From Candidatus Woesearchaeota archaeon (GTDB lineage: Archaea; Nanobdellota; Nanobdellia; Woesearchaeales; JASKKU01), in the NCBI GenBank assembly GCA_011045925.1, contig DSBS01000044.1, positions 1 to 39,601 on the forward strand: a stretch of DNA of 39,601 bases, read 5' to 3'. Within the stretch, counting starts at the first letter, position 1; each line of letters begins with the position of its first letter. The notes under the pieces were generated by a model, which worked only from the letters and a program-made list of their open reading frames with translations, ran no database searches and was not told the DNA's origin. The translations under genes were made by a program, and so were the position numbers. Positions 1 through 39,601 of this stretch are shown piece by piece.

Positions 1-2006
1 CTTCTTATCCTGCATTCGAGATAAAATGGTTTCCAATCAGCGAGATTAACAAAAAGATGTCTCACATGAAGGAATATATCGATGTAATAAAAGAAGTGTC
101 AAGCAAATGCGATGAATTCGTTATAGCCTGCGATTATGATATAGAAGGAGAAGTTATTGGATACAATGTGCTCAGGTTTGCCTGTGGAAAACAGGATGCA
201 AAGCGAATGAAGTTCTCAACACTTACAAAACAGGAGCTAATTAATTCTTTTGAAAACGCTGAAAAAACAATTGACTGGGGGCAGGCTCACGCAGGTCTCG
301 CCAGGCACAACCTGGACTGGCTTTATGGAATAAACCTTTCCAGGGCATTAATGAGCTCAATCTCAAAGACAGGCAGGTTTAAGGTAATGAGCATAGGAAG
401 AGTACAGGGGCCGTCGCTTAAGATAATTACTGACAGGGAAAAAGAGATTCAGGACTTTTTGCCAGAGAAATACTGGAACATAAACATTATGGGGACAATA
501 AAGCAGGATGAAATTCAGGCATCCCATGAAAAAGACAAGGTTTGGGAAAAGGAAGAGGCGGAGAGAATATTCAATAAAGTAAACGGGAAGAACGGAACAG
601 TTGATGAAGTCTCAAAGGCTGAGAAAAAGATCTGGCCCCCCTTCCCTTTTGACCTGACCACATTGCAGACCGAGGCATACAGGAACTTCAGGCTTAATCC
701 GAAGAAAACACTTGAAATCGCACAGCAGCTCTACCTGGGCTCATACATATCCTACCCGAGGACAAGCTCACAGAAAATACCGCCCAGCATCGGGTACAAG
801 AAAATAATCACCAGCCTTTCTAAAAACCCAAAATATGCTGAGCTGGCTTCTGAACTCCTCAGCAAGAATAGCCTTAGGCCAAACAATGGAAAAAAAGAGG
901 ACCCTGCACACCCTGCAATATACCCAACAGGAATTTCACTAAAGACAACCGATGCGCTTGCGCTTAAGGTTTATGACCTGATTGTAAAAAGGTTTTTAGC
1001 GTCTTTTGGCGACATTGCTCTAAGAGAAAGCATGAATATCAGAATAAACATTGAAGGCGAAGCCTTCATAACTAAGGCAGTAAGAACAAAGCAAGAAGGC
1101 TGGTTAAAGCTTTACCAGCCTTACTCCAGCCTGAAAGATGAGCAGTTTTGCGATGCTGAAGAAAAAGACGCATTCACAAACAAAAAAACAGATCTGCTTG
1201 AAAAAGAGACACAGCCACCAAAAAGGTATACGCAGTCTTCGCTTATAAAAGAGCTGGAGAAAAGAAACCTTGGGACCAAGGCAACCAGGGCGCAGATTGT
1301 GGATACGCTTTACCAAAGGCAGTATGTTAAAAATGATCCCCTTGAAGCTACAGACTTCGGAATCAAGACTATAAAAATCCTTGAAAAATACAGCCCGAAG
1401 ATTATTGATGAAGAGCTGACCAAGCACTTTGAAGAAGACATGGAGAAGATAAGGGAAAAAAAGAAGAATATGGATGAAACAATTGAAGAAAGCAAAGCAA
1501 TCCTGAAGGATATTCTCCATGACTTTAAAAGTAAGGAAGAAAAGATAGGAAACGAGCTCAAGAATGCCTTATACGAAACAAGCAGAAAAGAAATTTACTT
1601 CGGCAAATGCCCAAGATGCAAAAAGGGAGACCTGATTCTAAAAAACGGAAAATTTGGCACTTTCATTGCGTGCTCAGAATACCCTGGCTGCAAACTTACT
1701 CTTACAATTCCCGGCAAGGCCAAGGCAAAATATGCCGAAGAGCAGTGCCAGCACTGCGGCTTTCCACTGGTAATAATTAAGTACCCCAGAAAAAAAGGAG
1801 AGAATTACTGCATAAACCCAGAATGCCCTGAAAAGAAAAAAAATGAAGAAAAAGATAAAGGTGAGCTGAATGAGCTTAATGAAAAAGCAAAGCAAAGAAA
1901 ATGCCCAAAATGCGGAACTCCCTTGGTAGCAAGGAAAAGCATACATGGCTACTTTTTTGCCTGCCCAAAGTTCCCTAAGTGCAGGCACATTGAAAACATA
2001 AATTAA
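1..2006 (+). CDS. topA: DNA topoisomerase I (type IA), 5' partial at window edge
   Basis: The frame is open from nt 3 to the ATG at 57 (no in-frame stop), so the gene probably starts upstream of the window. Toprim acidic motif CDYDIEGE. Type IA active-site region SYISYPRTSSQ. Three C-terminal Cys4 zinc ribbons (CPRC..C..PGC, CQHC..C..PEC, CPKC..CPKFPKC). Confidence 0.93.
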   Translation, partial: SYPAFEIKWFPISEINKKMSHMKEYIDVIKEVSSKCDEFVIACDYDIEGEVIGYNVLRFACGKQDAKRMKFSTLTKQELINSFENAEKTIDWGQAHAGLARHNLDWLYGINLSRALMSSISKTGRFKVMSIGRVQGPSLKIITDREKEIQDFLPEKYWNINIMGTIKQDEIQASHEKDKVWEKEEAERIFNKVNGKNGTVDEVSKAEKKIWPPFPFDLTTLQTEAYRNFRLNPKKTLEIAQQLYLGSYISYPRTSSQKIPPSIGYKKIITSLSKNPKYAELASELLSKNSLRPNNGKKEDPAHPAIYPTGISLKTTDALALKVYDLIVKRFLASFGDIALRESMNIRINIEGEAFITKAVRTKQEGWLKLYQPYSSLKDEQFCDAEEKDAFTNKKTDLLEKETQPPKRYTQSSLIKELEKRNLGTKATRAQIVDTLYQRQYVKNDPLEATDFGIKTIKILEKYSPKIIDEELTKHFEEDMEKIREKKKNMDETIEESKAILKDILHDFKSKEEKIGNELKNALYETSRKEIYFGKCPRCKKGDLILKNGKFGTFIACSEYPGCKLTLTIPGKAKAKYAEEQCQHCGFPLVIIKYPRKKGENYCINPECPEKKKNEEKDKGELNELNEKAKQRKCPKCGTPLVARKSIHGYFFACPKFPKCRHIENIN

Positions 2007-2008
2007 GC

Positions 2009-2016
2009 TTTTTTTT
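2009..2016 (+). terminator. Oligo-T tract (8 T) directly after the topA stop codon; candidate archaeal terminator
   Basis: TAA at 2004-2006 is followed by gc then tttttttt. Archaeal RNAP terminates at oligo-T runs. Confidence 0.45.
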
Positions 2017-2109
2017 AATCAAGAAGCCAAAGCTTTCTTTTTAAAAAGGAAAGCATCTAAACAAAACAAAAGCTTTTTAACTGGCACCCAGCCCCTTTAC
2101 GAGTTAGAA

Positions 2110-2829
2110 ATGGTTTATTTGAAAAAAGCCTGGAAAAAAATCAAGAGATTCTGGAATTTTGTATGGAATGACAACTCGCCGCTCAGCTGGCTTCTCGCAC
2201 TTGTAATCTCATACCTGATAATCAAATTCATTTTCTTTCCGGTTCTGGAATTCAGCCTTGGAACAAGCTTCCCCCTTGTAGCTGTTGTTTCTGGCAGTAT
2301 GGAGCATAGGCTTTCTCCTGTAACAGACATCAACGGAAATATAGTTGTCGAAGAGAACGGGAACCACTTATACTCTATTTGCGGGAAAACCATCAAAGAA
2401 AGCAACAGGCTAGGCTTTTTTTCAAGAAAAATAAACCTTGAGAGATTCTGGCAAAGCTGTGGCCAGTGGTACAATGATTTCAATATAACAAAAGAAGATT
2501 TTTCCGGGTTTAGGTTCTCCAGAGGCTTTAACAGAGGGGATATAATGATAATTTATAACCCCAGCCCTGAAAAGATTCAGGTTGGCGATATAGTTGTTTT
2601 TGACTCTGAGTTTCTTAGCTACCCTATCATTCACAGGGTTGTCTCAAAGGATGAAAATAACGAGGGATTCTTCTTTTCAACCAAAGGAGACCACAATCCC
2701 GCGCAGAACCCTGATGAAAAGACTATTCATGAGTCAAGGCTTCATGGCAAAGCCGTTGCCAGAGTGCCGCTTGTTGGCTATGTTAAGATTGGGCTTTTTG
2801 AGCTCAAGAACTGGCTTTTTGCCAGATAG
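2110..2829 (+). CDS. Signal peptidase I, archaeal/ER type (S26B, Sec11-like), with a large insertion
   Basis: N-terminal TM anchor. Conserved boxes SGSME (catalytic Ser), RGDIMII, GDIVVF..IIHRVV (catalytic His) and TKGDHN. Confidence 0.85.
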   Translation: MVYLKKAWKKIKRFWNFVWNDNSPLSWLLALVISYLIIKFIFFPVLEFSLGTSFPLVAVVSGSMEHRLSPVTDINGNIVVEENGNHLYSICGKTIKESNRLGFFSRKINLERFWQSCGQWYNDFNITKEDFSGFRFSRGFNRGDIMIIYNPSPEKIQVGDIVVFDSEFLSYPIIHRVVSKDENNEGFFFSTKGDHNPAQNPDEKTIHESRLHGKAVARVPLVGYVKIGLFELKNWLFAR

Positions 2830-2834
2830 GAGGG
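2828..2834 (+). promoter_or_regulatory. Shine-Dalgarno-like AGGAGGG, 5 nt upstream of the tfs ATG
   Basis: gatAGGAGGGaaaaaATG. tfs is an internal gene, 10 nt after the signal peptidase stop. Confidence 0.6.
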
Positions 2835-2839
2835 AAAAA

Positions 2840-3163
2840 ATGTTTTGTCCAAAATGTAAAAGCCTGCTTCTTCCAAAAAACGATGGAAGAAAAAAGAAAA
2901 TGGTTTGTATGAGCTGTGGCTACGAAGAGCTTATGAAAGACGGCTCAACAATGACTTTCAATGAGAAGCTAAAGGAGAGAAAGAAGATAGAAGTCATAGA
3001 AAAAAAAGACGAAGGAAGCCTGCCTGTAACTGACATCTCATGTGAGAAATGCGACAACAACAAAGCCTATTTCTGGCTGCTGCAAACCAGGTCTTCAGAT
3101 GAGCCGGAAACAAAGTTTTACAAGTGCACCGAATGCGGGCACATCTGGAGAGAATATCTCTAA
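2840..3163 (+). CDS. tfs: Transcription elongation/cleavage factor TFS (RpoM/TFIIS-like), 107 aa
   Basis: N-terminal zinc ribbon CPKC..CMSC. C-terminal TFIIS-type ribbon CEKC..QTRSSDEPET..CTECGHIW with the acidic DE hairpin. The track ORF starting at 2594 is an out-of-context N-terminal extension that overlaps the signal peptidase gene. Confidence 0.9.
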   Translation: MFCPKCKSLLLPKNDGRKKKMVCMSCGYEELMKDGSTMTFNEKLKERKKIEVIEKKDEGSLPVTDISCEKCDNNKAYFWLLQTRSSDEPETKFYKCTECGHIWREYL

Positions 3164-3187
3164 AAAAGCAAGGCTTATCAGAAAAAT

Positions 3188-3403
3188 ATGAGAATCTCTG
3201 TAAAAGTCAGGTTAAACAAAAATGAAAGTAGGCTAGAAGCAGGGGAAAGCCCCGGCTCTTATACAGCTTTTATCAAAAGCCAGCCAGTTGAAGGCAAGGC
3301 AAATGCAGAGCTGATTAAGCTGGTTAAAAAAGAGCTTAAGTGCAGGAAAGCGCCAAGAATAATCTCAGGGAAAGCCTCAAAGAACAAGGTTCTTGAGGTA
3401 TGA
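3188..3403 (+). CDS. DUF167 (YggU/UPF0235) family small protein
   Basis: 71 aa. Pattern V.V..N....LE........A.I...P.EGKAN.ELIK...K.L......I.SGKASK.K.L.V is typical of DUF167. Confidence 0.6.
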   Translation: MRISVKVRLNKNESRLEAGESPGSYTAFIKSQPVEGKANAELIKLVKKELKCRKAPRIISGKASKNKVLEV

Positions 3404-3439
3404 ATAGCCAAGAAAAATTATAAATACGTTATAAATAAC

Positions 3440-4582
3440 CTATCTCTTTCTAGCCAACTCAAGAAAAGGCAGAGTTCCATTTGCCAGGAATTGGAGGGTT
3501 GCACCGCCGCCTGTGGACACAAAGTCGAACTTTCTTGTCAAGCCCATTGACCTGACCAGCCAGGCAGTATCCCCCCCACCAACAATGGTTTTTGATGAAA
3601 GAGCTGACAGGAAAAGCGCAATGTCTTCTGAAGAAACCCTAAAATCTTCAACCTCATAAATGCCTAAAGGGCCATTCCACACCACGGTCTTTGAATCAGA
3701 TATAATCTTAACAAAATCCAGCAAAGTCCTGTACCCTAAGTCAACGCCATAATGCTGCTTCGGGATTTTTTTGCAGTCAACGTACTTAATAGCAACAGGA
3801 GCCCCTAAGCTTCTTGACACCAAAACATCGGAAGGCAGAACGATTTTTTCTGACTTTAGGAGCTTTGCTGCAGAATTTACAAAGTCCGGCTCATAAAGAG
3901 ACTTTCCCACATCAAATCCAAGAGCCCTATAGAAAGTGAAAATCATTGCTCCGCCAAGCAGGACCTTATCAGCTTTGCTAATGAAGCTTTTGATAAAAGT
4001 AAGCTTGGTTGAAAGCTTAGACCCACCCATAATGATTACTAAAGGGCGTTTTGCCTTTGAAAGGTCAAGGTGGCTAAGCTCCTTCTGAACCAGAAGGCCT
4101 ATTGCAGGCTTAATATACTTTGAAATTCCGTAGTTGGAAGCATGCTTCCTGTGCATCGTAGCAAAGGCATCATTAACAAAAACATCGCCCAAAGAAGCAA
4201 GAGACTTTGAGAATGAAGAGCTATTTTCTTTTTCTTCATGGAAAAACCTAATGTTTTCAAGAAGTACCAGCCCGGATTTTGAAGGTGAAGCAAGCTCATC
4301 CTCAAGAGCCCTGAAAGAAACCTTCTTCCTGAGCTTTTTTGCCAGCAACTCAGCCACCGGCCTTAGCGACAGGGTTTTATCAAAGGACTTTGGCCTTCCA
4401 AGGTGAGAAATTATGGTAATCTTCCTGGGTCCCCTAGAGATTATGTACTTTAGTGTATCAAGCGAAGCCGTAATCCTCTCATCATCAAGAACTTTCCCAT
4501 TCAGGACAGGAACATTATAGTCAGCCCTCAAAACAACTCTCCTGCCTTTAAGGCTCAGGCTTTTTACTGTCATTAAACTCAC
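3440..4582 (-). CDS. pgk: Phosphoglycerate kinase
   Basis: LKGRRVVLRADYNVPV N-terminus and full-length PGK-like sequence with C-terminal STGGGA. The GTG start at 4582 forms a GTGA overlap with the upstream stop and has GGAGGG 7 nt upstream. An alternative ATG lies at 4573. Confidence 0.93.
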   Translation of the reverse strand: MSLMTVKSLSLKGRRVVLRADYNVPVLNGKVLDDERITASLDTLKYIISRGPRKITIISHLGRPKSFDKTLSLRPVAELLAKKLRKKVSFRALEDELASPSKSGLVLLENIRFFHEEKENSSSFSKSLASLGDVFVNDAFATMHRKHASNYGISKYIKPAIGLLVQKELSHLDLSKAKRPLVIIMGGSKLSTKLTFIKSFISKADKVLLGGAMIFTFYRALGFDVGKSLYEPDFVNSAAKLLKSEKIVLPSDVLVSRSLGAPVAIKYVDCKKIPKQHYGVDLGYRTLLDFVKIISDSKTVVWNGPLGIYEVEDFRVSSEDIALFLSALSSKTIVGGGDTAWLVRSMGLTRKFDFVSTGGGATLQFLANGTLPFLELARKR

Positions 4583-5670
4583 TTTGAAGCCCTCCTTATA
4601 AAAACCTGCTCATCAGATATGTCAAACTCATAGTCATAGCAAGGCTTAAACTTGCCTATCTTTGAAACAAATCCCGGAAGCAGAATCCTGTCTCCTTTGA
4701 ACTCCAGCTCTGAAATAACCTTACCCTTTTCTTCATTGGTTTTGTCAGACAAGTCAATTCCAAGGTCTGTGAGAACATTTGGCTGGTCTTTTTTGCTCTG
4801 CTCTTTGAATAGTATGGATTTCTTGTAAATATACTCTGCAAGCCTGGAAGCTATATTTATGCCAGTTGCTTTTGTAATCCCCTGAAGGCCCGGACTGAGG
4901 TTTACTTCGATTACCAAAGACCCCCTTGTGCTAGGGATTACATCAACTGCACAGATGTCAGCATTTATTGCCCTTACAGTCCTAACAGCAAGGCTTTTCA
5001 GCTCAGTTGATATTTCAAGCTTTTCTGTTGTTGCCCCTGCATGAATGTTTGCGCGCTTCTCTCCTTTTTTTGCAACCCTCTTATACCCATAAACCTCATC
5101 TCCAATTACAAGAAGCCTGTAGTCAACACCGGAAGATTCTATATACTCCTGAATAAAGAAAGGCTGCTTAAGGTGGCTAAGCGTATCAAGGATTGAAGTG
5201 GCTGTTGCAAGAGAATCAAGATAAATAACGCCTTTTCCCTGAGTTCCGTTTGGAATCTTGACAATTAAAGGATAATCTGAAGTCTCAACAAATTTCTTTG
5301 CAGAAGCAACCTTAGAGAAAAGATAGGTTTTTGGCATTGCCACTCCCCACTTCTGAAGAACAAGGTGCGTAAGAATCTTGTCATGGCCTATATCAAAGCT
5401 CTCGGGGCGCAACGGCATATAGCTTGACTCAGCAAAAGCATGGGCTAGAGCCCTCAGCGTCACAGCATATCTGAAAGAGCCTTTAAGAAAAACAGCATCA
5501 TATTTTGTAACAATCTCCTTTCCCTCATAAAAAACCTTCCATCCTTCCCTGTCGAGGCTTACCTGAAGCTCTTTTATATTAAGGCTGTCAACTGAGTCAA
5601 AAAACTTTCCAAGCTCCTTGCAAGCCCATTCAGAACTTGTGCTTCCGAGACTGATAACTGCACACTTCAT
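4579..5670 (-). CDS. RimK-family ATP-grasp alpha-L-glutamate ligase-like protein with a ~75-aa C-terminal extension
   Basis: MKCAVISLGS start. ATP-grasp motifs PLIVKIPNGTQGKGV, FIQEYIE, DYRLLVIGDEV, AVDVI..GSLVIEVNLSPGLQG. The start is ambiguous (ATG 5670 versus GTG 5679). Confidence 0.85.
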   Translation of the reverse strand: MKCAVISLGSTSSEWACKELGKFFDSVDSLNIKELQVSLDREGWKVFYEGKEIVTKYDAVFLKGSFRYAVTLRALAHAFAESSYMPLRPESFDIGHDKILTHLVLQKWGVAMPKTYLFSKVASAKKFVETSDYPLIVKIPNGTQGKGVIYLDSLATATSILDTLSHLKQPFFIQEYIESSGVDYRLLVIGDEVYGYKRVAKKGEKRANIHAGATTEKLEISTELKSLAVRTVRAINADICAVDVIPSTRGSLVIEVNLSPGLQGITKATGINIASRLAEYIYKKSILFKEQSKKDQPNVLTDLGIDLSDKTNEEKGKVISELEFKGDRILLPGFVSKIGKFKPCYDYEFDISDEQVFIRRASK

Positions 5671-5675
5671 AAAAA

Positions 5676-6023
5676 TCACTCCAAAGGGTTTATGAGAAAG
5701 CCTAGCTTCCTTAGCGAGTTTTTTCCAAGCAGAAGCGGAAACTTAAGCCTGCTCCTGTCTGCGATTGTAAAATTGGATTCAATTGTCTTGCCCTTAACAG
5801 TAATCTTAGCCCTTACAACAGCCCTTTTAGCTACGCCCAGGCTGGACTTGACCTTTTCTGTTTTTAGCAGGGGGCCTAAAGAAAGCTCTGCTGCAAGGCC
5901 AACATCAATTGAAGAAACACCTGCACCTGTATCAATCTTGGCAATTACCTTTGTAGAGTTTCCATCGCTCCCAAAAACCTCTACTACCTCGTTTAGCCCA
6001 ATACTGTTTGACATTTTTAACAT
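5676..6023 (-). CDS. DUF785 / RimB-like retropepsin-fold protein (putative RimK-associated protease domain)
   Basis: AKIDTGAGVSSI (DTGA aspartyl-protease-like motif), TIADRSRLKFPLLLGKNSL, FLINP. The gene sits directly upstream of the RimK-like gene, as in bacterial rimB-rimK pairs. Confidence 0.65.
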   Translation of the reverse strand: MLKMSNSIGLNEVVEVFGSDGNSTKVIAKIDTGAGVSSIDVGLAAELSLGPLLKTEKVKSSLGVAKRAVVRAKITVKGKTIESNFTIADRSRLKFPLLLGKNSLRKLGFLINPLE

Positions 6024-6027
6024 CTTC

Positions 6028-7497
6028 TTATTCTTTTGGCTTCAGCAGTACAAAAGGAATAATGTCCCTTAGAGATTCCTGCTCTGTAAGAAAAACAATA
6101 AGCCTGTCTATTCCAATTCCCAGGCCGCCTGTAGGCGGCATGCCGTACTCTACTGAAGTTATGAAATCATTATCCTTTGGCATGGCTTCTTCATCACCGA
6201 GCTCCCTGTCCCTCTCCTGCTTATTGAACCTTTCTTTCTGGTCAAGCGGGTCGTTAAGCTCAGAATATGCATTTGCAAACTCGCTTCCTGCTATAAAAAG
6301 CTCAAACCTCTCAGTAAAGCCCTCCTCTTTCCTATGGGCTTTTGTAAGTGGGCAGACTTCAATAGGGTAGTCAAGTATGAAAGTAGGCTGAATAAGCTTT
6401 TCCTCACAAGCCTGCTCAAAGATTGCATTAATAAGCAGGCCCCTTGTTAGTTCCCCCCTAAGCTCTACATCGCTAAAGCTATCTACTATTTCCTTAAGCT
6501 CTTCTGTGCTTTTAATAGAAACATCAATGCCTGCAAGGTTCTTAATAGCATCAACCATCTTAACCTTGCTAAAAGGCTTTCCAACATCAATCTCGTGCCC
6601 TTTGAACATAAACTTTGTTTTTCTGAAAACCTTTTTTGCGCATTCCCTGATAACTGTCTCTGTAATTTCCATCATGTCATTGTAGTCAGCATACGCCTGG
6701 TAGAGCTCAAGCATGGTAAATTCAGGATTGTGGTTTGTGTCTATCCCCTCATTCCTGAAGCACTTGCCCATGTCAAAAACCTTTTCGAACCCTCCGATAA
6801 TAAGCCTTTTAAGAAACAGCTCAGGTGAAATCTTAAGGTAAACATCCAGATCCTGGGCGTTATGGTGGGTAATGAAAGGCCTCGCATTTGCCCCCCCATA
6901 AACCGTCTGCAGAATCGGGGTTTCCAGCTCAATAAAGCCCCTGTCAAACAGAAAATCCCGAAAGAACCTGATTATTTCATGCCTCTGCCTGAAGACCTTC
7001 CTCGAATCAAGGCTCATAATCAGGTCAACATACCTCTGCCTGTACTTTATCTCAACATCCTTTATTCCGTGGTACTTCTCCGGAAGCGGCCTTATTGACT
7101 TGCACAGAACCTTAAAGCTTTCTGCAAAAATACTTATTTCACCAACTTTAGTCTTTCCAACACTTCCATTTACACCAATAAAGTCCCCAATATCAAGAAG
7201 CTCATTAACCTCAAAGCCTTTTGTTGTATCCTCTTTAAATACAACCTGAAGGTCATCCCATTCATCCCTGACTGTGAAGAAGGCAATTCTGCCCATTCTC
7301 CTTACTCTCATTATTCTTCCAGCATAGCTTTCCTTTCCTTTAGGCAGCTCCCCGCTCTTGCTGTTTTCATACTGATGCTTTATCTCAGAAGAGCTTTTTC
7401 CCTTTTCAAACTTATAGGGGAATGAGTTTATTTTCTGGTTCCTTAGCTCTTTAAGCTTTGAAATCTTTTGCTGGATTAGGTTTTCTTCCGGGTCCAT
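6028..7497 (-). CDS. lysS: Lysyl-tRNA synthetase, class II
   Basis: OB-fold N-domain. Class II motif 2 FRNEGIDTNHNPEFTMLELY. Motif 3 GGLGIGIDRLIVFLT. Confidence 0.95.
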   Translation of the reverse strand: MDPEENLIQQKISKLKELRNQKINSFPYKFEKGKSSSEIKHQYENSKSGELPKGKESYAGRIMRVRRMGRIAFFTVRDEWDDLQVVFKEDTTKGFEVNELLDIGDFIGVNGSVGKTKVGEISIFAESFKVLCKSIRPLPEKYHGIKDVEIKYRQRYVDLIMSLDSRKVFRQRHEIIRFFRDFLFDRGFIELETPILQTVYGGANARPFITHHNAQDLDVYLKISPELFLKRLIIGGFEKVFDMGKCFRNEGIDTNHNPEFTMLELYQAYADYNDMMEITETVIRECAKKVFRKTKFMFKGHEIDVGKPFSKVKMVDAIKNLAGIDVSIKSTEELKEIVDSFSDVELRGELTRGLLINAIFEQACEEKLIQPTFILDYPIEVCPLTKAHRKEEGFTERFELFIAGSEFANAYSELNDPLDQKERFNKQERDRELGDEEAMPKDNDFITSVEYGMPPTGGLGIGIDRLIVFLTEQESLRDIIPFVLLKPKE

Positions 7498-7516
7498 GAG
7501 CCTTATGAAAAGCGTT

Positions 7517-7528
7517 CTATTTTTAAAC
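7517..7528 (-). promoter_or_regulatory. TATA box (GTTTAAAAATAG on the minus strand) about 20 nt upstream of the lysS ATG; leaderless geometry
   Basis: Reverse complement of ctatttttaaac. The same GTTTAAAAATA core recurs at 30789-30800. Confidence 0.5.
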
Positions 7529-7614
7529 TTTACCGAATGCTTTTAAAATATGCTGCTAAAAAGGCTTTAAAATTCAGTAAAACATTAAAAAAAGCACATT
7601 AAAAAAGGGGATTT

Positions 7615-8226
7615 ATGAAACCTGTTAAGCAAAAAAAGCGCGCTGGCTTTGTAATGATAAAAGAATCAGTCCTTGAAAGAATGAAAAAAAGCGACAAGTC
7701 TAGCAAGGGCTCTGTTGATGATGAGGTTCTCCCGCTTTGCAACGCAATAAACAGGCTTAACGGGCTTGCAACAACAAGCTCATGCTCGGGGAGGATTTCA
7801 GTTGTTAAAGGAGAAGAAGGAGAGAAAACCAGGAATGCCTGGCTCTTTAAGAGCCACACCCCTGTAAATATGATTGACTTGCTAAGCATTAAGCTCCCTC
7901 AGGATTTAACCCTGTTCAAGATGGAGGGTGCAATAATACATGTTGCCTGTGAAAGCATTGAGAAAGCAAAAAAGCTTATTGAAGCCTCAAAGAGTGCCGG
8001 AATAAAAAGAGCAGCAATAATATCGCTCAGGGAGAATAAAATAATGGTGGAGATTATTTCCGGAGAGTCTCTCTGCTTTCCTTACTCAATAAACAAAAAG
8101 TTGCTTATAAGCCAAGAACACCTCGAAATCTGCCTGGAGGTTGCAAACAAAAAACTTAGGCGTGCCAGAGAAAAATTAAAAAAGCTGGAAAACGCCATAA
8201 TTCCAGTGGCTAAGAATCTTTCATAA
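7615..8226 (+). CDS. taw3: tRNA wybutosine-synthesizing protein 3 homolog (Taw3/TYW3 methyltransferase)
   Basis: VDDEVLPLCNAIN....TTSSCSGRI signature of the TYW3 family. About 200 aa. Confidence 0.85.
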   Translation: MKPVKQKKRAGFVMIKESVLERMKKSDKSSKGSVDDEVLPLCNAINRLNGLATTSSCSGRISVVKGEEGEKTRNAWLFKSHTPVNMIDLLSIKLPQDLTLFKMEGAIIHVACESIEKAKKLIEASKSAGIKRAAIISLRENKIMVEIISGESLCFPYSINKKLLISQEHLEICLEVANKKLRRAREKLKKLENAIIPVAKNLS

Positions 8227-9163
8227 TAGCAGAGTTTCTCATAAAAATCCAGCCGAGAATCCTGCTAAGCTTAATTGGATCATGCCTTAATATCTGTTTT
8301 TCGTTAATCAGGTCTGCCATAATGTATCGCGTGTCCTTTTTAACAGCCTTTAATGCATTCTTTTTCTCCAGCCTGTAGTTTTCAAGCAGATGCAAAGAAG
8401 GCTTTTTTGAGTTAATCAGGACTATATCCGGCTTAACAAATTTTTCTACTTCATCCAGAATCGCCTCAACAGTTTCATTTTCCATTTCTCCGGGCTCTGT
8501 CATAATATTAGATACAAGAATCTTTTTCGCCCTAGAGCTTTTTACTGAGGATGCAATTTCCGGCACAAGAAGGTTAGATATTAAGCTTGAGTAAAGGCTC
8601 CCCGGGCCAAGGATTAAAAAATCAGAGTCCCTGATTGCCCTTATTGCATCAGGGTTAGGAAAAATCTGGTCTACTTCTTCAATGAAGAATCTTTTCGCAC
8701 CTTGCTTTGAGCCTAAAAGAAAACTTCTTATCTCAGTTTCACCCTTAATGACCTTTCCATTGCCAAGCTCTGCACAAAGAGTTGTGCTGCTGTATGTAAC
8801 TGGAATTACTTTGTGCTCCTTTATTCCGAGAATGCTGTGGGCTTTTTCAAGAGCTTCATCAAAAGAGCCATAAATCTGGGCCAGGCCGGTAAGTATAAGG
8901 TTTCCAAGGCTGTGGTTGTCCAGCTTCTCGTCAAACCTATGCCCAAAAACCTTAGTCCATGCTTCTGTCTCCTCGGATAAAGCTACAAGACAGTTTCTAA
9001 CATCCCCTGGAGGCACAATTCCATACAAGGTCCTAAGAATTCCCGTGCTGCCCCCATTATCAGAAACATTTACAATTGCATTTATCCTTACATCAGGAAT
9101 TCTTTTCAACGCAAGAAGAAGATGAAATGAGCCCGTGCCTCCCCCGATAGAAGTTACAATCAT
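8210..9163 (-). CDS. YvcK/CofD-like (UPF0052, 2-phospho-L-lactate transferase fold) protein
   Basis: SIGGGTGSF..L..LK....INAIVNVSDNGGSTGILR...G..PPGDVRNCLVALSE. Confidence 0.85.
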   Translation of the reverse strand: MIVTSIGGGTGSFHLLLALKRIPDVRINAIVNVSDNGGSTGILRTLYGIVPPGDVRNCLVALSEETEAWTKVFGHRFDEKLDNHSLGNLILTGLAQIYGSFDEALEKAHSILGIKEHKVIPVTYSSTTLCAELGNGKVIKGETEIRSFLLGSKQGAKRFFIEEVDQIFPNPDAIRAIRDSDFLILGPGSLYSSLISNLLVPEIASSVKSSRAKKILVSNIMTEPGEMENETVEAILDEVEKFVKPDIVLINSKKPSLHLLENYRLEKKNALKAVKKDTRYIMADLINEKQILRHDPIKLSRILGWIFMRNSAIMKDS

Positions 9164-9282
9164 CCTAAAAAGTATGCAGAAATAATATTTAAAGCTTTTT
9201 GAAGGCAGCAGGTTGCCTGAAAAGTGTTTTTAAATTGCTCACAAAGATTTAAAAATACTGCTAAACTTTCCAGGGCAGGAAA

Positions 9283-10359
9283 ATGAAAAAGGTTGTCTTT
9301 TTGATTATTTTGGCACTCATGGCATATAATGCCTATGGTTACTCAATAAGGTTTGAGCTTAGAGATTACTCTACCTCTGAGCCAATCTTAGAGGGCTCTG
9401 TAGACATTGTTGCTTATCAGGATGATAAAAAGGAAACTTTCTCGTTTTTACTTAACAACTCAAGCCAGGTTGAGCTTAACCTTAGTAAAGCCGGTGCCTG
9501 GAATTTTGAGATTATGATTGACCAAGTTGGAACTCCGGGGAATGATTATTTTGTCAGGCATTATTCTGAGATTGAAGAGAGAATAACAAGCCAGAGAATC
9601 TTTTTATTCAGGGTTGGCTCAGTCAGGGGAAGAGTCGAAGACATAAACAAGAACCTGGTAAGTGATGCGCTTGTAAGGATTGAGTGCGAGGAAAACAGGT
9701 TCATCAAGATAAGCCTTAACACAGACTTTTTCGGTACATTTGAGGCTGAAAACATCCCGGCCGGAAGCTGTGTTGCCTACGCATCTTTCCAGGATGCAAT
9801 TGGAATTGAAGAGTTTAGCTTAACAAAGGGAGAAATAAAAAGCATCGTTGTAAAACTCGACAGAAAGGTTATGTCAACAAAGATTATGATAAGAAGATTC
9901 GCTATATGGGGATTAATCAGCCTGGGCGGCCTGAGCGTGCTGCTTTTTGTGATGATTCGGGCTAAAAAAAGCCATGCAGGAAAGAAAGCAAGTAAAGAAA
10001 GCCACGAAAAAGGCCAGAAAAAAACGGAAAATAACAACTTGGACAGAGGGCACACGCTTATTGAGATAGACCACAGCTTTGACGATGAGACCCATCCCGA
10101 CAATAATAAAAATGAGGAAAAGAAGATTGTACCATCAAAACTAAAGCAGGTAATGGAGACGCTAAAAGAGAATGAAAAGCAAGTTGTCCAGTACTTTATA
10201 AGCAACAACATGGAAGCTAAGCTTTCAAAGGTTCGATTTACTCTTAAAATACCCAAGACTACCTTTTTTAGGATAATCAAATCGCTTAAAGACAAGAAAA
10301 TACTTATTGAAGATTCTGAAAACCCTAGAAAAGCAAGAATAAGCAGGGATTTGCTTTGA
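9283..10359 (+). CDS. Membrane-tethered protein: signal peptide, carboxypeptidase-regulatory-like beta-sandwich, single TM, Lys-rich linker, C-terminal winged-helix DNA-binding domain
   Basis: Signal peptide MKKVVFLIILALMAYNAYG. GSVRGRVEDINKNLVSDALVRIE...GTFEAENIPAGSCVAYAS (CarboxypepD_reg-like). TM segment FAIWGLISLGGLSVLLFVMI. wHTH-like EKQVVQYFISN...LKIPKTTFFRIIKSLKDKKILIE. Confidence 0.6.
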   Translation: MKKVVFLIILALMAYNAYGYSIRFELRDYSTSEPILEGSVDIVAYQDDKKETFSFLLNNSSQVELNLSKAGAWNFEIMIDQVGTPGNDYFVRHYSEIEERITSQRIFLFRVGSVRGRVEDINKNLVSDALVRIECEENRFIKISLNTDFFGTFEAENIPAGSCVAYASFQDAIGIEEFSLTKGEIKSIVVKLDRKVMSTKIMIRRFAIWGLISLGGLSVLLFVMIRAKKSHAGKKASKESHEKGQKKTENNNLDRGHTLIEIDHSFDDETHPDNNKNEEKKIVPSKLKQVMETLKENEKQVVQYFISNNMEAKLSKVRFTLKIPKTTFFRIIKSLKDKKILIEDSENPRKARISRDLL

Positions 10360-10387
10360 TGAATTATTAAGGAACTTTTTCAACTCT

Positions 10388-11107
10388 TTGGAACAACCTA
10401 AAACGCTTAAAAATCTTTTGGGACAATTAAGAGAACATAAGAACGCACTGTTCCAGGAAAGGCTTATAAAGGTGGTAGCACATAATAGGATAAAACACAG
10501 ACGCGCAGAATTTGTGTTTTGTCTTTTTATTTTTCTTTTTTTTTTAATGCTTGTTTCAAGCCTTGCAATAATAGCAATAAACTGCTCTTTTGTCGAGGAT
10601 TCATATAGGCTTGCCAACCCTGGAATAAGCGAGAGGTTTGCTGAGGACATAACCTTGTTTCTAAGGGGAGAAAAAGAAAGAATCCATTACCTGGACCAGA
10701 AAGAAATAGAGCACCTATATGATGTAAGAGAGGTTATGAGAGTAATTATTCCTGTTGCATCGGTTATTCTTCTGCTTTCTTCTCTATCAATTGTCCTTCT
10801 TGTAGAGAAGGGTTTTTTAGGTAAGAAGGGCATAACCCAGGGGTTTTTAATTGCATGCCTATTGCTGGCAGTTTTTTTAGCTGCAGTGATGGTTTCCTTC
10901 ACCTGTTCTTTTGAGCTTTTCCATGTTATTCTTTTTCCTGAGGGAAATTATACATTTCCTTATTATTCTATGCTGATTATAAGTCTGCCCGAAAGCTTCT
11001 TTATAAATTTCTTTTTGGTGTCTGCAGGGCTTGCTGTGCTTGTAAATGCTTTCATTATGCTTCTGCTTCTGGAATTACATAAAAGAAAAAATAGCAAAAA
11101 CCCCTAG
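10388..11107 (+). CDS. Polytopic integral membrane protein, DUF1461/TIGR01906-like
   Basis: N-terminal TM, the loop motif EIEHLYDVREVM typical of DUF1461, then 3-4 C-terminal TMs. The track start is a TTG; the true start is uncertain (an in-frame GTG gives MVAHNRIKHRR). Confidence 0.5.
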   Translation: MEQPKTLKNLLGQLREHKNALFQERLIKVVAHNRIKHRRAEFVFCLFIFLFFLMLVSSLAIIAINCSFVEDSYRLANPGISERFAEDITLFLRGEKERIHYLDQKEIEHLYDVREVMRVIIPVASVILLLSSLSIVLLVEKGFLGKKGITQGFLIACLLLAVFLAAVMVSFTCSFELFHVILFPEGNYTFPYYSMLIISLPESFFINFFLVSAGLAVLVNAFIMLLLLELHKRKNSKNP

Positions 11108-12384
11108 CTTTGCTTAAGAAAGTCCTTTAGGTTTTTGAAAGAGGTATTTGGCCCTGGCTTCTCTGCGACATGCTGTTGCTTCTGTTGCGAAGAGGATAAA
11201 TAAGGCTTAATCATGGCTTTTCCATAAACCCCGTCATACCCTGGTGAAACCTGAATCTTTCCCTCCCTGTTCTGAATAATAACCTCTGCAAGCTCTTTTG
11301 CTACAACCCTGCACAAATCATCAAAAGGCGTGTTTAGGAGAACATTGAATTCATTTCCAAAAGCAGCTATTAAAGCATTATAAGTCTCCCAGGTTTTCTT
11401 TGAGCCAGGGGCAGTTCCGTTTAGTGCTGAGATAATTTCTGATAAAGGAATCAGGTGCCTGAAAGAGCCCGATTGCTTAGGCTCAGCCCTGTCTGCAAGA
11501 GTGTTTACCCTGCTTAGCACACCTATGGTCAGCGGCCTCCGGCACTTCGGGCAGAGTTTATTGAATTTTAGGGCTTCATTTGGCTCCAGGCTCACTTCGC
11601 AGTTCCTGTGTCCATCAAAATGGTACTTTCCATAAGCCGGGTCAACCTCTATTGTTCCCATGAAGCCTTCTTTTTCCCTTATTGAATTAATCAGGGATTT
11701 GTAGTCCATTTTTATGTCAAGAATGTTGGCTTCCCTTCCCAGCCGCCAGGGCCAGAAGCTATGAGAGTCTGAATTGGATACAAGGTTAAGCCTGTCTAAA
11801 GATGAAAGAAGCCTGTTCATTGCAGGATTTGAAGAAAGCCCTGTCTCTAGAGCATAAATTTTTTTGTGCTTATCACCGCAGCACTCTTCTAAGGAGTCAA
11901 AACCGCTTTTCGAGCCGAATATCCCAAACCACGGAGTCCATGCATGGGCCGGGATTACCTCATTTAAATTGTCTATCTCTTTTACCTTTTCTATAAATTC
12001 CGGAGCAGCAATCCCAAGGGTTGGCCTTCCGTCTGAAGCAAGAGAGCCATGCTTTGATAACGCCTCGTTTACCTGCAATGCTGTGTCTATATCTTTTGAG
12101 AGCAGGACAAAATGCACCTTCCTGGCTTTATTGTCCTGCGAATAAGCCAGGGAAACCTCTGACTGAAGCACAAAGCTAAAATCCTTTTCAGTCTTAAGAA
12201 AGCCTGTCCCATCCTCAGAAAGGCTCTGGCGAATTTCCCTAAGCCATTCAGGGTGTGTAAAATCCCCTGTTGCAAGAAGGCCCAGGCCTTTAACCCTCGC
12301 CCATTTCTCAAGATTTGGAATAGTAATAGCAGAAGAAGTAGCCCTTGAGAACCTTGAGTGTATGTGAAGATCTGCAAAGATCAT
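11104..12384 (-). CDS. Endonuclease Q-like PHP-domain nuclease (TIGR00375 family)
   Basis: ADLHIHSRFSRATS, GLLATGDFTHPEW, IPAHAWTPW, LETGLSS, SNSDSHS..P.RLGREAN, GKYHFDGHRNC, zinc finger CPKCRRPLTIGVLSRV, PGYDGVYGK. Confidence 0.75.
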   Translation of the reverse strand: MIFADLHIHSRFSRATSSAITIPNLEKWARVKGLGLLATGDFTHPEWLREIRQSLSEDGTGFLKTEKDFSFVLQSEVSLAYSQDNKARKVHFVLLSKDIDTALQVNEALSKHGSLASDGRPTLGIAAPEFIEKVKEIDNLNEVIPAHAWTPWFGIFGSKSGFDSLEECCGDKHKKIYALETGLSSNPAMNRLLSSLDRLNLVSNSDSHSFWPWRLGREANILDIKMDYKSLINSIREKEGFMGTIEVDPAYGKYHFDGHRNCEVSLEPNEALKFNKLCPKCRRPLTIGVLSRVNTLADRAEPKQSGSFRHLIPLSEIISALNGTAPGSKKTWETYNALIAAFGNEFNVLLNTPFDDLCRVVAKELAEVIIQNREGKIQVSPGYDGVYGKAMIKPYLSSSQQKQQHVAEKPGPNTSFKNLKDFLKQS

Positions 12385-13331
12385 ATATCATCATCTAGGT
12401 CTCTTTTCTTTCTTCTCTTGCCCTTTATTTTCTTAATCTCGTTCTCAAGGTTAAGCTCTTTTAGAAGCTCCTTATACCTGTTTCTGATTGTAACCTCAGT
12501 AACCCCGGCAACATCTGCAACCTCTCTTTGCGTCCTTTTCTCCCCATTAAGAAGGGCAGCTACATAAAGTGCGGCAGCAGCTATGCCGGTTGGGCCCCTG
12601 CCAGAAGTCAGCTCCTTTTTCTGTGCCAAGTCAAGCAAGTCAACAGACTTGGTTTGGGTTTCAGGCGAAAGCTTCAAAGAAGATGAAAACCTTGACAGGT
12701 AATCCATAGGGTTTGAGGGAAGAATCCTTATATTAAGCTCCCTGGTAATAAACCTGTAAGTCCTGCCAATCTCTTTTTTGTCAATCCCGCTTGCCTCGCT
12801 AAGCTCATCCAGCGTTCTCGGGATTTCATGCGCCCTGCAGGCTGCGTATAATGCGCCCGCAACTACAGACTCCATGCTCCTGCCTCTTACCAGGCCTCTT
12901 TGCACGGCTAATGTATAAATTCTGGCTGCTTCCTCCTGTACAGATTCCGGCAGGTTAAGGAAAGAGGTTATCCTCTTCAGCTCAGCAAGAGCCAGCTTAA
13001 GGTTTCTCTCTATAGCTGTGGTAATCCTCTTCTGCCATCTCCTGAGCCTGATAAACTTATTCTTGGACTTGCCCTCAAGCCTGCTTAAGTCTGCTGTAGA
13101 GCCAATTGCAGTGCCAAGCCCCTGGTCGTACTGTGAATAAGACATAGGGGCTCCGGTCCTCCTCTTTGACACATCATCAGAGTCCTCAAAATCCCTCCAG
13201 TCCTTGCCGTGGTCTATAAGCTTGTCCTCTATAACAAGCCCGCAGTCTTTGCAGATAATCTCTCCCTTGTCTTTATTGAAAAAAAGGTTTATGCTCCCGC
13301 ATTCAGGGCATCTTTTTATGAATTTGTTCAT
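12381..13331 (-). CDS. tfb: Transcription initiation factor IIB (TFB), 316 aa
   Basis: Zinc ribbon CPECGS..ICKDCG, B-reader region, two cyclin-fold repeats and a C-terminal HTH (VADVAGVTEVTIRNRYKEL). The start is trimmed to ATG 13331 because the track ORF extension runs through the TATA boxes. Confidence 0.93.
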   Translation of the reverse strand: MNKFIKRCPECGSINLFFNKDKGEIICKDCGLVIEDKLIDHGKDWRDFEDSDDVSKRRTGAPMSYSQYDQGLGTAIGSTADLSRLEGKSKNKFIRLRRWQKRITTAIERNLKLALAELKRITSFLNLPESVQEEAARIYTLAVQRGLVRGRSMESVVAGALYAACRAHEIPRTLDELSEASGIDKKEIGRTYRFITRELNIRILPSNPMDYLSRFSSSLKLSPETQTKSVDLLDLAQKKELTSGRGPTGIAAAALYVAALLNGEKRTQREVADVAGVTEVTIRNRYKELLKELNLENEIKKIKGKRRKKRDLDDDI

Positions 13332-13364
13332 TTTTATCACCAACGCGCTGGATAAATGAAAAGT

Positions 13365-13396
13365 TTTATAAATTGTAATTAAGCAAGATTTATAAA
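13365..13396. promoter_or_regulatory. Bidirectional promoter: two copies of the palindromic TATA box TTTATAAA (13365-13372 and 13389-13396)
   Basis: The first lies 33 nt upstream of the tfb ATG (minus strand). The second lies 24 nt upstream of the pilin-like gene ATG at 13421 (leaderless geometry). Confidence 0.55.
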
Positions 13397-13420
13397 CTTT
13401 TCCATACAAAGGGTATAAGA

Positions 13421-13969
13421 ATGAGAAAAAGCCAGTTTTCTATGGAAACCCTAATGGTCGCAGGATGGGTTTTTGTCGTGGTTATGGGCGTTTTTTCTGT
13501 TGCCGCTGCCTTCGGGGTTTTTGACCTTGAAAACTTTAAGCAGCCCTACTGCAAGATTTACAGTACATTTGATTGTGAGGACTTCGGCTTAGATCAGAAT
13601 AATAATCTGCAAATTGCCCTGAAAACAGACTCATTAGTCAATATATCTATCTTAAGGGTCAAGGTCGAAACAACAAGAGGCAGTGATTTAGATACCATCG
13701 GCCCCAATGAATATAGACCTCCAGATTGCAAAACAAAGGAGGGAGGGAGTTGTCAGACAAAAAAAGTAAGGAAGGGTTATCCTCGTCAAGAATACCCAAT
13801 CCTGGCCGCAGGAACTCCTATTCAGATAGAAGTACCAAACCCTTCAGGTAATAAAAGGTTTTCCGGGGATATTATTATTGAGTATGTGTTTGTTTCCGGC
13901 ACAGGAGATATTAATGCAAATGAAGTGGGTCGCATAAGAACCGCAAGAGGCCAGATACTGGTTTCGTGA
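13421..13969 (+). CDS. Type IV pilin-like protein with class III signal peptide
   Basis: MRKSQ/FSMETLMVAGWVFVVVMGVFSV N-terminus. Paralogous to the next gene through the shared C.IYS.F.C..F.LD.N..LQ motif. Confidence 0.65.
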   Translation: MRKSQFSMETLMVAGWVFVVVMGVFSVAAAFGVFDLENFKQPYCKIYSTFDCEDFGLDQNNNLQIALKTDSLVNISILRVKVETTRGSDLDTIGPNEYRPPDCKTKEGGSCQTKKVRKGYPRQEYPILAAGTPIQIEVPNPSGNKRFSGDIIIEYVFVSGTGDINANEVGRIRTARGQILVS

Positions 13970-14022
13970 AAACAAAAAAGATTAAATAGTTAAATGCAAA
14001 AAAGGATTAACAAAGAATCAGG

Positions 14023-14484
14023 ATGAAAAACCCAGCAAGAGCCCAGGCAGCCATGGAGTTTATGATTACCTATGGCTGGATCCTGTTTATCGGAGTTGCA
14101 ATCATTGCAGTAATTGCTACCTTTACCAACCTGGATGCACTTGCCTTTAGGGCGCAGAAATGCGAAATATACTCAAGCTTTAAATGCCTTTCATTTGCAT
14201 TAGATTCAAATGGAGAATTGCAGGTAATCGTAGGAAACAGCGCACAGGATGAGCTAACCATTACAAGCGCTAGCTTAATTTTAGATTCAGGGACTGTGAC
14301 AGCAGGTTCAGGTTCTATTCCTTCAACATCATTAAAAAGAGGCACTGGAGCAAATTCGCGCGGAACTATAACATTCAACAATGTAGGCAGGAAAGTTGAC
14401 GGCAAGATTGAGATAACTTACTATTTTGGGAATGCGGATGCTTCAACACATACAGCAGTTGGCTACATATATACAAGAAGATAA
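14023..14484 (+). CDS. Type IV pilin-like protein with class III signal peptide
   Basis: MKNPARAQ/AAMEFMITYGWILFIGVAIIAV is a textbook archaeal prepilin N-terminus (PF04021-like). Cys pair CEIYSSFKC. Confidence 0.75.
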   Translation: MKNPARAQAAMEFMITYGWILFIGVAIIAVIATFTNLDALAFRAQKCEIYSSFKCLSFALDSNGELQVIVGNSAQDELTITSASLILDSGTVTAGSGSIPSTSLKRGTGANSRGTITFNNVGRKVDGKIEITYYFGNADASTHTAVGYIYTRR

Positions 14485-14495
14485 AGCTCTTGTTC

Positions 14496-14502
14496 TTTTT
14501 TT
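14496..14502 (+). terminator. Oligo-T tract after the second pilin gene
   Basis: TAA at 14482-14484 is followed by agctcttgttcTTTTTTTctgg. Confidence 0.4.
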
Positions 14503-14515
14503 CTGGGAATGAAAG

Positions 14516-15220
14516 ATGGGAAGCAGGAAAGAAGCATTTAAGACCAGGGAGAATGTTTTCGACAGGTTTACAATAGCCAACATCATGAAAATCTGCCACC
14601 AGCTGGGCATTCCCGAAGACAAGCTAATGCCTATCTCTATCGGCAAGGAAGCTAACCTCTTCAAAGCCTCATCGCCAGAAAGGGATTATGCAATAAAAAT
14701 ATACCGCTTAGAAACATGCGACTTCAACAGGATGCAAGATTACCTTAAAGGAGATTACCGGTTTAAAAGCCTGAAAAACAAAAGGCAGGTTATATTCGCC
14801 TGGGCTAAAAGAGAATTCATTAACCTCAGGGCTGCAAGCTCTTCGGGAATTGCCTGCCCTCTGCCCTACTTAAGCAAATTCAACATAATAGTGATGCAGT
14901 TTATAGGAAAGGAATGGCCCAGCCCAAAGCTTAAGGATGCCCTGCTCAAAAGCAAGAAAGCCAAGCTTGAGATGCTGCAGAAAACCTGCCGGCAGGTAAA
15001 CATGCTGAAGAAGATAAACCTTGTACATGGCGACCTGTCTGAATACAATATATTGGTAAAAGAGCAGGAGCCCTGCCTGATTGACTTCTCACACTCTTCT
15101 CCTGCAGACTCTGCCCTTGGAAGGGAACTCTGCCAAAGAGACAGAGAAAATATAATGCGGTTCTTTAAAGGAATTGGGCTGGAAGAAGATAAAATACAAA
15201 AAGAAATATCGAAAGCCTGA
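14516..15220 (+). CDS. rio1: RIO-type serine/threonine protein kinase (Rio1-like, no N-terminal wHTH)
   Basis: ISIGKEANLFKA, YAIKIYR, REFINL, IVMQFIG, LVHGDLSEYNILV, IDFSHS. Confidence 0.88.
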   Translation: MGSRKEAFKTRENVFDRFTIANIMKICHQLGIPEDKLMPISIGKEANLFKASSPERDYAIKIYRLETCDFNRMQDYLKGDYRFKSLKNKRQVIFAWAKREFINLRAASSSGIACPLPYLSKFNIIVMQFIGKEWPSPKLKDALLKSKKAKLEMLQKTCRQVNMLKKINLVHGDLSEYNILVKEQEPCLIDFSHSSPADSALGRELCQRDRENIMRFFKGIGLEEDKIQKEISKA

Positions 15221-15226
15221 AGCCCA

Positions 15227-16042
15227 TCAGACCAGCGGAGCCTGCCCGCCGTACAAAGCCTTAAACTTGGAATTTGAAAACTCCAGCGTGTACATGTTAA
15301 GGTCGCAGTTTGTTGCCCTCATCTTGATTACCTGCAAAGACCTTATTACCTTCCTGTACTGCTCAGTCCTCTCAAGGTAGATAATGCCATCAGAAAGGTA
15401 ATCCTCAACCCCGTACTCGCTGTACCTTGACTTGTCCAGTGGCATTTCTGAAATCAGGAATGAAGTAACCTTCTGCTCCCTGAAAGACTCAAAAATATGG
15501 AAAAGCTCAGCCCTGGGGTTTTCAAACCTGCTAAGAATGTATAGCGCTGACAACGAATCCAGGGTAAATATGTCAAGCTTTGACTGCGTCTTAAACTTCC
15601 GGATAAGGTTTTTAATAACATTAATCCAGTCACCCTGCTCCCCAATCTTTGTATCCTTTACCTCTCTTCTCAGCGCTCCAAGGTCAACCACAACAAGATT
15701 GCCTTTTTTTGAAGAGTTAACCTCGCGGATTTTTTCATCAACCCTTGACACATCAGAGACAATAACAGTATTTATCTTAGACATGTCAAAATCCAAGTTT
15801 ACTGCATGGTTGACAAGAGACCAGAAAGACTGCTCCAAAGAGATGTAAAGGCAGGTTTTGCCCTCTAGCAAAGTGTTGTAAAACATCGTGCTGAATGCAA
15901 ACGAAGACTTCATAGAGCCTGATGTGCCTGCAAGCAGGATAACGCTCCCTTCAGGAATGCCCCCCTGCATAACCTCATCAAAGCCCTCAACATAAGTCTT
16001 AATTCTTGAGATTTCGTTTTTATTTATATTCGGCTGAGTCAT
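15227..16042 (-). CDS. KaiC-like RecA-superfamily ATPase (single domain) with non-canonical Walker A
   Basis: RIKTYVEGFDEVMQGGIPEGSVILLAGTSGSMKSS, YISLEQS, IFTLDSLSAL, DGIIYLE, LQVIKMRATN. The ATG overlaps the upstream stop (ATGA). AGGAGG lies 9 nt upstream (16052-16057). Confidence 0.85.
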   Translation of the reverse strand: MTQPNINKNEISRIKTYVEGFDEVMQGGIPEGSVILLAGTSGSMKSSFAFSTMFYNTLLEGKTCLYISLEQSFWSLVNHAVNLDFDMSKINTVIVSDVSRVDEKIREVNSSKKGNLVVVDLGALRREVKDTKIGEQGDWINVIKNLIRKFKTQSKLDIFTLDSLSALYILSRFENPRAELFHIFESFREQKVTSFLISEMPLDKSRYSEYGVEDYLSDGIIYLERTEQYRKVIRSLQVIKMRATNCDLNMYTLEFSNSKFKALYGGQAPLV

Positions 16043-17319
16043 TTTTTAACGCCTCCTGCAACTCTCATATTATTAATCTTTCCGGTTTTTATGCCTATAA
16101 CAACATATTTCTGGTTTGACTTGTCTATAAACAAGTGAGTCCCGACCACCATCCCATCAAAGTCATACTTGTACAAAAGCCTTCCTTTATACTCACCAGG
16201 GTCCTCAGAAGAAATAAAGTCTGTATTTCCAAGCTGCGGGGTTATTGGTGAAACCCCAGGGACATAATTAACAACAAAAGAGCCCTCGGCATCAATAACA
16301 TAAACGGAGTGGTCAAAAGAGCCAACAATAATTTCCAGCTCCCCATCCGAGTCAAGGTCAGTAACAATCGGAGGGTTAACTATCCAGAAATCTGTCTCAA
16401 AGTTCCAAAGCTCTTTCCCATCCCTGTCCAGGGCATAAACCTTATTGTCACATGAGCCAAACACAATTTCCTGAAAGCCATCTGAGTTAATGTCTGCAAT
16501 TGTAGCCTCAGACACAATCTTCCCGTCTGTCTCAAAGCTCCATACCAAAGAGCCTGTTGAGGAGATGCAGTAAAGGCTATGGTCAAAAGAGCCAAACACA
16601 ATAAACTTCTCCTTGGTGTTTTTTATATGTGATATTATTGGCTTTGCCGTAATCTTATCCTTTGCCTTAAAGTCCCACTTAAACATGCCCAGGCTGTTAA
16701 CTGCAAAAAGCTTTCCCTCGTTTGTCCCAAAAAGAATAATGTCATCATCCACACCAGAAAGCAAAGCAGGGGCTGATTCAATCGGCGAGCCAGCATCATA
16801 TCTCCAGATCACAGAGCCAGTATAATCCAGGCAGTACAAAAAGCCGTCTGAGGCTCCGAAGACTATCTCGGGAAAATCATCCTCATTTACATCAGCAACC
16901 AGGATGTCAGAGCGGATTTTCCCGCTGGTTTTGAACTTCCACACAAGGTTCCCATCAGCATCAAGCACAAAAAGAATCCCATTTTCCGAGCCAAAAATAA
17001 TCTCTTTCTTCCCGTCTTTATTAATATCGTACAAAACCGGGGTTGTATAAATGCTAAAAGAAGACTCAGAATCCAGAAACAATGACTGAATCCCTGAAAG
17101 CTTTTCTTTCAGGTCGTAGAGCCATTTAACCTTAGACTCATCATTAATCACATAAAGCCTTCCATCTTTAGTTCCAAAAACAATCACTGCTTCATTTGAG
17201 CTTTCCTCAAGCTTGCCAGCAACCGGGCCCACAGAGATGTCAGAGCTTGAATTAAATTCCCAGACCTTAATCAGCTTTAGGCTTTCCCTTCTCCTCATAA
17301 GGTTATCGAGCAGTGACAT
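16039..17319 (-). CDS. PQQ/FG-GAP-like beta-propeller repeat protein, no signal peptide
   Basis: 7-8 repeats of (V/I)FG(S/T/A)xDGxLYxxDxxGxxxWxF, interleaved with D(I/V/L)NxDGxxEI(I/V)FGS. The N-terminus MSLLDNLMRRRESLKLIKV is hydrophilic. Confidence 0.8.
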   Translation of the reverse strand: MSLLDNLMRRRESLKLIKVWEFNSSSDISVGPVAGKLEESSNEAVIVFGTKDGRLYVINDESKVKWLYDLKEKLSGIQSLFLDSESSFSIYTTPVLYDINKDGKKEIIFGSENGILFVLDADGNLVWKFKTSGKIRSDILVADVNEDDFPEIVFGASDGFLYCLDYTGSVIWRYDAGSPIESAPALLSGVDDDIILFGTNEGKLFAVNSLGMFKWDFKAKDKITAKPIISHIKNTKEKFIVFGSFDHSLYCISSTGSLVWSFETDGKIVSEATIADINSDGFQEIVFGSCDNKVYALDRDGKELWNFETDFWIVNPPIVTDLDSDGELEIIVGSFDHSVYVIDAEGSFVVNYVPGVSPITPQLGNTDFISSEDPGEYKGRLLYKYDFDGMVVGTHLFIDKSNQKYVVIGIKTGKINNMRVAGGVKK

Positions 17320-17340
17320 GAATAAGAGACTCAGGGAAGG

Positions 17341-17352
17341 TTTATTTAAAGT
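17341..17352 (-). promoter_or_regulatory. TATA box (ACTTTAAATAAA on the minus strand) 21 nt upstream of the propeller gene ATG
   Basis: Located in the 54-nt spacer after the LamG gene. Implies a separate leaderless propeller/KaiC-like transcript. Confidence 0.45.
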
Positions 17353-17373
17353 TTTTTCACTACTAAGCTAAAA

Positions 17374-20300
17374 TCAACTTGCCTCAGCCTCAAAAACAAT
17401 CCCTGCTTCTTTTTCTCCGGGAGGCTCTTCTCTTGGTACTTCTATCTGGATATCTACATTGACCTCATCCAGCCCTGTGCTGTATTCAAAATCTGAGATA
17501 ACTAAGGTCAGCACTTCGGAAAGGTTAAACCAGCTCATTTTAGAAAGGTCAGTATCAATGCTTCCTAGAAAGATTTCCCTTGCTTTTGCCTGGAAATAGC
17601 TTGTATTCAAGGCCCTTGTAGAAAAGAGCTGAGTAGTGTTCATTAAAATATCGCACCTGATGTTTCCGTCATTTCTAATCCTGAAAGGATGCGGGTCATT
17701 AGTTGAAGTGTTTTTAGTCATCGAAGGAGCAATAACTGAAAAGTTAACTGTATTATTCACCAAGGTTATATTGACAAGCGATTGTATTGTTACTTCAAAG
17801 GTCTCTGAAACATCGCCGTAAGCCTCTCCATCGTGGGGAGTTACATTCCACCTGTAAGTTGCAATATCAAGCTCCTGCACAGGGGTATAGCTAAGGTCGC
17901 TTATTCCAGAATCTGTAACAACCGGCACAGAGCAGTAATCAGGAAGTGAGCAAGCGCCTTCCCTCCGGATTTCTATTGAGTAGGTTATTGGGTCTCCATC
18001 ATCATCTGACGCTGCTTCCCACTCAAATGCTGGCCTTCTGTTAGTTGTCGTGCTTTCATGAGCCGGAAGAAGCAGGCTTCCCATTATCGGAGGCGTGTTT
18101 CTTATTGTGAGATTGTCCGAATACAGCCTCAAAGACTCACCATAGCCATCGTTTACAAATACATCGCATTTCCATTGCTCGTGCTTTGTGGTCATTGAAA
18201 GGTCAATTACATCCGGCTGGTGGGCATTTAAGCCGGCAATATGGTTCGCCCGGATTTGCTCTTCAGTCAATGTAACATTATACATCCTAAAGTCATCAAT
18301 TAACCCATTAAACCACCTTACTGGAGTCTCGCTATAATGGCTTGAACCGATAGTGTGGCTGTAAGCCCCGCTAAGCGTAACTGTTCCTGCACCCTGAGTA
18401 AGAGAGCCAACAATATCCCCATTAACATACATTACAGAAGTATTGCTGGCTCTGTCATGCGTAACAGTAACATGAGTCCATTCATCAGGAGAAATAACAG
18501 AAGCCGCTGAAAGGTCGTTTCCATTATACCTAAACCTCAATGTTCCAGTATTGGTTGAAATCTCAAAATGACAGTTGTTAGGTGTATTTATGATTCCCCA
18601 TATGCCTGAAGCTGAGCCATGCCAGCCTTTCCAGTATACCCAGGCCTCTATAGTTATGTCGCTAAGGGTTGTGCCTGGAGAAAAAGAGTCTGTTGGAAGG
18701 CTTATGTATTGCGTGCTTCCGTCAAACTCATAGCATCCGCCTGAAACGCAGTCATCTCCGGTCCTATAAGCAGGGGCACGGCTCTGGTTGCCTCCGCCCA
18801 AGGTACCATGGTTATCCTTATCAGAGTAATCCCTTATTGCCCCTGACGTTGCAACAGAAACATTTGAGTCAAAGGGCATATTCAGGGCTGTAAGCGAGTT
18901 CTCATCTTTATACCAATTAAAGAGAAATGTCAGGTTTTCCCCATCGCCAGCAGAAACATTAACAGGTGCACATGTCAGGTTATTTCTTGTGTATGCAGTG
19001 CCATTATAAAGCTCCTCTATTTCTATTTCAGAAATAGTCCTGTTGAAAATTGTAACCTCATCAATCTTGCCAAGCCAGTAATAATCATCATCATGATTTC
19101 CCAGGTAAATATTCCGGTTGAAGAAGTAAGAAGAATAATTTATTTTCCGTCCTTCCTGCGCATTAACATACAAGACAGCAGTTGAGCCGTTCATTGTTAC
19201 AGCTATATGAGTCCACTCGGTTGTTGCAGAAATGTCCCCAGAGCCCCAAGGAGTGTCCTGGATTCCCATATCCCAGTTGCCGCTGTTTATTCCAATATAA
19301 AAACGGTTGTTAATCCCGCCTTCCTGGCCAGCGCTCATAAACATCCTGTTTGTGCCAGTTGCTCCCGCCTTAACCCACATAGAGAATGAGTGTGGGTGAG
19401 TGCTTGGATTTAAACCTGAGCCATAGTTAAGGTTCACATAATTTCCTGTTCCATTAAACTCAAAAGCCCCGGCTGCATAGCCTTCCCTGACATTTGTTGC
19501 CCCATTATTCGTCCCATGGTTTCCATAATAAGAGCTGTCTTTAACATCATTATCAAGGTTCCAGTAGCCCGCTACCTGGCTATCAAGCCTGGAGTGAACA
19601 TGAATCCTGGGGTTGTCATGCTCAGGAAGCCTGCTCCAGAAGCCATTTGAGCATACATAATCTCCCTGCACTGTTCCTGTCTCAACACACAAGTTAGACT
19701 GGTTTACACAGCTAAGAGGAGAATTGCAGCAGGCAGCATAATACGTCCCGGCAAGGCTGGTATTTCTTAAGTACTCACCGGAGTCATCGCCACAGCATCC
19801 CAATGAAGTGCCCGGGTCATAACCACCAAAGGAAAAAGACTCCCCACCATTTATCCAGGTTAAAGCCTCGCAATTATTAATATCAGTTGTACAGTACTCC
19901 TCCCCATCATCCCTATCTCTTGCTATACAGCCCATATCGCAGTATATATCGGTCCCACCCCTGCAAGTCATGGGCTCAACATCATCACAATCCTCGCTTC
20001 CTGGCCCTGCACAGTCATACTGGCACCTTGAGGAATTGTGGTCTCCACAAGCTATATTGCCTAGAGATGCATTGCAGGCTGTACAGTTAAAGCACATAAA
20101 CATATCTATTGTTAATCCATACTCAAGCTCAGAGTCGCAATAGCCAAAAGCGCATTCATCATTATCCTGGCATCCCTCACAACCCAGGGGAATTCCTCTC
20201 TGCCAGTAAGTTGGCTCTCCACTGGCTGCACAATACCAGCCTGAATCATTTGCTTCCTCGCAGTTAGCAACATCAATCTCAAACCCTAGGTCAGACTGGT

Positions 20301-21333
20301 TGTTGCAGTCATAAAGATCACCATTCCAGCAAAGCATATGCTGGTAAGAGCTGTTATGCTCTACAAAATTCCCCTCAAAGCAACAATCATTTTCAAAGCC
20401 AGTATCATTAAAGCTGTCTGATACGCCATCATTGCCACAGCAGTAATTAAGGTTTGAAAACCAGACAAAAGGCTCACACCCGTTTCCAGAAGCCTCACAG
20501 TAGCTCTGCGCATCATTCCTGTCGTGGTTAGTAAAAAGACAGCCTTCCTCATCATGGCAGGATTGCGTGTCTGTATAATTTACCTGAGTTACGCAGCACC
20601 ACTCGCCTTCACAGGGAAGCTCACAGTTTGTGCTGTTGCCAAAATCCCCGTTAGAGCAGCTTGCATTGCCAAAAAAGCATGTCTGGCCATCAAGGTGCCC
20701 CCAGCCATAAACATTAGAAGATGTGCCGTTAAGCGCCTGGCTTACACTGCACACTATATTTCCATGATAACAGGTTCTCTCTGTCCCTGATCCAATAAGA
20801 ACGCCGTTTCCAATCAAAGTTGTATTTGTAGCGAAATTTCCTTCATAGCACCTCTGGCAAAGCACATACTTAGCCTCAGAAAGGCTTGCATTAGCATAAT
20901 AAGAATTGTCATCCGCTCCATCATCGCCACAGCATTGTGTCCCAGAGGTAACTCCAGACATCCAGATAAACTCGCAGTTTGTTGCAGTACAATACTCCTC
21001 AGCAAGGTCAGGGTCTTTCCATGAGCCTTGCTCACAGTACAAGATTTGGCCAAAGAAAAATCCGCATTCCCCAAAAGGAAAGCAGACATCAGAAAGCTCA
21101 AAGTAGCCAATGTTTGCTGAAACATCAACAGCAGAAGCAAATGCGCCTGGCTGAAAAAAAGTCATAAGAAACCTTGCTCCAATATCTACACCTGAAAGCT
21201 GTGACCCCTGACAGCCCACCGTAGTTGACTTTACAACAATATCGCCGCCGGAAGCAGTGAACCCATAGGCTAACGAAGCCAGAAAGATAGTAAAAAACAA
21301 AACAAAACCCAACAGCCCTCCCTTGAATTTCAT
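17374..21333 (-). CDS. Giant (1319 aa) secreted Cys-rich protein with two LamG/concanavalin-A-like (Laminin_G_3) domains and Ig-like domains
   Basis: Signal peptide MKFKGGLLGFVLFFTIFLASLAYG. Cys-rich residues ~80-570 with three CCG(D/N)D modules. LamG 1 at about nt 19000-19581 (DSSYYGNHG..FEFNGTGNYV..WTHIAVTMNG..LYVN..GKIDEVTIFNR). LamG 2 at about nt 18229-18846 (DKDNHGTL..YEFDGSTQYI..WTHVTVTHD..MYVNG..GLIDDFRMYN). Many N-x-S/T sequons. Confidence 0.85.
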   Translation of the reverse strand: MKFKGGLLGFVLFFTIFLASLAYGFTASGGDIVVKSTTVGCQGSQLSGVDIGARFLMTFFQPGAFASAVDVSANIGYFELSDVCFPFGECGFFFGQILYCEQGSWKDPDLAEEYCTATNCEFIWMSGVTSGTQCCGDDGADDNSYYANASLSEAKYVLCQRCYEGNFATNTTLIGNGVLIGSGTERTCYHGNIVCSVSQALNGTSSNVYGWGHLDGQTCFFGNASCSNGDFGNSTNCELPCEGEWCCVTQVNYTDTQSCHDEEGCLFTNHDRNDAQSYCEASGNGCEPFVWFSNLNYCCGNDGVSDSFNDTGFENDCCFEGNFVEHNSSYQHMLCWNGDLYDCNNQSDLGFEIDVANCEEANDSGWYCAASGEPTYWQRGIPLGCEGCQDNDECAFGYCDSELEYGLTIDMFMCFNCTACNASLGNIACGDHNSSRCQYDCAGPGSEDCDDVEPMTCRGGTDIYCDMGCIARDRDDGEEYCTTDINNCEALTWINGGESFSFGGYDPGTSLGCCGDDSGEYLRNTSLAGTYYAACCNSPLSCVNQSNLCVETGTVQGDYVCSNGFWSRLPEHDNPRIHVHSRLDSQVAGYWNLDNDVKDSSYYGNHGTNNGATNVREGYAAGAFEFNGTGNYVNLNYGSGLNPSTHPHSFSMWVKAGATGTNRMFMSAGQEGGINNRFYIGINSGNWDMGIQDTPWGSGDISATTEWTHIAVTMNGSTAVLYVNAQEGRKINYSSYFFNRNIYLGNHDDDYYWLGKIDEVTIFNRTISEIEIEELYNGTAYTRNNLTCAPVNVSAGDGENLTFLFNWYKDENSLTALNMPFDSNVSVATSGAIRDYSDKDNHGTLGGGNQSRAPAYRTGDDCVSGGCYEFDGSTQYISLPTDSFSPGTTLSDITIEAWVYWKGWHGSASGIWGIINTPNNCHFEISTNTGTLRFRYNGNDLSAASVISPDEWTHVTVTHDRASNTSVMYVNGDIVGSLTQGAGTVTLSGAYSHTIGSSHYSETPVRWFNGLIDDFRMYNVTLTEEQIRANHIAGLNAHQPDVIDLSMTTKHEQWKCDVFVNDGYGESLRLYSDNLTIRNTPPIMGSLLLPAHESTTTNRRPAFEWEAASDDDGDPITYSIEIRREGACSLPDYCSVPVVTDSGISDLSYTPVQELDIATYRWNVTPHDGEAYGDVSETFEVTIQSLVNITLVNNTVNFSVIAPSMTKNTSTNDPHPFRIRNDGNIRCDILMNTTQLFSTRALNTSYFQAKAREIFLGSIDTDLSKMSWFNLSEVLTLVISDFEYSTGLDEVNVDIQIEVPREEPPGEKEAGIVFEAEAS

Positions 21334-21335
21334 AA

Positions 21336-21731
21336 TTAATCAATCATACATCTTTGATCTATAAAAAATAGGGTCTGGTTATCCAGGGTAACAGGTACAG
21401 CTGCACAGCCCTCGCTGCTTTCAAAAAGAGCCTCAACTGCGCTCCTATAGCCTTCAATATAAACCATCTCAACGCACTCCAGCCCAATTATTTGCCTAGT
21501 CTTATTTTCAAAGACAATCTGGGCAATGCCGCAGTCATCTGTCTGGTCCATCAGGAAATCCAGGGTTTCCTCGAAGATAACCTGGGAAATCCTGTCTTCC
21601 TTTGCCTTCTGAATCTCCGGAACCTTATCAAGCGCAATATACAAAGCAAATGCAACTGCTAAAATAATAATAAGAATTACCAGCATCCTTGTCTGGTTAA
21701 ACCTCAAGCCCTCCCCTCTGTTCTTTTTCAT
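21336..21731 (-). CDS. Small N-terminally anchored membrane/secreted protein (131 aa, 4 Cys), unknown function
   Basis: MKKNRGEGLRFNQTRMLVILIIILAVAFALYIAL. Its stop is 2 nt from the ATG of the LamG giant. The track start at 21749 is a GTG; ATG 21731 is preferred. Confidence 0.45.
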   Translation of the reverse strand: MKKNRGEGLRFNQTRMLVILIIILAVAFALYIALDKVPEIQKAKEDRISQVIFEETLDFLMDQTDDCGIAQIVFENKTRQIIGLECVEMVYIEGYRSAVEALFESSEGCAAVPVTLDNQTLFFIDQRCMID

Positions 21732-21868
21732 TAAAACCACCTTGATCACCTTGGAAAGCTATTCTTTTTAAAGCTTTTTATTATTCCCTCATCAGAAAGT
21801 CATCAGAAAGAAAAAGATTGCTCAAAGAACAAAAATAAGGAAAAAAGAAAAAAAGAAAAAAGAAAAAA

Positions 21869-23155
21869 ATGCAAGTCAGTATAATCACATTTGGGTGTGC
21901 TTCAAACCAGGCTGACTCTGACTTCATGAGAAGCCTGCTGTTAGAAGAAGGCATTGCCATTAGCGAAGACCCTTCTGAAGCAGGGATTATTATTGTTAAC
22001 TCATGCACTGTAAAGCACCACGCAGAAAGCAAGTTCTGGAAAACTGTTAGAGAGCTAAAGCTTAAAGGAAAAAGAGTGATAGCTGCAGGATGTGTTCCCC
22101 AGGCCGATAAACAAGCAGAAATAAAGCTTAAGAAATCAGGCATTTCGATAATAGGAGTAAAAGACACAGACAGCATCTGCGAAGCTGTAAAAGCAGAGTC
22201 AGAAGGAAAGCATATTGTAAAGAACAACTCTAAAAAAAAGAATCCTTACAAAAAACCCATTACACTTTCAGGAATAACAGGAAAGATCCAGATAAATGAA
22301 GGATGCATTGGCTCCTGCTCTTACTGCAAGACTAAATCTGCAAGAGGAGACTTGATTTCCTACCCAATAAAAAACCTGGTAACCCAAGCTCAATGCTTTA
22401 TTCGCCAAGGTGCAAAAGAACTTTGGCTAACATCGCAGGATACAGGGGCTTACGGCAGAGACATTGGAACAAGCCTGGCTAACCTGGTTAAAGAGATTAT
22501 GATTATTCAGGGAGACTTTTTTGTGCGAATTGGCATGAGCAACCCAAACACAATAAAGCCTTTAGTTAAAGACATTATTAGATTAATGAAAAAAAATGAA
22601 AGAATATACCGGTTTCTTCATATTCCTATTCAGTCAGCAAATAACCAGGTGCTAAAGGGTATGAATAGAAAATATGATGCTAAAACACTTGAGGAAATCT
22701 TCAGGGAAATAAGCAGCTCTGGCTTAGGCATTACAGTAAGCACGGATGTAATCTGCGGTTTTCCTAATGAAACCGAAAAGCAGTTTCTTGATACTCTTGA
22801 TTTTATTAGGAAGATTAAGCCAGATGTTCTTAACATTTCAAGATACTGGGCCAGGCCCGGAACAAAGGCAGCATCAATGAAGCAGCCATTCAATAAGGTT
22901 GGAATAAATAGGACGAGAAAAATAAAGGAAGAGTTCGACAGAATATCCAAAGAAAAGAATAAGGCCTGGGCAGGATGGAAAGGAAAGGCATTGGTTACAG
23001 AGAAAGGGAAGCATGGCACCTATATCTGCAGAAACAAGCATTACAAGCAGGTAATACTAAAAAGCGATGAAAGATTAGGAGAATTCATCGAGGTTGAGAT
23101 TGAAAGGCCAAGAAAGTTTGACTTCTTCGGGAAAGCATTAAACAGAAATGTTTGA
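21869..23155 (+). CDS. MiaB-like tRNA methylthiotransferase, archaeal/eukaryal CDKAL1 (ms2t6A) type
   Basis: UPF0004 N-domain (ITFGCASNQADSD, NSCTV). Radical SAM CIGSCSYC. C-terminal TRAM domain. Confidence 0.9.
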   Translation: MQVSIITFGCASNQADSDFMRSLLLEEGIAISEDPSEAGIIIVNSCTVKHHAESKFWKTVRELKLKGKRVIAAGCVPQADKQAEIKLKKSGISIIGVKDTDSICEAVKAESEGKHIVKNNSKKKNPYKKPITLSGITGKIQINEGCIGSCSYCKTKSARGDLISYPIKNLVTQAQCFIRQGAKELWLTSQDTGAYGRDIGTSLANLVKEIMIIQGDFFVRIGMSNPNTIKPLVKDIIRLMKKNERIYRFLHIPIQSANNQVLKGMNRKYDAKTLEEIFREISSSGLGITVSTDVICGFPNETEKQFLDTLDFIRKIKPDVLNISRYWARPGTKAASMKQPFNKVGINRTRKIKEEFDRISKEKNKAWAGWKGKALVTEKGKHGTYICRNKHYKQVILKSDERLGEFIEVEIERPRKFDFFGKALNRNV

Positions 23156-24112
23156 GAAATCCTTAAGGAAACGCTTTCCATGGTCTTCAGGCTTCATAAG
23201 AAGCACAACCCTGGACTCTTTTTTTTCATCTGCTGGCTTCCATTCGCAGAAGGCGCTGATCTTACCGGCAAATTCCTTAATATCATTATGCAAAGGCATA
23301 TTTGTTTTTTCCAGCCTGTATATTGAAGAGCCAACATGCATATAAGACTTAACCTCAACAAACAAAGGGTTGGCGCTCTTTATCAGCTGTGCATACCTTT
23401 CCGGAGCAAAATCATTAATTCCTTTAATGAGGGTTATTCTTAAGCAGGTTCTTGTTTTTGAATTCCTTTTTTCTGACATCACGCCAAGGCTTTCATTAAA
23501 AAGATTCCATGCGCTCTTTATTTTAGGCTTTTCTATCTCAAGAAAGGTCTTTTCATCAGGTGCAGAAACAGATTGATATAACTGAGTCGGAAAAATCTTT
23601 TTCAGCATTCCTGGGTTAAGCCCGTTTGTAACCACAAAGGTTGTTATTCCCCTCTTATGCAGAGCCTCAATTAATTCAGGAAGAAAAGGATAAAGTGTAG
23701 GCTCCCCAGTAAGGGAGATTGCAAAATGCTTTGGGTTTTGGGCTTGTTTAAGCTTTTCGAGACTGACTTTTTCGTTTCCGCCAAAGCCTGAAAGAAGCTT
23801 TCTTTGCTGTGAGAATGATTTCTCTATAATTGCTTCTGGCTTGTCTGCTAAGTCTCTTGGGATTTCGTCAAAGCCCTTGGTATCAGCAAAGCTCCTCCAG
23901 CAGAAGATACAGCTGTTCTGGCAGTAGTTAACTGAAGGGCTCATCTGGCAGCAGAGGTGCGCCTGAATCCCATAAAAGACCTGCTTGTAGCAAACATCCC
24001 TATTGAGCAAAGAGCGTTTTGTCCACGTACAGATTTTTACTGCAGTATGTCCCCCGGAAAAGCCGTACTGCTGCTTCTTCAGGGTTTTTCTAACCTGCGC
24101 TTTGTCTTGCAT
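23138..24112 (-). CDS. taw1: 4-demethylwyosine synthase Taw1/TYW1 (radical SAM)
   Basis: GHTAVKICTW..CYKQVFYGIQAHLCCQMSPS..C.NSCIFCWR. The start is trimmed to ATG 24112 (the track start is a TTG). A TTTATATT box lies ~21 nt upstream. Confidence 0.9.
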   Translation of the reverse strand: MQDKAQVRKTLKKQQYGFSGGHTAVKICTWTKRSLLNRDVCYKQVFYGIQAHLCCQMSPSVNYCQNSCIFCWRSFADTKGFDEIPRDLADKPEAIIEKSFSQQRKLLSGFGGNEKVSLEKLKQAQNPKHFAISLTGEPTLYPFLPELIEALHKRGITTFVVTNGLNPGMLKKIFPTQLYQSVSAPDEKTFLEIEKPKIKSAWNLFNESLGVMSEKRNSKTRTCLRITLIKGINDFAPERYAQLIKSANPLFVEVKSYMHVGSSIYRLEKTNMPLHNDIKEFAGKISAFCEWKPADEKKESRVVLLMKPEDHGKRFLKDFSNISV

Positions 24113-24207
24113 TTTAAAAGGGATGGAAAAGGAATATAAAACCCTTTTGAAAAATATAAAAGAGAAAGATTTAAAAAGGATATCTAACAAGGAAGCAAGC
24201 CATAGAA

Positions 24208-27072
24208 ATGAAATTAAAAACCAATCCTTTTTCGATAAGAGTCATTACTTTATTCTGCCTCTTTTTTCTTTTTTTATATGCAAAGGCTGCCTATGGTGAA
24301 ACTCCTTTGTGTGTTCCTTCTGAATCTTGCTGCATTGACAGGGATTGCAAAATTCAGGTTGACTGCGAGAATAATAAGATTTGCTCAGGCTCATTATTTG
24401 GGCTCGCAAACTGTATAGATTTCAAGTGCGACAGCCCAAGCAATATAGAAATAATTGACGGCAAATGCGTTCCTTCTAAAAGCTGCAGGCTTAACAGCTT
24501 TATTGAAATCGACTGTGAAAACAACAAAATCTGCAACAGGCTTATTGGGATCTGCATTGAATTCAAGTGCTCAACACACTGCGATTACGTAAGCTGTGCA
24601 AGATATGAAATCTGCATCAAAGGAAATTGTGTGCCAAAGCCTACAGACCCAGTAATGCTTGGCTTCATAACATTAGACTCAATTTCCATAAATGAACACA
24701 GCGCAAAATACAGCATAGAGTTAACCGAGCCGAACGAGATGCCGCGAAATGCAAAAAGCTCACACTTCTGTGGGATTTGGGATAATACCTTTAACGCAGG
24801 CGGCTGCCAGAAGTGGCCCTACAATGATTGTAATTTATTTGATGCAAAGTTCAGAGATCATGTTTTTTTCAGGCAAGTAGACAAAGATAACAAAGATTTT
24901 GAGGTATTATGTAACAAAATGGCAATACGGCCTTGGGTAGCCTTTTGTGACGGGGTAAGCAATGCTTTATTAAAATTCAGTTTATGCGATACAGGCTCAG
25001 GCATTCCTTGCGAGTCAAAAATAAACCTAAACCCTTCTGACAAGTTTACATATCTAGGATTAACCAAGGATTATGACACCGTTAATATTAACCTTGCCGA
25101 CTCAAAAAGCTCAGTTGAAGGCAAGTTCAGCTATGAGTGTGTAACAATTGGAGACATGATTGTTCCTGGCTCATCAAACAGGATGCTTTGCAAAGATGAG
25201 CAGGGGATTGCATTGTATGCAGTAAACCATCTGCATGACTGCGGGCAGCAAGGAGGGGTGTGTGTAAATGGGGTTTGCAAAGAGCATATCTGCATTCCTG
25301 ATGACGCTCTTCACAAAAACGAGGAATGCGACCCCGAAGCAGGCTTATTCTGGGTAACAGACAGCTCAGGAAACAGGAAGCAGGTTTCAAGAGCAGACAT
25401 ATCGTGCATGGATTATGGGCTAGTGCCAAAGGACGGAAATCCCGAAACAAAACCTGAGTGTGACGACTACTGCATTATTGACTTAAGCAGCTGTGTGTCC
25501 GAGGCACATTTCAGAAGCCAGATGTGCGGCAACCACCAGATTGACATAATGCCTTTATCAAAAACACAAGAAGCATGCGACATGCATGAAAGCGGAACAT
25601 TCTATGAGCATCCTTTTGGAGACACCCGAGAAAAAACTATATTGCTTCCTGACAGCCAAAAGCTTTACTGCGGCCAGCAGGCTGGCTTTATTGGCGACGC
25701 CGAACTCCTTAGGTGCTTGGATGAATGCTCAGAGGTCAGCTTTGAGTGGTGCATGGAAGACTTATCTTTAAAGAACCCTGAAGCAAAAGGGGAAAGCGAC
25801 TGTGCTGACGGATATAATGATAATTACTGGCATGTAATCTCAAACATTGATGAATCAATTGCAAATGACGGATACTTTGATATAAGCAGGGTAAGGTACA
25901 ATGAAGAACTTTGCCTAAGCCCAACGCAATGCACTGACTGCCATGACATAAGCTGCCATATGAGAGATGGAAACGGCGGAATCTGCAATTTCATGGAAGA
26001 GCTATACTGCAATGATGGGTTTGACAACAACGGAAACGGCCTTGTGGACCTAGAGGACCCAAGCTGCTCTCCTGACCCAAGGTACAATCCTGACCAGTCA
26101 AAAATTGGCTTTTGCAATGTAAACTATAACTGCTACCTTGACAGAGACAGCCTAAGCGGGAAAACAAAAGAGCTTTGCTACAAAGACGGAGAAATTGTGT
26201 GGGATATGGAAGGGGATTTTATATGCGCAGAAGACAACTTCTGGACTTCCCCGCTAAAGGCAATGGCAGGGCTGTTTTACTCTGTTTCAGACAAGAATGA
26301 GTTTTCAATTTACTGCAATGACTACGGAGACAGGGAAGAAGGCTATGTGGTTGCATACAACAGCAAGACTCCAAGCGGCATGAATACTGGAGACTTCATG
26401 AGGCTTGCTGGCTCCAGCTTTAGAAAAATGTGCGCCTTCTCTTCCGGAGACTATTGGGGAGTCTCTGCAAAGATAAGAGATGTAAACCAGGAAAACAGCC
26501 AGAATATAGCAAGAAACATCCAGAGTGCAATGCCTCTCTTCTCATCTAACAGGGCTGCATGCGATTCTACTGCTGAGAATAAAGAAAGTTTACTGGTGCA
26601 AAGCTGCAACGATTTTGGAGTCTTTATGAATTCAAGGTATGGAATAATTTTCAGGACAAACAGAAACATAGAAAACGCTCCGGTTTTGACCGGGCTTGAT
26701 TATATAAAATCTGCTATCGAAGAGCTTGATCCAATAGGGTCTGAAACGCCGCATCTTTCACAAGGGGCAAAAACCGAAGCCTTTGTATGGAAAAGAAATG
26801 GAGACAAAGAAATAAAAGAAATAATTGGCGCAATAGAACAAATTAACGGGACAGTTTATGCAATGATCATTTACAAAAACATCGACAACTTCGATGAGAT
26901 CTGCAAGGATTCTCTAAGCATGATAAGAATAAGCAGCAGGGTTTACGGGGAATGTTTTGTTGTTGGAAGCAGGGATTACCTTGTTAAGTGGTCTTTTCAA
27001 TATGATGCCGCAGAGCTCCAGGCTTCAAAAAGCAAGTTCAACGAGCTTGTAAGAAATGTTAAAATAAACTAA
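24208..27072 (+). CDS. Large Cys-rich secreted protein, paralog A (954 aa), unknown family
   Basis: Signal peptide ..LFFLFLYAKAAYG/E. Duplicated DCENNKIC...C(I)EFKC modules. CKEHICIPDD..NEECDP, CGNHQID, CNDGFDNNGNGLVDLEDPSC. C-terminus ELQASKSKFNELVRNVKIN. Confidence 0.8.
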   Translation: MKLKTNPFSIRVITLFCLFFLFLYAKAAYGETPLCVPSESCCIDRDCKIQVDCENNKICSGSLFGLANCIDFKCDSPSNIEIIDGKCVPSKSCRLNSFIEIDCENNKICNRLIGICIEFKCSTHCDYVSCARYEICIKGNCVPKPTDPVMLGFITLDSISINEHSAKYSIELTEPNEMPRNAKSSHFCGIWDNTFNAGGCQKWPYNDCNLFDAKFRDHVFFRQVDKDNKDFEVLCNKMAIRPWVAFCDGVSNALLKFSLCDTGSGIPCESKINLNPSDKFTYLGLTKDYDTVNINLADSKSSVEGKFSYECVTIGDMIVPGSSNRMLCKDEQGIALYAVNHLHDCGQQGGVCVNGVCKEHICIPDDALHKNEECDPEAGLFWVTDSSGNRKQVSRADISCMDYGLVPKDGNPETKPECDDYCIIDLSSCVSEAHFRSQMCGNHQIDIMPLSKTQEACDMHESGTFYEHPFGDTREKTILLPDSQKLYCGQQAGFIGDAELLRCLDECSEVSFEWCMEDLSLKNPEAKGESDCADGYNDNYWHVISNIDESIANDGYFDISRVRYNEELCLSPTQCTDCHDISCHMRDGNGGICNFMEELYCNDGFDNNGNGLVDLEDPSCSPDPRYNPDQSKIGFCNVNYNCYLDRDSLSGKTKELCYKDGEIVWDMEGDFICAEDNFWTSPLKAMAGLFYSVSDKNEFSIYCNDYGDREEGYVVAYNSKTPSGMNTGDFMRLAGSSFRKMCAFSSGDYWGVSAKIRDVNQENSQNIARNIQSAMPLFSSNRAACDSTAENKESLLVQSCNDFGVFMNSRYGIIFRTNRNIENAPVLTGLDYIKSAIEELDPIGSETPHLSQGAKTEAFVWKRNGDKEIKEIIGAIEQINGTVYAMIIYKNIDNFDEICKDSLSMIRISSRVYGECFVVGSRDYLVKWSFQYDAAELQASKSKFNELVRNVKIN
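25931..26378 (+). repeat. Copy A of the high-identity collinear tract shared by the tandem paralogs (partner at offset +2923)
   Basis: Hand alignment: 7 mismatches in 157 nt (25931-26087) and 9 in 150 nt (26229-26378). Includes a 68-nt perfect match (26299-26366 equals 29222-29289). Confidence 0.85.
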
Positions 27073-27109
27073 CCCTGATACTTTTTAGTAATAGTATGTT
27101 GAATAGAAT

Positions 27110-30010
27110 ATGAATAAATATAAGAACTCAATCCACCTAAAAATAGCAGCAATATTGTGTTTTGTAGTTGCTGGATTTTTTGTTAGGGTCTCTTATGCAG
27201 AGCTTCCTTCATGCAGTGTTGCCTCTGAATCTTGCTGCATTAGCAAAGGCTCCAGCTGCATTTTAGACATAAATTGTGAAAAAAAAGAGATTTGTTTCTT
27301 TGGAATTGGAACAACTAAAATTTGCATAGAATTTGGTGAAGAATATGATTGCGATGAAAATGGTCCCCTTGTATCTGTTGATGGAAGGTGCTACCCCTCA
27401 GAGAGCTGTAAAATAAGCTTTTTTAAGGTTGACTGCGAGAATGAAAAAATCTGCAGTACTTATCCAATTGAATATTGTGTTGAATACGAGTGCGCCTCTG
27501 CCTCAGAAGAGCCGGAGTGTGAAGAGCACTCTGACTGCGATGGAGACCAGGTCTGCATTGCCGGAATTTGCAAGCCAAGGCCAAAAGACATATTCCTCGG
27601 GTTTATTAAAATAGAACAGATTTCAATAATTAACAATAACATAAAATACACTATTTCCAAACAGGATGAAAATGAGCCCCAGAACATGCCTAACGAAGCA
27701 AAAACAGGATACTACTGCAGGCTTCTTGACTTAACTTTCAACAAAGGGGCATGCAGCTATCATCCATATAACTTCTGTAGCTTGTTTGATGGAAGGTTTA
27801 GGGATGTTGTTTACTTCTCAGATGTAAGCAAAACAAGCAAAAAATATACTGTTGAATGCAATAAGAGAGGAGGCTACCTTTGCATCCTGCTACCTTATCC
27901 GCTTAACCTTGCCTGCGCAGAAAACCTTTGCGATGGTTTTTTCACTAAAGAGCTTTCTTTCATGATTTGTGATACAAACTCGGGGGTTTCGTGCAGTCAA
28001 AAGGTAAAAAAAAGTGGCAGCAAATACGGCACTTTGAATGTCAACTTGGCTGACTACGAAAATCCTAAGGGGGGCTATTACAGCTATGAGTGCATAGAGA
28101 TTGAAAAAGTATGGCGGCCCGGCTCTGCTGACAAGAAAACCTGCAGGGACGAGGAGGCGATAGGCCTTCGTACGGTAAATCAGCTTAAGCCCTGCGGCGA
28201 TGGAGGGGTTTGTGTAGATGGAGAATGCAAAGAGCACATCTGCATCCCTGACGATACTCTACATGAGAATGAAGAGTGCGACCCAAAGATAAACGAGTTC
28301 TGGGTAGGTGGGGAGAGAAAGTCTGGCGAAGATGTTACCTGCATTGATTTTGGGCTTATGCCAAAAAGTGAAAACGATAGACCAACCTGCAGCGAGTACT
28401 GCATGATTGACTTAAGCAACTGCATAACCTATGAGGAGTATGTGCGTGACAGTTGCGGCAATCACCAGATTGACACCTGCGGGATACCTGAGAAATGCGA
28501 CTGGTACCGGTCCCAGGAAAGTGAGTACTTCCACCCGTATGGAGAGGTTAGGTTCAGGACTATAATGCTGGCTGAAGACCACACCACTTACTGCGGAGAA
28601 AGGGAAGGTCTTATTGGAGACGCAATGATGCTTGACTGCAGGGAAGACTGCAGGCACATCAGCTATGAGCTGTGCATGAAAGACTGGTCTGAGGAATACC
28701 CTGAAGTAAGGAATGAAAGCGACTGCTCTGACGGGTTTAACAACAATTACTGGTATGTAATCTCAAATATAGATGAATCAATTGCTGATGACGGCTACTT
28801 TGACATAAATAAAGTCAGGTACAACATTAGCTTGTGCCTAAACGAGACACACTGCACTGACTGCCAGGACATAAGCTGCCACATGAGAGATGGAAACGGC
28901 GGAATCTGCAATTTCATGGAAGAGCTTTACTGCAATGATGGGTTTGACAACAACGGAAACGGCCTTGTGGACATAGAAGACCCAAGCTGCTCTCCTGAGC
29001 TAAGGTACAACCCAAGCCAATCAAATACGGGCCTGTGCAATGTACACTATAACTGCTACCTGGACAGGGACAGCCGGGCAGGCAGGACAAAAGAGCTTTG
29101 CTATGAGCATGGCGAGATGGTCTGGGACAAGGAAGGAGAGTTTATCTGCACAGAAGAAAACTTCTGGACTTCTCCATTAAAGGCAATGGCGGGGCTGTTT
29201 TACTCTGTTTCAGACAAGAACGAGTTTTCAATTTACTGCAATGACTACGGAGACAGGGAAGAAGGCTATGTGGTTGCATACAACAGCAAAACGCCCAGCG
29301 GAATAGAAGCAGGCGAACTGCTTAGAATGATTGGGCCTAACTTTGGAAAGTTTTGTGCTTTCACATCTGGAGAAGATTGGGGCTTCTCTGCAAAGATAAA
29401 AGACCTGAATGAAAAAAACCTGCTAAGCTCTGAAAATAAGGTTCAGGACGTAGCTGCGCTTTTCTCTGCAAATAAGGCTGCCTGCAACAGTGTTGCATCA
29501 GACGGAGAAAGCTCAAGCCTTGAAAGGTGCATGGACGAAAATGTTTTCCTGAACTCAAGATACGGGCTGATTTTCAGGACCAATATAAACCTGAACGGCA
29601 CCCACGCCTTATCAGGCATCGATGATATCAGGAATGCTGTTGGAAGAGATGGCCTGTTTGGATTTTTTACAAATGAGATCCCGCACCAAGAGCATGGAGC
29701 AAAAACCCAGGCTTTTGTATGGAAAAAAAACCAAGATAACGATAACCAAAAAAAAGAGATAATCGGCACTATTGAGGAATTTGACGGAACGGTTTATGCA
29801 GTAATTCTTTACAATAACATTAAGGATTTTGAGCAAATCTGCTCACATAGCCTTAAGTACTTAAGAATATCAAGCAGGACATCCGGAACCTGCCTTCAGA
29901 TTGCAGATGACACCTACTTAGTTACATGGTCATTTGAAATGGACAGCACAGAGCTCCAGGCTTCAAAAAAGAAATTTAATGAGCTTGTAAGAAACATAAA
30001 AATCAATTAG
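27110..30010 (+). CDS. Large Cys-rich secreted protein, paralog B (966 aa), unknown family
   Basis: Signal peptide ..VVAGFFVRVSYA/E. Collinear with paralog A, sharing the same motifs and C-terminus ELQASKKKFNELVRNIKIN. Confidence 0.8.
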   Translation: MNKYKNSIHLKIAAILCFVVAGFFVRVSYAELPSCSVASESCCISKGSSCILDINCEKKEICFFGIGTTKICIEFGEEYDCDENGPLVSVDGRCYPSESCKISFFKVDCENEKICSTYPIEYCVEYECASASEEPECEEHSDCDGDQVCIAGICKPRPKDIFLGFIKIEQISIINNNIKYTISKQDENEPQNMPNEAKTGYYCRLLDLTFNKGACSYHPYNFCSLFDGRFRDVVYFSDVSKTSKKYTVECNKRGGYLCILLPYPLNLACAENLCDGFFTKELSFMICDTNSGVSCSQKVKKSGSKYGTLNVNLADYENPKGGYYSYECIEIEKVWRPGSADKKTCRDEEAIGLRTVNQLKPCGDGGVCVDGECKEHICIPDDTLHENEECDPKINEFWVGGERKSGEDVTCIDFGLMPKSENDRPTCSEYCMIDLSNCITYEEYVRDSCGNHQIDTCGIPEKCDWYRSQESEYFHPYGEVRFRTIMLAEDHTTYCGEREGLIGDAMMLDCREDCRHISYELCMKDWSEEYPEVRNESDCSDGFNNNYWYVISNIDESIADDGYFDINKVRYNISLCLNETHCTDCQDISCHMRDGNGGICNFMEELYCNDGFDNNGNGLVDIEDPSCSPELRYNPSQSNTGLCNVHYNCYLDRDSRAGRTKELCYEHGEMVWDKEGEFICTEENFWTSPLKAMAGLFYSVSDKNEFSIYCNDYGDREEGYVVAYNSKTPSGIEAGELLRMIGPNFGKFCAFTSGEDWGFSAKIKDLNEKNLLSSENKVQDVAALFSANKAACNSVASDGESSSLERCMDENVFLNSRYGLIFRTNINLNGTHALSGIDDIRNAVGRDGLFGFFTNEIPHQEHGAKTQAFVWKKNQDNDNQKKEIIGTIEEFDGTVYAVILYNNIKDFEQICSHSLKYLRISSRTSGTCLQIADDTYLVTWSFEMDSTELQASKKKFNELVRNIKIN
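28854..29301 (+). repeat. Copy B of the high-identity collinear tract shared by the tandem paralogs
   Basis: See the copy A entry. There are no indels between the two tracts (constant offset 2923). Confidence 0.85.
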
Positions 30011-30767
30011 CCCTGCCCAAGAAAGAAACAACATAAAAAACCTCATTTTCCGTTTCTATTATTTTAAACTGGTGTTTTAGCCTCGACAGCATCTTTTCTA
30101 CCCAGGTTCTTCTTGAAAAAGTCATGCTTTTTCCTGAAAGGGTTTTTGTTGGAAAGCTGATAATAATCATTTTGGCTTTCAGGGCTGTAAAAATCATCTC
30201 TGCCTTTTTATGCCCTGAATCATCAACAAGGTCAAGCAGCTTAAAAAGAAAAGCAACATCAAAAACCTCATCAAAATTAAAAGCCTTTATATCAGCAGCA
30301 ACAGCTTCGCCTTGAATCCCTTTTGACTGAAAAAAATCATTTGCCTTTTTAACTATTTGCTTGTTTATGTCAATAGCAAGATAGCGCTCAACGCTAAACC
30401 TGGAATAAGGGAAAAAAAGCGGGTTCAGGCCGCAGCCTAAGTCAACAAATCTTCTGGGATTTATTCTTGAGATTTCATTCAGGACTGGTTCCGGGATTTC
30501 TTTTCTCTCCTTGAGCGAGGGGCTTTTTGCTTCTGAAGGAAAATAAACAAGAGCCTGCTTTCTGAGCCTTGCTTTAGCCTTGGACAAAACCTCCTTAAAA
30601 AACTTTGAGCGAGTACTCTTTACCTTATCAAGCTTTTTCATAAGGGGCATCTCAGAGCTAAGCACAAAAGTTATGCTTTTCCTTAATATTTCGTCATCCA
30701 GGCTGGAATAATTTCTGCTTTCTTTAAGGAACCTTAAACAGGCCTCCACAAACTCTTTTCTTTCCAT
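30003..30767 (-). CDS. FmrO/ArmA/Rmt-family 16S rRNA (guanine1405-N7)-methyltransferase homolog, 254 aa
   Basis: Collinear with ArmA as I recall it: LKESRNYSSLDDEILRKSI, FVDLGCGLNPLFF (ArmA ILDFGCGFNPLAL), YLAIDIN, FDVAFLFKLLDLV, IIISFPTKTLSGKS (ArmA VISFPIKSLSGKE), NEVFYVVS. The start is trimmed to ATG 30767. Confidence 0.78.
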   Translation of the reverse strand: MERKEFVEACLRFLKESRNYSSLDDEILRKSITFVLSSEMPLMKKLDKVKSTRSKFFKEVLSKAKARLRKQALVYFPSEAKSPSLKERKEIPEPVLNEISRINPRRFVDLGCGLNPLFFPYSRFSVERYLAIDINKQIVKKANDFFQSKGIQGEAVAADIKAFNFDEVFDVAFLFKLLDLVDDSGHKKAEMIFTALKAKMIIISFPTKTLSGKSMTFSRRTWVEKMLSRLKHQFKIIETENEVFYVVSFLGRAN

Positions 30768-30788
30768 AATAAGGTAAATAAGGACAAA

Positions 30789-30800
30789 GTTTAAAAATAT
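30789..30800 (+). promoter_or_regulatory. TATA box GTTTAAAAATAT 19 nt upstream of the ATG at 30820 (leaderless geometry)
   Basis: Same core as the lysS promoter. Lies in the 52-nt divergent spacer. Confidence 0.5.
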
Positions 30801-30819
30801 AGGGAAAAGAATCAGGCCC

Positions 30820-32586
30820 ATGGAAAAGAAAAAACCTTCAAAAAAAGACGCAATCACCGAGTCCGCCGAAAAAAAGCTTGAGGGCATAAAAAAAATACTT
30901 GAAGAATTCAAGGAGAAATCGCTTGACAAGTTCTCAGACTATATTCTTGGAATATCCCTGCTTCCACCATCAAAAGACAAAGACGACAAGATTGACCCCA
31001 ATAAGATAAATGTCCTTATGCTTATGGACGACAGCGACACAAAAAAGATGAGCAAGCAGGAACTAAAAGAAAAGCTTACAAAGATAATTGAGGAAATCGC
31101 AAAAAAAGCTGATGACAAATTATCTCCTGCAGTAGTGCTTCTTTCAGAGCTCTGGCAAAACTGCTATGACTCAAAATATGAATTCTCAAAAATGATTGCT
31201 TCGGGAGCTCAGATTTATGACAAGGGTATTCTCGCTGCAATAAAGGTTACTGAAGTGCATAAGCAGATGGTTCTTGAGAAGTTCGAGAGGTACATTGTCT
31301 CCTATGTGCTTGCCGGCTCGCTTACGCAGGGAAAGGCAACTGAGAAGTCTGACATTGATGTCTTCATTGTAGTTGATGACACAGATGTAAAAAAGATGAC
31401 AAGGGGAGAGCTAAAAGAGAAGCTCAGGGCAATAATTATCGGAATGGGTGCAGAAGCAGGAGAGATGACAGGCGTTATTAACAAGCTTAACATTCAGGTA
31501 TATATCCTAACCGAGTTCTGGGAGTCGCTGCGGGATGCTAACCCTGTAATTTTCACGCTTTTAAGGCATGGAGTTCCTCTTTATGACAGAGGGGTTTTTA
31601 TGCCCTGGAAACAGCTGCTCGTTATGGGAAAGATAAAGCCCAGCCAGGAAGCAATTGACCTGTTTATGAGCACAGGAGAAAGAATACTTGAAAAGGTAAC
31701 AGAAAAGCTAAATGAAATAGGTATTGAAGACATATTCTATGCTCTGCTCACGCCTTCCCAGGCAACACTAATGCACTATGGAATTCCTCCACCGACTCCA
31801 AGAGAAACGCCTGAGCTTATGAAAGAAATTTTTGCAGACAAAGAGAAGCTTATTGAAGCAAAAGACCTGGAAATCCTAAAAAAAGTAATAAAGGCAAGAA
31901 AGGAAGTTGAGCACAAGGTCAGGACGAGCCTGAGCGGAAAAGAGATAGATGAGATGATTAAAGAAGGCAAAGAATACCTTAAGAAAGTAGATAAGCTGTT
32001 TAAGGATATTACAAAGATGAAGGACAAGGAAACTGCGCATGAGATTTCTGACTCCCTTAAGACAACAGTAAGAAAAGTCCTGGAAACAGAAGGCGTTTCA
32101 AAAACAGATGAGTCACAGCTTATCAAAAGGTTTCGTGAAACCCTGATTAACACAGGAAAGATTCCTGACAGGATCCTCAAGAAGCTGGAGTCGGCAATAG
32201 AAATGCAAAAGCAAAAGACAATAACAAAACAAGACCTCGACAAGCACAGAAAAAATGCTGCCGAGATTATCGGGTTCCTCAAAGAATACCTTGAAAGAAG
32301 CAGGTTTTATGAGATAGAAAGAGGAAAGGTAAAGGTTATTTACGGGGAAAACAAGATTGCAGAAGTTATTAACACAGATAAAGGCTATATCCTGATTAAA
32401 GACCTGAAAGAAAAGGCGTATAAACTTCTGGATAAGAAAAAACTTTCTGAAAAAGCGATTGAGCAGGATGATGCTGAAAGCCTGCTAAGAGACGAAAAAA
32501 CAAAGATTGTCCACGAGATGCCCGTTTCATTAATAGATAAAATAAAGGAGCTTTTCGGAAAGGATTGCAAGATTATTACAACCTGA
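30820..32586 (+). CDS. Nucleotidyltransferase (Pol-beta superfamily) domain protein with an internally duplicated NTase module and a long Lys/Glu-rich helical C-terminus
   Basis: Intact motif YVLAGSLTQGKATEKSDIDVFIVVDD. It is preceded by a degenerate copy, ILGISLLPPSKDKDDKIDPNKINVLMLMDD. Both copies are followed by D(S/T)D(T/V)KKM(S/T)..ELKEKL. Confidence 0.65.
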   Translation: MEKKKPSKKDAITESAEKKLEGIKKILEEFKEKSLDKFSDYILGISLLPPSKDKDDKIDPNKINVLMLMDDSDTKKMSKQELKEKLTKIIEEIAKKADDKLSPAVVLLSELWQNCYDSKYEFSKMIASGAQIYDKGILAAIKVTEVHKQMVLEKFERYIVSYVLAGSLTQGKATEKSDIDVFIVVDDTDVKKMTRGELKEKLRAIIIGMGAEAGEMTGVINKLNIQVYILTEFWESLRDANPVIFTLLRHGVPLYDRGVFMPWKQLLVMGKIKPSQEAIDLFMSTGERILEKVTEKLNEIGIEDIFYALLTPSQATLMHYGIPPPTPRETPELMKEIFADKEKLIEAKDLEILKKVIKARKEVEHKVRTSLSGKEIDEMIKEGKEYLKKVDKLFKDITKMKDKETAHEISDSLKTTVRKVLETEGVSKTDESQLIKRFRETLINTGKIPDRILKKLESAIEMQKQKTITKQDLDKHRKNAAEIIGFLKEYLERSRFYEIERGKVKVIYGENKIAEVINTDKGYILIKDLKEKAYKLLDKKKLSEKAIEQDDAESLLRDEKTKIVHEMPVSLIDKIKELFGKDCKIITT

Positions 32587-32592
32587 TTTTTT
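32587..32592 (+). terminator. Oligo-T tract immediately after the stop codon
   Basis: TGA at 32584-32586 is followed by ttttttc. Confidence 0.35.
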
Positions 32593-32671
32593 CTTATTTA
32601 ACTTGCTTTTAATTCCTTTCGGTTAATTCTTATCTGCTTTATTATATTTAAAAGCTTCAAATTTACCTTAC

Positions 32672-33742
32672 TTAACCTATCAGGGTTGAAAAAATTCCTG
32701 TCAGGAAAAGGTTAAGCACTGTAAAAACAAAGCCGGACAATACAATAAAAGCCGGCATATATTTCAGGCCCGCCTTAATGTTCCCTTCCCTGATTATTGC
32801 AATAATCATAGATGAAAATACCGCAGTCAGGAATATTACTACATAAGACATTAAAGTAAATGTTGCCGGCTCTACAGGAACAGCCTCTATTGCACCAATA
32901 GAAAAAAGCCCTGTCTGCTGGACATCCTGGGGAATGCTTGCAGAGTCCATCTTTGATACAAAGCCTTCAAGAACCAGAAGAAACTGGTTAGAAAGCGCGA
33001 ACAGGAAAGGCGACACAAAGCACGCCACGATTACAATAAACATTACATAATTAAGGTTGGTTGCTGAAATATCCTTTTTTAGCTCTGAAGTGTTCTCAAG
33101 CTCTGAGGAAATTTTATCTACAATAGGGGATATTCTTGCTCCGCCAAGCAGGGACTCGCTTAATATCGAAAAAGTCCTGTTCAGGTCATCAGAGTCATAA
33201 AGCTGTCCCAGATAAATCAATGCATCGCCGGTGTTCTCGCCAACTGCGATTCTCTTTGCAACAAGCTGCAGCTCTTTTGAAAGCTCTCCGTAATCCGGCC
33301 TGATTGAATTCCAGAAAGCCTGCTCAAAGGTTGTTCCTCCCTTAAGGTTTTCAGAGACTGACTTTAAAAACCCCGGAAGATTCTCCTCCATGCTTCTTAT
33401 TCTCTTGTAGATAATGAAATCAAAATAAACCATAATAAAGGAAATAACAATAAAAAAGTAAACAGACAAATAAACCAAAGAGACAAACAGGAAAAACAAA
33501 GGGGTAATTACCAGGTTAAAAACGGTTCTCGAAACCTCAAAGGCTTCTGAAATATCCAAAAAGAAATATAAGCCTAGAACTGCAAGAATCATTGTAACAA
33601 AACCAGCAATAAATAGAGCCCCAAACAGAGCAAAAGGAGGATTCTCAAACCCGGCTTTTCTGGAATAATCTGAGAGGCCTTTCCTAAGCCTCTCAGGAGT
33701 AAGCGTCTTTCCTATAATCTCCAGAAACTCGAATTTTGCCAT
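32672..33742 (-). CDS. Type IV pilus/T2SS platform protein, T2SSF-domain (TadC/FlaJ C-half-like)
   Basis: Polytopic membrane protein with one T2SSF-like cytoplasmic domain (LKGGTTFEQAFWNS....LQLVAKRIAVGENTGDALIYL....LLGGARISPIVDKIS). Confidence 0.8.
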   Translation of the reverse strand: MAKFEFLEIIGKTLTPERLRKGLSDYSRKAGFENPPFALFGALFIAGFVTMILAVLGLYFFLDISEAFEVSRTVFNLVITPLFFLFVSLVYLSVYFFIVISFIMVYFDFIIYKRIRSMEENLPGFLKSVSENLKGGTTFEQAFWNSIRPDYGELSKELQLVAKRIAVGENTGDALIYLGQLYDSDDLNRTFSILSESLLGGARISPIVDKISSELENTSELKKDISATNLNYVMFIVIVACFVSPFLFALSNQFLLVLEGFVSKMDSASIPQDVQQTGLFSIGAIEAVPVEPATFTLMSYVVIFLTAVFSSMIIAIIREGNIKAGLKYMPAFIVLSGFVFTVLNLFLTGIFSTLIG

Positions 33743-33752
33743 TTTTACTCAC

Positions 33753-34538
33753 TTATAGGTTAATCACCGGCCTAACCGACTTGATTATGCTTATGAAAAA
33801 GTACTGCACAACTGCCAAAAGCAGAACAACAACCCAAATGAATACAGTAGGAAGAATTATGCCTACGAAAGTCAGGAAAACAAGCGAGATTGCAAACCCG
33901 AGTGAAGGAAGCACTATCGCAAGCACCAGATAAAGCAAAACGATTGTATTAAGCTTTTTCCCGTATTCTTTTATCTCCAGTGCCAGCTCGTTCCTTATTG
34001 AAGCAAGCGTCTCTTCTAAAGTGTAAGTTACATCGGCTCCTGTTTTGAGTGATACAATTAAGGGATAAAGAACTTTCTTAAACTTTGAGGAAGGAGTCTT
34101 TTCCCTTGCCTGCTCTAACGCTTCCTCAATAGGGGTGCCTGTGTTTATTGCAGTAACAATGCCTTTAAAAAAATCACCAGCAACAGTATTGTCTGAAGCA
34201 GCATCAGTAAGCGCCTGAAGAATTGGGATTCCAGAGTTTATCTTCAAAAGAAGGTACCTTCCCGCAAAAAGAACCTCTTTATCCAGCTCTCTCTGAAGGT
34301 GATAAATCTTTAAGTCCAGGGTTCTGTTGTAAAAAGAAACCATGCCAACAAAAGAGGCAAGCAGAATCAGGGGATAGACCCAAAGAAGTCCGAAGCGGGT
34401 TACAAAAGCAAAGAAAAGGGTTAAAGCCAAAGAAGACATAACTGCTGAAATCATGGTTCTTCTCTTGAACTCCCTGGGGCTTATATCCAGCTTTGCAAGC
34501 TCAAGCTTCCTTTTCAGCTCAATTTCCTTAAGGTTCAT
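33753..34538 (-). CDS. Type IV pilus/T2SS platform protein, T2SSF-domain (TadB/FlaJ N-half-like)
   Basis: LLLKINSGIPILQALTDAA....FFKGIVTAINTGTPIEEALEQA....LIVSLKTGADVTYTLEE, flanked by TMs. ATGA overlap with the ATPase gene. Confidence 0.8.
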   Translation of the reverse strand: MNLKEIELKRKLELAKLDISPREFKRRTMISAVMSSLALTLFFAFVTRFGLLWVYPLILLASFVGMVSFYNRTLDLKIYHLQRELDKEVLFAGRYLLLKINSGIPILQALTDAASDNTVAGDFFKGIVTAINTGTPIEEALEQAREKTPSSKFKKVLYPLIVSLKTGADVTYTLEETLASIRNELALEIKEYGKKLNTIVLLYLVLAIVLPSLGFAISLVFLTFVGIILPTVFIWVVVLLLAVVQYFFISIIKSVRPVINL

Positions 34539-35992
34539 TTTTTCTTAATGTCTTTTTTATGGTAATACTTAGATATTAATAACCCGACCTTATCAACATC
34601 ATCAAACTGCTTCTCAACAAGCCAGTTGATAAACTTAGTCTTCTTAGCCACATCTGCAAGAATCGCGCTCTCGCTTAAGCCTGAATAAAGGTTTATCTCA
34701 TCAATAATCCTTTTTGGCTTTTTTGCCATGATAAACTTATCCGTTGAAAAATTATACTGAAAGATTACATTTTCATTTCCGCTGTCATCAATTTCTGCCA
34801 CCTGGAGGGTTTTCCTTTTTCCAGTCCTTCTGTTCCTGAACTGAACCACTATAAGCCCTATGGAAGAAATTAAGTTTTTTGGCAGGTCAATTGGAGGGTT
34901 TGTAAGCCTGTTAATGGTTTCATGGGCGTTGTTCGCATGAATTGTCCCATAAACAGAATGCCCAGTATGCATCGCCTCAAAAAGAACTTCAGCCTCTCTT
35001 TTCCTTCTGATTTCTCCCACCAGTATCCTGTCTGGCCTCATCCTTAGCGAGTTAATAACCAAGTCCAGCATTGTAATCTCGCCTTTTCCTTCCGGGTTTG
35101 CAAGCCTAGTTTCCATTGGAACCCAATGAAGATGGTCCGGAAGAACAAGCTCTCTTGTATCCTCTATGCTTATAACTCTCTGGTTTGGAGGAAGGAAATT
35201 GCTTATTGCATTTAGCATAGATGTCTTTCCTGAAGCTGTGCCGCCAGCAACAAGGATAGAAAGCTCGTACTGCATTGCAAGCCATATCCAGGCAGCAACC
35301 TCTGATGTCAAGGTTTCCTTTTTTATCAAATCTACAACTGTCCAGGGCTTGTCAGAGAACTTCCTGATTGTAAGTGTATTGCCCGTAGTGGAAATAGGGT
35401 ACAATGTTGCATTTACCCTGTCTCCGGTCTTAAGAGTTGCATCCATAAGTGGCTGAAGCACTGTTATGTCTTTTCCAACCTCTCTTCCGATGAGGGTTGA
35501 ATAGTGCCTTATCTTTCTCTCATTCTCAACAAAGATATTTGTTTTAAGCCAGCCATACTGCCTATGATAAATCCATACACAATCCTTTGCGCTGTTAACA
35601 ACAATTTCTTCCAGGTTTGAATCGTTAAGGAGAATCTCTATTTTTCCAAGGCCAAGGTTTTCCCTGATAAGATGATTTACCAGGAAATCAGCTGTCGGCA
35701 TATCAACCTGCGGCAGGTATTTTCTTATCAGTACATGCAGCTCCCTTATGAACTCCTTTTCAATTGCCTTGTATCCCTGCTCTATAGATATATTCACCAC
35801 GCCAATATTAACCTTTGAGACGAACTCTTCCTTAATCTTCTCAAGTATTCCCAGTGTAACCTTGCTTATGTTAAGAATGGAGACAGTGTAAACAGGAACA
35901 AAGTCATCCGGATAAAGGTTAATCCGAACATTCGCAACAAGGTCATTAACCTTGATTTCATACTCATCCATTAGTTTTTCCTTATTAGACAT
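34535..35992 (-). CDS. Type II/IV secretion family ATPase (archaeal FlaI/ArlI / TadA-CpaF-like pilus assembly ATPase)
   Basis: Walker A VAGGTASGKTS. ISIEDTRELVLP. Walker B/Asp box PDRILVGEIRRKREA. His box MHTGHSVYGTIHA. Confidence 0.92.
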   Translation of the reverse strand: MSNKEKLMDEYEIKVNDLVANVRINLYPDDFVPVYTVSILNISKVTLGILEKIKEEFVSKVNIGVVNISIEQGYKAIEKEFIRELHVLIRKYLPQVDMPTADFLVNHLIRENLGLGKIEILLNDSNLEEIVVNSAKDCVWIYHRQYGWLKTNIFVENERKIRHYSTLIGREVGKDITVLQPLMDATLKTGDRVNATLYPISTTGNTLTIRKFSDKPWTVVDLIKKETLTSEVAAWIWLAMQYELSILVAGGTASGKTSMLNAISNFLPPNQRVISIEDTRELVLPDHLHWVPMETRLANPEGKGEITMLDLVINSLRMRPDRILVGEIRRKREAEVLFEAMHTGHSVYGTIHANNAHETINRLTNPPIDLPKNLISSIGLIVVQFRNRRTGKRKTLQVAEIDDSGNENVIFQYNFSTDKFIMAKKPKRIIDEINLYSGLSESAILADVAKKTKFINWLVEKQFDDVDKVGLLISKYYHKKDIKKK

Positions 35993-38438
35993 TTTCTAGA
36001 CCCCCGGGGAATTCTCCCAATGAACCTTCTGAAGCATAATCCATGCTTAATGATTGATGGAGTTCAAAAACCTTTTGCTTTACTGCTTCAAGGTCCTCCT
36101 TTAAAAAGAAAGGCATTGAGGAATATGTCTGAAAGAACCTTTTAAGAGCTGCCCTGGCATCATTAGCCCTTCCCGACTTAACCAACTCTTCTATATGAGA
36201 AAGCTGCCTGAGCAAAAAAGAAAGCCCGGATGACTTATCCAGCTCAGCCTTTTTCTCAAGGCTATAAAGCAGCCTTTCATACAGGCTGTTGGAATCGGAA
36301 AGAAGCCTTAGCTTAACCCTGGATGTTTCCATTGATGAAACCAGTCGCGACAACTCATCATAAATAACCAAGGCGCTTTCAACCTTGTTCTGCTCCAGGG
36401 ATGTATTAAACTCTCCTGAAAGCTGCTTAAAGCGATTAATGCTTGTACGCTCGTTTTGGATTGCATTCCTTGTTTCAGCAATCTGAAACTTTACCAGGCA
36501 GCCAAGAAGCTTATGCTTAAAGAAAATCTTTTGCTCAGGAAAAAGCTCAGGAATTTCAAACACCACCTTTTTGATTTTCTGATATCTTTCTGCAAAGTCG
36601 CCTAGCTGGTTTAGGCTGATTTTTGCTTCCATCGCCTCTATTTCTGCCTTAACGGTTGAAAAGATTGAAGAGAAAACTGCCTTGTTGTCCCTGAGGAACT
36701 TGCTTATAATCTTATCCTCAAGCTCTGACGCCTTTTTTCCCAGCTCAAGGGCTTTCTCAGAGAAGAAGCCTTGTGACAAAATCCTGCAAGCTTTTTTTAT
36801 TCTCTCAAGCTTCTCCAGAGACTCATTCAGCCTGTCTTCTGAAAATAGCCTCTCGGACTCAACAAAGCTCAAAGATAATTTTTTTAGCAGGAAATGCTCT
36901 TTATCCTTTTTCTGAATCTTTTCCTTATTCATCCTTTCCAGGTCTGGCAGAGACTGGATGCTAATGTTTTTGCTCTGTGCATTGCTTTCTGAGCCTGGCT
37001 TTCCCTCCAAAGATTCTGGCAAACTCGGAACTGTACCCTGAGAATCCGTGCCTAAACCCGGTTTCTGGCTTCTGGCGTTTTGCTGTTTAAGCTGATTATC
37101 GTGAAACCCTGGTTTTGCTGGAGCCTTAGCCTGCTCTTTCTGCCTTGATGCTAGCTGTGGATGTGGCTGCATTTGTTTTGGCTTTTCAGGCAGCTGGCCG
37201 CTTTCAAGCGAGCTTTCAAGTGAAGCTTCCTTTAGGTTCTTCAGGGCTGATGACAAGGACTCAATTGCGTCCTTATGGGCTGGTGCCCTGCCTTGCTCAA
37301 AACTTGAGCCAGAAGCAGATTCTTGAGCTAAATCTTGTGTGGGGCTAACCTCTGTTTCTGGTGGGAATGTGCTTAGCCCAGGCTGGCGGGATTCAAAGTC
37401 TTCATAGCCAATCAACTCTTCTTTTAGCTCTTCCTTCTCTTTCTTGGGGGTTTTCCTGAACCGCGACCTTCTCTCAATGTCTTCTCTTAATCTTAAAAGC
37501 TGGTCATTAAACTGGTCCCTGGAGGGAATAATCATATTAAGGATTTCGTCGGAAAAGCCTAACTCGTCAGAGGAGTTAGCTAAATTTTTAAGGGAATTCA
37601 TGTAGCTTGCTGTCTCATCGCCTAAGATTGGATTAACATTATAAAGCCTGCCTGTATTAATAAGCGATATTGCCTTTTCCTGGCTAAGCTTGGTTTTCTG
37701 CAGGTCTTTGTTTTTTATGCTCTCTCTTATCTCATCCATCTGAATCAGAAAAGCCTTCTTTTTAAACCCCCAAAGCTTGAAAAGGACTGCCGTTGATATA
37801 AGGTTGTTAAACAAAGAATCCTCCTCGGCTGAAATTCTTTCCTTTGTCCTGGAGTAAAGAGAAGAAAGCGATTCAAGATAAGAATCAAGAGACTCATAGA
37901 AATCAAGAATCTGCCGGTCATTCAGGCTGTAAATCATTTTAAAGAGCTTTTCATTGGCCTTCTCACACAAGCCTGCTATCTCCTTATCAAAGATATTTCT
38001 CTCTTCTTCAGGCAGAACCTTTGGAAGTATTGATGATACCAAGGCGCGAATAGTAATTTTTATGAAAATTGAGGCGATGTTGGTTTCAAGAGCAATAAAC
38101 CTGTTTAGCTGAGCCTTTGCACCTGAGAAAAAATCATCTGCTTCCTTGGGCATGTAGTCAAATGAGCTTTCAGTATTGGTATCAGGCATATCCTTTAGTG
38201 AAGCCTTTTCTGCTTGCTGCCGTGAATCAGGCTTAACATCTGATTTTAATGAAACAATTGTGTTTGTCAGCTTGTAATCTATCTTAACAAATCCCAGCTG
38301 CTCAAGAAGCTGAAGCGTGTTTTCAAGAATGTCCTTTTTTATTTTGCAGATCTTTGAGAGGTCATCTACTGAGATTGAGCCCTTTTCCTTGATAATATTA
38401 ATGATATTATCTGCTTCAGTTTCTATTTGGTAAGGCAT
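35985..38438 (-). CDS. 817-aa protein: N-terminal winged-helix-like domain, helical/coiled-coil regions and a central P/Q/S-rich disordered linker; first gene of the pilus operon
   Basis: IINIIKEKGSISVDDLSKICKIKKDILENTLQLLEQLGFVKIDYK. Low-complexity residues ~355-500 (nt ~36940-37376). Its stop overlaps the ATPase start by 8 nt. Confidence 0.6.
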   Translation of the reverse strand: MPYQIETEADNIINIIKEKGSISVDDLSKICKIKKDILENTLQLLEQLGFVKIDYKLTNTIVSLKSDVKPDSRQQAEKASLKDMPDTNTESSFDYMPKEADDFFSGAKAQLNRFIALETNIASIFIKITIRALVSSILPKVLPEEERNIFDKEIAGLCEKANEKLFKMIYSLNDRQILDFYESLDSYLESLSSLYSRTKERISAEEDSLFNNLISTAVLFKLWGFKKKAFLIQMDEIRESIKNKDLQKTKLSQEKAISLINTGRLYNVNPILGDETASYMNSLKNLANSSDELGFSDEILNMIIPSRDQFNDQLLRLREDIERRSRFRKTPKKEKEELKEELIGYEDFESRQPGLSTFPPETEVSPTQDLAQESASGSSFEQGRAPAHKDAIESLSSALKNLKEASLESSLESGQLPEKPKQMQPHPQLASRQKEQAKAPAKPGFHDNQLKQQNARSQKPGLGTDSQGTVPSLPESLEGKPGSESNAQSKNISIQSLPDLERMNKEKIQKKDKEHFLLKKLSLSFVESERLFSEDRLNESLEKLERIKKACRILSQGFFSEKALELGKKASELEDKIISKFLRDNKAVFSSIFSTVKAEIEAMEAKISLNQLGDFAERYQKIKKVVFEIPELFPEQKIFFKHKLLGCLVKFQIAETRNAIQNERTSINRFKQLSGEFNTSLEQNKVESALVIYDELSRLVSSMETSRVKLRLLSDSNSLYERLLYSLEKKAELDKSSGLSFLLRQLSHIEELVKSGRANDARAALKRFFQTYSSMPFFLKEDLEAVKQKVFELHQSLSMDYASEGSLGEFPGGLENV

Positions 38439-38515
38439 TAATACTTTTAAAAGAAAGTAAATTAAAAAGGTTTTGAACTACTTTAAAGTGTTGTAAGCAA
38501 AATTTAAGAACAAAC

Positions 38516-39178
38516 CTACTCTTGCTTGAGAAACTCAAAGGAAAAGGATTTTTCCTTCATCTCAGGAATTCTTTCCTTAAGCTCTTTTTCAAGCTCTTTA
38601 ACAACATTTTCTGGCACAGGCTTTGCATTTACTGAAACAGAAACAGCTTTTTCAGAAACATCCAGTTTTTCAGGTTTTTTCCCGATAAGCTCGCTTATTG
38701 CTATCTCAAGCTTTTCCTTTGGCTCGTCAAAGGTTCTTAGGATTTTAAATTTATACTCGATATCCCTGCCGGCAAGCGGGTGGTTAAAGTCAATCAGCAC
38801 TCTTCCTCCTGTAACTGACTTGATTATTCCAGGAAGCCCGTTTATCTCAACCTGCAGGCCAACTACTGGCTTAAGCTCACTCTCAGAAAACTTAGAAGCC
38901 GGAACAAGCCTAATCAGTTCTCTTTTCCTTTCGCCAAAAGCATCTTTTGCTTGAAGCAGTATTTCGTAATCCTTTTCCAGCTCTTTATCTGCAAGAGCAT
39001 CATTAAAGCCTTTTGGAAAAAAGCTTTTTCCAATTTGGGTCATTCTTGGAGAAAGCTTCTCAGCATCTCCTCCTTCCTTTTCAGCAACAGTCTTTATGTT
39101 TGTATCAAAGAGCTCGCCTGTGCTCTTAATCCTGCCTTCAAAATCAAGCTCAATAAAATCAAGGTTCTTTGTTTTCAT
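38516..39178 (-). CDS. FKBP-type peptidyl-prolyl cis-trans isomerase (SlyD-like, with insert-in-flap and C-terminal helical extension)
   Basis: FIELDFEGRIKSTGELFDTN, GLPGIIKSVTGGRVLIDFNHPLAGRDIEYKFKI. The start is trimmed to ATG 39178 because the track extension overlaps the tRNA gene. Confidence 0.8.
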   Translation of the reverse strand: MKTKNLDFIELDFEGRIKSTGELFDTNIKTVAEKEGGDAEKLSPRMTQIGKSFFPKGFNDALADKELEKDYEILLQAKDAFGERKRELIRLVPASKFSESELKPVVGLQVEINGLPGIIKSVTGGRVLIDFNHPLAGRDIEYKFKILRTFDEPKEKLEIAISELIGKKPEKLDVSEKAVSVSVNAKPVPENVVKELEKELKERIPEMKEKSFSFEFLKQE

Positions 39179-39253
39179 GAAAATAAGGAATCTGAGGAAA
39201 TGTTTTAAAGGTTTCGTAAAAGATTTAAAGAATTGCCAAATCTGCTTGCTTGC

Positions 39254-39325
39254 GCCTCTGTGGCTTAGTCGTATAGCGCATCCTTGGTAAGGATGAGGTC
39301 CCGGGTTCAACTCCCGGCAGAGGCT
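39254..39325 (+). tRNA. tRNA-Thr (anticodon GGU), no encoded CCA
   Basis: Hand-folded cloverleaf. Acceptor stem GCCTCTG/CAGAGGC. Anticodon stem CATCC/GGATG with loop TTGGTAA (GGT at 39286-39288). T arm CCGGG-TTCAACT-CCCGG. 5-nt variable loop. Discriminator T. A TATA-like AGATTTAAAGAA lies ~20 nt upstream. Confidence 0.9.
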
Positions 39326-39370
39326 TCTTCAAAAGAAAGTTTTTTATACTTCTGAATTAATTTTTGGTTT

Positions 39371-39601
39371 ATGGCATTAAAAAAGAAAGGCCAAATCTTC
39401 ACTGGGATTATGGTTCTTGTCTTCATTATGGTGGTAGCATTAATTCCTTCACCAAAGATAGACCAAAGCTATAAAGACCTTCACAAATGGGAAAACCTTA
39501 TTATGAGAAATGCCGGGATTTTATACCAGCTCGAAAACAGCGTTCTCCCAAGAGCAACGAGGACTATATCATATTGTGCAATGAAAGAGGTTGCTGAACT
39601 A
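39371..39601 (+). CDS. 3'-partial ORF with a class III signal peptide-like N-terminus (possible third pilin-like gene)
   Basis: My own translation: MALKKKGQ/IFTGIMVLVFIMVVALIPSPKIDQSYKDLHKWENL..., open to the window end. A TTTTTTATAC box lies ~21 nt upstream. This ORF is not in the supplied track (no stop within the window). Confidence 0.4.
   Translation, partial: MALKKKGQIFTGIMVLVFIMVVALIPSPKIDQSYKDLHKWENLIMRNAGILYQLENSVLPRATRTISYCAMKEVAEL

Follow-up and report, generated by a model that had tools for sequence, protein, structure and literature searches.

A conserved gene pair encoding a signal-less beta-propeller and a KaiC-like ATPase with a deviant P-loop in Woesearchaeota-type DPANN archaea

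Archaeal KaiC-like ATPases have been proposed as signal-transduction hubs (Makarova, Galperin and Koonin 2017, as cited in PMC5847659 and PMC6393860). Those with a single domain (PF06745; PH0186, PH0284) share with the ATPase described here one RecA-fold domain of the KaiC-CI type, the conserved catalytic Glu, Asp, Lys and Arg residues, and a gene located beside a lineage-specific partner; they differ in their P-loop, which is GxxGxGK[ST] there and GxxGxMK[ST] here, and in the nature of the partner, which here is a PQQ/FG-GAP propeller without a signal peptide. ArlH (FlaH) is likewise a single-domain KaiC-like protein, one that works by binding another component of a machine and not as a metabolic enzyme, a mode of action that the protein studied here may share; the present pair, in contrast, has no ArlI/ArlJ-type neighbour and carries the deviant P-loop. 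The CI domain of cyanobacterial KaiC is the best match in both sequence and fold, with E70 at the position of the first catalytic Glu and a KMR element aligned to KFR, whereas KaiC as a whole has two domains instead of one and CII phosphorylation sites that are without counterpart here, the equivalent stretch being CI-like. The RadA paralogues of the Sso2452 type (aRadC) are also archaeal KaiC-like single-domain ATPases, and 2w0m is a significant match, but the P-loop and the partner of our protein set it apart from them. As for the propeller, its eight blades of repeats of about 40 residues are those of BamB, YxaL and 3HXJ (an archaeal PQQ-like propeller and the template of the "Cake" designer proteins), from which it differs by the lack of a lipoprotein or secretion signal and by the presence of FG-GAP-type DxNxDGxxE loops. 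Our literature search, which did not take in the Makarova 2017 survey, found no publication that connects beta-propellers with KaiC-like ATPases, or that mentions a Woesearchaeota KaiC.

The two genes follow one another on the minus strand of a Woesearchaeota-type DPANN archaeon, the propeller gene first and the KaiC-like ATPase gene second (Table 1), and both open reading frames exist at exactly the coordinates given in the earlier note on this DNA. Positions are those of the window, i.e. the whole stretch of 39,601 nucleotides that was analysed. Antisense ORFs are present on the plus strand within both genes (15432-15848 and 16613-16825) and are purely mechanical ORFs.

Table 1. Features of the propeller-KaiC locus, in window coordinates.
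Feature	Position	Strand	Description
Propeller gene	16039-17319	minus	426 aa, 8-bladed PQQ/FG-GAP-type beta-propeller, without signal peptide or TM segment
KaiC-like ATPase gene	15227-16042	minus	271 aa, single RecA-fold domain, KaiC-CI type
Putative archaeal promoter	17343..17357	minus	A-rich BRE-like stretch and TTTAAATA box, read from sequence
Shine-Dalgarno AGGAGG	16052..16057	minus	within propeller 3' end, 9 nt ahead of KaiC ATG
ATGA stop/start overlap	16039..16042	minus	propeller TGA 16041-16039 and KaiC ATG 16042-16040
Deviant Walker A GTSGSMKS, residues 39-46	15905..15928	minus	Met44 where the canonical Gly precedes Lys
Walker B region FTLDSLSA, residues 158-165	15548..15571	minus	contains Asp162; aligns with KaiC CI Walker B
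Insertion of ~24 aa, residues 87-113	15704..15784	minus	specific to DPANN clade (alignment A3)
C-terminal tail ALYGGQAPLV, residues 262-271	15230..15259	minus	conserved
Blade 6 loop DINSDGFQE (D276-E284)	16468..16494	minus	FG-GAP-type DxNxDGxxE motif, resembles metal-binding loop
Blade 7 loop DLDSDGELE (D321-E329)	16333..16359	minus	second such motif, DxDxDGxxE
Conserved low-confidence loop, residues 352-373, YVPGVSPITPQLGNTDFISSED	16201..16266	minus	candidate partner-binding segment

The TTTAAATA box, at 17350-17343, is preceded by the A-rich stretch and separated from the propeller ATG by 23 nt; the TATA-like box itself had been recognised previously, but at a distance of 21 nt. Such a spacing implies, on the reading of the DNA, that the propeller mRNA is leaderless or has a very short leader. 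The same box recurs in relatives, at -31 in locus L001 and at -39/-40 in L002, L003 and L073, and a TATA-like box is located between -40 and -18 in 44 of 62 orthologous loci. At the junction of the two genes, the ATGA overlap and the AGGAGG within the propeller 3' end are both present as had been described. The identical ATGA is found in L001, and in most orthologous loci the KaiC start is preceded by sites of the GAGGTG/AGGTGA type. Although the ATGA fits a coupling of translation between the two genes in this genome, the strictly stoichiometric co-expression that had been proposed on its account is no trait of the family, because the ORFs, called from the first possible start, overlap by any length in 15 of 71 orthologous loci, the spacer has a median of 8 nt (60 nt or less in 56/71 loci), and one subclade has a spacer of 70-110 nt. 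This longer spacer contains a TATA-like box, and the KaiC gene of the subclade appears to have its own promoter.

The pairing of the two genes is conserved in related genomes, as a neighbourhood census of the kind suggested in the earlier note revealed. Of 80 species-level genomes anchored on the propeller, whose propellers are 36-60% identical to the query, 77 have a KaiC gene next in line downstream, in the same orientation, and the reverse census found a propeller upstream in 33 of 35 metagenome loci anchored on KaiC; overall, the pairing is seen in well over a hundred related genomes. The arrangement far exceeds chance. Natural fusions of the two proteins are absent from the listed matches (the best 120 homologues per protein and the best 150 representatives), and a mirror-tree comparison of propeller and KaiC, with the MFS-like protein as the control for phylogeny, gave a partial r of 0.19, below the controls, and thus no signal over and above common phylogeny. 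The MFS-like protein is a membrane protein whose gene is present in 59/80 loci, directly upstream and divergent in 45/80 with a median spacer of 123 nt, and it may be linked to the pair; this gene aside, no other neighbour passes 17/80 loci. No MFS-like gene was found in the window or in the ~8 kb beyond it upstream on the 94-kb contig.

The propeller belongs to the PQQ-like/FG-GAP repeat beta-propellers, both by its Pfam matches (Beta-prop_ACSF4 5.5e-57, PQQ_2 1.8e-16, FG-GAP_3 4.6e-12; PF13570, PF13360 and PF13517 score 194, 61 and 47 bits, all exceeding the gathering scores) and by the closed eight-bladed fold of its AF2 model (pLDDT 86.3, pTM 0.84). The top structural match of this model is the eight-bladed designer protein Cake8, with a target-normalised TM-score of 0.94, and BamB follows at 0.74-0.81. 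Homologues at E<=1e-5 number 698, the best 120 of which span 384-447 aa, nearly all with at least 92% query coverage. Two more specific identities were considered and rejected: that of BamB (66.8 bits vs a cut-off of 285 and 41 vs 423; no signal peptide) and that of a PQQ-dependent dehydrogenase (24-25 bits on quinoprotein models vs cut-offs of 480-650).

The absence of a signal peptide or TM segment, which the earlier note had observed in this one propeller, holds throughout the family: a 19-residue window with a Kyte-Doolittle hydropathy above 1.6 occurs in none of 81 propeller orthologues, and the conserved N-termini are without a hydrophobic stretch in the alignment. Since no orthologue has a hydrophobic segment, the propeller is probably a cytoplasmic protein. 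An upstream alternative start that would reveal a signal peptide is ruled out, because the ORF already begins at the first start codon past an in-frame stop. A signal-less propeller of this type is indeed unusual, but it is not without precedent, the C-terminus of the AfsK kinase, ACSF4 and BBS2/7/9 being cytoplasmic PQQ/FG-GAP-type propellers. Conservation is marked in three of its loops. D276, D280 and E284 of the blade 6 loop are invariant in alignment A1, and this loop may bind metal; in the blade 7 loop D321 and E329 are invariant and G326 nearly so. The loop at residues 352-373, with AF2 pLDDT <50 throughout, has invariant Y352, P354, G355, Q362 and G364 and could bind a partner.

The second protein of the pair is a member of the KaiC-like superfamily, matching PF06745 over residues 14-257 (1.2e-37, 129.9 bits, cut-off 26.6). 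Its AF2 model (pLDDT 85.4) is closest in fold to PH0186 and the KaiC CI ring, and its top PDB sequence matches are KaiC, PH0186 and SSO2452. The best NCBIfam match, KaiC_arch_4, reaches 99 bits and is under its cut-off of 248, and the protein falls outside the archaeal KaiC families TIGR03877/03878/03880/03881 (99, 90, 83 and 20 bits vs cut-offs of 232-307). A circadian KaiC was rejected (one 271-aa domain; 97 bits, cut-off 408, and 57 bits, cut-off 546, on two circadian models), as was ArlH/FlaH (34.4 bits vs 215 and 37 vs 194). No KaiA or KaiB genes are among the annotated ORFs of the window, and the PADLOC defence-system models gave no match for either the propeller or the KaiC-like protein. 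The ~24-aa insertion and the GGxxPL tail are found in DPANN members and are missing from stand-alone relatives in Thermoplasmatota; in the tail, G265 and G266 are invariant and A262, P269 and L270 nearly so, with AF2 pLDDT <50 at residues 267-271. Both elements occur in the KaiC-like proteins of L133, L134 and L137, which lack an adjoining propeller, and are therefore not strictly tied to it.

The most distinctive feature of the KaiC-like protein is its P-loop, which departs from the canonical Walker A in that M44 is aligned to the Gly of the KaiC GTGKT. This Met is invariant in 72/72 genome orthologues and 80/80 metagenome loci. The deviation is common to a larger family, some of whose members, in Thermoplasmatota, stand alone while others are fused to zinc-ribbon/TPR regions: among the best 150 representatives the position is occupied by M in 112 motifs, L in 19, Y in 7 and F in 1, with Gly in double-domain KaiC only. 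About 18 of these 150 are 385-711 aa long, and the long relatives whose sequences were inspected carry an N-terminal zinc-ribbon and a long region, TPR-like in part by sequence reading and not by domain search, ahead of the KaiC-like domain. The catalytic residues are conserved. K45, E70, D162, K240 and R242 are invariant in the KaiC-like alignments and Ser/Thr46 is invariant or nearly so; around Walker B, D162, S163, S165 and A166 show no variation. E70, D162, K240 and R242 align with the catalytic Glu, the Walker B Asp and the trans-acting Lys/Arg of KaiC CI, the last two falling on the KFRGT element, which in KaiC rings completes the ATP site of the neighbouring subunit.

We tentatively favour, as quite possible though short of probable, a model in which the pair is a conserved operon of Woesearchaeota-type DPANN archaea encoding a cytoplasmic ring of KaiC-like ATPase and a propeller that serves as its target-binding adaptor. 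Transcription would probably start from the BRE/TATA promoter about 25 nt ahead of the leaderless propeller ORF, and the internal Shine-Dalgarno site would drive translation of the KaiC-like ORF, whose start overlaps the propeller stop in this genome. Both products most likely act together in the cytoplasm, where the KaiC-CI-type RecA-fold protein may assemble into a ring with inter-subunit ATP sites and, by turning over ATP, act as a nucleotide-dependent switch, and where the signal-less eight-bladed propeller, in contact with it, could provide the adaptor surface for a target. This target could be membrane-located in most genomes, since the gene of the MFS-like protein shares the short spacer ahead of the propeller and is read in the opposite direction. 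The pair would then be a lineage-specific form of the archaeal pattern that couples KaiC-like ATPases to differing partner domains, and the zinc-ribbon/TPR fusions of the same ATPase fit the logic of an ATPase plus a protein-binding adaptor.

In weighing the adaptor model, we counted for it the pairing, the tight spacing with its Shine-Dalgarno site, the cytoplasmic propeller, the invariant ATPase residues, the clade-specific insertion and tail, the conserved propeller loop and the MFS-like gene. Counted against it were the Gly-to-Met change in the P-loop, which could impair nucleotide binding, the lack of fusions among the listed matches, the low mirror-tree correlation, the three propeller-less loci, the missing MFS-like gene in this genome and the apparent KaiC promoter of one subclade. 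A broader proposal, conceivable but doubtful, is that propeller and Met-P-loop ATPase together make up a core machine of the cytoplasm, so far unrecognised, in Woesearchaeota-type DPANN archaea, which in most genomes would work with the divergently transcribed MFS-like protein, and that a bulky P-loop residue (Met, Leu or Tyr) defines a large family with altered nucleotide handling, whose adaptor is supplied in trans (the propeller), fused (zinc-ribbon/TPR) or absent.

Other readings of the pair have to be weighed against the adaptor model. The KaiC-like protein could act like an aRadC-type RadA paralogue, such as Sso2452, in a module for DNA repair or recombination with the propeller as scaffold, which we consider rather unlikely. 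SSO2452 (2w0m) is among its PDB sequence matches at 4.2e-15, "RAD55 family ATPase" is the family name in several sources, the PHROGs matches are to DnaB-like and UvsX-like families, although this similarity is only generic, and HerA and Mre11 genes are found within 10 kb in 22/81 loci, upstream in some clades and downstream in others, with PolB near in 6 loci. However, the genes that separate KaiC from HerA/Mre11 are variable and, by sequence reading, mutually unrelated (a secreted protein; MazG-, HD- and NUDIX-like proteins), so that the proximity looks like regional synteny and not an operon, and HerA/Mre11 are not near the pair in most loci nor in the window. Moreover, RadA/RadB models score 36, 21 and 22.6 bits against the 97-99 bits of KaiC models, and no DNA-binding element was identified. 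It is also unlikely that the protein is a pseudo-ATPase in which the Gly-to-Met change abolishes hydrolysis or binding, leaving a purely structural partner of the propeller. The Gly ahead of the Walker Lys is near-universal in P-loop NTPases and is replaced here by Met, Leu, Tyr or Phe across a large family, and inactivated archaeal KaiC-like domains ("iKaiC") have been described (PMC5847659). Yet the retention of Lys45, Ser/Thr46, Glu70, Asp162, Lys240 and Arg242, invariant or nearly so over deep divergence, would not be expected of a dead site. MCM helicases, in addition, have a working P-loop with a residue other than Gly at the same position.

The genes around the pair have suggested two further roles. 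In one, which we judge distinctly unlikely, the KaiC-like protein would be the accessory ATPase of a type IV pilus-like system, acting as ArlH does on ArlI, with the propeller replacing the ArlCDE/ArlX scaffold. ArlH is itself a single-domain KaiC-like protein (PMC8978795, PMC10117864); in about 20 of 81 loci a pilin-like gene is no more than three genes away from the pair, the arrangement being one of two (clusters 5 and 9), and in the window there are two pilin-like ORFs (13421-14484) as well as a T2SSE/T2SSF locus (32672-35992). A stricter pilin motif search gave 12 loci and an odds ratio of 4.3 near vs far, but this enrichment is weak, since DPANN genomes contain many pilin-like genes and the loci, being linked by phylogeny, are not independent samples. 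Furthermore, ArlH and FlaH models reach only 23-37 bits vs cut-offs of 194-215, no arl genes adjoin the pair in the window or in the related loci examined, and no T2SSE or T2SSF gene adjoins it, such clusters being confined, among the propeller-anchored loci, to the window (at ~17 kb from the pair) and its close relatives. The other role is that put forward in the earlier note, in which the module serves to regulate, export or assemble the LamG giant next to it, or similar surface structures. The pair directly follows a co-oriented giant gene in the clade of the window (LamG, 1319 aa) and in L029 (2432 aa), and in L134 the KaiC-like gene comes directly after a 1848-aa giant with a HerA/FtsK-like P-loop in its cytoplasmic tail. 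The link to LamG nonetheless fails beyond the immediate relatives, the gene being upstream in 5/81 loci, namely the window and four close relatives with 59-94% propeller identity. Because genes for giant surface proteins are frequent in these genomes (the window alone has four ORFs of at least 817 aa), their adjacency is likely due to chance, and KaiC-like ATPases are not known as translocases; we consider this role highly improbable.

The genomes of DPANN archaea are tiny, and the conserved genes of unknown function that they carry are believed, for the most part, to relate to a lifestyle dependent on a host. The genes of the signal-less propeller and the KaiC-like ATPase have stayed adjacent in almost all Woesearchaeota-type genomes sampled, even as the genes around them were reshuffled, and the pair is therefore a good candidate for a cellular system of importance. 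On our best reading, the propeller is a new type of partner for archaeal KaiC-like modules, and the pair thus offers a concrete partner with which to probe KaiC-like ATPases as general regulatory hubs of archaea. Finally, whether a P-loop with Met in place of Gly binds and hydrolyses ATP is a question that concerns at least several hundred protein clusters.

The propeller and KaiC-like genes are both encoded on the minus strand, at the positions that the earlier note gave them, and the overlap of the propeller stop with the KaiC start and the AGGAGG ahead of KaiC, also claimed there, are both present in the sequence. The called propeller gene is the longest possible ORF. Since it begins at the first start codon past an in-frame stop, an alternative upstream start that would add a signal peptide is excluded. 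Six nt separate the KaiC stop from a convergent RIO kinase gene. The window, which corresponds to approximately positions 54,250-93,850 of a 94-kb metagenome contig, has archaeal gene content (TFB, RIO kinase, wyosine synthesis genes and a class II aminoacyl-tRNA synthetase). Pilin-like ORFs occur too, as do a type IV pilus-like ATPase and the two platform genes that accompany it.

Coordinates of the gene pair and of other features (positions in the window unless a related locus, L005 or L134, is named)
Feature	Position	Strand	Remarks
Propeller ORF	16039-17319	-	426 aa
KaiC-like ORF	15227-16042	-	271 aa
Stop/start overlap	propeller TGA 16041-16039, KaiC ATG 16042-16040	-	sequence read
AGGAGG	16057-16052	-	9 nt 5' of KaiC ATG
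TTTAAATA box	17350-17343	-	preceded by A-rich stretch; 23 nt 5' of propeller ATG
Walker A GTSGSMKS	15905-15928	-	Met44 at Gly position preceding Lys
Type IV pilin-like ORF pair	13421-13969 and 14023-14484	+	N-termini e.g. RAQAAMEFMITYGW
MFS-like gene, example	L005 8436-9863	-	plus 58 other loci
1848-aa protein	L134 422-5968	+
Met-P-loop KaiC-like gene	L134 5977-6804	+	directly follows 1848-aa protein gene; cf. L133
TYW3	7615-8226	+
426-aa ORF beside TFB	11104-12384	-	4-nt overlap with TFB stop
TFB	12381-13409	-
MiaB-like radical SAM enzyme	21869-23155	+	tRNA modification
Wyosine-formation radical SAM enzyme	23138-24190	-	overlaps preceding gene convergently
954-aa ORF	24208-27072	+	no Pfam match
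966-aa ORF	27110-30010	+	adjacent to 954-aa ORF; no Pfam match
Type IV pilus-like locus	32672-38438	-	817-aa ORF, no confident domain; 485-aa T2SSE-type ATPase; two T2SSF-type platform genes
Longest FKBP-type ORF	38516-39310	-
tRNA-Thr (GGT)	39254-39325	+	overlaps 5' end of FKBP-type ORF

Elsewhere in the window, TYW3 and the two radical SAM enzymes make up a set of tRNA-modification genes. The 954- and 966-aa ORFs fall in one sequence cluster and are therefore apparently tandem paralogues. The ORF overlapping TFB has the precomputed annotation PF27218 (MJ0043_C), and this pair is kept in close relatives. Because tRNA-Thr and the 5' end of the longest FKBP-type ORF overlap, the true FKBP start probably lies further downstream.

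The pairing is clearly conserved, a point on which the earlier note had left room for refutation. When one genome per species was scanned, a propeller relative was present in 198 genomes, and in 77 of the 80 loci fetched the KaiC-like gene came next on the same strand. The exceptions are a contig end (L057), a locus whose available 1.2 kb contain no KaiC (L032) and a third in which KaiC lies 5 kb off on the opposite strand (L080). Among metagenome loci anchored on KaiC and having enough upstream DNA, a propeller lay upstream in 33/35 at KaiC identities of at least 45%, as opposed to just 1/20 more distant ones. For both proteins, named homologues derive from metagenome-assembled genomes of Woesearchaeota or Nanoarchaeota. 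Many records with the Woesearchaeota-type operon (L002, L004, L006 and many more) bear the title "uncultured Methanosarcinales archaeon", and a few others "Planctomycetia" or "Alphaproteobacteria"; such titles look like mislabelled bins.

The propeller family is tight: the search gave 698 matches, and the 120 listed span 384-447 aa, nearly all with query coverage of at least 92% and, closest relatives aside, with identities of ~37-47%. The protein matches Beta-prop_ACSF4 (5.5e-57), PQQ_2 and FG-GAP_3 in Pfam, and its AF2 model is confident (pLDDT 86.3, pTM 0.84). In superposition its closest match is the 8-bladed designer protein Cake8 (TM-score 0.94 on target), with BamB next, and eight four-stranded units in the secondary structure indicate that it is itself 8-bladed. 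Identification as BamB or as a quinoprotein was rejected, the model scores lying far below the cut-offs. No hydrophobic segment occurs in any of 81 orthologues, and no hydrophobic stretch in any of the aligned N-termini; a cytoplasmic location is therefore most likely for the propeller. FG-GAP-type DxNxDGxxE loops occur in four blades, and D276, D280, E284, D321 and E329 are invariant in the alignment. Loops of this type bind calcium in integrin-type propellers, and by analogy those found here may bind metal. Conservation is strongest in the C-terminal half, and a loop with five invariant residues (352-373, low AF2 confidence) is a candidate binding site.

Counted from the first possible KaiC start, which may in some cases be over-extended, the spacer between the genes has a median of 8 nt, with 56/71 at 60 nt or less and 15/71 ORF pairs overlapping. 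Nearly all orthologous KaiC starts have a GAGGTG-type ribosome-binding site ahead of them, and a TATA-like box lies 18-40 nt 5' of the propeller ATG in 44/62 loci. One subclade (L020, L022, L026, L027, L031, L033, L034, L039, L052 and L069) has spacers of 70-110 nt containing a conserved TTTAAA-type box, AAAG(C/T)TTTAAA(T)A, so that KaiC may also have a promoter of its own there.

The ATPase matches PF06745 (1.2e-37) and is nearest, by fold and sequence, to KaiC CI and Pyrococcus KaiC-like proteins; model scores rejected ArlH, RadA or RadB and all four named archaeal KaiC families. Its stretch equivalent to the KaiC CII phosphosites is CI-like, which makes a kinase-type clock function unlikely. 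E70, D162 and K240-M-R242 are conserved; their aligned counterparts in KaiC CI are, respectively, the first catalytic Glu, the Walker B Asp and the KFR element. In KaiC rings the KFR element extends into the ATP site of the adjacent subunit, and its conservation argues for ring assembly here as well.

Without exception, 72 genome orthologues and 80 metagenome loci have the Walker A Met. Searching 1.8 billion representatives with a profile yielded 265 clusters at E<=1e-30, and among the Walker A motifs of the best 150 Met occupies this position in 112, Leu in 19, Tyr in 7 and Phe in 1, with Gly only in double-domain true KaiC. Bulky residues were seen across loci L081-L160 and representative proteins P0269-P0418. 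Judged by these counts, the deviant P-loop is the mark of a large KaiC-like family with at least three forms. Thermoplasmatota members, including marine Thalassarchaeaceae, stand alone and lack the ~24-aa insertion and C-terminal GGxxPL tail that are features of the DPANN clade. Approximately 18 of the best 150 representatives have a long N-terminal extension preceding the KaiC-like domain, and in those sequences that were read by eye it shows a zinc-ribbon and TPR-like repeats. In the DPANN clade, the ATPase is accompanied by the propeller in trans.

The surroundings of the pair bear on several rival explanations. One ties the pair to giant surface proteins. The LamG giant that the earlier note placed beside the pair indeed ends at 17374, 54 nt upstream of the propeller, but this upstream position is limited to the window and four close relatives (L001, L002, L003 and L073) and is thus not conserved. 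At L134, a locus without a propeller, the 1848-aa protein combines repeats outside the cell and a single TM segment with a HerA/FtsK-like P-loop region on the cytoplasmic side, and the KaiC-like protein is 47% identical to that of the window. Another rival has the pair acting at a pilus motor in the manner of ArlH; pilin-like genes lie within three genes of the pair in ~20/81 loci. The window's two pilin-like ORFs, for which Pfam gave no match, adjoin the RIO kinase gene, an arrangement kept in close relatives. The pair might instead have an aRadC-type role in DNA repair, and HerA and Mre11 occur within 10 kb on either side, with variable intervening genes, in 22/81 loci, and PolB near the pair in 6. 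Because the loci are phylogenetically related, the pilin-like, HerA/Mre11 and PolB counts are hints only. Apart from KaiC, the sole conserved neighbour is a gene for a ~475-aa polytopic membrane protein with a weak MFS score (7.4e-10) and a soluble N-terminal stretch of ~45 aa, present in 59/80 loci (median spacer to the propeller 123 nt) and directly upstream and divergent in 45/80; every other neighbour family reaches at most 17/80. It was not found within the window or in the next ~8 kb upstream.

A further rival takes the KaiC-like protein to be a non-catalytic scaffold. The invariance of its catalytic residues argues that the deviant ATP site is in use and not dead, and in MCM helicases a residue other than Gly is tolerated at the position equivalent to Met44. 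The most economical reading, which we put forward tentatively, is a cytoplasmic complex in which a KaiC-CI-type ring would switch in a nucleotide-dependent manner, with the propeller as the adaptor that would bind the target. In most genomes the leading candidate for this target is the MFS-like membrane protein. Such a logic of ATPase plus adaptor is in keeping with related ATPases being fused to a different repeat scaffold, and with the clade-specific insertion and tail, although L133, L134 and L137 have the insertion and tail with no propeller adjacent. The ring and adaptor reading also matches the proposal, as cited in PMC5847659 and PMC6393860, that archaeal KaiC-like ATPases team up with variable partners.

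In the literature searched, a scope outside which the 2017 survey of archaeal KaiC-like ATPases and its tables fall, neither a KaiC-like ATPase paired with a beta-propeller nor KaiC in Woesearchaeota was found described. The pair joins a known class of ATPase, here with an uncharacterised P-loop, to an apparently new partner, and it is noteworthy because it has been kept so widely in a lineage that is poorly understood.

Follow-up and report, generated by a model that had tools for sequence, protein, structure and literature searches.

The window, as the whole 39,601-nt stretch of DNA analysed here is called, contains two adjacent genes, A and B, which together occupy 5,803 nt of it (~14.7%). 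Their products are collinear and 51% identical by BLASTP with the full length covered, and the exact ORF coordinates (Table 1) confirm the same-strand pair with a 37-nt gap, filling about 15% of the window, that an earlier note on this DNA had described. With the 30-residue signal removed, mature A is a protein of ~103.5 kDa with a pI of 4.65 and 60 cysteines, and mature B one of ~106 kDa with a pI of 4.6 and 63 cysteines; cysteine makes up 61 of 954 residues in the A precursor and 64 of 966 in that of B (~6.5%), and N-glycosylation sequons number one in A and four in B. The motifs CKEHICIPDD..NEECDP and CGNHQID and the C-terminus ELQASK.KFNELVRN(V/I)KIN, singled out earlier, are present in A and B alike. 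Segment by segment in A numbering, the two proteins are 35% identical over residues 1–146, 42–43% over 147–345, 49% over 346–530, 81% over 531–735 and 50% over 736–890, with an overall dN/dS of ~0.2. An assembly duplication is ruled out, since the copies share just 51% of their residues, and both an NCBI MAG and an independently derived ENA assembly contain this same 94-kb contig.

The A/T-rich box GAAAGATTTAAAAAGG ahead of A is kept upstream of the ortholog X1, with a near-copy ahead of X2, and is a candidate promoter element of the archaeal BRE/TATA type. Transcripts of A could run on into B, or B could be read from a promoter of its own within the spacer CCCTGATACTTTTTAGTAATAGTATGTTGAATAGAAT.

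Table 1. Coordinates of the gene pair, its sequence features and neighbouring pilus-related genes.
Feature	Position (nt)	Strand	Residues or length	Basis or remark
Pilin-like genes	13421-14484			
A/T-rich box GAAAGATTTAAAAAGG	24164..24179	+		29-44 nt upstream of A ATG; sequence comparison
Paralog A, ENN46_02125 (NCBI 'hypothetical protein')	24208..27072	+	954 aa	
Sec-type signal peptide of A	24208..24297	+	aa 1-30	MKLKTNPFSIRVITLFCLFFLFLYAKAAYG/E; predicted, cleavage site inferred from sequence
Duplicated Cys module of A	24310..24570	+	aa 35-74 + 87-121	CVPS.SC...(V/I)DCENNKIC...CI(D/E)FKC
Beta-rich variable domain of A	24646..25242	+	aa 147-345	first domain of family-wide scaffold; AF2, identity matrix
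Hypervariable Cys-flanked hydrophobic loop of A	24913..24948	+	aa 236-247	NKMAIRPWVAFC; loop alignment, AF2
Middle Cys-rich region of A	25243..25797	+	aa 346-530	two modules, collinear Cys patterns
Core of A	25798..26412	+	aa 531-735	lowered dS; putative gene-conversion tract
Acidic Cys-bounded Ca2+-binding-type motif of A	25999..26067	+	aa 598-620	EELYCNDGFDNNGNGLVDLEDPSC; NF033662 and 7plp matches
C-terminal alpha/beta domain of A	26413..27069	+	aa 736-954	AF2 pLDDT 60-80; alignment
A-B spacer	27073..27109	+	37 nt	CCCTGATACTTTTTAGTAATAGTATGTTGAATAGAAT; T5 run, A/T-rich stretch ~20-29 nt before B ATG
Paralog B, ENN46_02130 (NCBI)	27110..30010	+	966 aa	
Sec-type signal peptide of B	27110..27199	+	aa 1-30	...FFVRVSYA/E; predicted cleavage site
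Duplicated Cys module of B	27212..27493	+	aa 35-81 + 94-128	
Hypervariable loop of B	27860..27931	+	aa 251-274	NKRGGYLCILLPYPLNLACAENLC; longer, more hydrophobic than A loop
Core of B	28721..29335	+	aa 538-742	counterpart of A core
Ca2+-binding-type motif of B	28922..28990	+	aa 605-627	NF033662 E 1.5e-5
T2SSE/T2SSF pilus-type ATPase and platform	32672-35992			

Domain organisation of the paired proteins

The N-termini of A and B comprise a basic n-region and a hydrophobic h-region followed by ...AKAAYG/E in A or ...VRVSYA/E in B. This segment is the sole 19-residue window with a Kyte–Doolittle mean above 1.6 in either protein, so that neither contains a transmembrane anchor, and a corresponding hydrophobic segment is present in all nine full-length family members examined. 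The tripartite arrangement, seen by sequence and hydropathy, agrees with the Sec-type signal proposed earlier, cleavage itself being predicted, and makes export of both proteins plausible. A lipoprotein identity is rejected, as neither signal contains the lipobox [LVI][ASTVI][GAS]C and the first cysteine lies five residues past the predicted cleavage site; lipobox-like signals occur in two relatives, Y2 (LLITSC) and P0006 (LLLSSC). With no transmembrane segment, lipobox or known sorting signal in A or B, and hence no obvious means of retention, release from the cell is possible.

The N-terminal Cys module was previously proposed to be duplicated, and against 2,000 composition-preserving shuffles the duplication is significant in A (residues 35–74 versus 87–121, score 109 against 30.4 +/- 6.3 shuffled, z = 12.4, with none of the 2,000 shuffles equal) and weaker in B (z = 4.5), while repeat 1 of A matches repeat 2 of B at z = 12.1. 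In family alignments the module is missing from four members (X1, Y2, Y3 and P0006) and other types occur elsewhere. These modules are lineage-specific add-ons, and the family scaffold begins at about residue 147.

The scaffold opens with the beta-rich domain, the least conserved homologous segment of the family, whose identity to the Y clade is 20–30%; in the AF2 model, built on an 8-sequence alignment, pLDDT reaches 70–90 over roughly residues 145–440 of A. The hypervariable loop of A is placed at the tip of a predicted beta-hairpin, between strands 230–236 and 252–260, with pLDDT below 50 at residues 240–246. Throughout the family the loop is bounded by conserved C-N-K/Q-x-G and C-D-G elements; its length is 4–5 residues in the Y clade, and in the A/B/X clade it is hydrophobic, with a hydrophobic-hydrophobic-Pro-aromatic pattern at its tip (IRPW, LLPY, IIPF, WVPF). 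In X1, one of the sister-genome paralogs, a Cys-flanked, Gly-rich hydrophobic insert of 40 residues, GAGAIIGSIIPFFLGPIVGSVVGFIVGG, occupies this position, with a Kyte–Doolittle mean of up to 2.18 and a fusion-peptide-like composition.

These features bear on the quite improbable alternative that A and B are membrane-engaging factors, in which the Cys-stapled hairpin loop would insert into the membrane of a partner (host) cell, much as a fusion loop or the tip of a pore-former does, and so help an episymbiont to form an intimate or cytoplasmic connection. The shared tip pattern, the position of the loop in the AF2 model and the X1 insert are consistent with such a role, as is the statement that the molecular basis of host–DPANN contact is unknown (PMC11329633). 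However, composition is the sole basis of the idea; the loop of A is short with little hydrophobic character and that of the Y clade is minimal, so that the loop does not define the family, and burial or a part in oligomerisation would explain the X1 insert equally well. Foldseek returned no fusexin/HAP2, other class II fusogen or pore-former: the best PDB match is RseB (E 5.6e-3, TM 0.19), and fusogens such as HAP2 and Fsx1 are absent among the 50 best PDB matches listed for a query model with a mean pLDDT of 56.

The two modules of the middle region follow the patterns C..PD..L...E.CDP...C...C..ID.S.C and CGNHQID...E.CD...C...GDA..L.C...C....C. Specifically, cysteines 352, 357, 362, 374, 400, 418 and 422 of A, together with 429, 440, 457, 488, 503, 507 and 515, are conserved in at least 90% of 14 relatives, and an hhalign E-value of 0.099 between the modules is suggestive of an internal duplication. 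By eye, A and B show just a loose C-G-N-x-x-(I/L)-D...E-x-C-D pattern. The earlier comparison of the family with myxococcal or disintegrin-type repeats found no support: TIGR02232, DUF4215 and disintegrin-type domains give no match in A or B at E <= 1 in Pfam and NCBIfam, nor in the 14 relatives at E <= 0.1 in Pfam and E <= 1 in NCBIfam, and a single acidic Ca2+-type motif, to which the note had not drawn attention, is recognised instead.

This motif, present once in the core and the only recognisable element of either protein, reads CNDGFDNNGNGLVD.EDPSC at residues 601–620 of A, and its residues E598, C601, D603, D606, N607, D614 and D617 are invariant in the 14 relatives. It matches NF033662 ('acidic double-disulfide repeat-containing protein'; Myxococcota, CPR, DPANN) over one stretch each in A (E 1.4e-5, 24.7 bits) and B (24.6 bits), and 13 of the 14 relatives match as well, with a best E-value of 3.7e-10 and a best score of 39.4 bits. 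Membership of A and B in NF033662 is rejected given its 41-bit cutoff, although the motif itself is common to both; NF033662 proteins carry 3–14 tandem repeats, whereas the A/B family carries exactly one and the remainder of its ~950 residues is unrelated.

The same stretch matches the teneurin-4 C-rich domain (PDB 7PLP) at a profile E-value of 1.2e-5 over 27 residues, residues 598–620 of A aligning with this thrombospondin type-3-like segment as E-x2-C-x-D-x2-D-N-[DN]-G-[DN]-G-L-x-D-x2-D-x2-C. Three Ca2+ ions are bound by the corresponding acidic residues of teneurin-4, whose cysteines there form disulfides (PMC9058538). The likeness is confined to ~25 residues, the remainder of teneurin being unrelated to A and B, and even here two coordinating Asp are replaced by Asn, the D856 position is Ser and the C852-equivalent cysteine is missing. 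The variant DNNGNG is found in A, B and X1, and DNDGDG in all other family members. A and B are probably Ca2+-stabilised.

The C-terminal domain ends in a conserved helix (A 934–949 in the AF2 model) with the pattern ...SK.KF(N/D)ELV(R/K).(I/V)KI(N), and eight of nine members terminate 0–1 residue past KI. No family could be assigned to A or B in Pfam, NCBIfam, PHROGs, PADLOC, PDB sequences or Foldseek, in line with the absence of a characterised family reported earlier; a claim of no known fold is weak, because the AF2 model is mediocre, with a mean pLDDT of 56 and values below 50 in the conserved core. A phage or defence-system protein was considered and rejected (no PHROGs or PADLOC match; best BFVD Foldseek E 0.12), as was a known archaeal S-layer family (no Pfam or NCBIfam match, no C-terminal hydrophobic segment).

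Positions invariant in the 14 relatives are almost solely Cys, the acidic motif, Gly, Phe, Trp, Tyr and Asn. They include no conserved catalytic-looking residues, which upholds the earlier statement that a catalytic motif is lacking; a conserved His/Ser/Glu constellation was not found in these relatives, where neither His nor Ser is conserved at any position and Glu only in the acidic motif. This pattern, together with the lack of any enzyme match in Pfam, NCBIfam, PDB or Foldseek, argues against A and B being secreted enzymes or toxins, for example a host-envelope hydrolase with a catalytic domain too divergent for recognition, which we regard as very improbable. The ~220-residue C-terminal alpha/beta domain and the ~200-residue beta-rich domain, both without assigned function, would offer room for such an activity, and DPANN organisms are expected to need activities that modify the host envelope. 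The lone enzyme-type match, to SslE in one distant relative, covers 50 residues and scores 18.8 bits, where the cutoff is 3000 bits.

Distribution of the family and probable exchange between the cores

An exhaustive HMM search of 1.84e9 representatives yields 44 matches at E <= 1e-3, among which only P0003–P0008 and P0014 (~7 clusters) align beyond the acidic motif; matches through that motif alone are proteins of the NF033662 group. In scans of genome and metagenome contigs, true members are confined to Woesearchaeota-like MAGs and to four metagenome contigs, and the named members belong to Candidatus Woesearchaeota (DPANN), the label that the source organism of the window carries too. As far as these searches reach, A and B represent a very rare, previously undescribed, unnamed and lineage-restricted family.

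Where flanks are available, the family occupies the same site: in the window, in L003 and L002 taken together and in L004, it is flanked by genes for a TYW1-type radical-SAM protein and an FmrO-like methyltransferase, both on the minus strand. The window and the sister MAG carry two tandem copies each; L004 and L043 carry three. Relative to the sister MAG, flanking proteins are 61–94% identical and the Cys-rich proteins 46–50%; relative to L004, the corresponding values are 44–75% and 30%. Judged by these identities, the family evolves fast.

Between paralogs the core is 77–81% identical within each of three genomes, compared with 65–70% against the sister genome, and against the other clade it falls to 33–42%, barely above the neighbouring segment. 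Between A and B, dS is 0.71 in the core versus 1.6 to saturated elsewhere, and identical nucleotide runs of 68 nt and 45 nt are found. Together, the high within-genome identity, the lowered dS and the long identical runs point to gene conversion between the tandem copies, beyond purifying selection alone. The variable head on an invariant core that the earlier note had proposed is therefore retained in part: the N-terminal part is indeed the most variable, but the invariance of the core is largely a within-genome property, so that its reading as a conserved scaffold is half right. Saturation of dS in the segments outside the core prevents a demonstration of diversifying selection on the head.

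Other surface machinery in the neighbourhood includes a Cys-rich LamG protein of 1319 residues that bears a signal peptide, a beta-propeller protein, pilin-like genes and T2SSE/T2SSF. A and B are scarcely credible as accessory subunits or tip proteins of the type IV pilus-like system encoded nearby, a role for which their proximity to its ATPase and platform genes, kept in the window, L002, L004 and L005, might speak. This linkage is uninformative, since the compared genomes are closely related and broadly syntenic over the full 25 kb; moreover, unrelated genes for the FmrO-like methyltransferase and a nucleotidyltransferase-domain protein, in opposite orientations, lie in between, and the signals of A and B are Sec-type rather than the class III type of pilins.

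Proposed architecture and role

Our preferred reading, to which we give about even credence, is that A and B are roughly 100-kDa acidic extracellular multi-domain proteins with a non-enzymatic function in surface binding or contact, their cores homogenised by gene conversion. Both would leave the cell through Sec by means of the cleavable N-terminal signal and fold outside into a disulfide-rich body. From the N-terminus, this body would consist of optional, lineage-specific Cys-knot-like modules, the beta-rich variable domain bearing the Cys-flanked hypervariable hydrophobic hairpin loop, the two Cys-rich modules, the core centred on one acidic Ca2+-binding motif of the teneurin/thrombospondin type, and the conserved alpha/beta C-terminal domain with its terminal helix. 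The outer N-terminal parts of the tandem copies would diverge fast while gene conversion repeatedly homogenises the core in each genome. In this arrangement the proteins may act as adhesin-like contact proteins toward a host cell or some other surface; specificity would come from the variable head and loop, and the conserved core and C-terminal domain would form a Ca2+-stabilised scaffold and hold the protein on the envelope of its producer. As to the disulfides, mature B has an odd number of cysteines, so that intrachain bonds cannot pair all of them, and in the source organisms, presumably anaerobes, extracellular disulfide chemistry is putative.

Many of the same properties would suit S-layer or bulk envelope structural proteins, that is, Ca2+-dependent lattice subunits: A and B are large, acidic (pI ~4.6) and predicted to be exported, they carry the conserved Ca2+-type motif, they are fast-evolving and lineage-restricted as is typical of S-layer proteins, and the conserved C-terminal domain could mediate anchoring or lattice contacts. 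This alternative is nevertheless unlikely. Sequons are few, a transmembrane or other anchor is absent, a cysteine content of 6.5% would be atypical of S-layer proteins, and Pfam and NCBIfam detect no S-layer domain in the 14 relatives; two or three diverging paralogs with swappable N-terminal modules better match variable surface proteins. Should A and B prove to be ordinary envelope proteins, the value of the locus would be mainly descriptive, lying in the definition of a new family and in gene conversion within a reduced archaeal genome.

For the preferred contact role, the variable Cys-rich surface proteins of Giardia (VSPs), which are encoded in tandem arrays, provide a functional analogy only. 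Like A and B they are exported, Cys-rich and multi-copy, and combine outer parts that diverge fast with a remainder that varies less; unlike them, the A/B family has only two or three copies per genome, no transmembrane anchor and no CRGKA tail. There is no sequence relationship, and A and B give no sign of the switching or mutually exclusive expression of VSPs.

To our knowledge, Woesearchaeota have no cultured representative and no identified host. The A/B locus offers a concrete candidate for DPANN contact, being clade-specific, fast-evolving, multi-copy and fixed in genomic position, with a recognisable variable head and loop and a clear sign of concerted evolution, and it adds a further family of large proteins without detectable fold relatives. 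At the molecular level, partner recognition and attachment in DPANN archaea are largely unknown (PMC11329633). An ambitious extension, and a long shot, is a new DPANN host-contact device in which a Ca2+- and disulfide-stabilised stalk would present the hypervariable loop to the host membrane for insertion, with cores exchanged and heads diversified between copies. If true, the family, its fold unlike that of any known fusogen, would be a candidate for the long-sought molecule by which DPANN archaea initiate intimate membrane contact or a cytoplasmic bridge with a host.

The closest counterparts in the same kind of organism are large extracellular proteins of DPANN archaea with a proposed part in host contact, such as the giant LamG proteins and the SPEARE proteins of Nanohaloarchaeota, which resemble A and B in size, signal peptide and inferred surface roles. 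They differ in that A and B contain no LamG, protease, nuclease or known adhesion domains. The LamG protein encoded nearby, to which A and B have no detectable homology, itself contains 61 cysteines.

Gene pair and conserved locus

Genes A and B encode tandem, Cys-rich, putatively secreted paralogs separated by a gap of 37 nt (coordinates in the table). The earlier note had placed both reading frames and their strand exactly, and every sequence motif that it quoted is found in A and B. The two products align end to end at 51% identity (BLASTP), contain 6.4% (A) and 6.6% (B) cysteine, and have predicted mature masses of about 104 and about 106 kDa, respectively, with a computed pI of about 4.6. 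A single 94-kb contig with both genes is present in the NCBI MAG ('Candidatus Woesearchaeota archaeon') and again in an assembly from ENA; given this agreement between independent assemblies and the limited identity of the copies, an assembly duplication, raised earlier as a possible objection, is ruled out.

Each protein begins with a basic stretch followed by a hydrophobic one, which leads into AKAAYG/E in A and VRVSYA/E in B, and only at this N-terminal segment does the 19-residue Kyte-Doolittle mean exceed 1.6. The hydropathy scan thus agrees with the initial statement that neither protein has a membrane anchor. Neither A nor B contains a lipobox; one occurs in the relatives Y2 (LLITSC) and P0006 (LLLSSC), so that some members of the family may be lipid-anchored. 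A 239-aa ORF elsewhere in the window has an N-terminal hydrophobic segment and a motif, VVSGSMEH, that recalls type I signal peptidases (SGSMxP), with no Pfam match at E ≤ 1e-3; if it were a real signal peptidase, it would process A and B.

An A/T-rich box (GAAAGATTTAAAAAGG) lies 29–44 nt upstream of A; a near-unchanged copy lies upstream of X1, and a similar form 12–30 nt upstream of X2, X1 and X2 being the counterparts in a sister genome. The A–B spacer carries a T5 run and an A/T-rich stretch, and B could be co-transcribed with A or have a promoter of its own. Public annotation starts the adjacent TYW1-type gene at 24112 (324 aa), which gives a divergent intergenic region of 95 nt with many TATA-like boxes.

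Features of the window, with coordinates on the forward strand
Feature	Coordinates	Strand	Length	Remark
239-aa ORF	2110-2829	+	239 aa	
Lysyl-tRNA synthetase, class II	6028-7497	-		
Pilin-like small ORF	13421-13969	+		
Pilin-like small ORF	14023-14484	+		
LamG protein	17374-21333	-	1319 aa	two Laminin_G_3 domains, 61 Cys
TYW1-type radical-SAM ORF	23138-24190	-		mechanical start TTG at 24190, 17 nt from A start
Gene A (ENN46_02125)	24208..27072	+	954 aa	
Gene B (ENN46_02130)	27110..30010	+	966 aa	
T2SSF/T2SSF/T2SSE	32672-35992	-		
817-aa protein	35985-38438	-	817 aa	overlaps T2SSE ATPase gene start

The window and contig L004 have the same gene order as the sister MAG, which is split over contigs L003 and L002. 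The order comprises a RIO kinase and KaiC-like ATPase, a beta-propeller protein, a roughly 1300-aa LamG protein, a small ORF, a MiaB-like radical-SAM protein, a TYW1-type radical-SAM protein (-), the Cys-rich genes (+), an FmrO-like methyltransferase (-), a 588-aa nucleotidyltransferase-domain protein, T2SSF, T2SSF, T2SSE and a roughly 820-aa protein. Two copies of the Cys-rich gene are present in the sister MAG: X1, which is cut by a contig end, and X2 (P0003), which begins 105 nt from the edge of the other contig. X1 is complete (884 aa) on metagenome contig L042 (1603-4254), where a second Cys-rich ORF resembling the N-terminal region of X2 begins 68 nt further on. On L004 and L043 the genes form a tandem triplet encoding 1071, 812 and 789 aa, and gaps between tandem copies are 18–68 nt.

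Within this locus, neighbouring proteins are 61–94% identical to those of the sister MAG and the Cys-rich proteins 46–50%; the corresponding values for L004 are 44–75% and 30%. The only neighbour that matches the Cys-rich rate is the 817-aa protein beside the pilus ATPase (46% identity to the sister MAG). A and B are scarcely probable as pilus accessory proteins. The 817-aa protein returns nothing in Pfam or PHROGs, and its own neighbours are 75–90% identical to the sister MAG. The N-termini of the two pilin-like ORFs (MRKSQFSMETLMV... and MKNPARAQAAMEFMITYGW...) resemble the class III signals of archaeal type IV pilins and, together with the T2SSF/T2SSF/T2SSE genes, suggest a pilus system whose genes lie in separate parts of the window. 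Like A and B, the LamG neighbour is large, Cys-rich and predicted to be exported, yet its sequence is unrelated to theirs; its signal peptide ends ...LASLAYG, with the same c-region as that of A, and no homology between it and A was found.

Scaffold, acidic motif and variable loop

The family alignment defines a common scaffold that runs from about A residue 147 (LGFITLD...) to the C-terminus. It ends in a conserved helix, ...SK.KF(D/N)ELV(K/R).(I/V)KI, after which the chain stops within 0–1 residue in 8 of 9 members. The N-terminal Cys modules are additions to this scaffold: they are missing from X1, Y2, Y3 (P0005) and P0006, and X2 (P0003) and Y1 (P0004) carry other, longer Cys-rich N-terminal modules. 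The duplicated VDCENNKIC module, present in A and B, was correctly recognised from sequence; its doubling is strong in A (score 109 vs 30 ± 6 for shuffles, z = 12.4) and less marked in B (z = 4.5). The two middle Cys modules are collinear, but hhalign gives E = 0.099, and an internal duplication is not claimed.

Residues invariant in 14 relatives are G555, C569, C575, C578, D580, C583, C593, F595, E598, C601, D603, D606, N607, D614, D617, C636, C642, C657, C673, W679, C703, Y713 and C742, and 17 more cysteines are conserved in at least 90% of them. C575 opens a CxxCH sequence (C575-T-D-C-H), for which a haem reading was dismissed, the His being found in A alone and replaced by Q or Y in other members. 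The sole reproducible database match in A and B is a single-copy acidic motif, EELYCNDGFDNNGNGLVDLEDPSC, at A residues 598–620, which scores 24.7 bits against NCBIfam NF033662 ('acidic double-disulfide repeat'; cutoff 41 bits) and matches the teneurin C-rich domain 7PLP at E 0.048 (A alone) or E 1.2e-5 (family profile). In the teneurin-4 C-rich domain, which is disulfide-bonded, three Ca2+ ions are bound by the matching acidic residues, in sites similar to those of thrombospondin type-3 repeats (PMC9058538). The profile of invariant positions is that of a putative disulfide- and metal-stabilised scaffold rather than an enzyme, and a divergent secreted enzyme or toxin is accordingly rated very improbable. 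A match to the SslE metalloprotease in the distant relative L009 was dismissed (18.8 bits over 50 residues; cutoff 3000 bits).

Pfam gives no match for A, B or any of the 14 relatives, and PHROGs and PADLOC none for A and B. The likeness to myxococcal/disintegrin-type repeats seen in the earlier note finds no match at E ≤ 1; its view that the proteins belong to no known family stands after thorough searching of Pfam, NCBIfam, PHROGs, PADLOC, PDB and Foldseek. AF2 from a two-sequence alignment is unusable (pLDDT 29), and the model from an 8-sequence alignment (mean pLDDT 56) is usable only for about 145–440 and 740–954. These correspond to a beta-rich region (145–440, pLDDT 70–90) and an alpha/beta domain (740–954, pLDDT 60–80), with residues 475–735, including the core, at pLDDT <50. 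Foldseek of this latter model against PDB and BFVD gives no match at E ≤ 1e-3 (best: RseB in PDB, E 5.6e-3, TM 0.19; BFVD, E 0.12), and the top matches (RseB, BMC-T shell proteins, T3SS chaperones; TM 0.2–0.4) were dismissed as noise.

The beta-rich domain contains a variable loop between conserved C-N-(K/Q)-x-G and C-D-G, placed by AF2 between strands 230–236 and 252–260. It measures 4–5 residues in the more distant Y clade and reads AIRPWVAF in A, GYLCILLPYPLNLACAENL in B, LWDRSCNPDWVPFYT in X2 and YGGCVVGYAGAGAIIGSIIPFFLGPIVGSVVGFIVGGTTCSG in X1. The A, B and X loops (n=4) share a hydrophobic-hydrophobic-Pro-aromatic tip with Cys on both sides. In X1 the loop holds a 40-residue Gly-rich, Cys-flanked, strongly hydrophobic insert (GGCVVGYAGAGAIIGSIIPFFLGPIVGSVVGFIVGGTTC, at about aa 141–181; 19-aa Kyte-Doolittle mean up to 2.18), akin in composition to viral fusion peptides. 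Composition suggests a surface- or membrane-contacting tip. That A and B would act as membrane-inserting contact factors through this loop is very improbable.

Identity within the core

Sliding Nei-Gojobori estimates place A–B dS at saturation except at about residues 540–730, where dS is 0.3–1.1 and amino-acid identity 75–92%; outside the core, dS is saturated for every available pair. Across residues 531–735, within-genome pairs reach 81% identity (A–B, dS 0.71), 79% (X1–X2, dS 1.16) and 77% (Y2–Y3). Between genomes, A or B is 65–70% identical to X1 or X2 (dS 1.6 to saturated) and 33–42% identical to the Y clade, the latter near the 30–37% of the adjoining segment 346–530. Stretches of 68 nt (around aa 698) and 45 nt (around aa 600) are identical in nucleotide sequence between A and B, and the longest such stretch among between-genome pairs is 24 nt. 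GC3 is somewhat higher in segments 346–735 (0.50–0.57 vs 0.36–0.47 elsewhere).

The simplest reading of these sequence comparisons is repeated within-genome gene conversion of the tandem copies, atop moderate purifying selection. The sister MAG assembly is broken precisely at the Cys-rich locus, consistent with a repeat-like core. The earlier note is accurate as a description; its picture of a variable head on a conserved scaffold needs correcting, because core identity would stem mostly from gene conversion. Outside the core, the identity matrix gives no clean positional orthology among copies, and in segment 736–890 A is nearer X1 and X2 (59–60%) than B (50%).

Distribution and probable role

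A word-indexed search with A or with the 8-sequence profile returns nothing beyond A and B. Orphan status was not accepted on this basis, because an HMM search run exhaustively over 1.84 billion cluster representatives recovered relatives that the word-indexed one had missed. The HMM search yields 44 proteins at E ≤ 1e-3, seven of which (P0003–P0008 and P0014) align past the acidic motif: P0003 (1093 aa) matches over its full length (E 1e-278), P0004, P0005, P0006 and P0007 cover the C-terminal two-thirds or more, and P0008 and P0014 align more weakly. The clusters are tiny, with 1–4 members each, and one carries the name Candidatus Woesearchaeota. By contig scans, true family members occur on four metagenome contigs from JGI and in a few MAGs.

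The MAGs of L002, L003, L004, L006 and L009 are deposited as 'uncultured Methanosarcinales archaeon'. Flanking genes of L002/L003 and L004 are 44–94% identical to those of the window, and the lysyl-tRNA synthetase of L004 clusters with Woesearchaeota and Nanobdellota sequences; the label of these TPA MAGs therefore looks wrong, and for L002/L003 and L004 it was dismissed as a sign of distribution beyond DPANN. On these grounds we regard the family as probably confined to one Woesearchaeota lineage. Past Woesearchaeota/Nanobdellota, the next-closest named relatives of the synthetase in the window include many Bacillota (Thermosediminibacter, Thermovenabulum) at about 52–54% identity, which hints at a bacterial-type enzyme in this archaeal lineage.

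Collectively, we read A and B as extracellular proteins that are exported through Sec and stabilised by disulfides and Ca2+, and that belong to a new Woesearchaeota family of very narrow distribution. Their most probable role, to which we give about an even chance, is to bind or make contact at the cell surface without enzymatic activity; our confidence in the descriptive part is much higher than in this functional part. That they would instead be an unrecognised type of S-layer or envelope protein is considered unlikely. DPANN MAGs commonly encode Cys-rich secreted orphans, and to a specialist A and B are interesting more than surprising.

A more distant sister group (L006:1-1725, L009:3569-6778 and P0014) shares with A and B its middle Cys modules as well as the core around the Ca motif. 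Its C-terminal region is unlike theirs, terminating ...LYPFNR in P0014 and L006, and on L006 and L009 the gene after the Cys-rich one encodes a conserved protein of roughly 470 aa that has a TM segment at its N-terminus.

Follow-up and report, generated by a model that had tools for sequence, protein, structure and literature searches.

A probable non-archaellar type IV pilus motor operon with a winged-helix helper protein in a Woesearchaeota archaeon

Layout of the operon

The stretch of DNA analysed, referred to here as the window, is contig DSBS01000044.1 (39,601 nt; assembly GCA_011045925.1) of a Candidatus Woesearchaeota archaeon, and near one end it carries four genes, all read from the minus strand and present at the coordinates given in Table 1, for an accessory protein (the helper), an ATPase and two platform proteins. 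The junctions, read directly, are tight: the helper and ATPase genes overlap by 8 nt (ATGTCTAA), with a GGGGG run about 11–15 nt upstream at this overlap, the ATPase gene and the first platform gene share an ATGA overlap, and a 10-nt gap lies between the two platform genes. Upstream of the operon a TTTTTAAT box is read by eye at −30 to −23 relative to the helper ATG and no Shine-Dalgarno motif was seen, again by eye, between the box and that ATG, which is compatible with a TATA box and a leaderless transcript. The close minus-strand packing described in a preliminary description of this DNA is thus what the sequence gives, and its naming of a FlaI/TadA-like ATPase with two T2SSF proteins agrees with the Pfam T2SSE and T2SSF matches, as does its view of a Tad/Epd-style split platform within a type IV filament core with the finding of two single-T2SSF genes. 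Neither a pilin, nor an A24 peptidase, nor a KaiC gene was found within the four-gene operon, also as had been claimed. Overall the locus can with good confidence be taken as the assembly core of a type IV pilus, non-archaellar in kind, from a DPANN (Woesearchaeota-type) archaeon.

Table 1. Features of the operon, of its first gene product and of the pilin-like genes in the window
Feature	Position	Strand	Basis or remark
Helper, 817-aa accessory protein, first gene	35985..38438	-	ORF list
Winged-helix domain of helper, residues 1-66	38241..38438	-	AF2 and Foldseek
Predicted disordered P/S/Q/G/T-rich linker of helper, residues 344-496	36951..37409	-	pLDDT < 50
C-terminal helical repeat domain of helper, residues 497-803	36030..36950	-	pLDDT 74-94
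T2SSE-family secretion/pilus assembly ATPase, 485 aa	34535..35992	-	Pfam T2SSE 1e-36
Platform protein, N-terminal-half type, 261 aa	33753..34538	-	one T2SSF domain, Pfam 2.8e-14
Platform protein, C-terminal-half type, 356 aa	32672..33742	-	one T2SSF domain, Pfam 1e-10
Intergenic promoter region 5' of operon	38439..38515	-	TTTTTAAT box, putative TATA
Type IV pilin, 153 aa, MKNPARA/QAAMEF (Q+1, E+5)	14023..14484	+	class III signal
Second pilin paralogue, 182 aa, MRKS/QFSMET	13421..13969	+	class III signal, homology
N-terminus of membrane-anchored Cys-rich protein, pilin-like start KKKG/QIFTG	39371..39601	+	

The motor, its relatives and its pilins

The P-loop of the ATPase is intact (GGTASGKTS; PF00437, 1e-36) and, with the other motifs, invariant in 11 orthologues. 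FlaI was the top-scoring NCBIfam model at 280 bits against a cut-off of 550, with VirB11 at 140 (cut-off 250) and BasE at 165 (cut-off 1000), and among structures in the PDB AfGspE matched best by raw bit score (245 bits, FlaI 216, CpaF 166). Every label among the best 80 relatives is DPANN or a generic MAG. In a tree with AfGspE, FlaI and CpaF from the PDB, plasmid-borne CpaF, VirB11 and TrbB, and haloarchaeal ATPases as references, the DPANN clade falls outside a group of archaellum, AfGspE and haloarchaeal ATPases (100/100 split) and on the CpaF/VirB11 side; a first tree, lacking an outgroup, did not distinguish 'sister of CpaF' from 'basal archaeal', and in this second one the CpaF, VirB11 and C25 branches are long and long-branch artefacts possible. 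VirB11 and TrbB cluster with CpaF, separate from the DPANN clade (97/99), and the ATPase of contig C12 joins Sulfolobus acidocaldarius FlaI at 100/100, the operon ATPase not being among them. Taken with the literature, this tree, although built without an EpdL reference, is consistent with a place for the operon ATPase beside the System 1/Epd-like enzymes.

An archaellum is encoded separately, on C12, where the ArlI equivalog model scores 685 bits (cut-off 550) and is accompanied by ArlJ, archaellin-like genes and a neighbour matching the ArlH model just below its cut-off (209.9 against 215 bits). Identity of the operon ATPase as ArlI was rejected on its own sub-threshold score, the presence of this true ArlI and the separation of the two in the tree. 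A VirB11-type conjugation or type IV secretion system was rejected too, on the tree, on the sub-threshold VirB11 score and on the adjoining genes being those of a T2SSF platform, and so the expectation that the locus would prove to be neither archaellum nor VirB11 system stands.

The 261-aa platform protein aligns with positions 24-250 of the 484 of UpsF and the 356-aa protein with positions 196-464 of the 465 of ArlJ. Their genes directly follow that of the ATPase, the N-half before the C-half, which is the order within an unsplit gene. A pair of tadC genes is noted for many loci of clade 2 as well (Makarova 2016), and so two single-T2SSF genes are not by themselves diagnostic of an Epd or System 1 assembly.

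The order of winged-helix gene, ATPase, N-half and C-half recurs across DPANN phyla. It is kept in nine related genomes of the same order, over which identity declines from 90% to 55% for the ATPase and from 46% to about 22% for the helper, and the helper homologue of relatives lies directly 5' of the ATPase gene, in many with the stop/start overlap retained. Across 80 DPANN loci a winged-helix gene is upstream in 59 of the 72 with enough upstream DNA, the N-half and C-half are separate genes in 59 of the 67 with enough downstream DNA, and pilin ORFs with Q+1 and E+5 are within 7 kb of the module in 47. The genome itself contains four ATPase/platform sets. The present module is on contig C1 and a second, paralogous one on C48/C16, where the C48 helper forms a long coiled coil rich in K and E. 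What had been presented as peculiar, a minimal core with an unusual accessory protein, is by comparative synteny a standard and published DPANN arrangement (PMC11291902, PMC13705601).

Matching pilin genes lie 18 kb from the motor (at 13421 and 14023) and on contig C11. The two in the window are orthologues of Q+1/E+5 pilins that adjoin the module in relatives, and that at 14023 is a full-length homologue of pilins directly 3' of the platform genes in loci L036 and L037; pilins directly follow the platform genes also in L034, L040, L041 and others. In 17 aligned pilins, these two included, Q+1 and E+5 are invariant, as are W and Cys residues. The AF2 model of the 14023 pilin (pLDDT 85.9) has an N-terminal helix and a beta-sandwich, and Foldseek ranks 8FK7, a type IV pilin from an archaeon, first. 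Module-linked pilins are in general of this kind, with 143-189 aa and a beta-sandwich, and the short EpdE/Flp-like form was not found among them. The 14023 protein is a likely substrate of the operon motor, judging from its sequence relationships, and a pairing of the motor with both pilins is suggested by synteny in relatives. Short pilins of about 90 aa on C29 were considered as substrates and rejected, none lying beside such a module in any scanned locus. A genome-wide scan for class III signals returned many pilin genes in at least four families, and some class III-like proteins that are large.

Of the three class III signal-peptide proteins proposed earlier as substrates, those at 13421 and 14023 hold up by signal, homology and pilin fold. 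The third, at 39371, does not: it is pilin-like only, with Q+1 and no E+5, and begins a membrane-anchored Cys-rich protein whose remainder is at C48:5983-6987. In L037 a module-adjacent gene matches it weakly, and its link to the pilus is uncertain. The window has no prepilin peptidase, as had been reported, and the genome-wide search gave two A24 candidates, on C50 (Peptidase_A24, 55.6 bits, cut-off 26.5) and C59 (Arc_PepC, 26.9 bits), both with the two Asp motifs; a check of the pair for the EppA-type subtype returned weak FlaK and Arc_PepC matches. A KaiC-like gene does occur in the window, outside the operon at 15227-16042. It was rejected as the missing second ATPase, since relatives from the Pacearchaeota and Nanoarchaeota carry their KaiC-like gene 3' of the platform pair, and that gene has its best match here at C62:3974-4729.

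The helper protein and its possible function

Within the helper a winged-helix fold is modelled at residues ~8-64 (pLDDT 75-87), for which Foldseek returns MarR/ArsR/AspA wHTH proteins at probability 1.0, and the domain profile matches the LrpA HTH at E=3.7e-5. By sequence, the wHTH matches of the helper in Pfam and NCBIfam are sub-threshold only, and the same databases gave no family above cut-off for this domain in eight further orthologues. The AF2 model as a whole has a pTM of 0.31, with helical domain 1 of only medium confidence, and a whole-helper Foldseek search gave no match at E<=0.001, returning beyond the winged helix low-TM matches to TPR and designed-repeat proteins and none that is fibre-like. 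The linker, 47% PSQGT, differs in length among orthologues. The C-terminal domain contains four degenerate 74-residue LPxGF-type repeats, a period that is exact in L034, L036, L037 and L040. Neither signal peptide, nor class III signal, nor TM segment was found by sequence analysis, the maximum 19-aa hydropathy of 1.69 being borderline and not a clear TM segment. The wHTH part of the earlier assignment as a wHTH/coiled-coil protein is therefore upheld by AF2 and Foldseek, and the coiled coil as main fold gives way to helical domains and LPxGF repeats.

A word-based search with the helper found one relative, and the family came into view through whole-genome and profile searches, with 1724 representatives at E<=1e-3. 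Across orthologues the winged helix is constant and its partner variable. It may be joined to LPxGF repeats, to a coiled coil or to a TM anchor, or the partner may be encoded by a gene of its own; lineages of Pacearchaeota and Nanoarchaeota have the domain as the C-terminal end of a protein anchored in the membrane. The domain is acidic, with 9 K+R and 10 D+E in the helper and, over 64 orthologues, a mean net charge of −2.6 and a pI of 4.9. Where LrpA has the recognition helix AVRKRVKALEEKG, the family has tVEEWAdfLEEEG, and from these sequence features the winged helix has probably lost DNA binding.

In the mechanism proposed here the T2SSE ATPase, as a hexamer, would drive a platform made of two separately encoded halves (261 and 356 aa), and the platform would extract pilins bearing class III signals (Q+1, E+5) from the membrane and polymerise them, after cleavage by an A24 prepilin peptidase whose gene lies on C50 or C59. 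The helper would be soluble, its acidic winged helix most likely docking on the ATPase or on the cytoplasmic face of the platform, and its variable part (helical domain, disordered linker and the four LPxGF repeats) would provide a scaffold or an arm for regulation. The helper is read as a cytoplasmic partner of the motor and not as an extracellular fibre because its winged helix is acidic and probably does not bind DNA; that it is such an adaptor, both the docking and the location being deduced, is a proposition about evenly poised. Rather doubtful, and offered tentatively, is the wider idea that this domain is an obligatory DPANN-specific cytoplasmic motor subunit docked on the ATPase, for which interchangeable arms (LPxGF arrays, coiled coils, TM anchors) build a ring, ruler or regulatory hub, and which arose from an Lrp-like domain by loss of DNA binding, independently of the comparable ArlX/ArlCDE or TadZ. 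The pilus may serve to attach the cell to a host or another surface, and the attachment or DNA-uptake function named in the preliminary description is a putative one. DPANN archaea need physical contact with their hosts, and type IV pili are prime candidates for making it.

The helper might instead be a one-component transcription regulator, whose wHTH binds DNA and whose TPR-like repeats sense a signal so that motor and pilin genes are co-ordinated. The winged-helix profile is indeed closest to the HTH domains of Lrp/AsnC, MntR and MarR, the helper has weak Sul12a/Lrs14 matches and family members weak TPR matches, one source names an orthologue a 'MarR family transcriptional regulator', and scattered pilin genes need co-regulation (PMC13705601). 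This reading is nevertheless unlikely, given the acidity of the domain and a recognition helix that has E/E/W in place of basic residues, and given that the winged helix of Pacearchaeota and Nanoarchaeota is carried by a membrane-anchored protein; the stop/start overlap with the ATPase gene, here and in many relatives, also fits co-produced partners better than it does a low-copy regulator. Export of the helper as an attachment fibre or as a tip protein of sigma-1 type, displayed by the pilus machinery, is most improbable. Coiled-coil proteins of DPANN are reported to resemble the viral attachment protein sigma-1 in structure (Hamm 2024, PMC11291902) and the C48 paralogue is a coiled coil of considerable length, but signal peptide, class III signal and clear TM segment are lacking in the helper and in most of its orthologues, and the helper N-terminus is a folded winged helix and not a pilin helix, with no fibre-like match in Foldseek.

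The module as a whole might serve as a bindosome-like, secretion or DNA-transfer device, its type IV filament core bringing other class III-signal proteins to the surface or moving DNA. Archaea have put such cores to uses of this kind, as in the Bas system (PMC13705601), the operon has no pilin of its own, and the class III-like proteins of the genome are many and of varied size, some of them large. Set against this are the small helix and beta-sandwich pilins encoded within the same cluster in many relatives, a BasE score far below its cut-off, and the fact that T4SS and Ced components were not found adjoining the operon, so that such a device is a slim prospect and a pilus motor the favoured reading.

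Comparison with known systems

The archaellum motor ArlI/ArlJ/ArlH is built from the same ATPase and platform superfamilies, and the two are set apart by the shortfall of the operon ATPase against the FlaI cut-off, by the archaellum genes on C12 and by the tree. Likeness to the bacterial Tad system (CpaF/TadA, TadB, TadC) is seen in an ATPase gene followed by two half-size platform genes and in CpaF (32-39% identity) being, among bacterial proteins, the closest to the operon ATPase; TadZ, a secretin and a Flp pilin were not seen in the window or the pilin scan. The usual Tad gene order is tadB-tadC. In the alignment of Denise 2019 the N-half corresponds to TadC and the C-half to TadB, and so the C-half type comes first in Tad whereas the N-half gene is first in this operon.

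With System 1/Epd of Methanococcus maripaludis (Makarova 2016, clade 1; Denise 2019; Sivabalasarma & Albers 2026) are shared two single-T2SSF genes beside the ATPase, Q+1 pilins, and an ATPase placed by the tree described above on the CpaF side, apart from the archaellum and system 2 ATPases. System 1 pilins have been reported from 1990 genomes of DPANN. In contrast to Epd, the linked pilins have 150-180 aa and a globular domain and are not of the short EpdE/Flp type, the operon has neither a KaiC/FlaH-like gene nor a peptidase, and the winged-helix helper is undescribed for Epd.

In DPANN the ATPase gene adjoins those of the platform, and the pilin genes are dispersed (Sivabalasarma & Albers 2026, PMC13705601). 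Two CCP-CpaF-TadC loci are reported for cluster 2 DPANN (Hamm et al. 2024, Nat Commun 15:6449, PMC11291902), over a range including Woesearchaeota, Pacearchaeota, Nanoarchaeota, Aenigmarchaeota and others, and proteomics of Ca. Nanohaloarchaeum antarcticus detected the CCPs. The present locus resembles these in having a large helical or coiled-coil gene with a CpaF-like ATPase and TadC-like platform, and two loci per genome, the likeness being one of gene arrangement. It adds a further well-resolved example, with two paralogous modules, a synteny-based pilin assignment and a separately encoded archaellum. The CCPs of Hamm would be extracellular if they resemble viral attachment fibres, as was proposed, whereas the helper looks cytoplasmic and has an acidic winged helix and 74-aa LPxGF repeats in place of a coiled coil, neither of which has a mention in Hamm 2024 or in Sivabalasarma & Albers 2026. 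The helper is the least understood component, its description now sharpened by the constancy of the acidic winged helix, and an adaptor function, if confirmed, would explain how reduced DPANN genomes organise or regulate their pili. Compared with the published loci, the operon is a standard DPANN pilus motor locus of a kind already described, ordinary save for these details of its helper.

Operon architecture and conservation

The window is one entire contig (C1) of a 942-kb assembly in 99 contigs, 91% complete, and housekeeping genes, among them those for TFIIB, a RIO kinase and a wyosine-synthesis enzyme, mark it as archaeal. ORF calls place four minus-strand genes exactly where the preliminary description had them, and the junctions it listed are read directly in the sequence: the first two pairs of genes overlap, by 8 nt (ATGTCTAA) and by ATGA, and 10 nt separate the last pair. 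The first gene encodes a protein here called the helper and is followed by a T2SSE ATPase gene and two platform genes, whose products match the N-terminal half (261 aa) and the C-terminal half (356 aa) of full-length archaeal platform models; since each aligns to one half, the pair resembles a single platform gene that was split in situ. A TTTTTAAT box lies at -30 to -23 upstream of the first operon ATG, where no Shine-Dalgarno motif is read, and box position and missing motif together fit, by eye, a leaderless start. The next gene upstream, also on the minus strand, encodes an FKBP-type peptidyl-prolyl isomerase, and its position is kept within the genus and family (L015 and L031-L033, loci from related genomes) and not beyond.

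Coordinates of genes and domains (C numbers are contigs of the one assembly, C1 being the window)
Feature	Location	Strand	Properties
Helper ORF	C1:35985-38438	minus	817 aa
Helper winged helix	residues 8-64		confident in AF2
Helper helical domain	residues 99-343		medium confidence in AF2
Helper linker	residues 344-496		P/S/Q/G/T-rich, disordered
Helper helical repeat domain	residues 500-803		confident in AF2
ATPase	C1:34535-35992	minus	485 aa; Pfam T2SSE 1e-36
Platform protein, N-half	C1:33753-34538	minus	261 aa; one T2SSF domain (Pfam)
Platform protein, C-half	C1:32672-33742	minus	356 aa; one T2SSF domain (Pfam)
FKBP-type isomerase	C1:38516-39310	minus	FKBP_C and FKBP26_IF domains
KaiC-like gene	C1:15227-16042		paired with beta-propeller gene
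KaiC counterpart	C62:3974-4729
Second module, first gene	C48:116-1273	minus	385-aa helper
Second module, remainder	C16:118-3471	plus	496-aa ATPase; platform halves of 268 and 348 aa
Archaellum cluster	C12:6513-12082		small ArlF/G-like, ArlH-like, ArlI equivalog, ArlJ-like and archaellin-like genes
Further archaellin-like genes	C7:21500; C27:8115
Divergent ATPase/platform pair	C25:5305-9677		749-aa ATPase; 722-aa T2SSF-like platform protein
Second Q+1/E+5 pilin set and minor pilin-like cluster	C11:121-1100 and 16513-19444		cluster of 133, 136, 167 and 520 aa
Short pilin-like proteins	C29:226-2436; C41:2732-3130		tandem, ~90-130 aa

The comparative synteny proposed earlier as a check bears the arrangement out. 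The helper has one close relative at 46% identity with fully conserved synteny, and whole-genome searches with extracted regions find helper, ATPase, N-half and C-half platform arranged in this way across several families within the same taxonomic order, at 55-90% identity for the ATPase and ~22-47% for the helper. A scan of named genomes with the ATPase alignment gave 80 best loci (42-61% identity), most with record titles of Woese-, Pace-, Nano-, Micr-, Aenigmat-, Iain-, Parv- or Altiarchaeales, including the cultured Ca. Micrarchaeum A_DKE and AR10, and about a dozen titled 'uncultured Methanosarcinales archaeon' or 'uncultured archaeon'. Counted with HMMs made from our own alignments, a same-strand upstream gene with the same winged-helix domain is present in 59 of the 72 loci with enough upstream DNA, the platform halves are separate genes in 59 of 67, and Q+1/E+5 pilin ORFs (residues counted after the class III cleavage site) lie within 7 kb in 47 of 80. 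Six Micrarchaeota loci (L068, L071, L076, L077, L083 and L099, the last being that of Ca. Micrarchaeum A_DKE) have an extra gene of ~210-610 aa, without HMM match, inserted after the ATPase gene and ahead of the N-half platform gene.

Related modules, pilins and peptidases in the genome

Four ATPase/platform sets are encoded in the genome, on C1, C16, C12 and C25. The C16 set is a close paralogue of that in the window and begins 117 nt from its contig end; its missing first gene, for a winged-helix and K/E-rich coiled-coil protein, is found at the end of C48, the opposite end of which holds the remainder of window ORF 39371, and so C1, C48 and C16 join. The two modules are then divergent neighbours, separated by GrpE-DnaK-DnaJ, TatD, the Cys-rich membrane protein of ORF 39371 and an FKBP gene, a layout shared with a relative of the same genus (L015-L017). 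The C12 set is a canonical archaellum cluster, its ATPase scoring 685 bits against an ArlI equivalog cut-off of 550 (280 for the C1 ATPase); with the ArlH model the neighbouring protein reaches 209.9 bits, slightly short of the cut-off of 215. The cluster looks complete, in a DPANN genome of ~1 Mb. The C25 set is a divergent pair of ~750 and ~720 aa with no pilin gene beside it; its ATPase is unusually long and stands on a very long branch of the tree described below.

Several pilin families emerged when the whole genome was scanned for class III signals. Of the three candidate substrates proposed earlier, 13421 (MRKS|QFSMET..., the bar marking the cleavage site) and 14023 (MKNPARA|QAAMEF...), both of the Q+1/E+5 type, are supported, since they are homologous to pilins linked to the module in relatives and 14023 has a pilin fold; 39371 is pilin-like at its N-terminus only. 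In related genomes pilins of this type directly precede or follow the motor module (for example ...KKA|QAAMEFLMTYGWAILVV...), and by BLAST 14023 is homologous to them end to end. A 17-member alignment keeps Q+1, E+5, one Trp and one Cys invariant and a second Cys nearly so, and the AF2 model of 14023 (pLDDT 85.9), a long N-terminal helix and an eight-strand beta-sandwich, has the archaeal type IV pilin 8FK7 as its best PDB fold match. C11 encodes additional members of the family; its minor pilin-like cluster runs off the contig end and matches motor-adjacent minor-pilin clusters of other families. The prepilin peptidase missing from the window has two A24-type candidates elsewhere, on C50 and C59, both with the two aspartate motifs. 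The very short pilin-like proteins of C29 and C41 (signal RKA|QGLSLNFVIVGIIALVV) were not found beside a C1-type motor in any related locus, and the C25 pair is a candidate for their assembly machinery.

No KaiC-like gene lies inside the operon. In Pacearchaeota and Nanoarchaeota relatives (L094, L100, L101, L106, L089) a KaiC-like ATPase gene directly follows the two platform genes, and the best counterpart here of these module-linked genes is on C62 and is not the KaiC-like gene of the window. The same loci have a divergent minor-pilin cluster upstream.

The helper protein

The helper was modelled by AF2 with nine orthologues, and Foldseek matches were limited to its N-terminal 63-69 residues, which resemble MarR/ArsR/AspA-type winged helices. 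Four or five exact 74-residue repeats with an LPxGF signature make up the C-terminal domain of relatives; those of the window protein are degenerate. Searched against 1.84 billion proteins, the family profile collects 1724 representatives (E<=1e-3), and in Pfam and NCBIfam scans no model covers the family above threshold. The winged-helix domain is its constant element and the partners vary, the domain being fused to LPxGF repeats or to coiled coils, or encoded by a separate small gene followed by one for a helical protein. Among Pacearchaeota and Nanoarchaeota (the five loci with KaiC) the domain forms the C-terminal end of a protein with a membrane anchor.

A winged helix could belong to a DNA-binding regulator, and the nearest solved sequence relative of the domain is indeed the LrpA HTH (E=3.7e-5). 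However the domain is acidic (mean net charge -2.6, pI 4.9, 64 orthologues), and the basic recognition helix of LrpA, AVRKRVKALEEKG, reads tVEEWAdfLEEEG in the helper family. An exported fibre is likewise less favoured, sequence analysis finding neither a signal sequence nor a clear TM segment. Given also that the stop and start codons of the helper and ATPase genes overlap, the favoured inference is a cytoplasmic adaptor that would dock on the pilus motor. Neither an acidic winged-helix domain nor 74-residue LPxGF repeats are terms found in Hamm et al. 2024 (PMC11291902) or Sivabalasarma & Albers 2026 (PMC13705601), and the remaining interest of the locus is in the role of the helper.

ATPase lineage and published systems

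The best PDB matches of the C1 ATPase (phmmer) are AfGspE at 245 bits, S. acidocaldarius FlaI at 216 and CpaF at 166. An ML tree of the shared core, with three CpaF sequences, one TadA-like ATPase from an actinobacterium, two ATPases from haloarchaea and VirB11/TrbB as outgroups, groups the C12 ATPase with FlaI (100/100). A further 100/100 split puts AfGspE and the haloarchaeal and archaellum ATPases on one side; the DPANN clade (98/98), with both the C1 and C16 paralogues, is opposite, beside CpaF and VirB11. The C1 ATPase thus falls with neither ArlI nor VirB11, the identities named beforehand as counting against a pilus operon. The clade's position, apart from the archaellum and system 2 ATPases, agrees with the description of clade 1 (Epd) in Makarova et al. 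2016 and with the System 1 of Sivabalasarma & Albers 2026 (PMC13705601), given there as 'mainly found in methanogens, Nanobdellati...'. Since some branches are long and the tree holds no EpdL reference, membership of the Epd lineage is consistent but unproven.

The preliminary description was right in what it observed and largely right in its interpretation, Tad/Epd-like pilus assembly; the special status it gave an operon with an odd first gene and neither pilin nor peptidase does not hold, because these features are the norm in published DPANN loci. According to Hamm et al. 2024 (PMC11291902), cluster 2 DPANN, Woesearchaeota among them, share two conserved loci of type IV pilus-like character, each with CpaF, TadC and a coiled-coil protein (CCP); proteomics of Ca. 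Nanohaloarchaeum antarcticus, whose CCPs include NAR1_03220 and NAR1_01690, detected these proteins, and the authors compared them to viral attachment proteins. In DPANN, Sivabalasarma & Albers 2026 (PMC13705601) find that ATPase and platform genes adjoin while pilins are scattered, and they count 1990 DPANN genomes with System 1 (Epd-like) pilins. Set beside these systems, there is nothing exceptional about the locus within its lineage.
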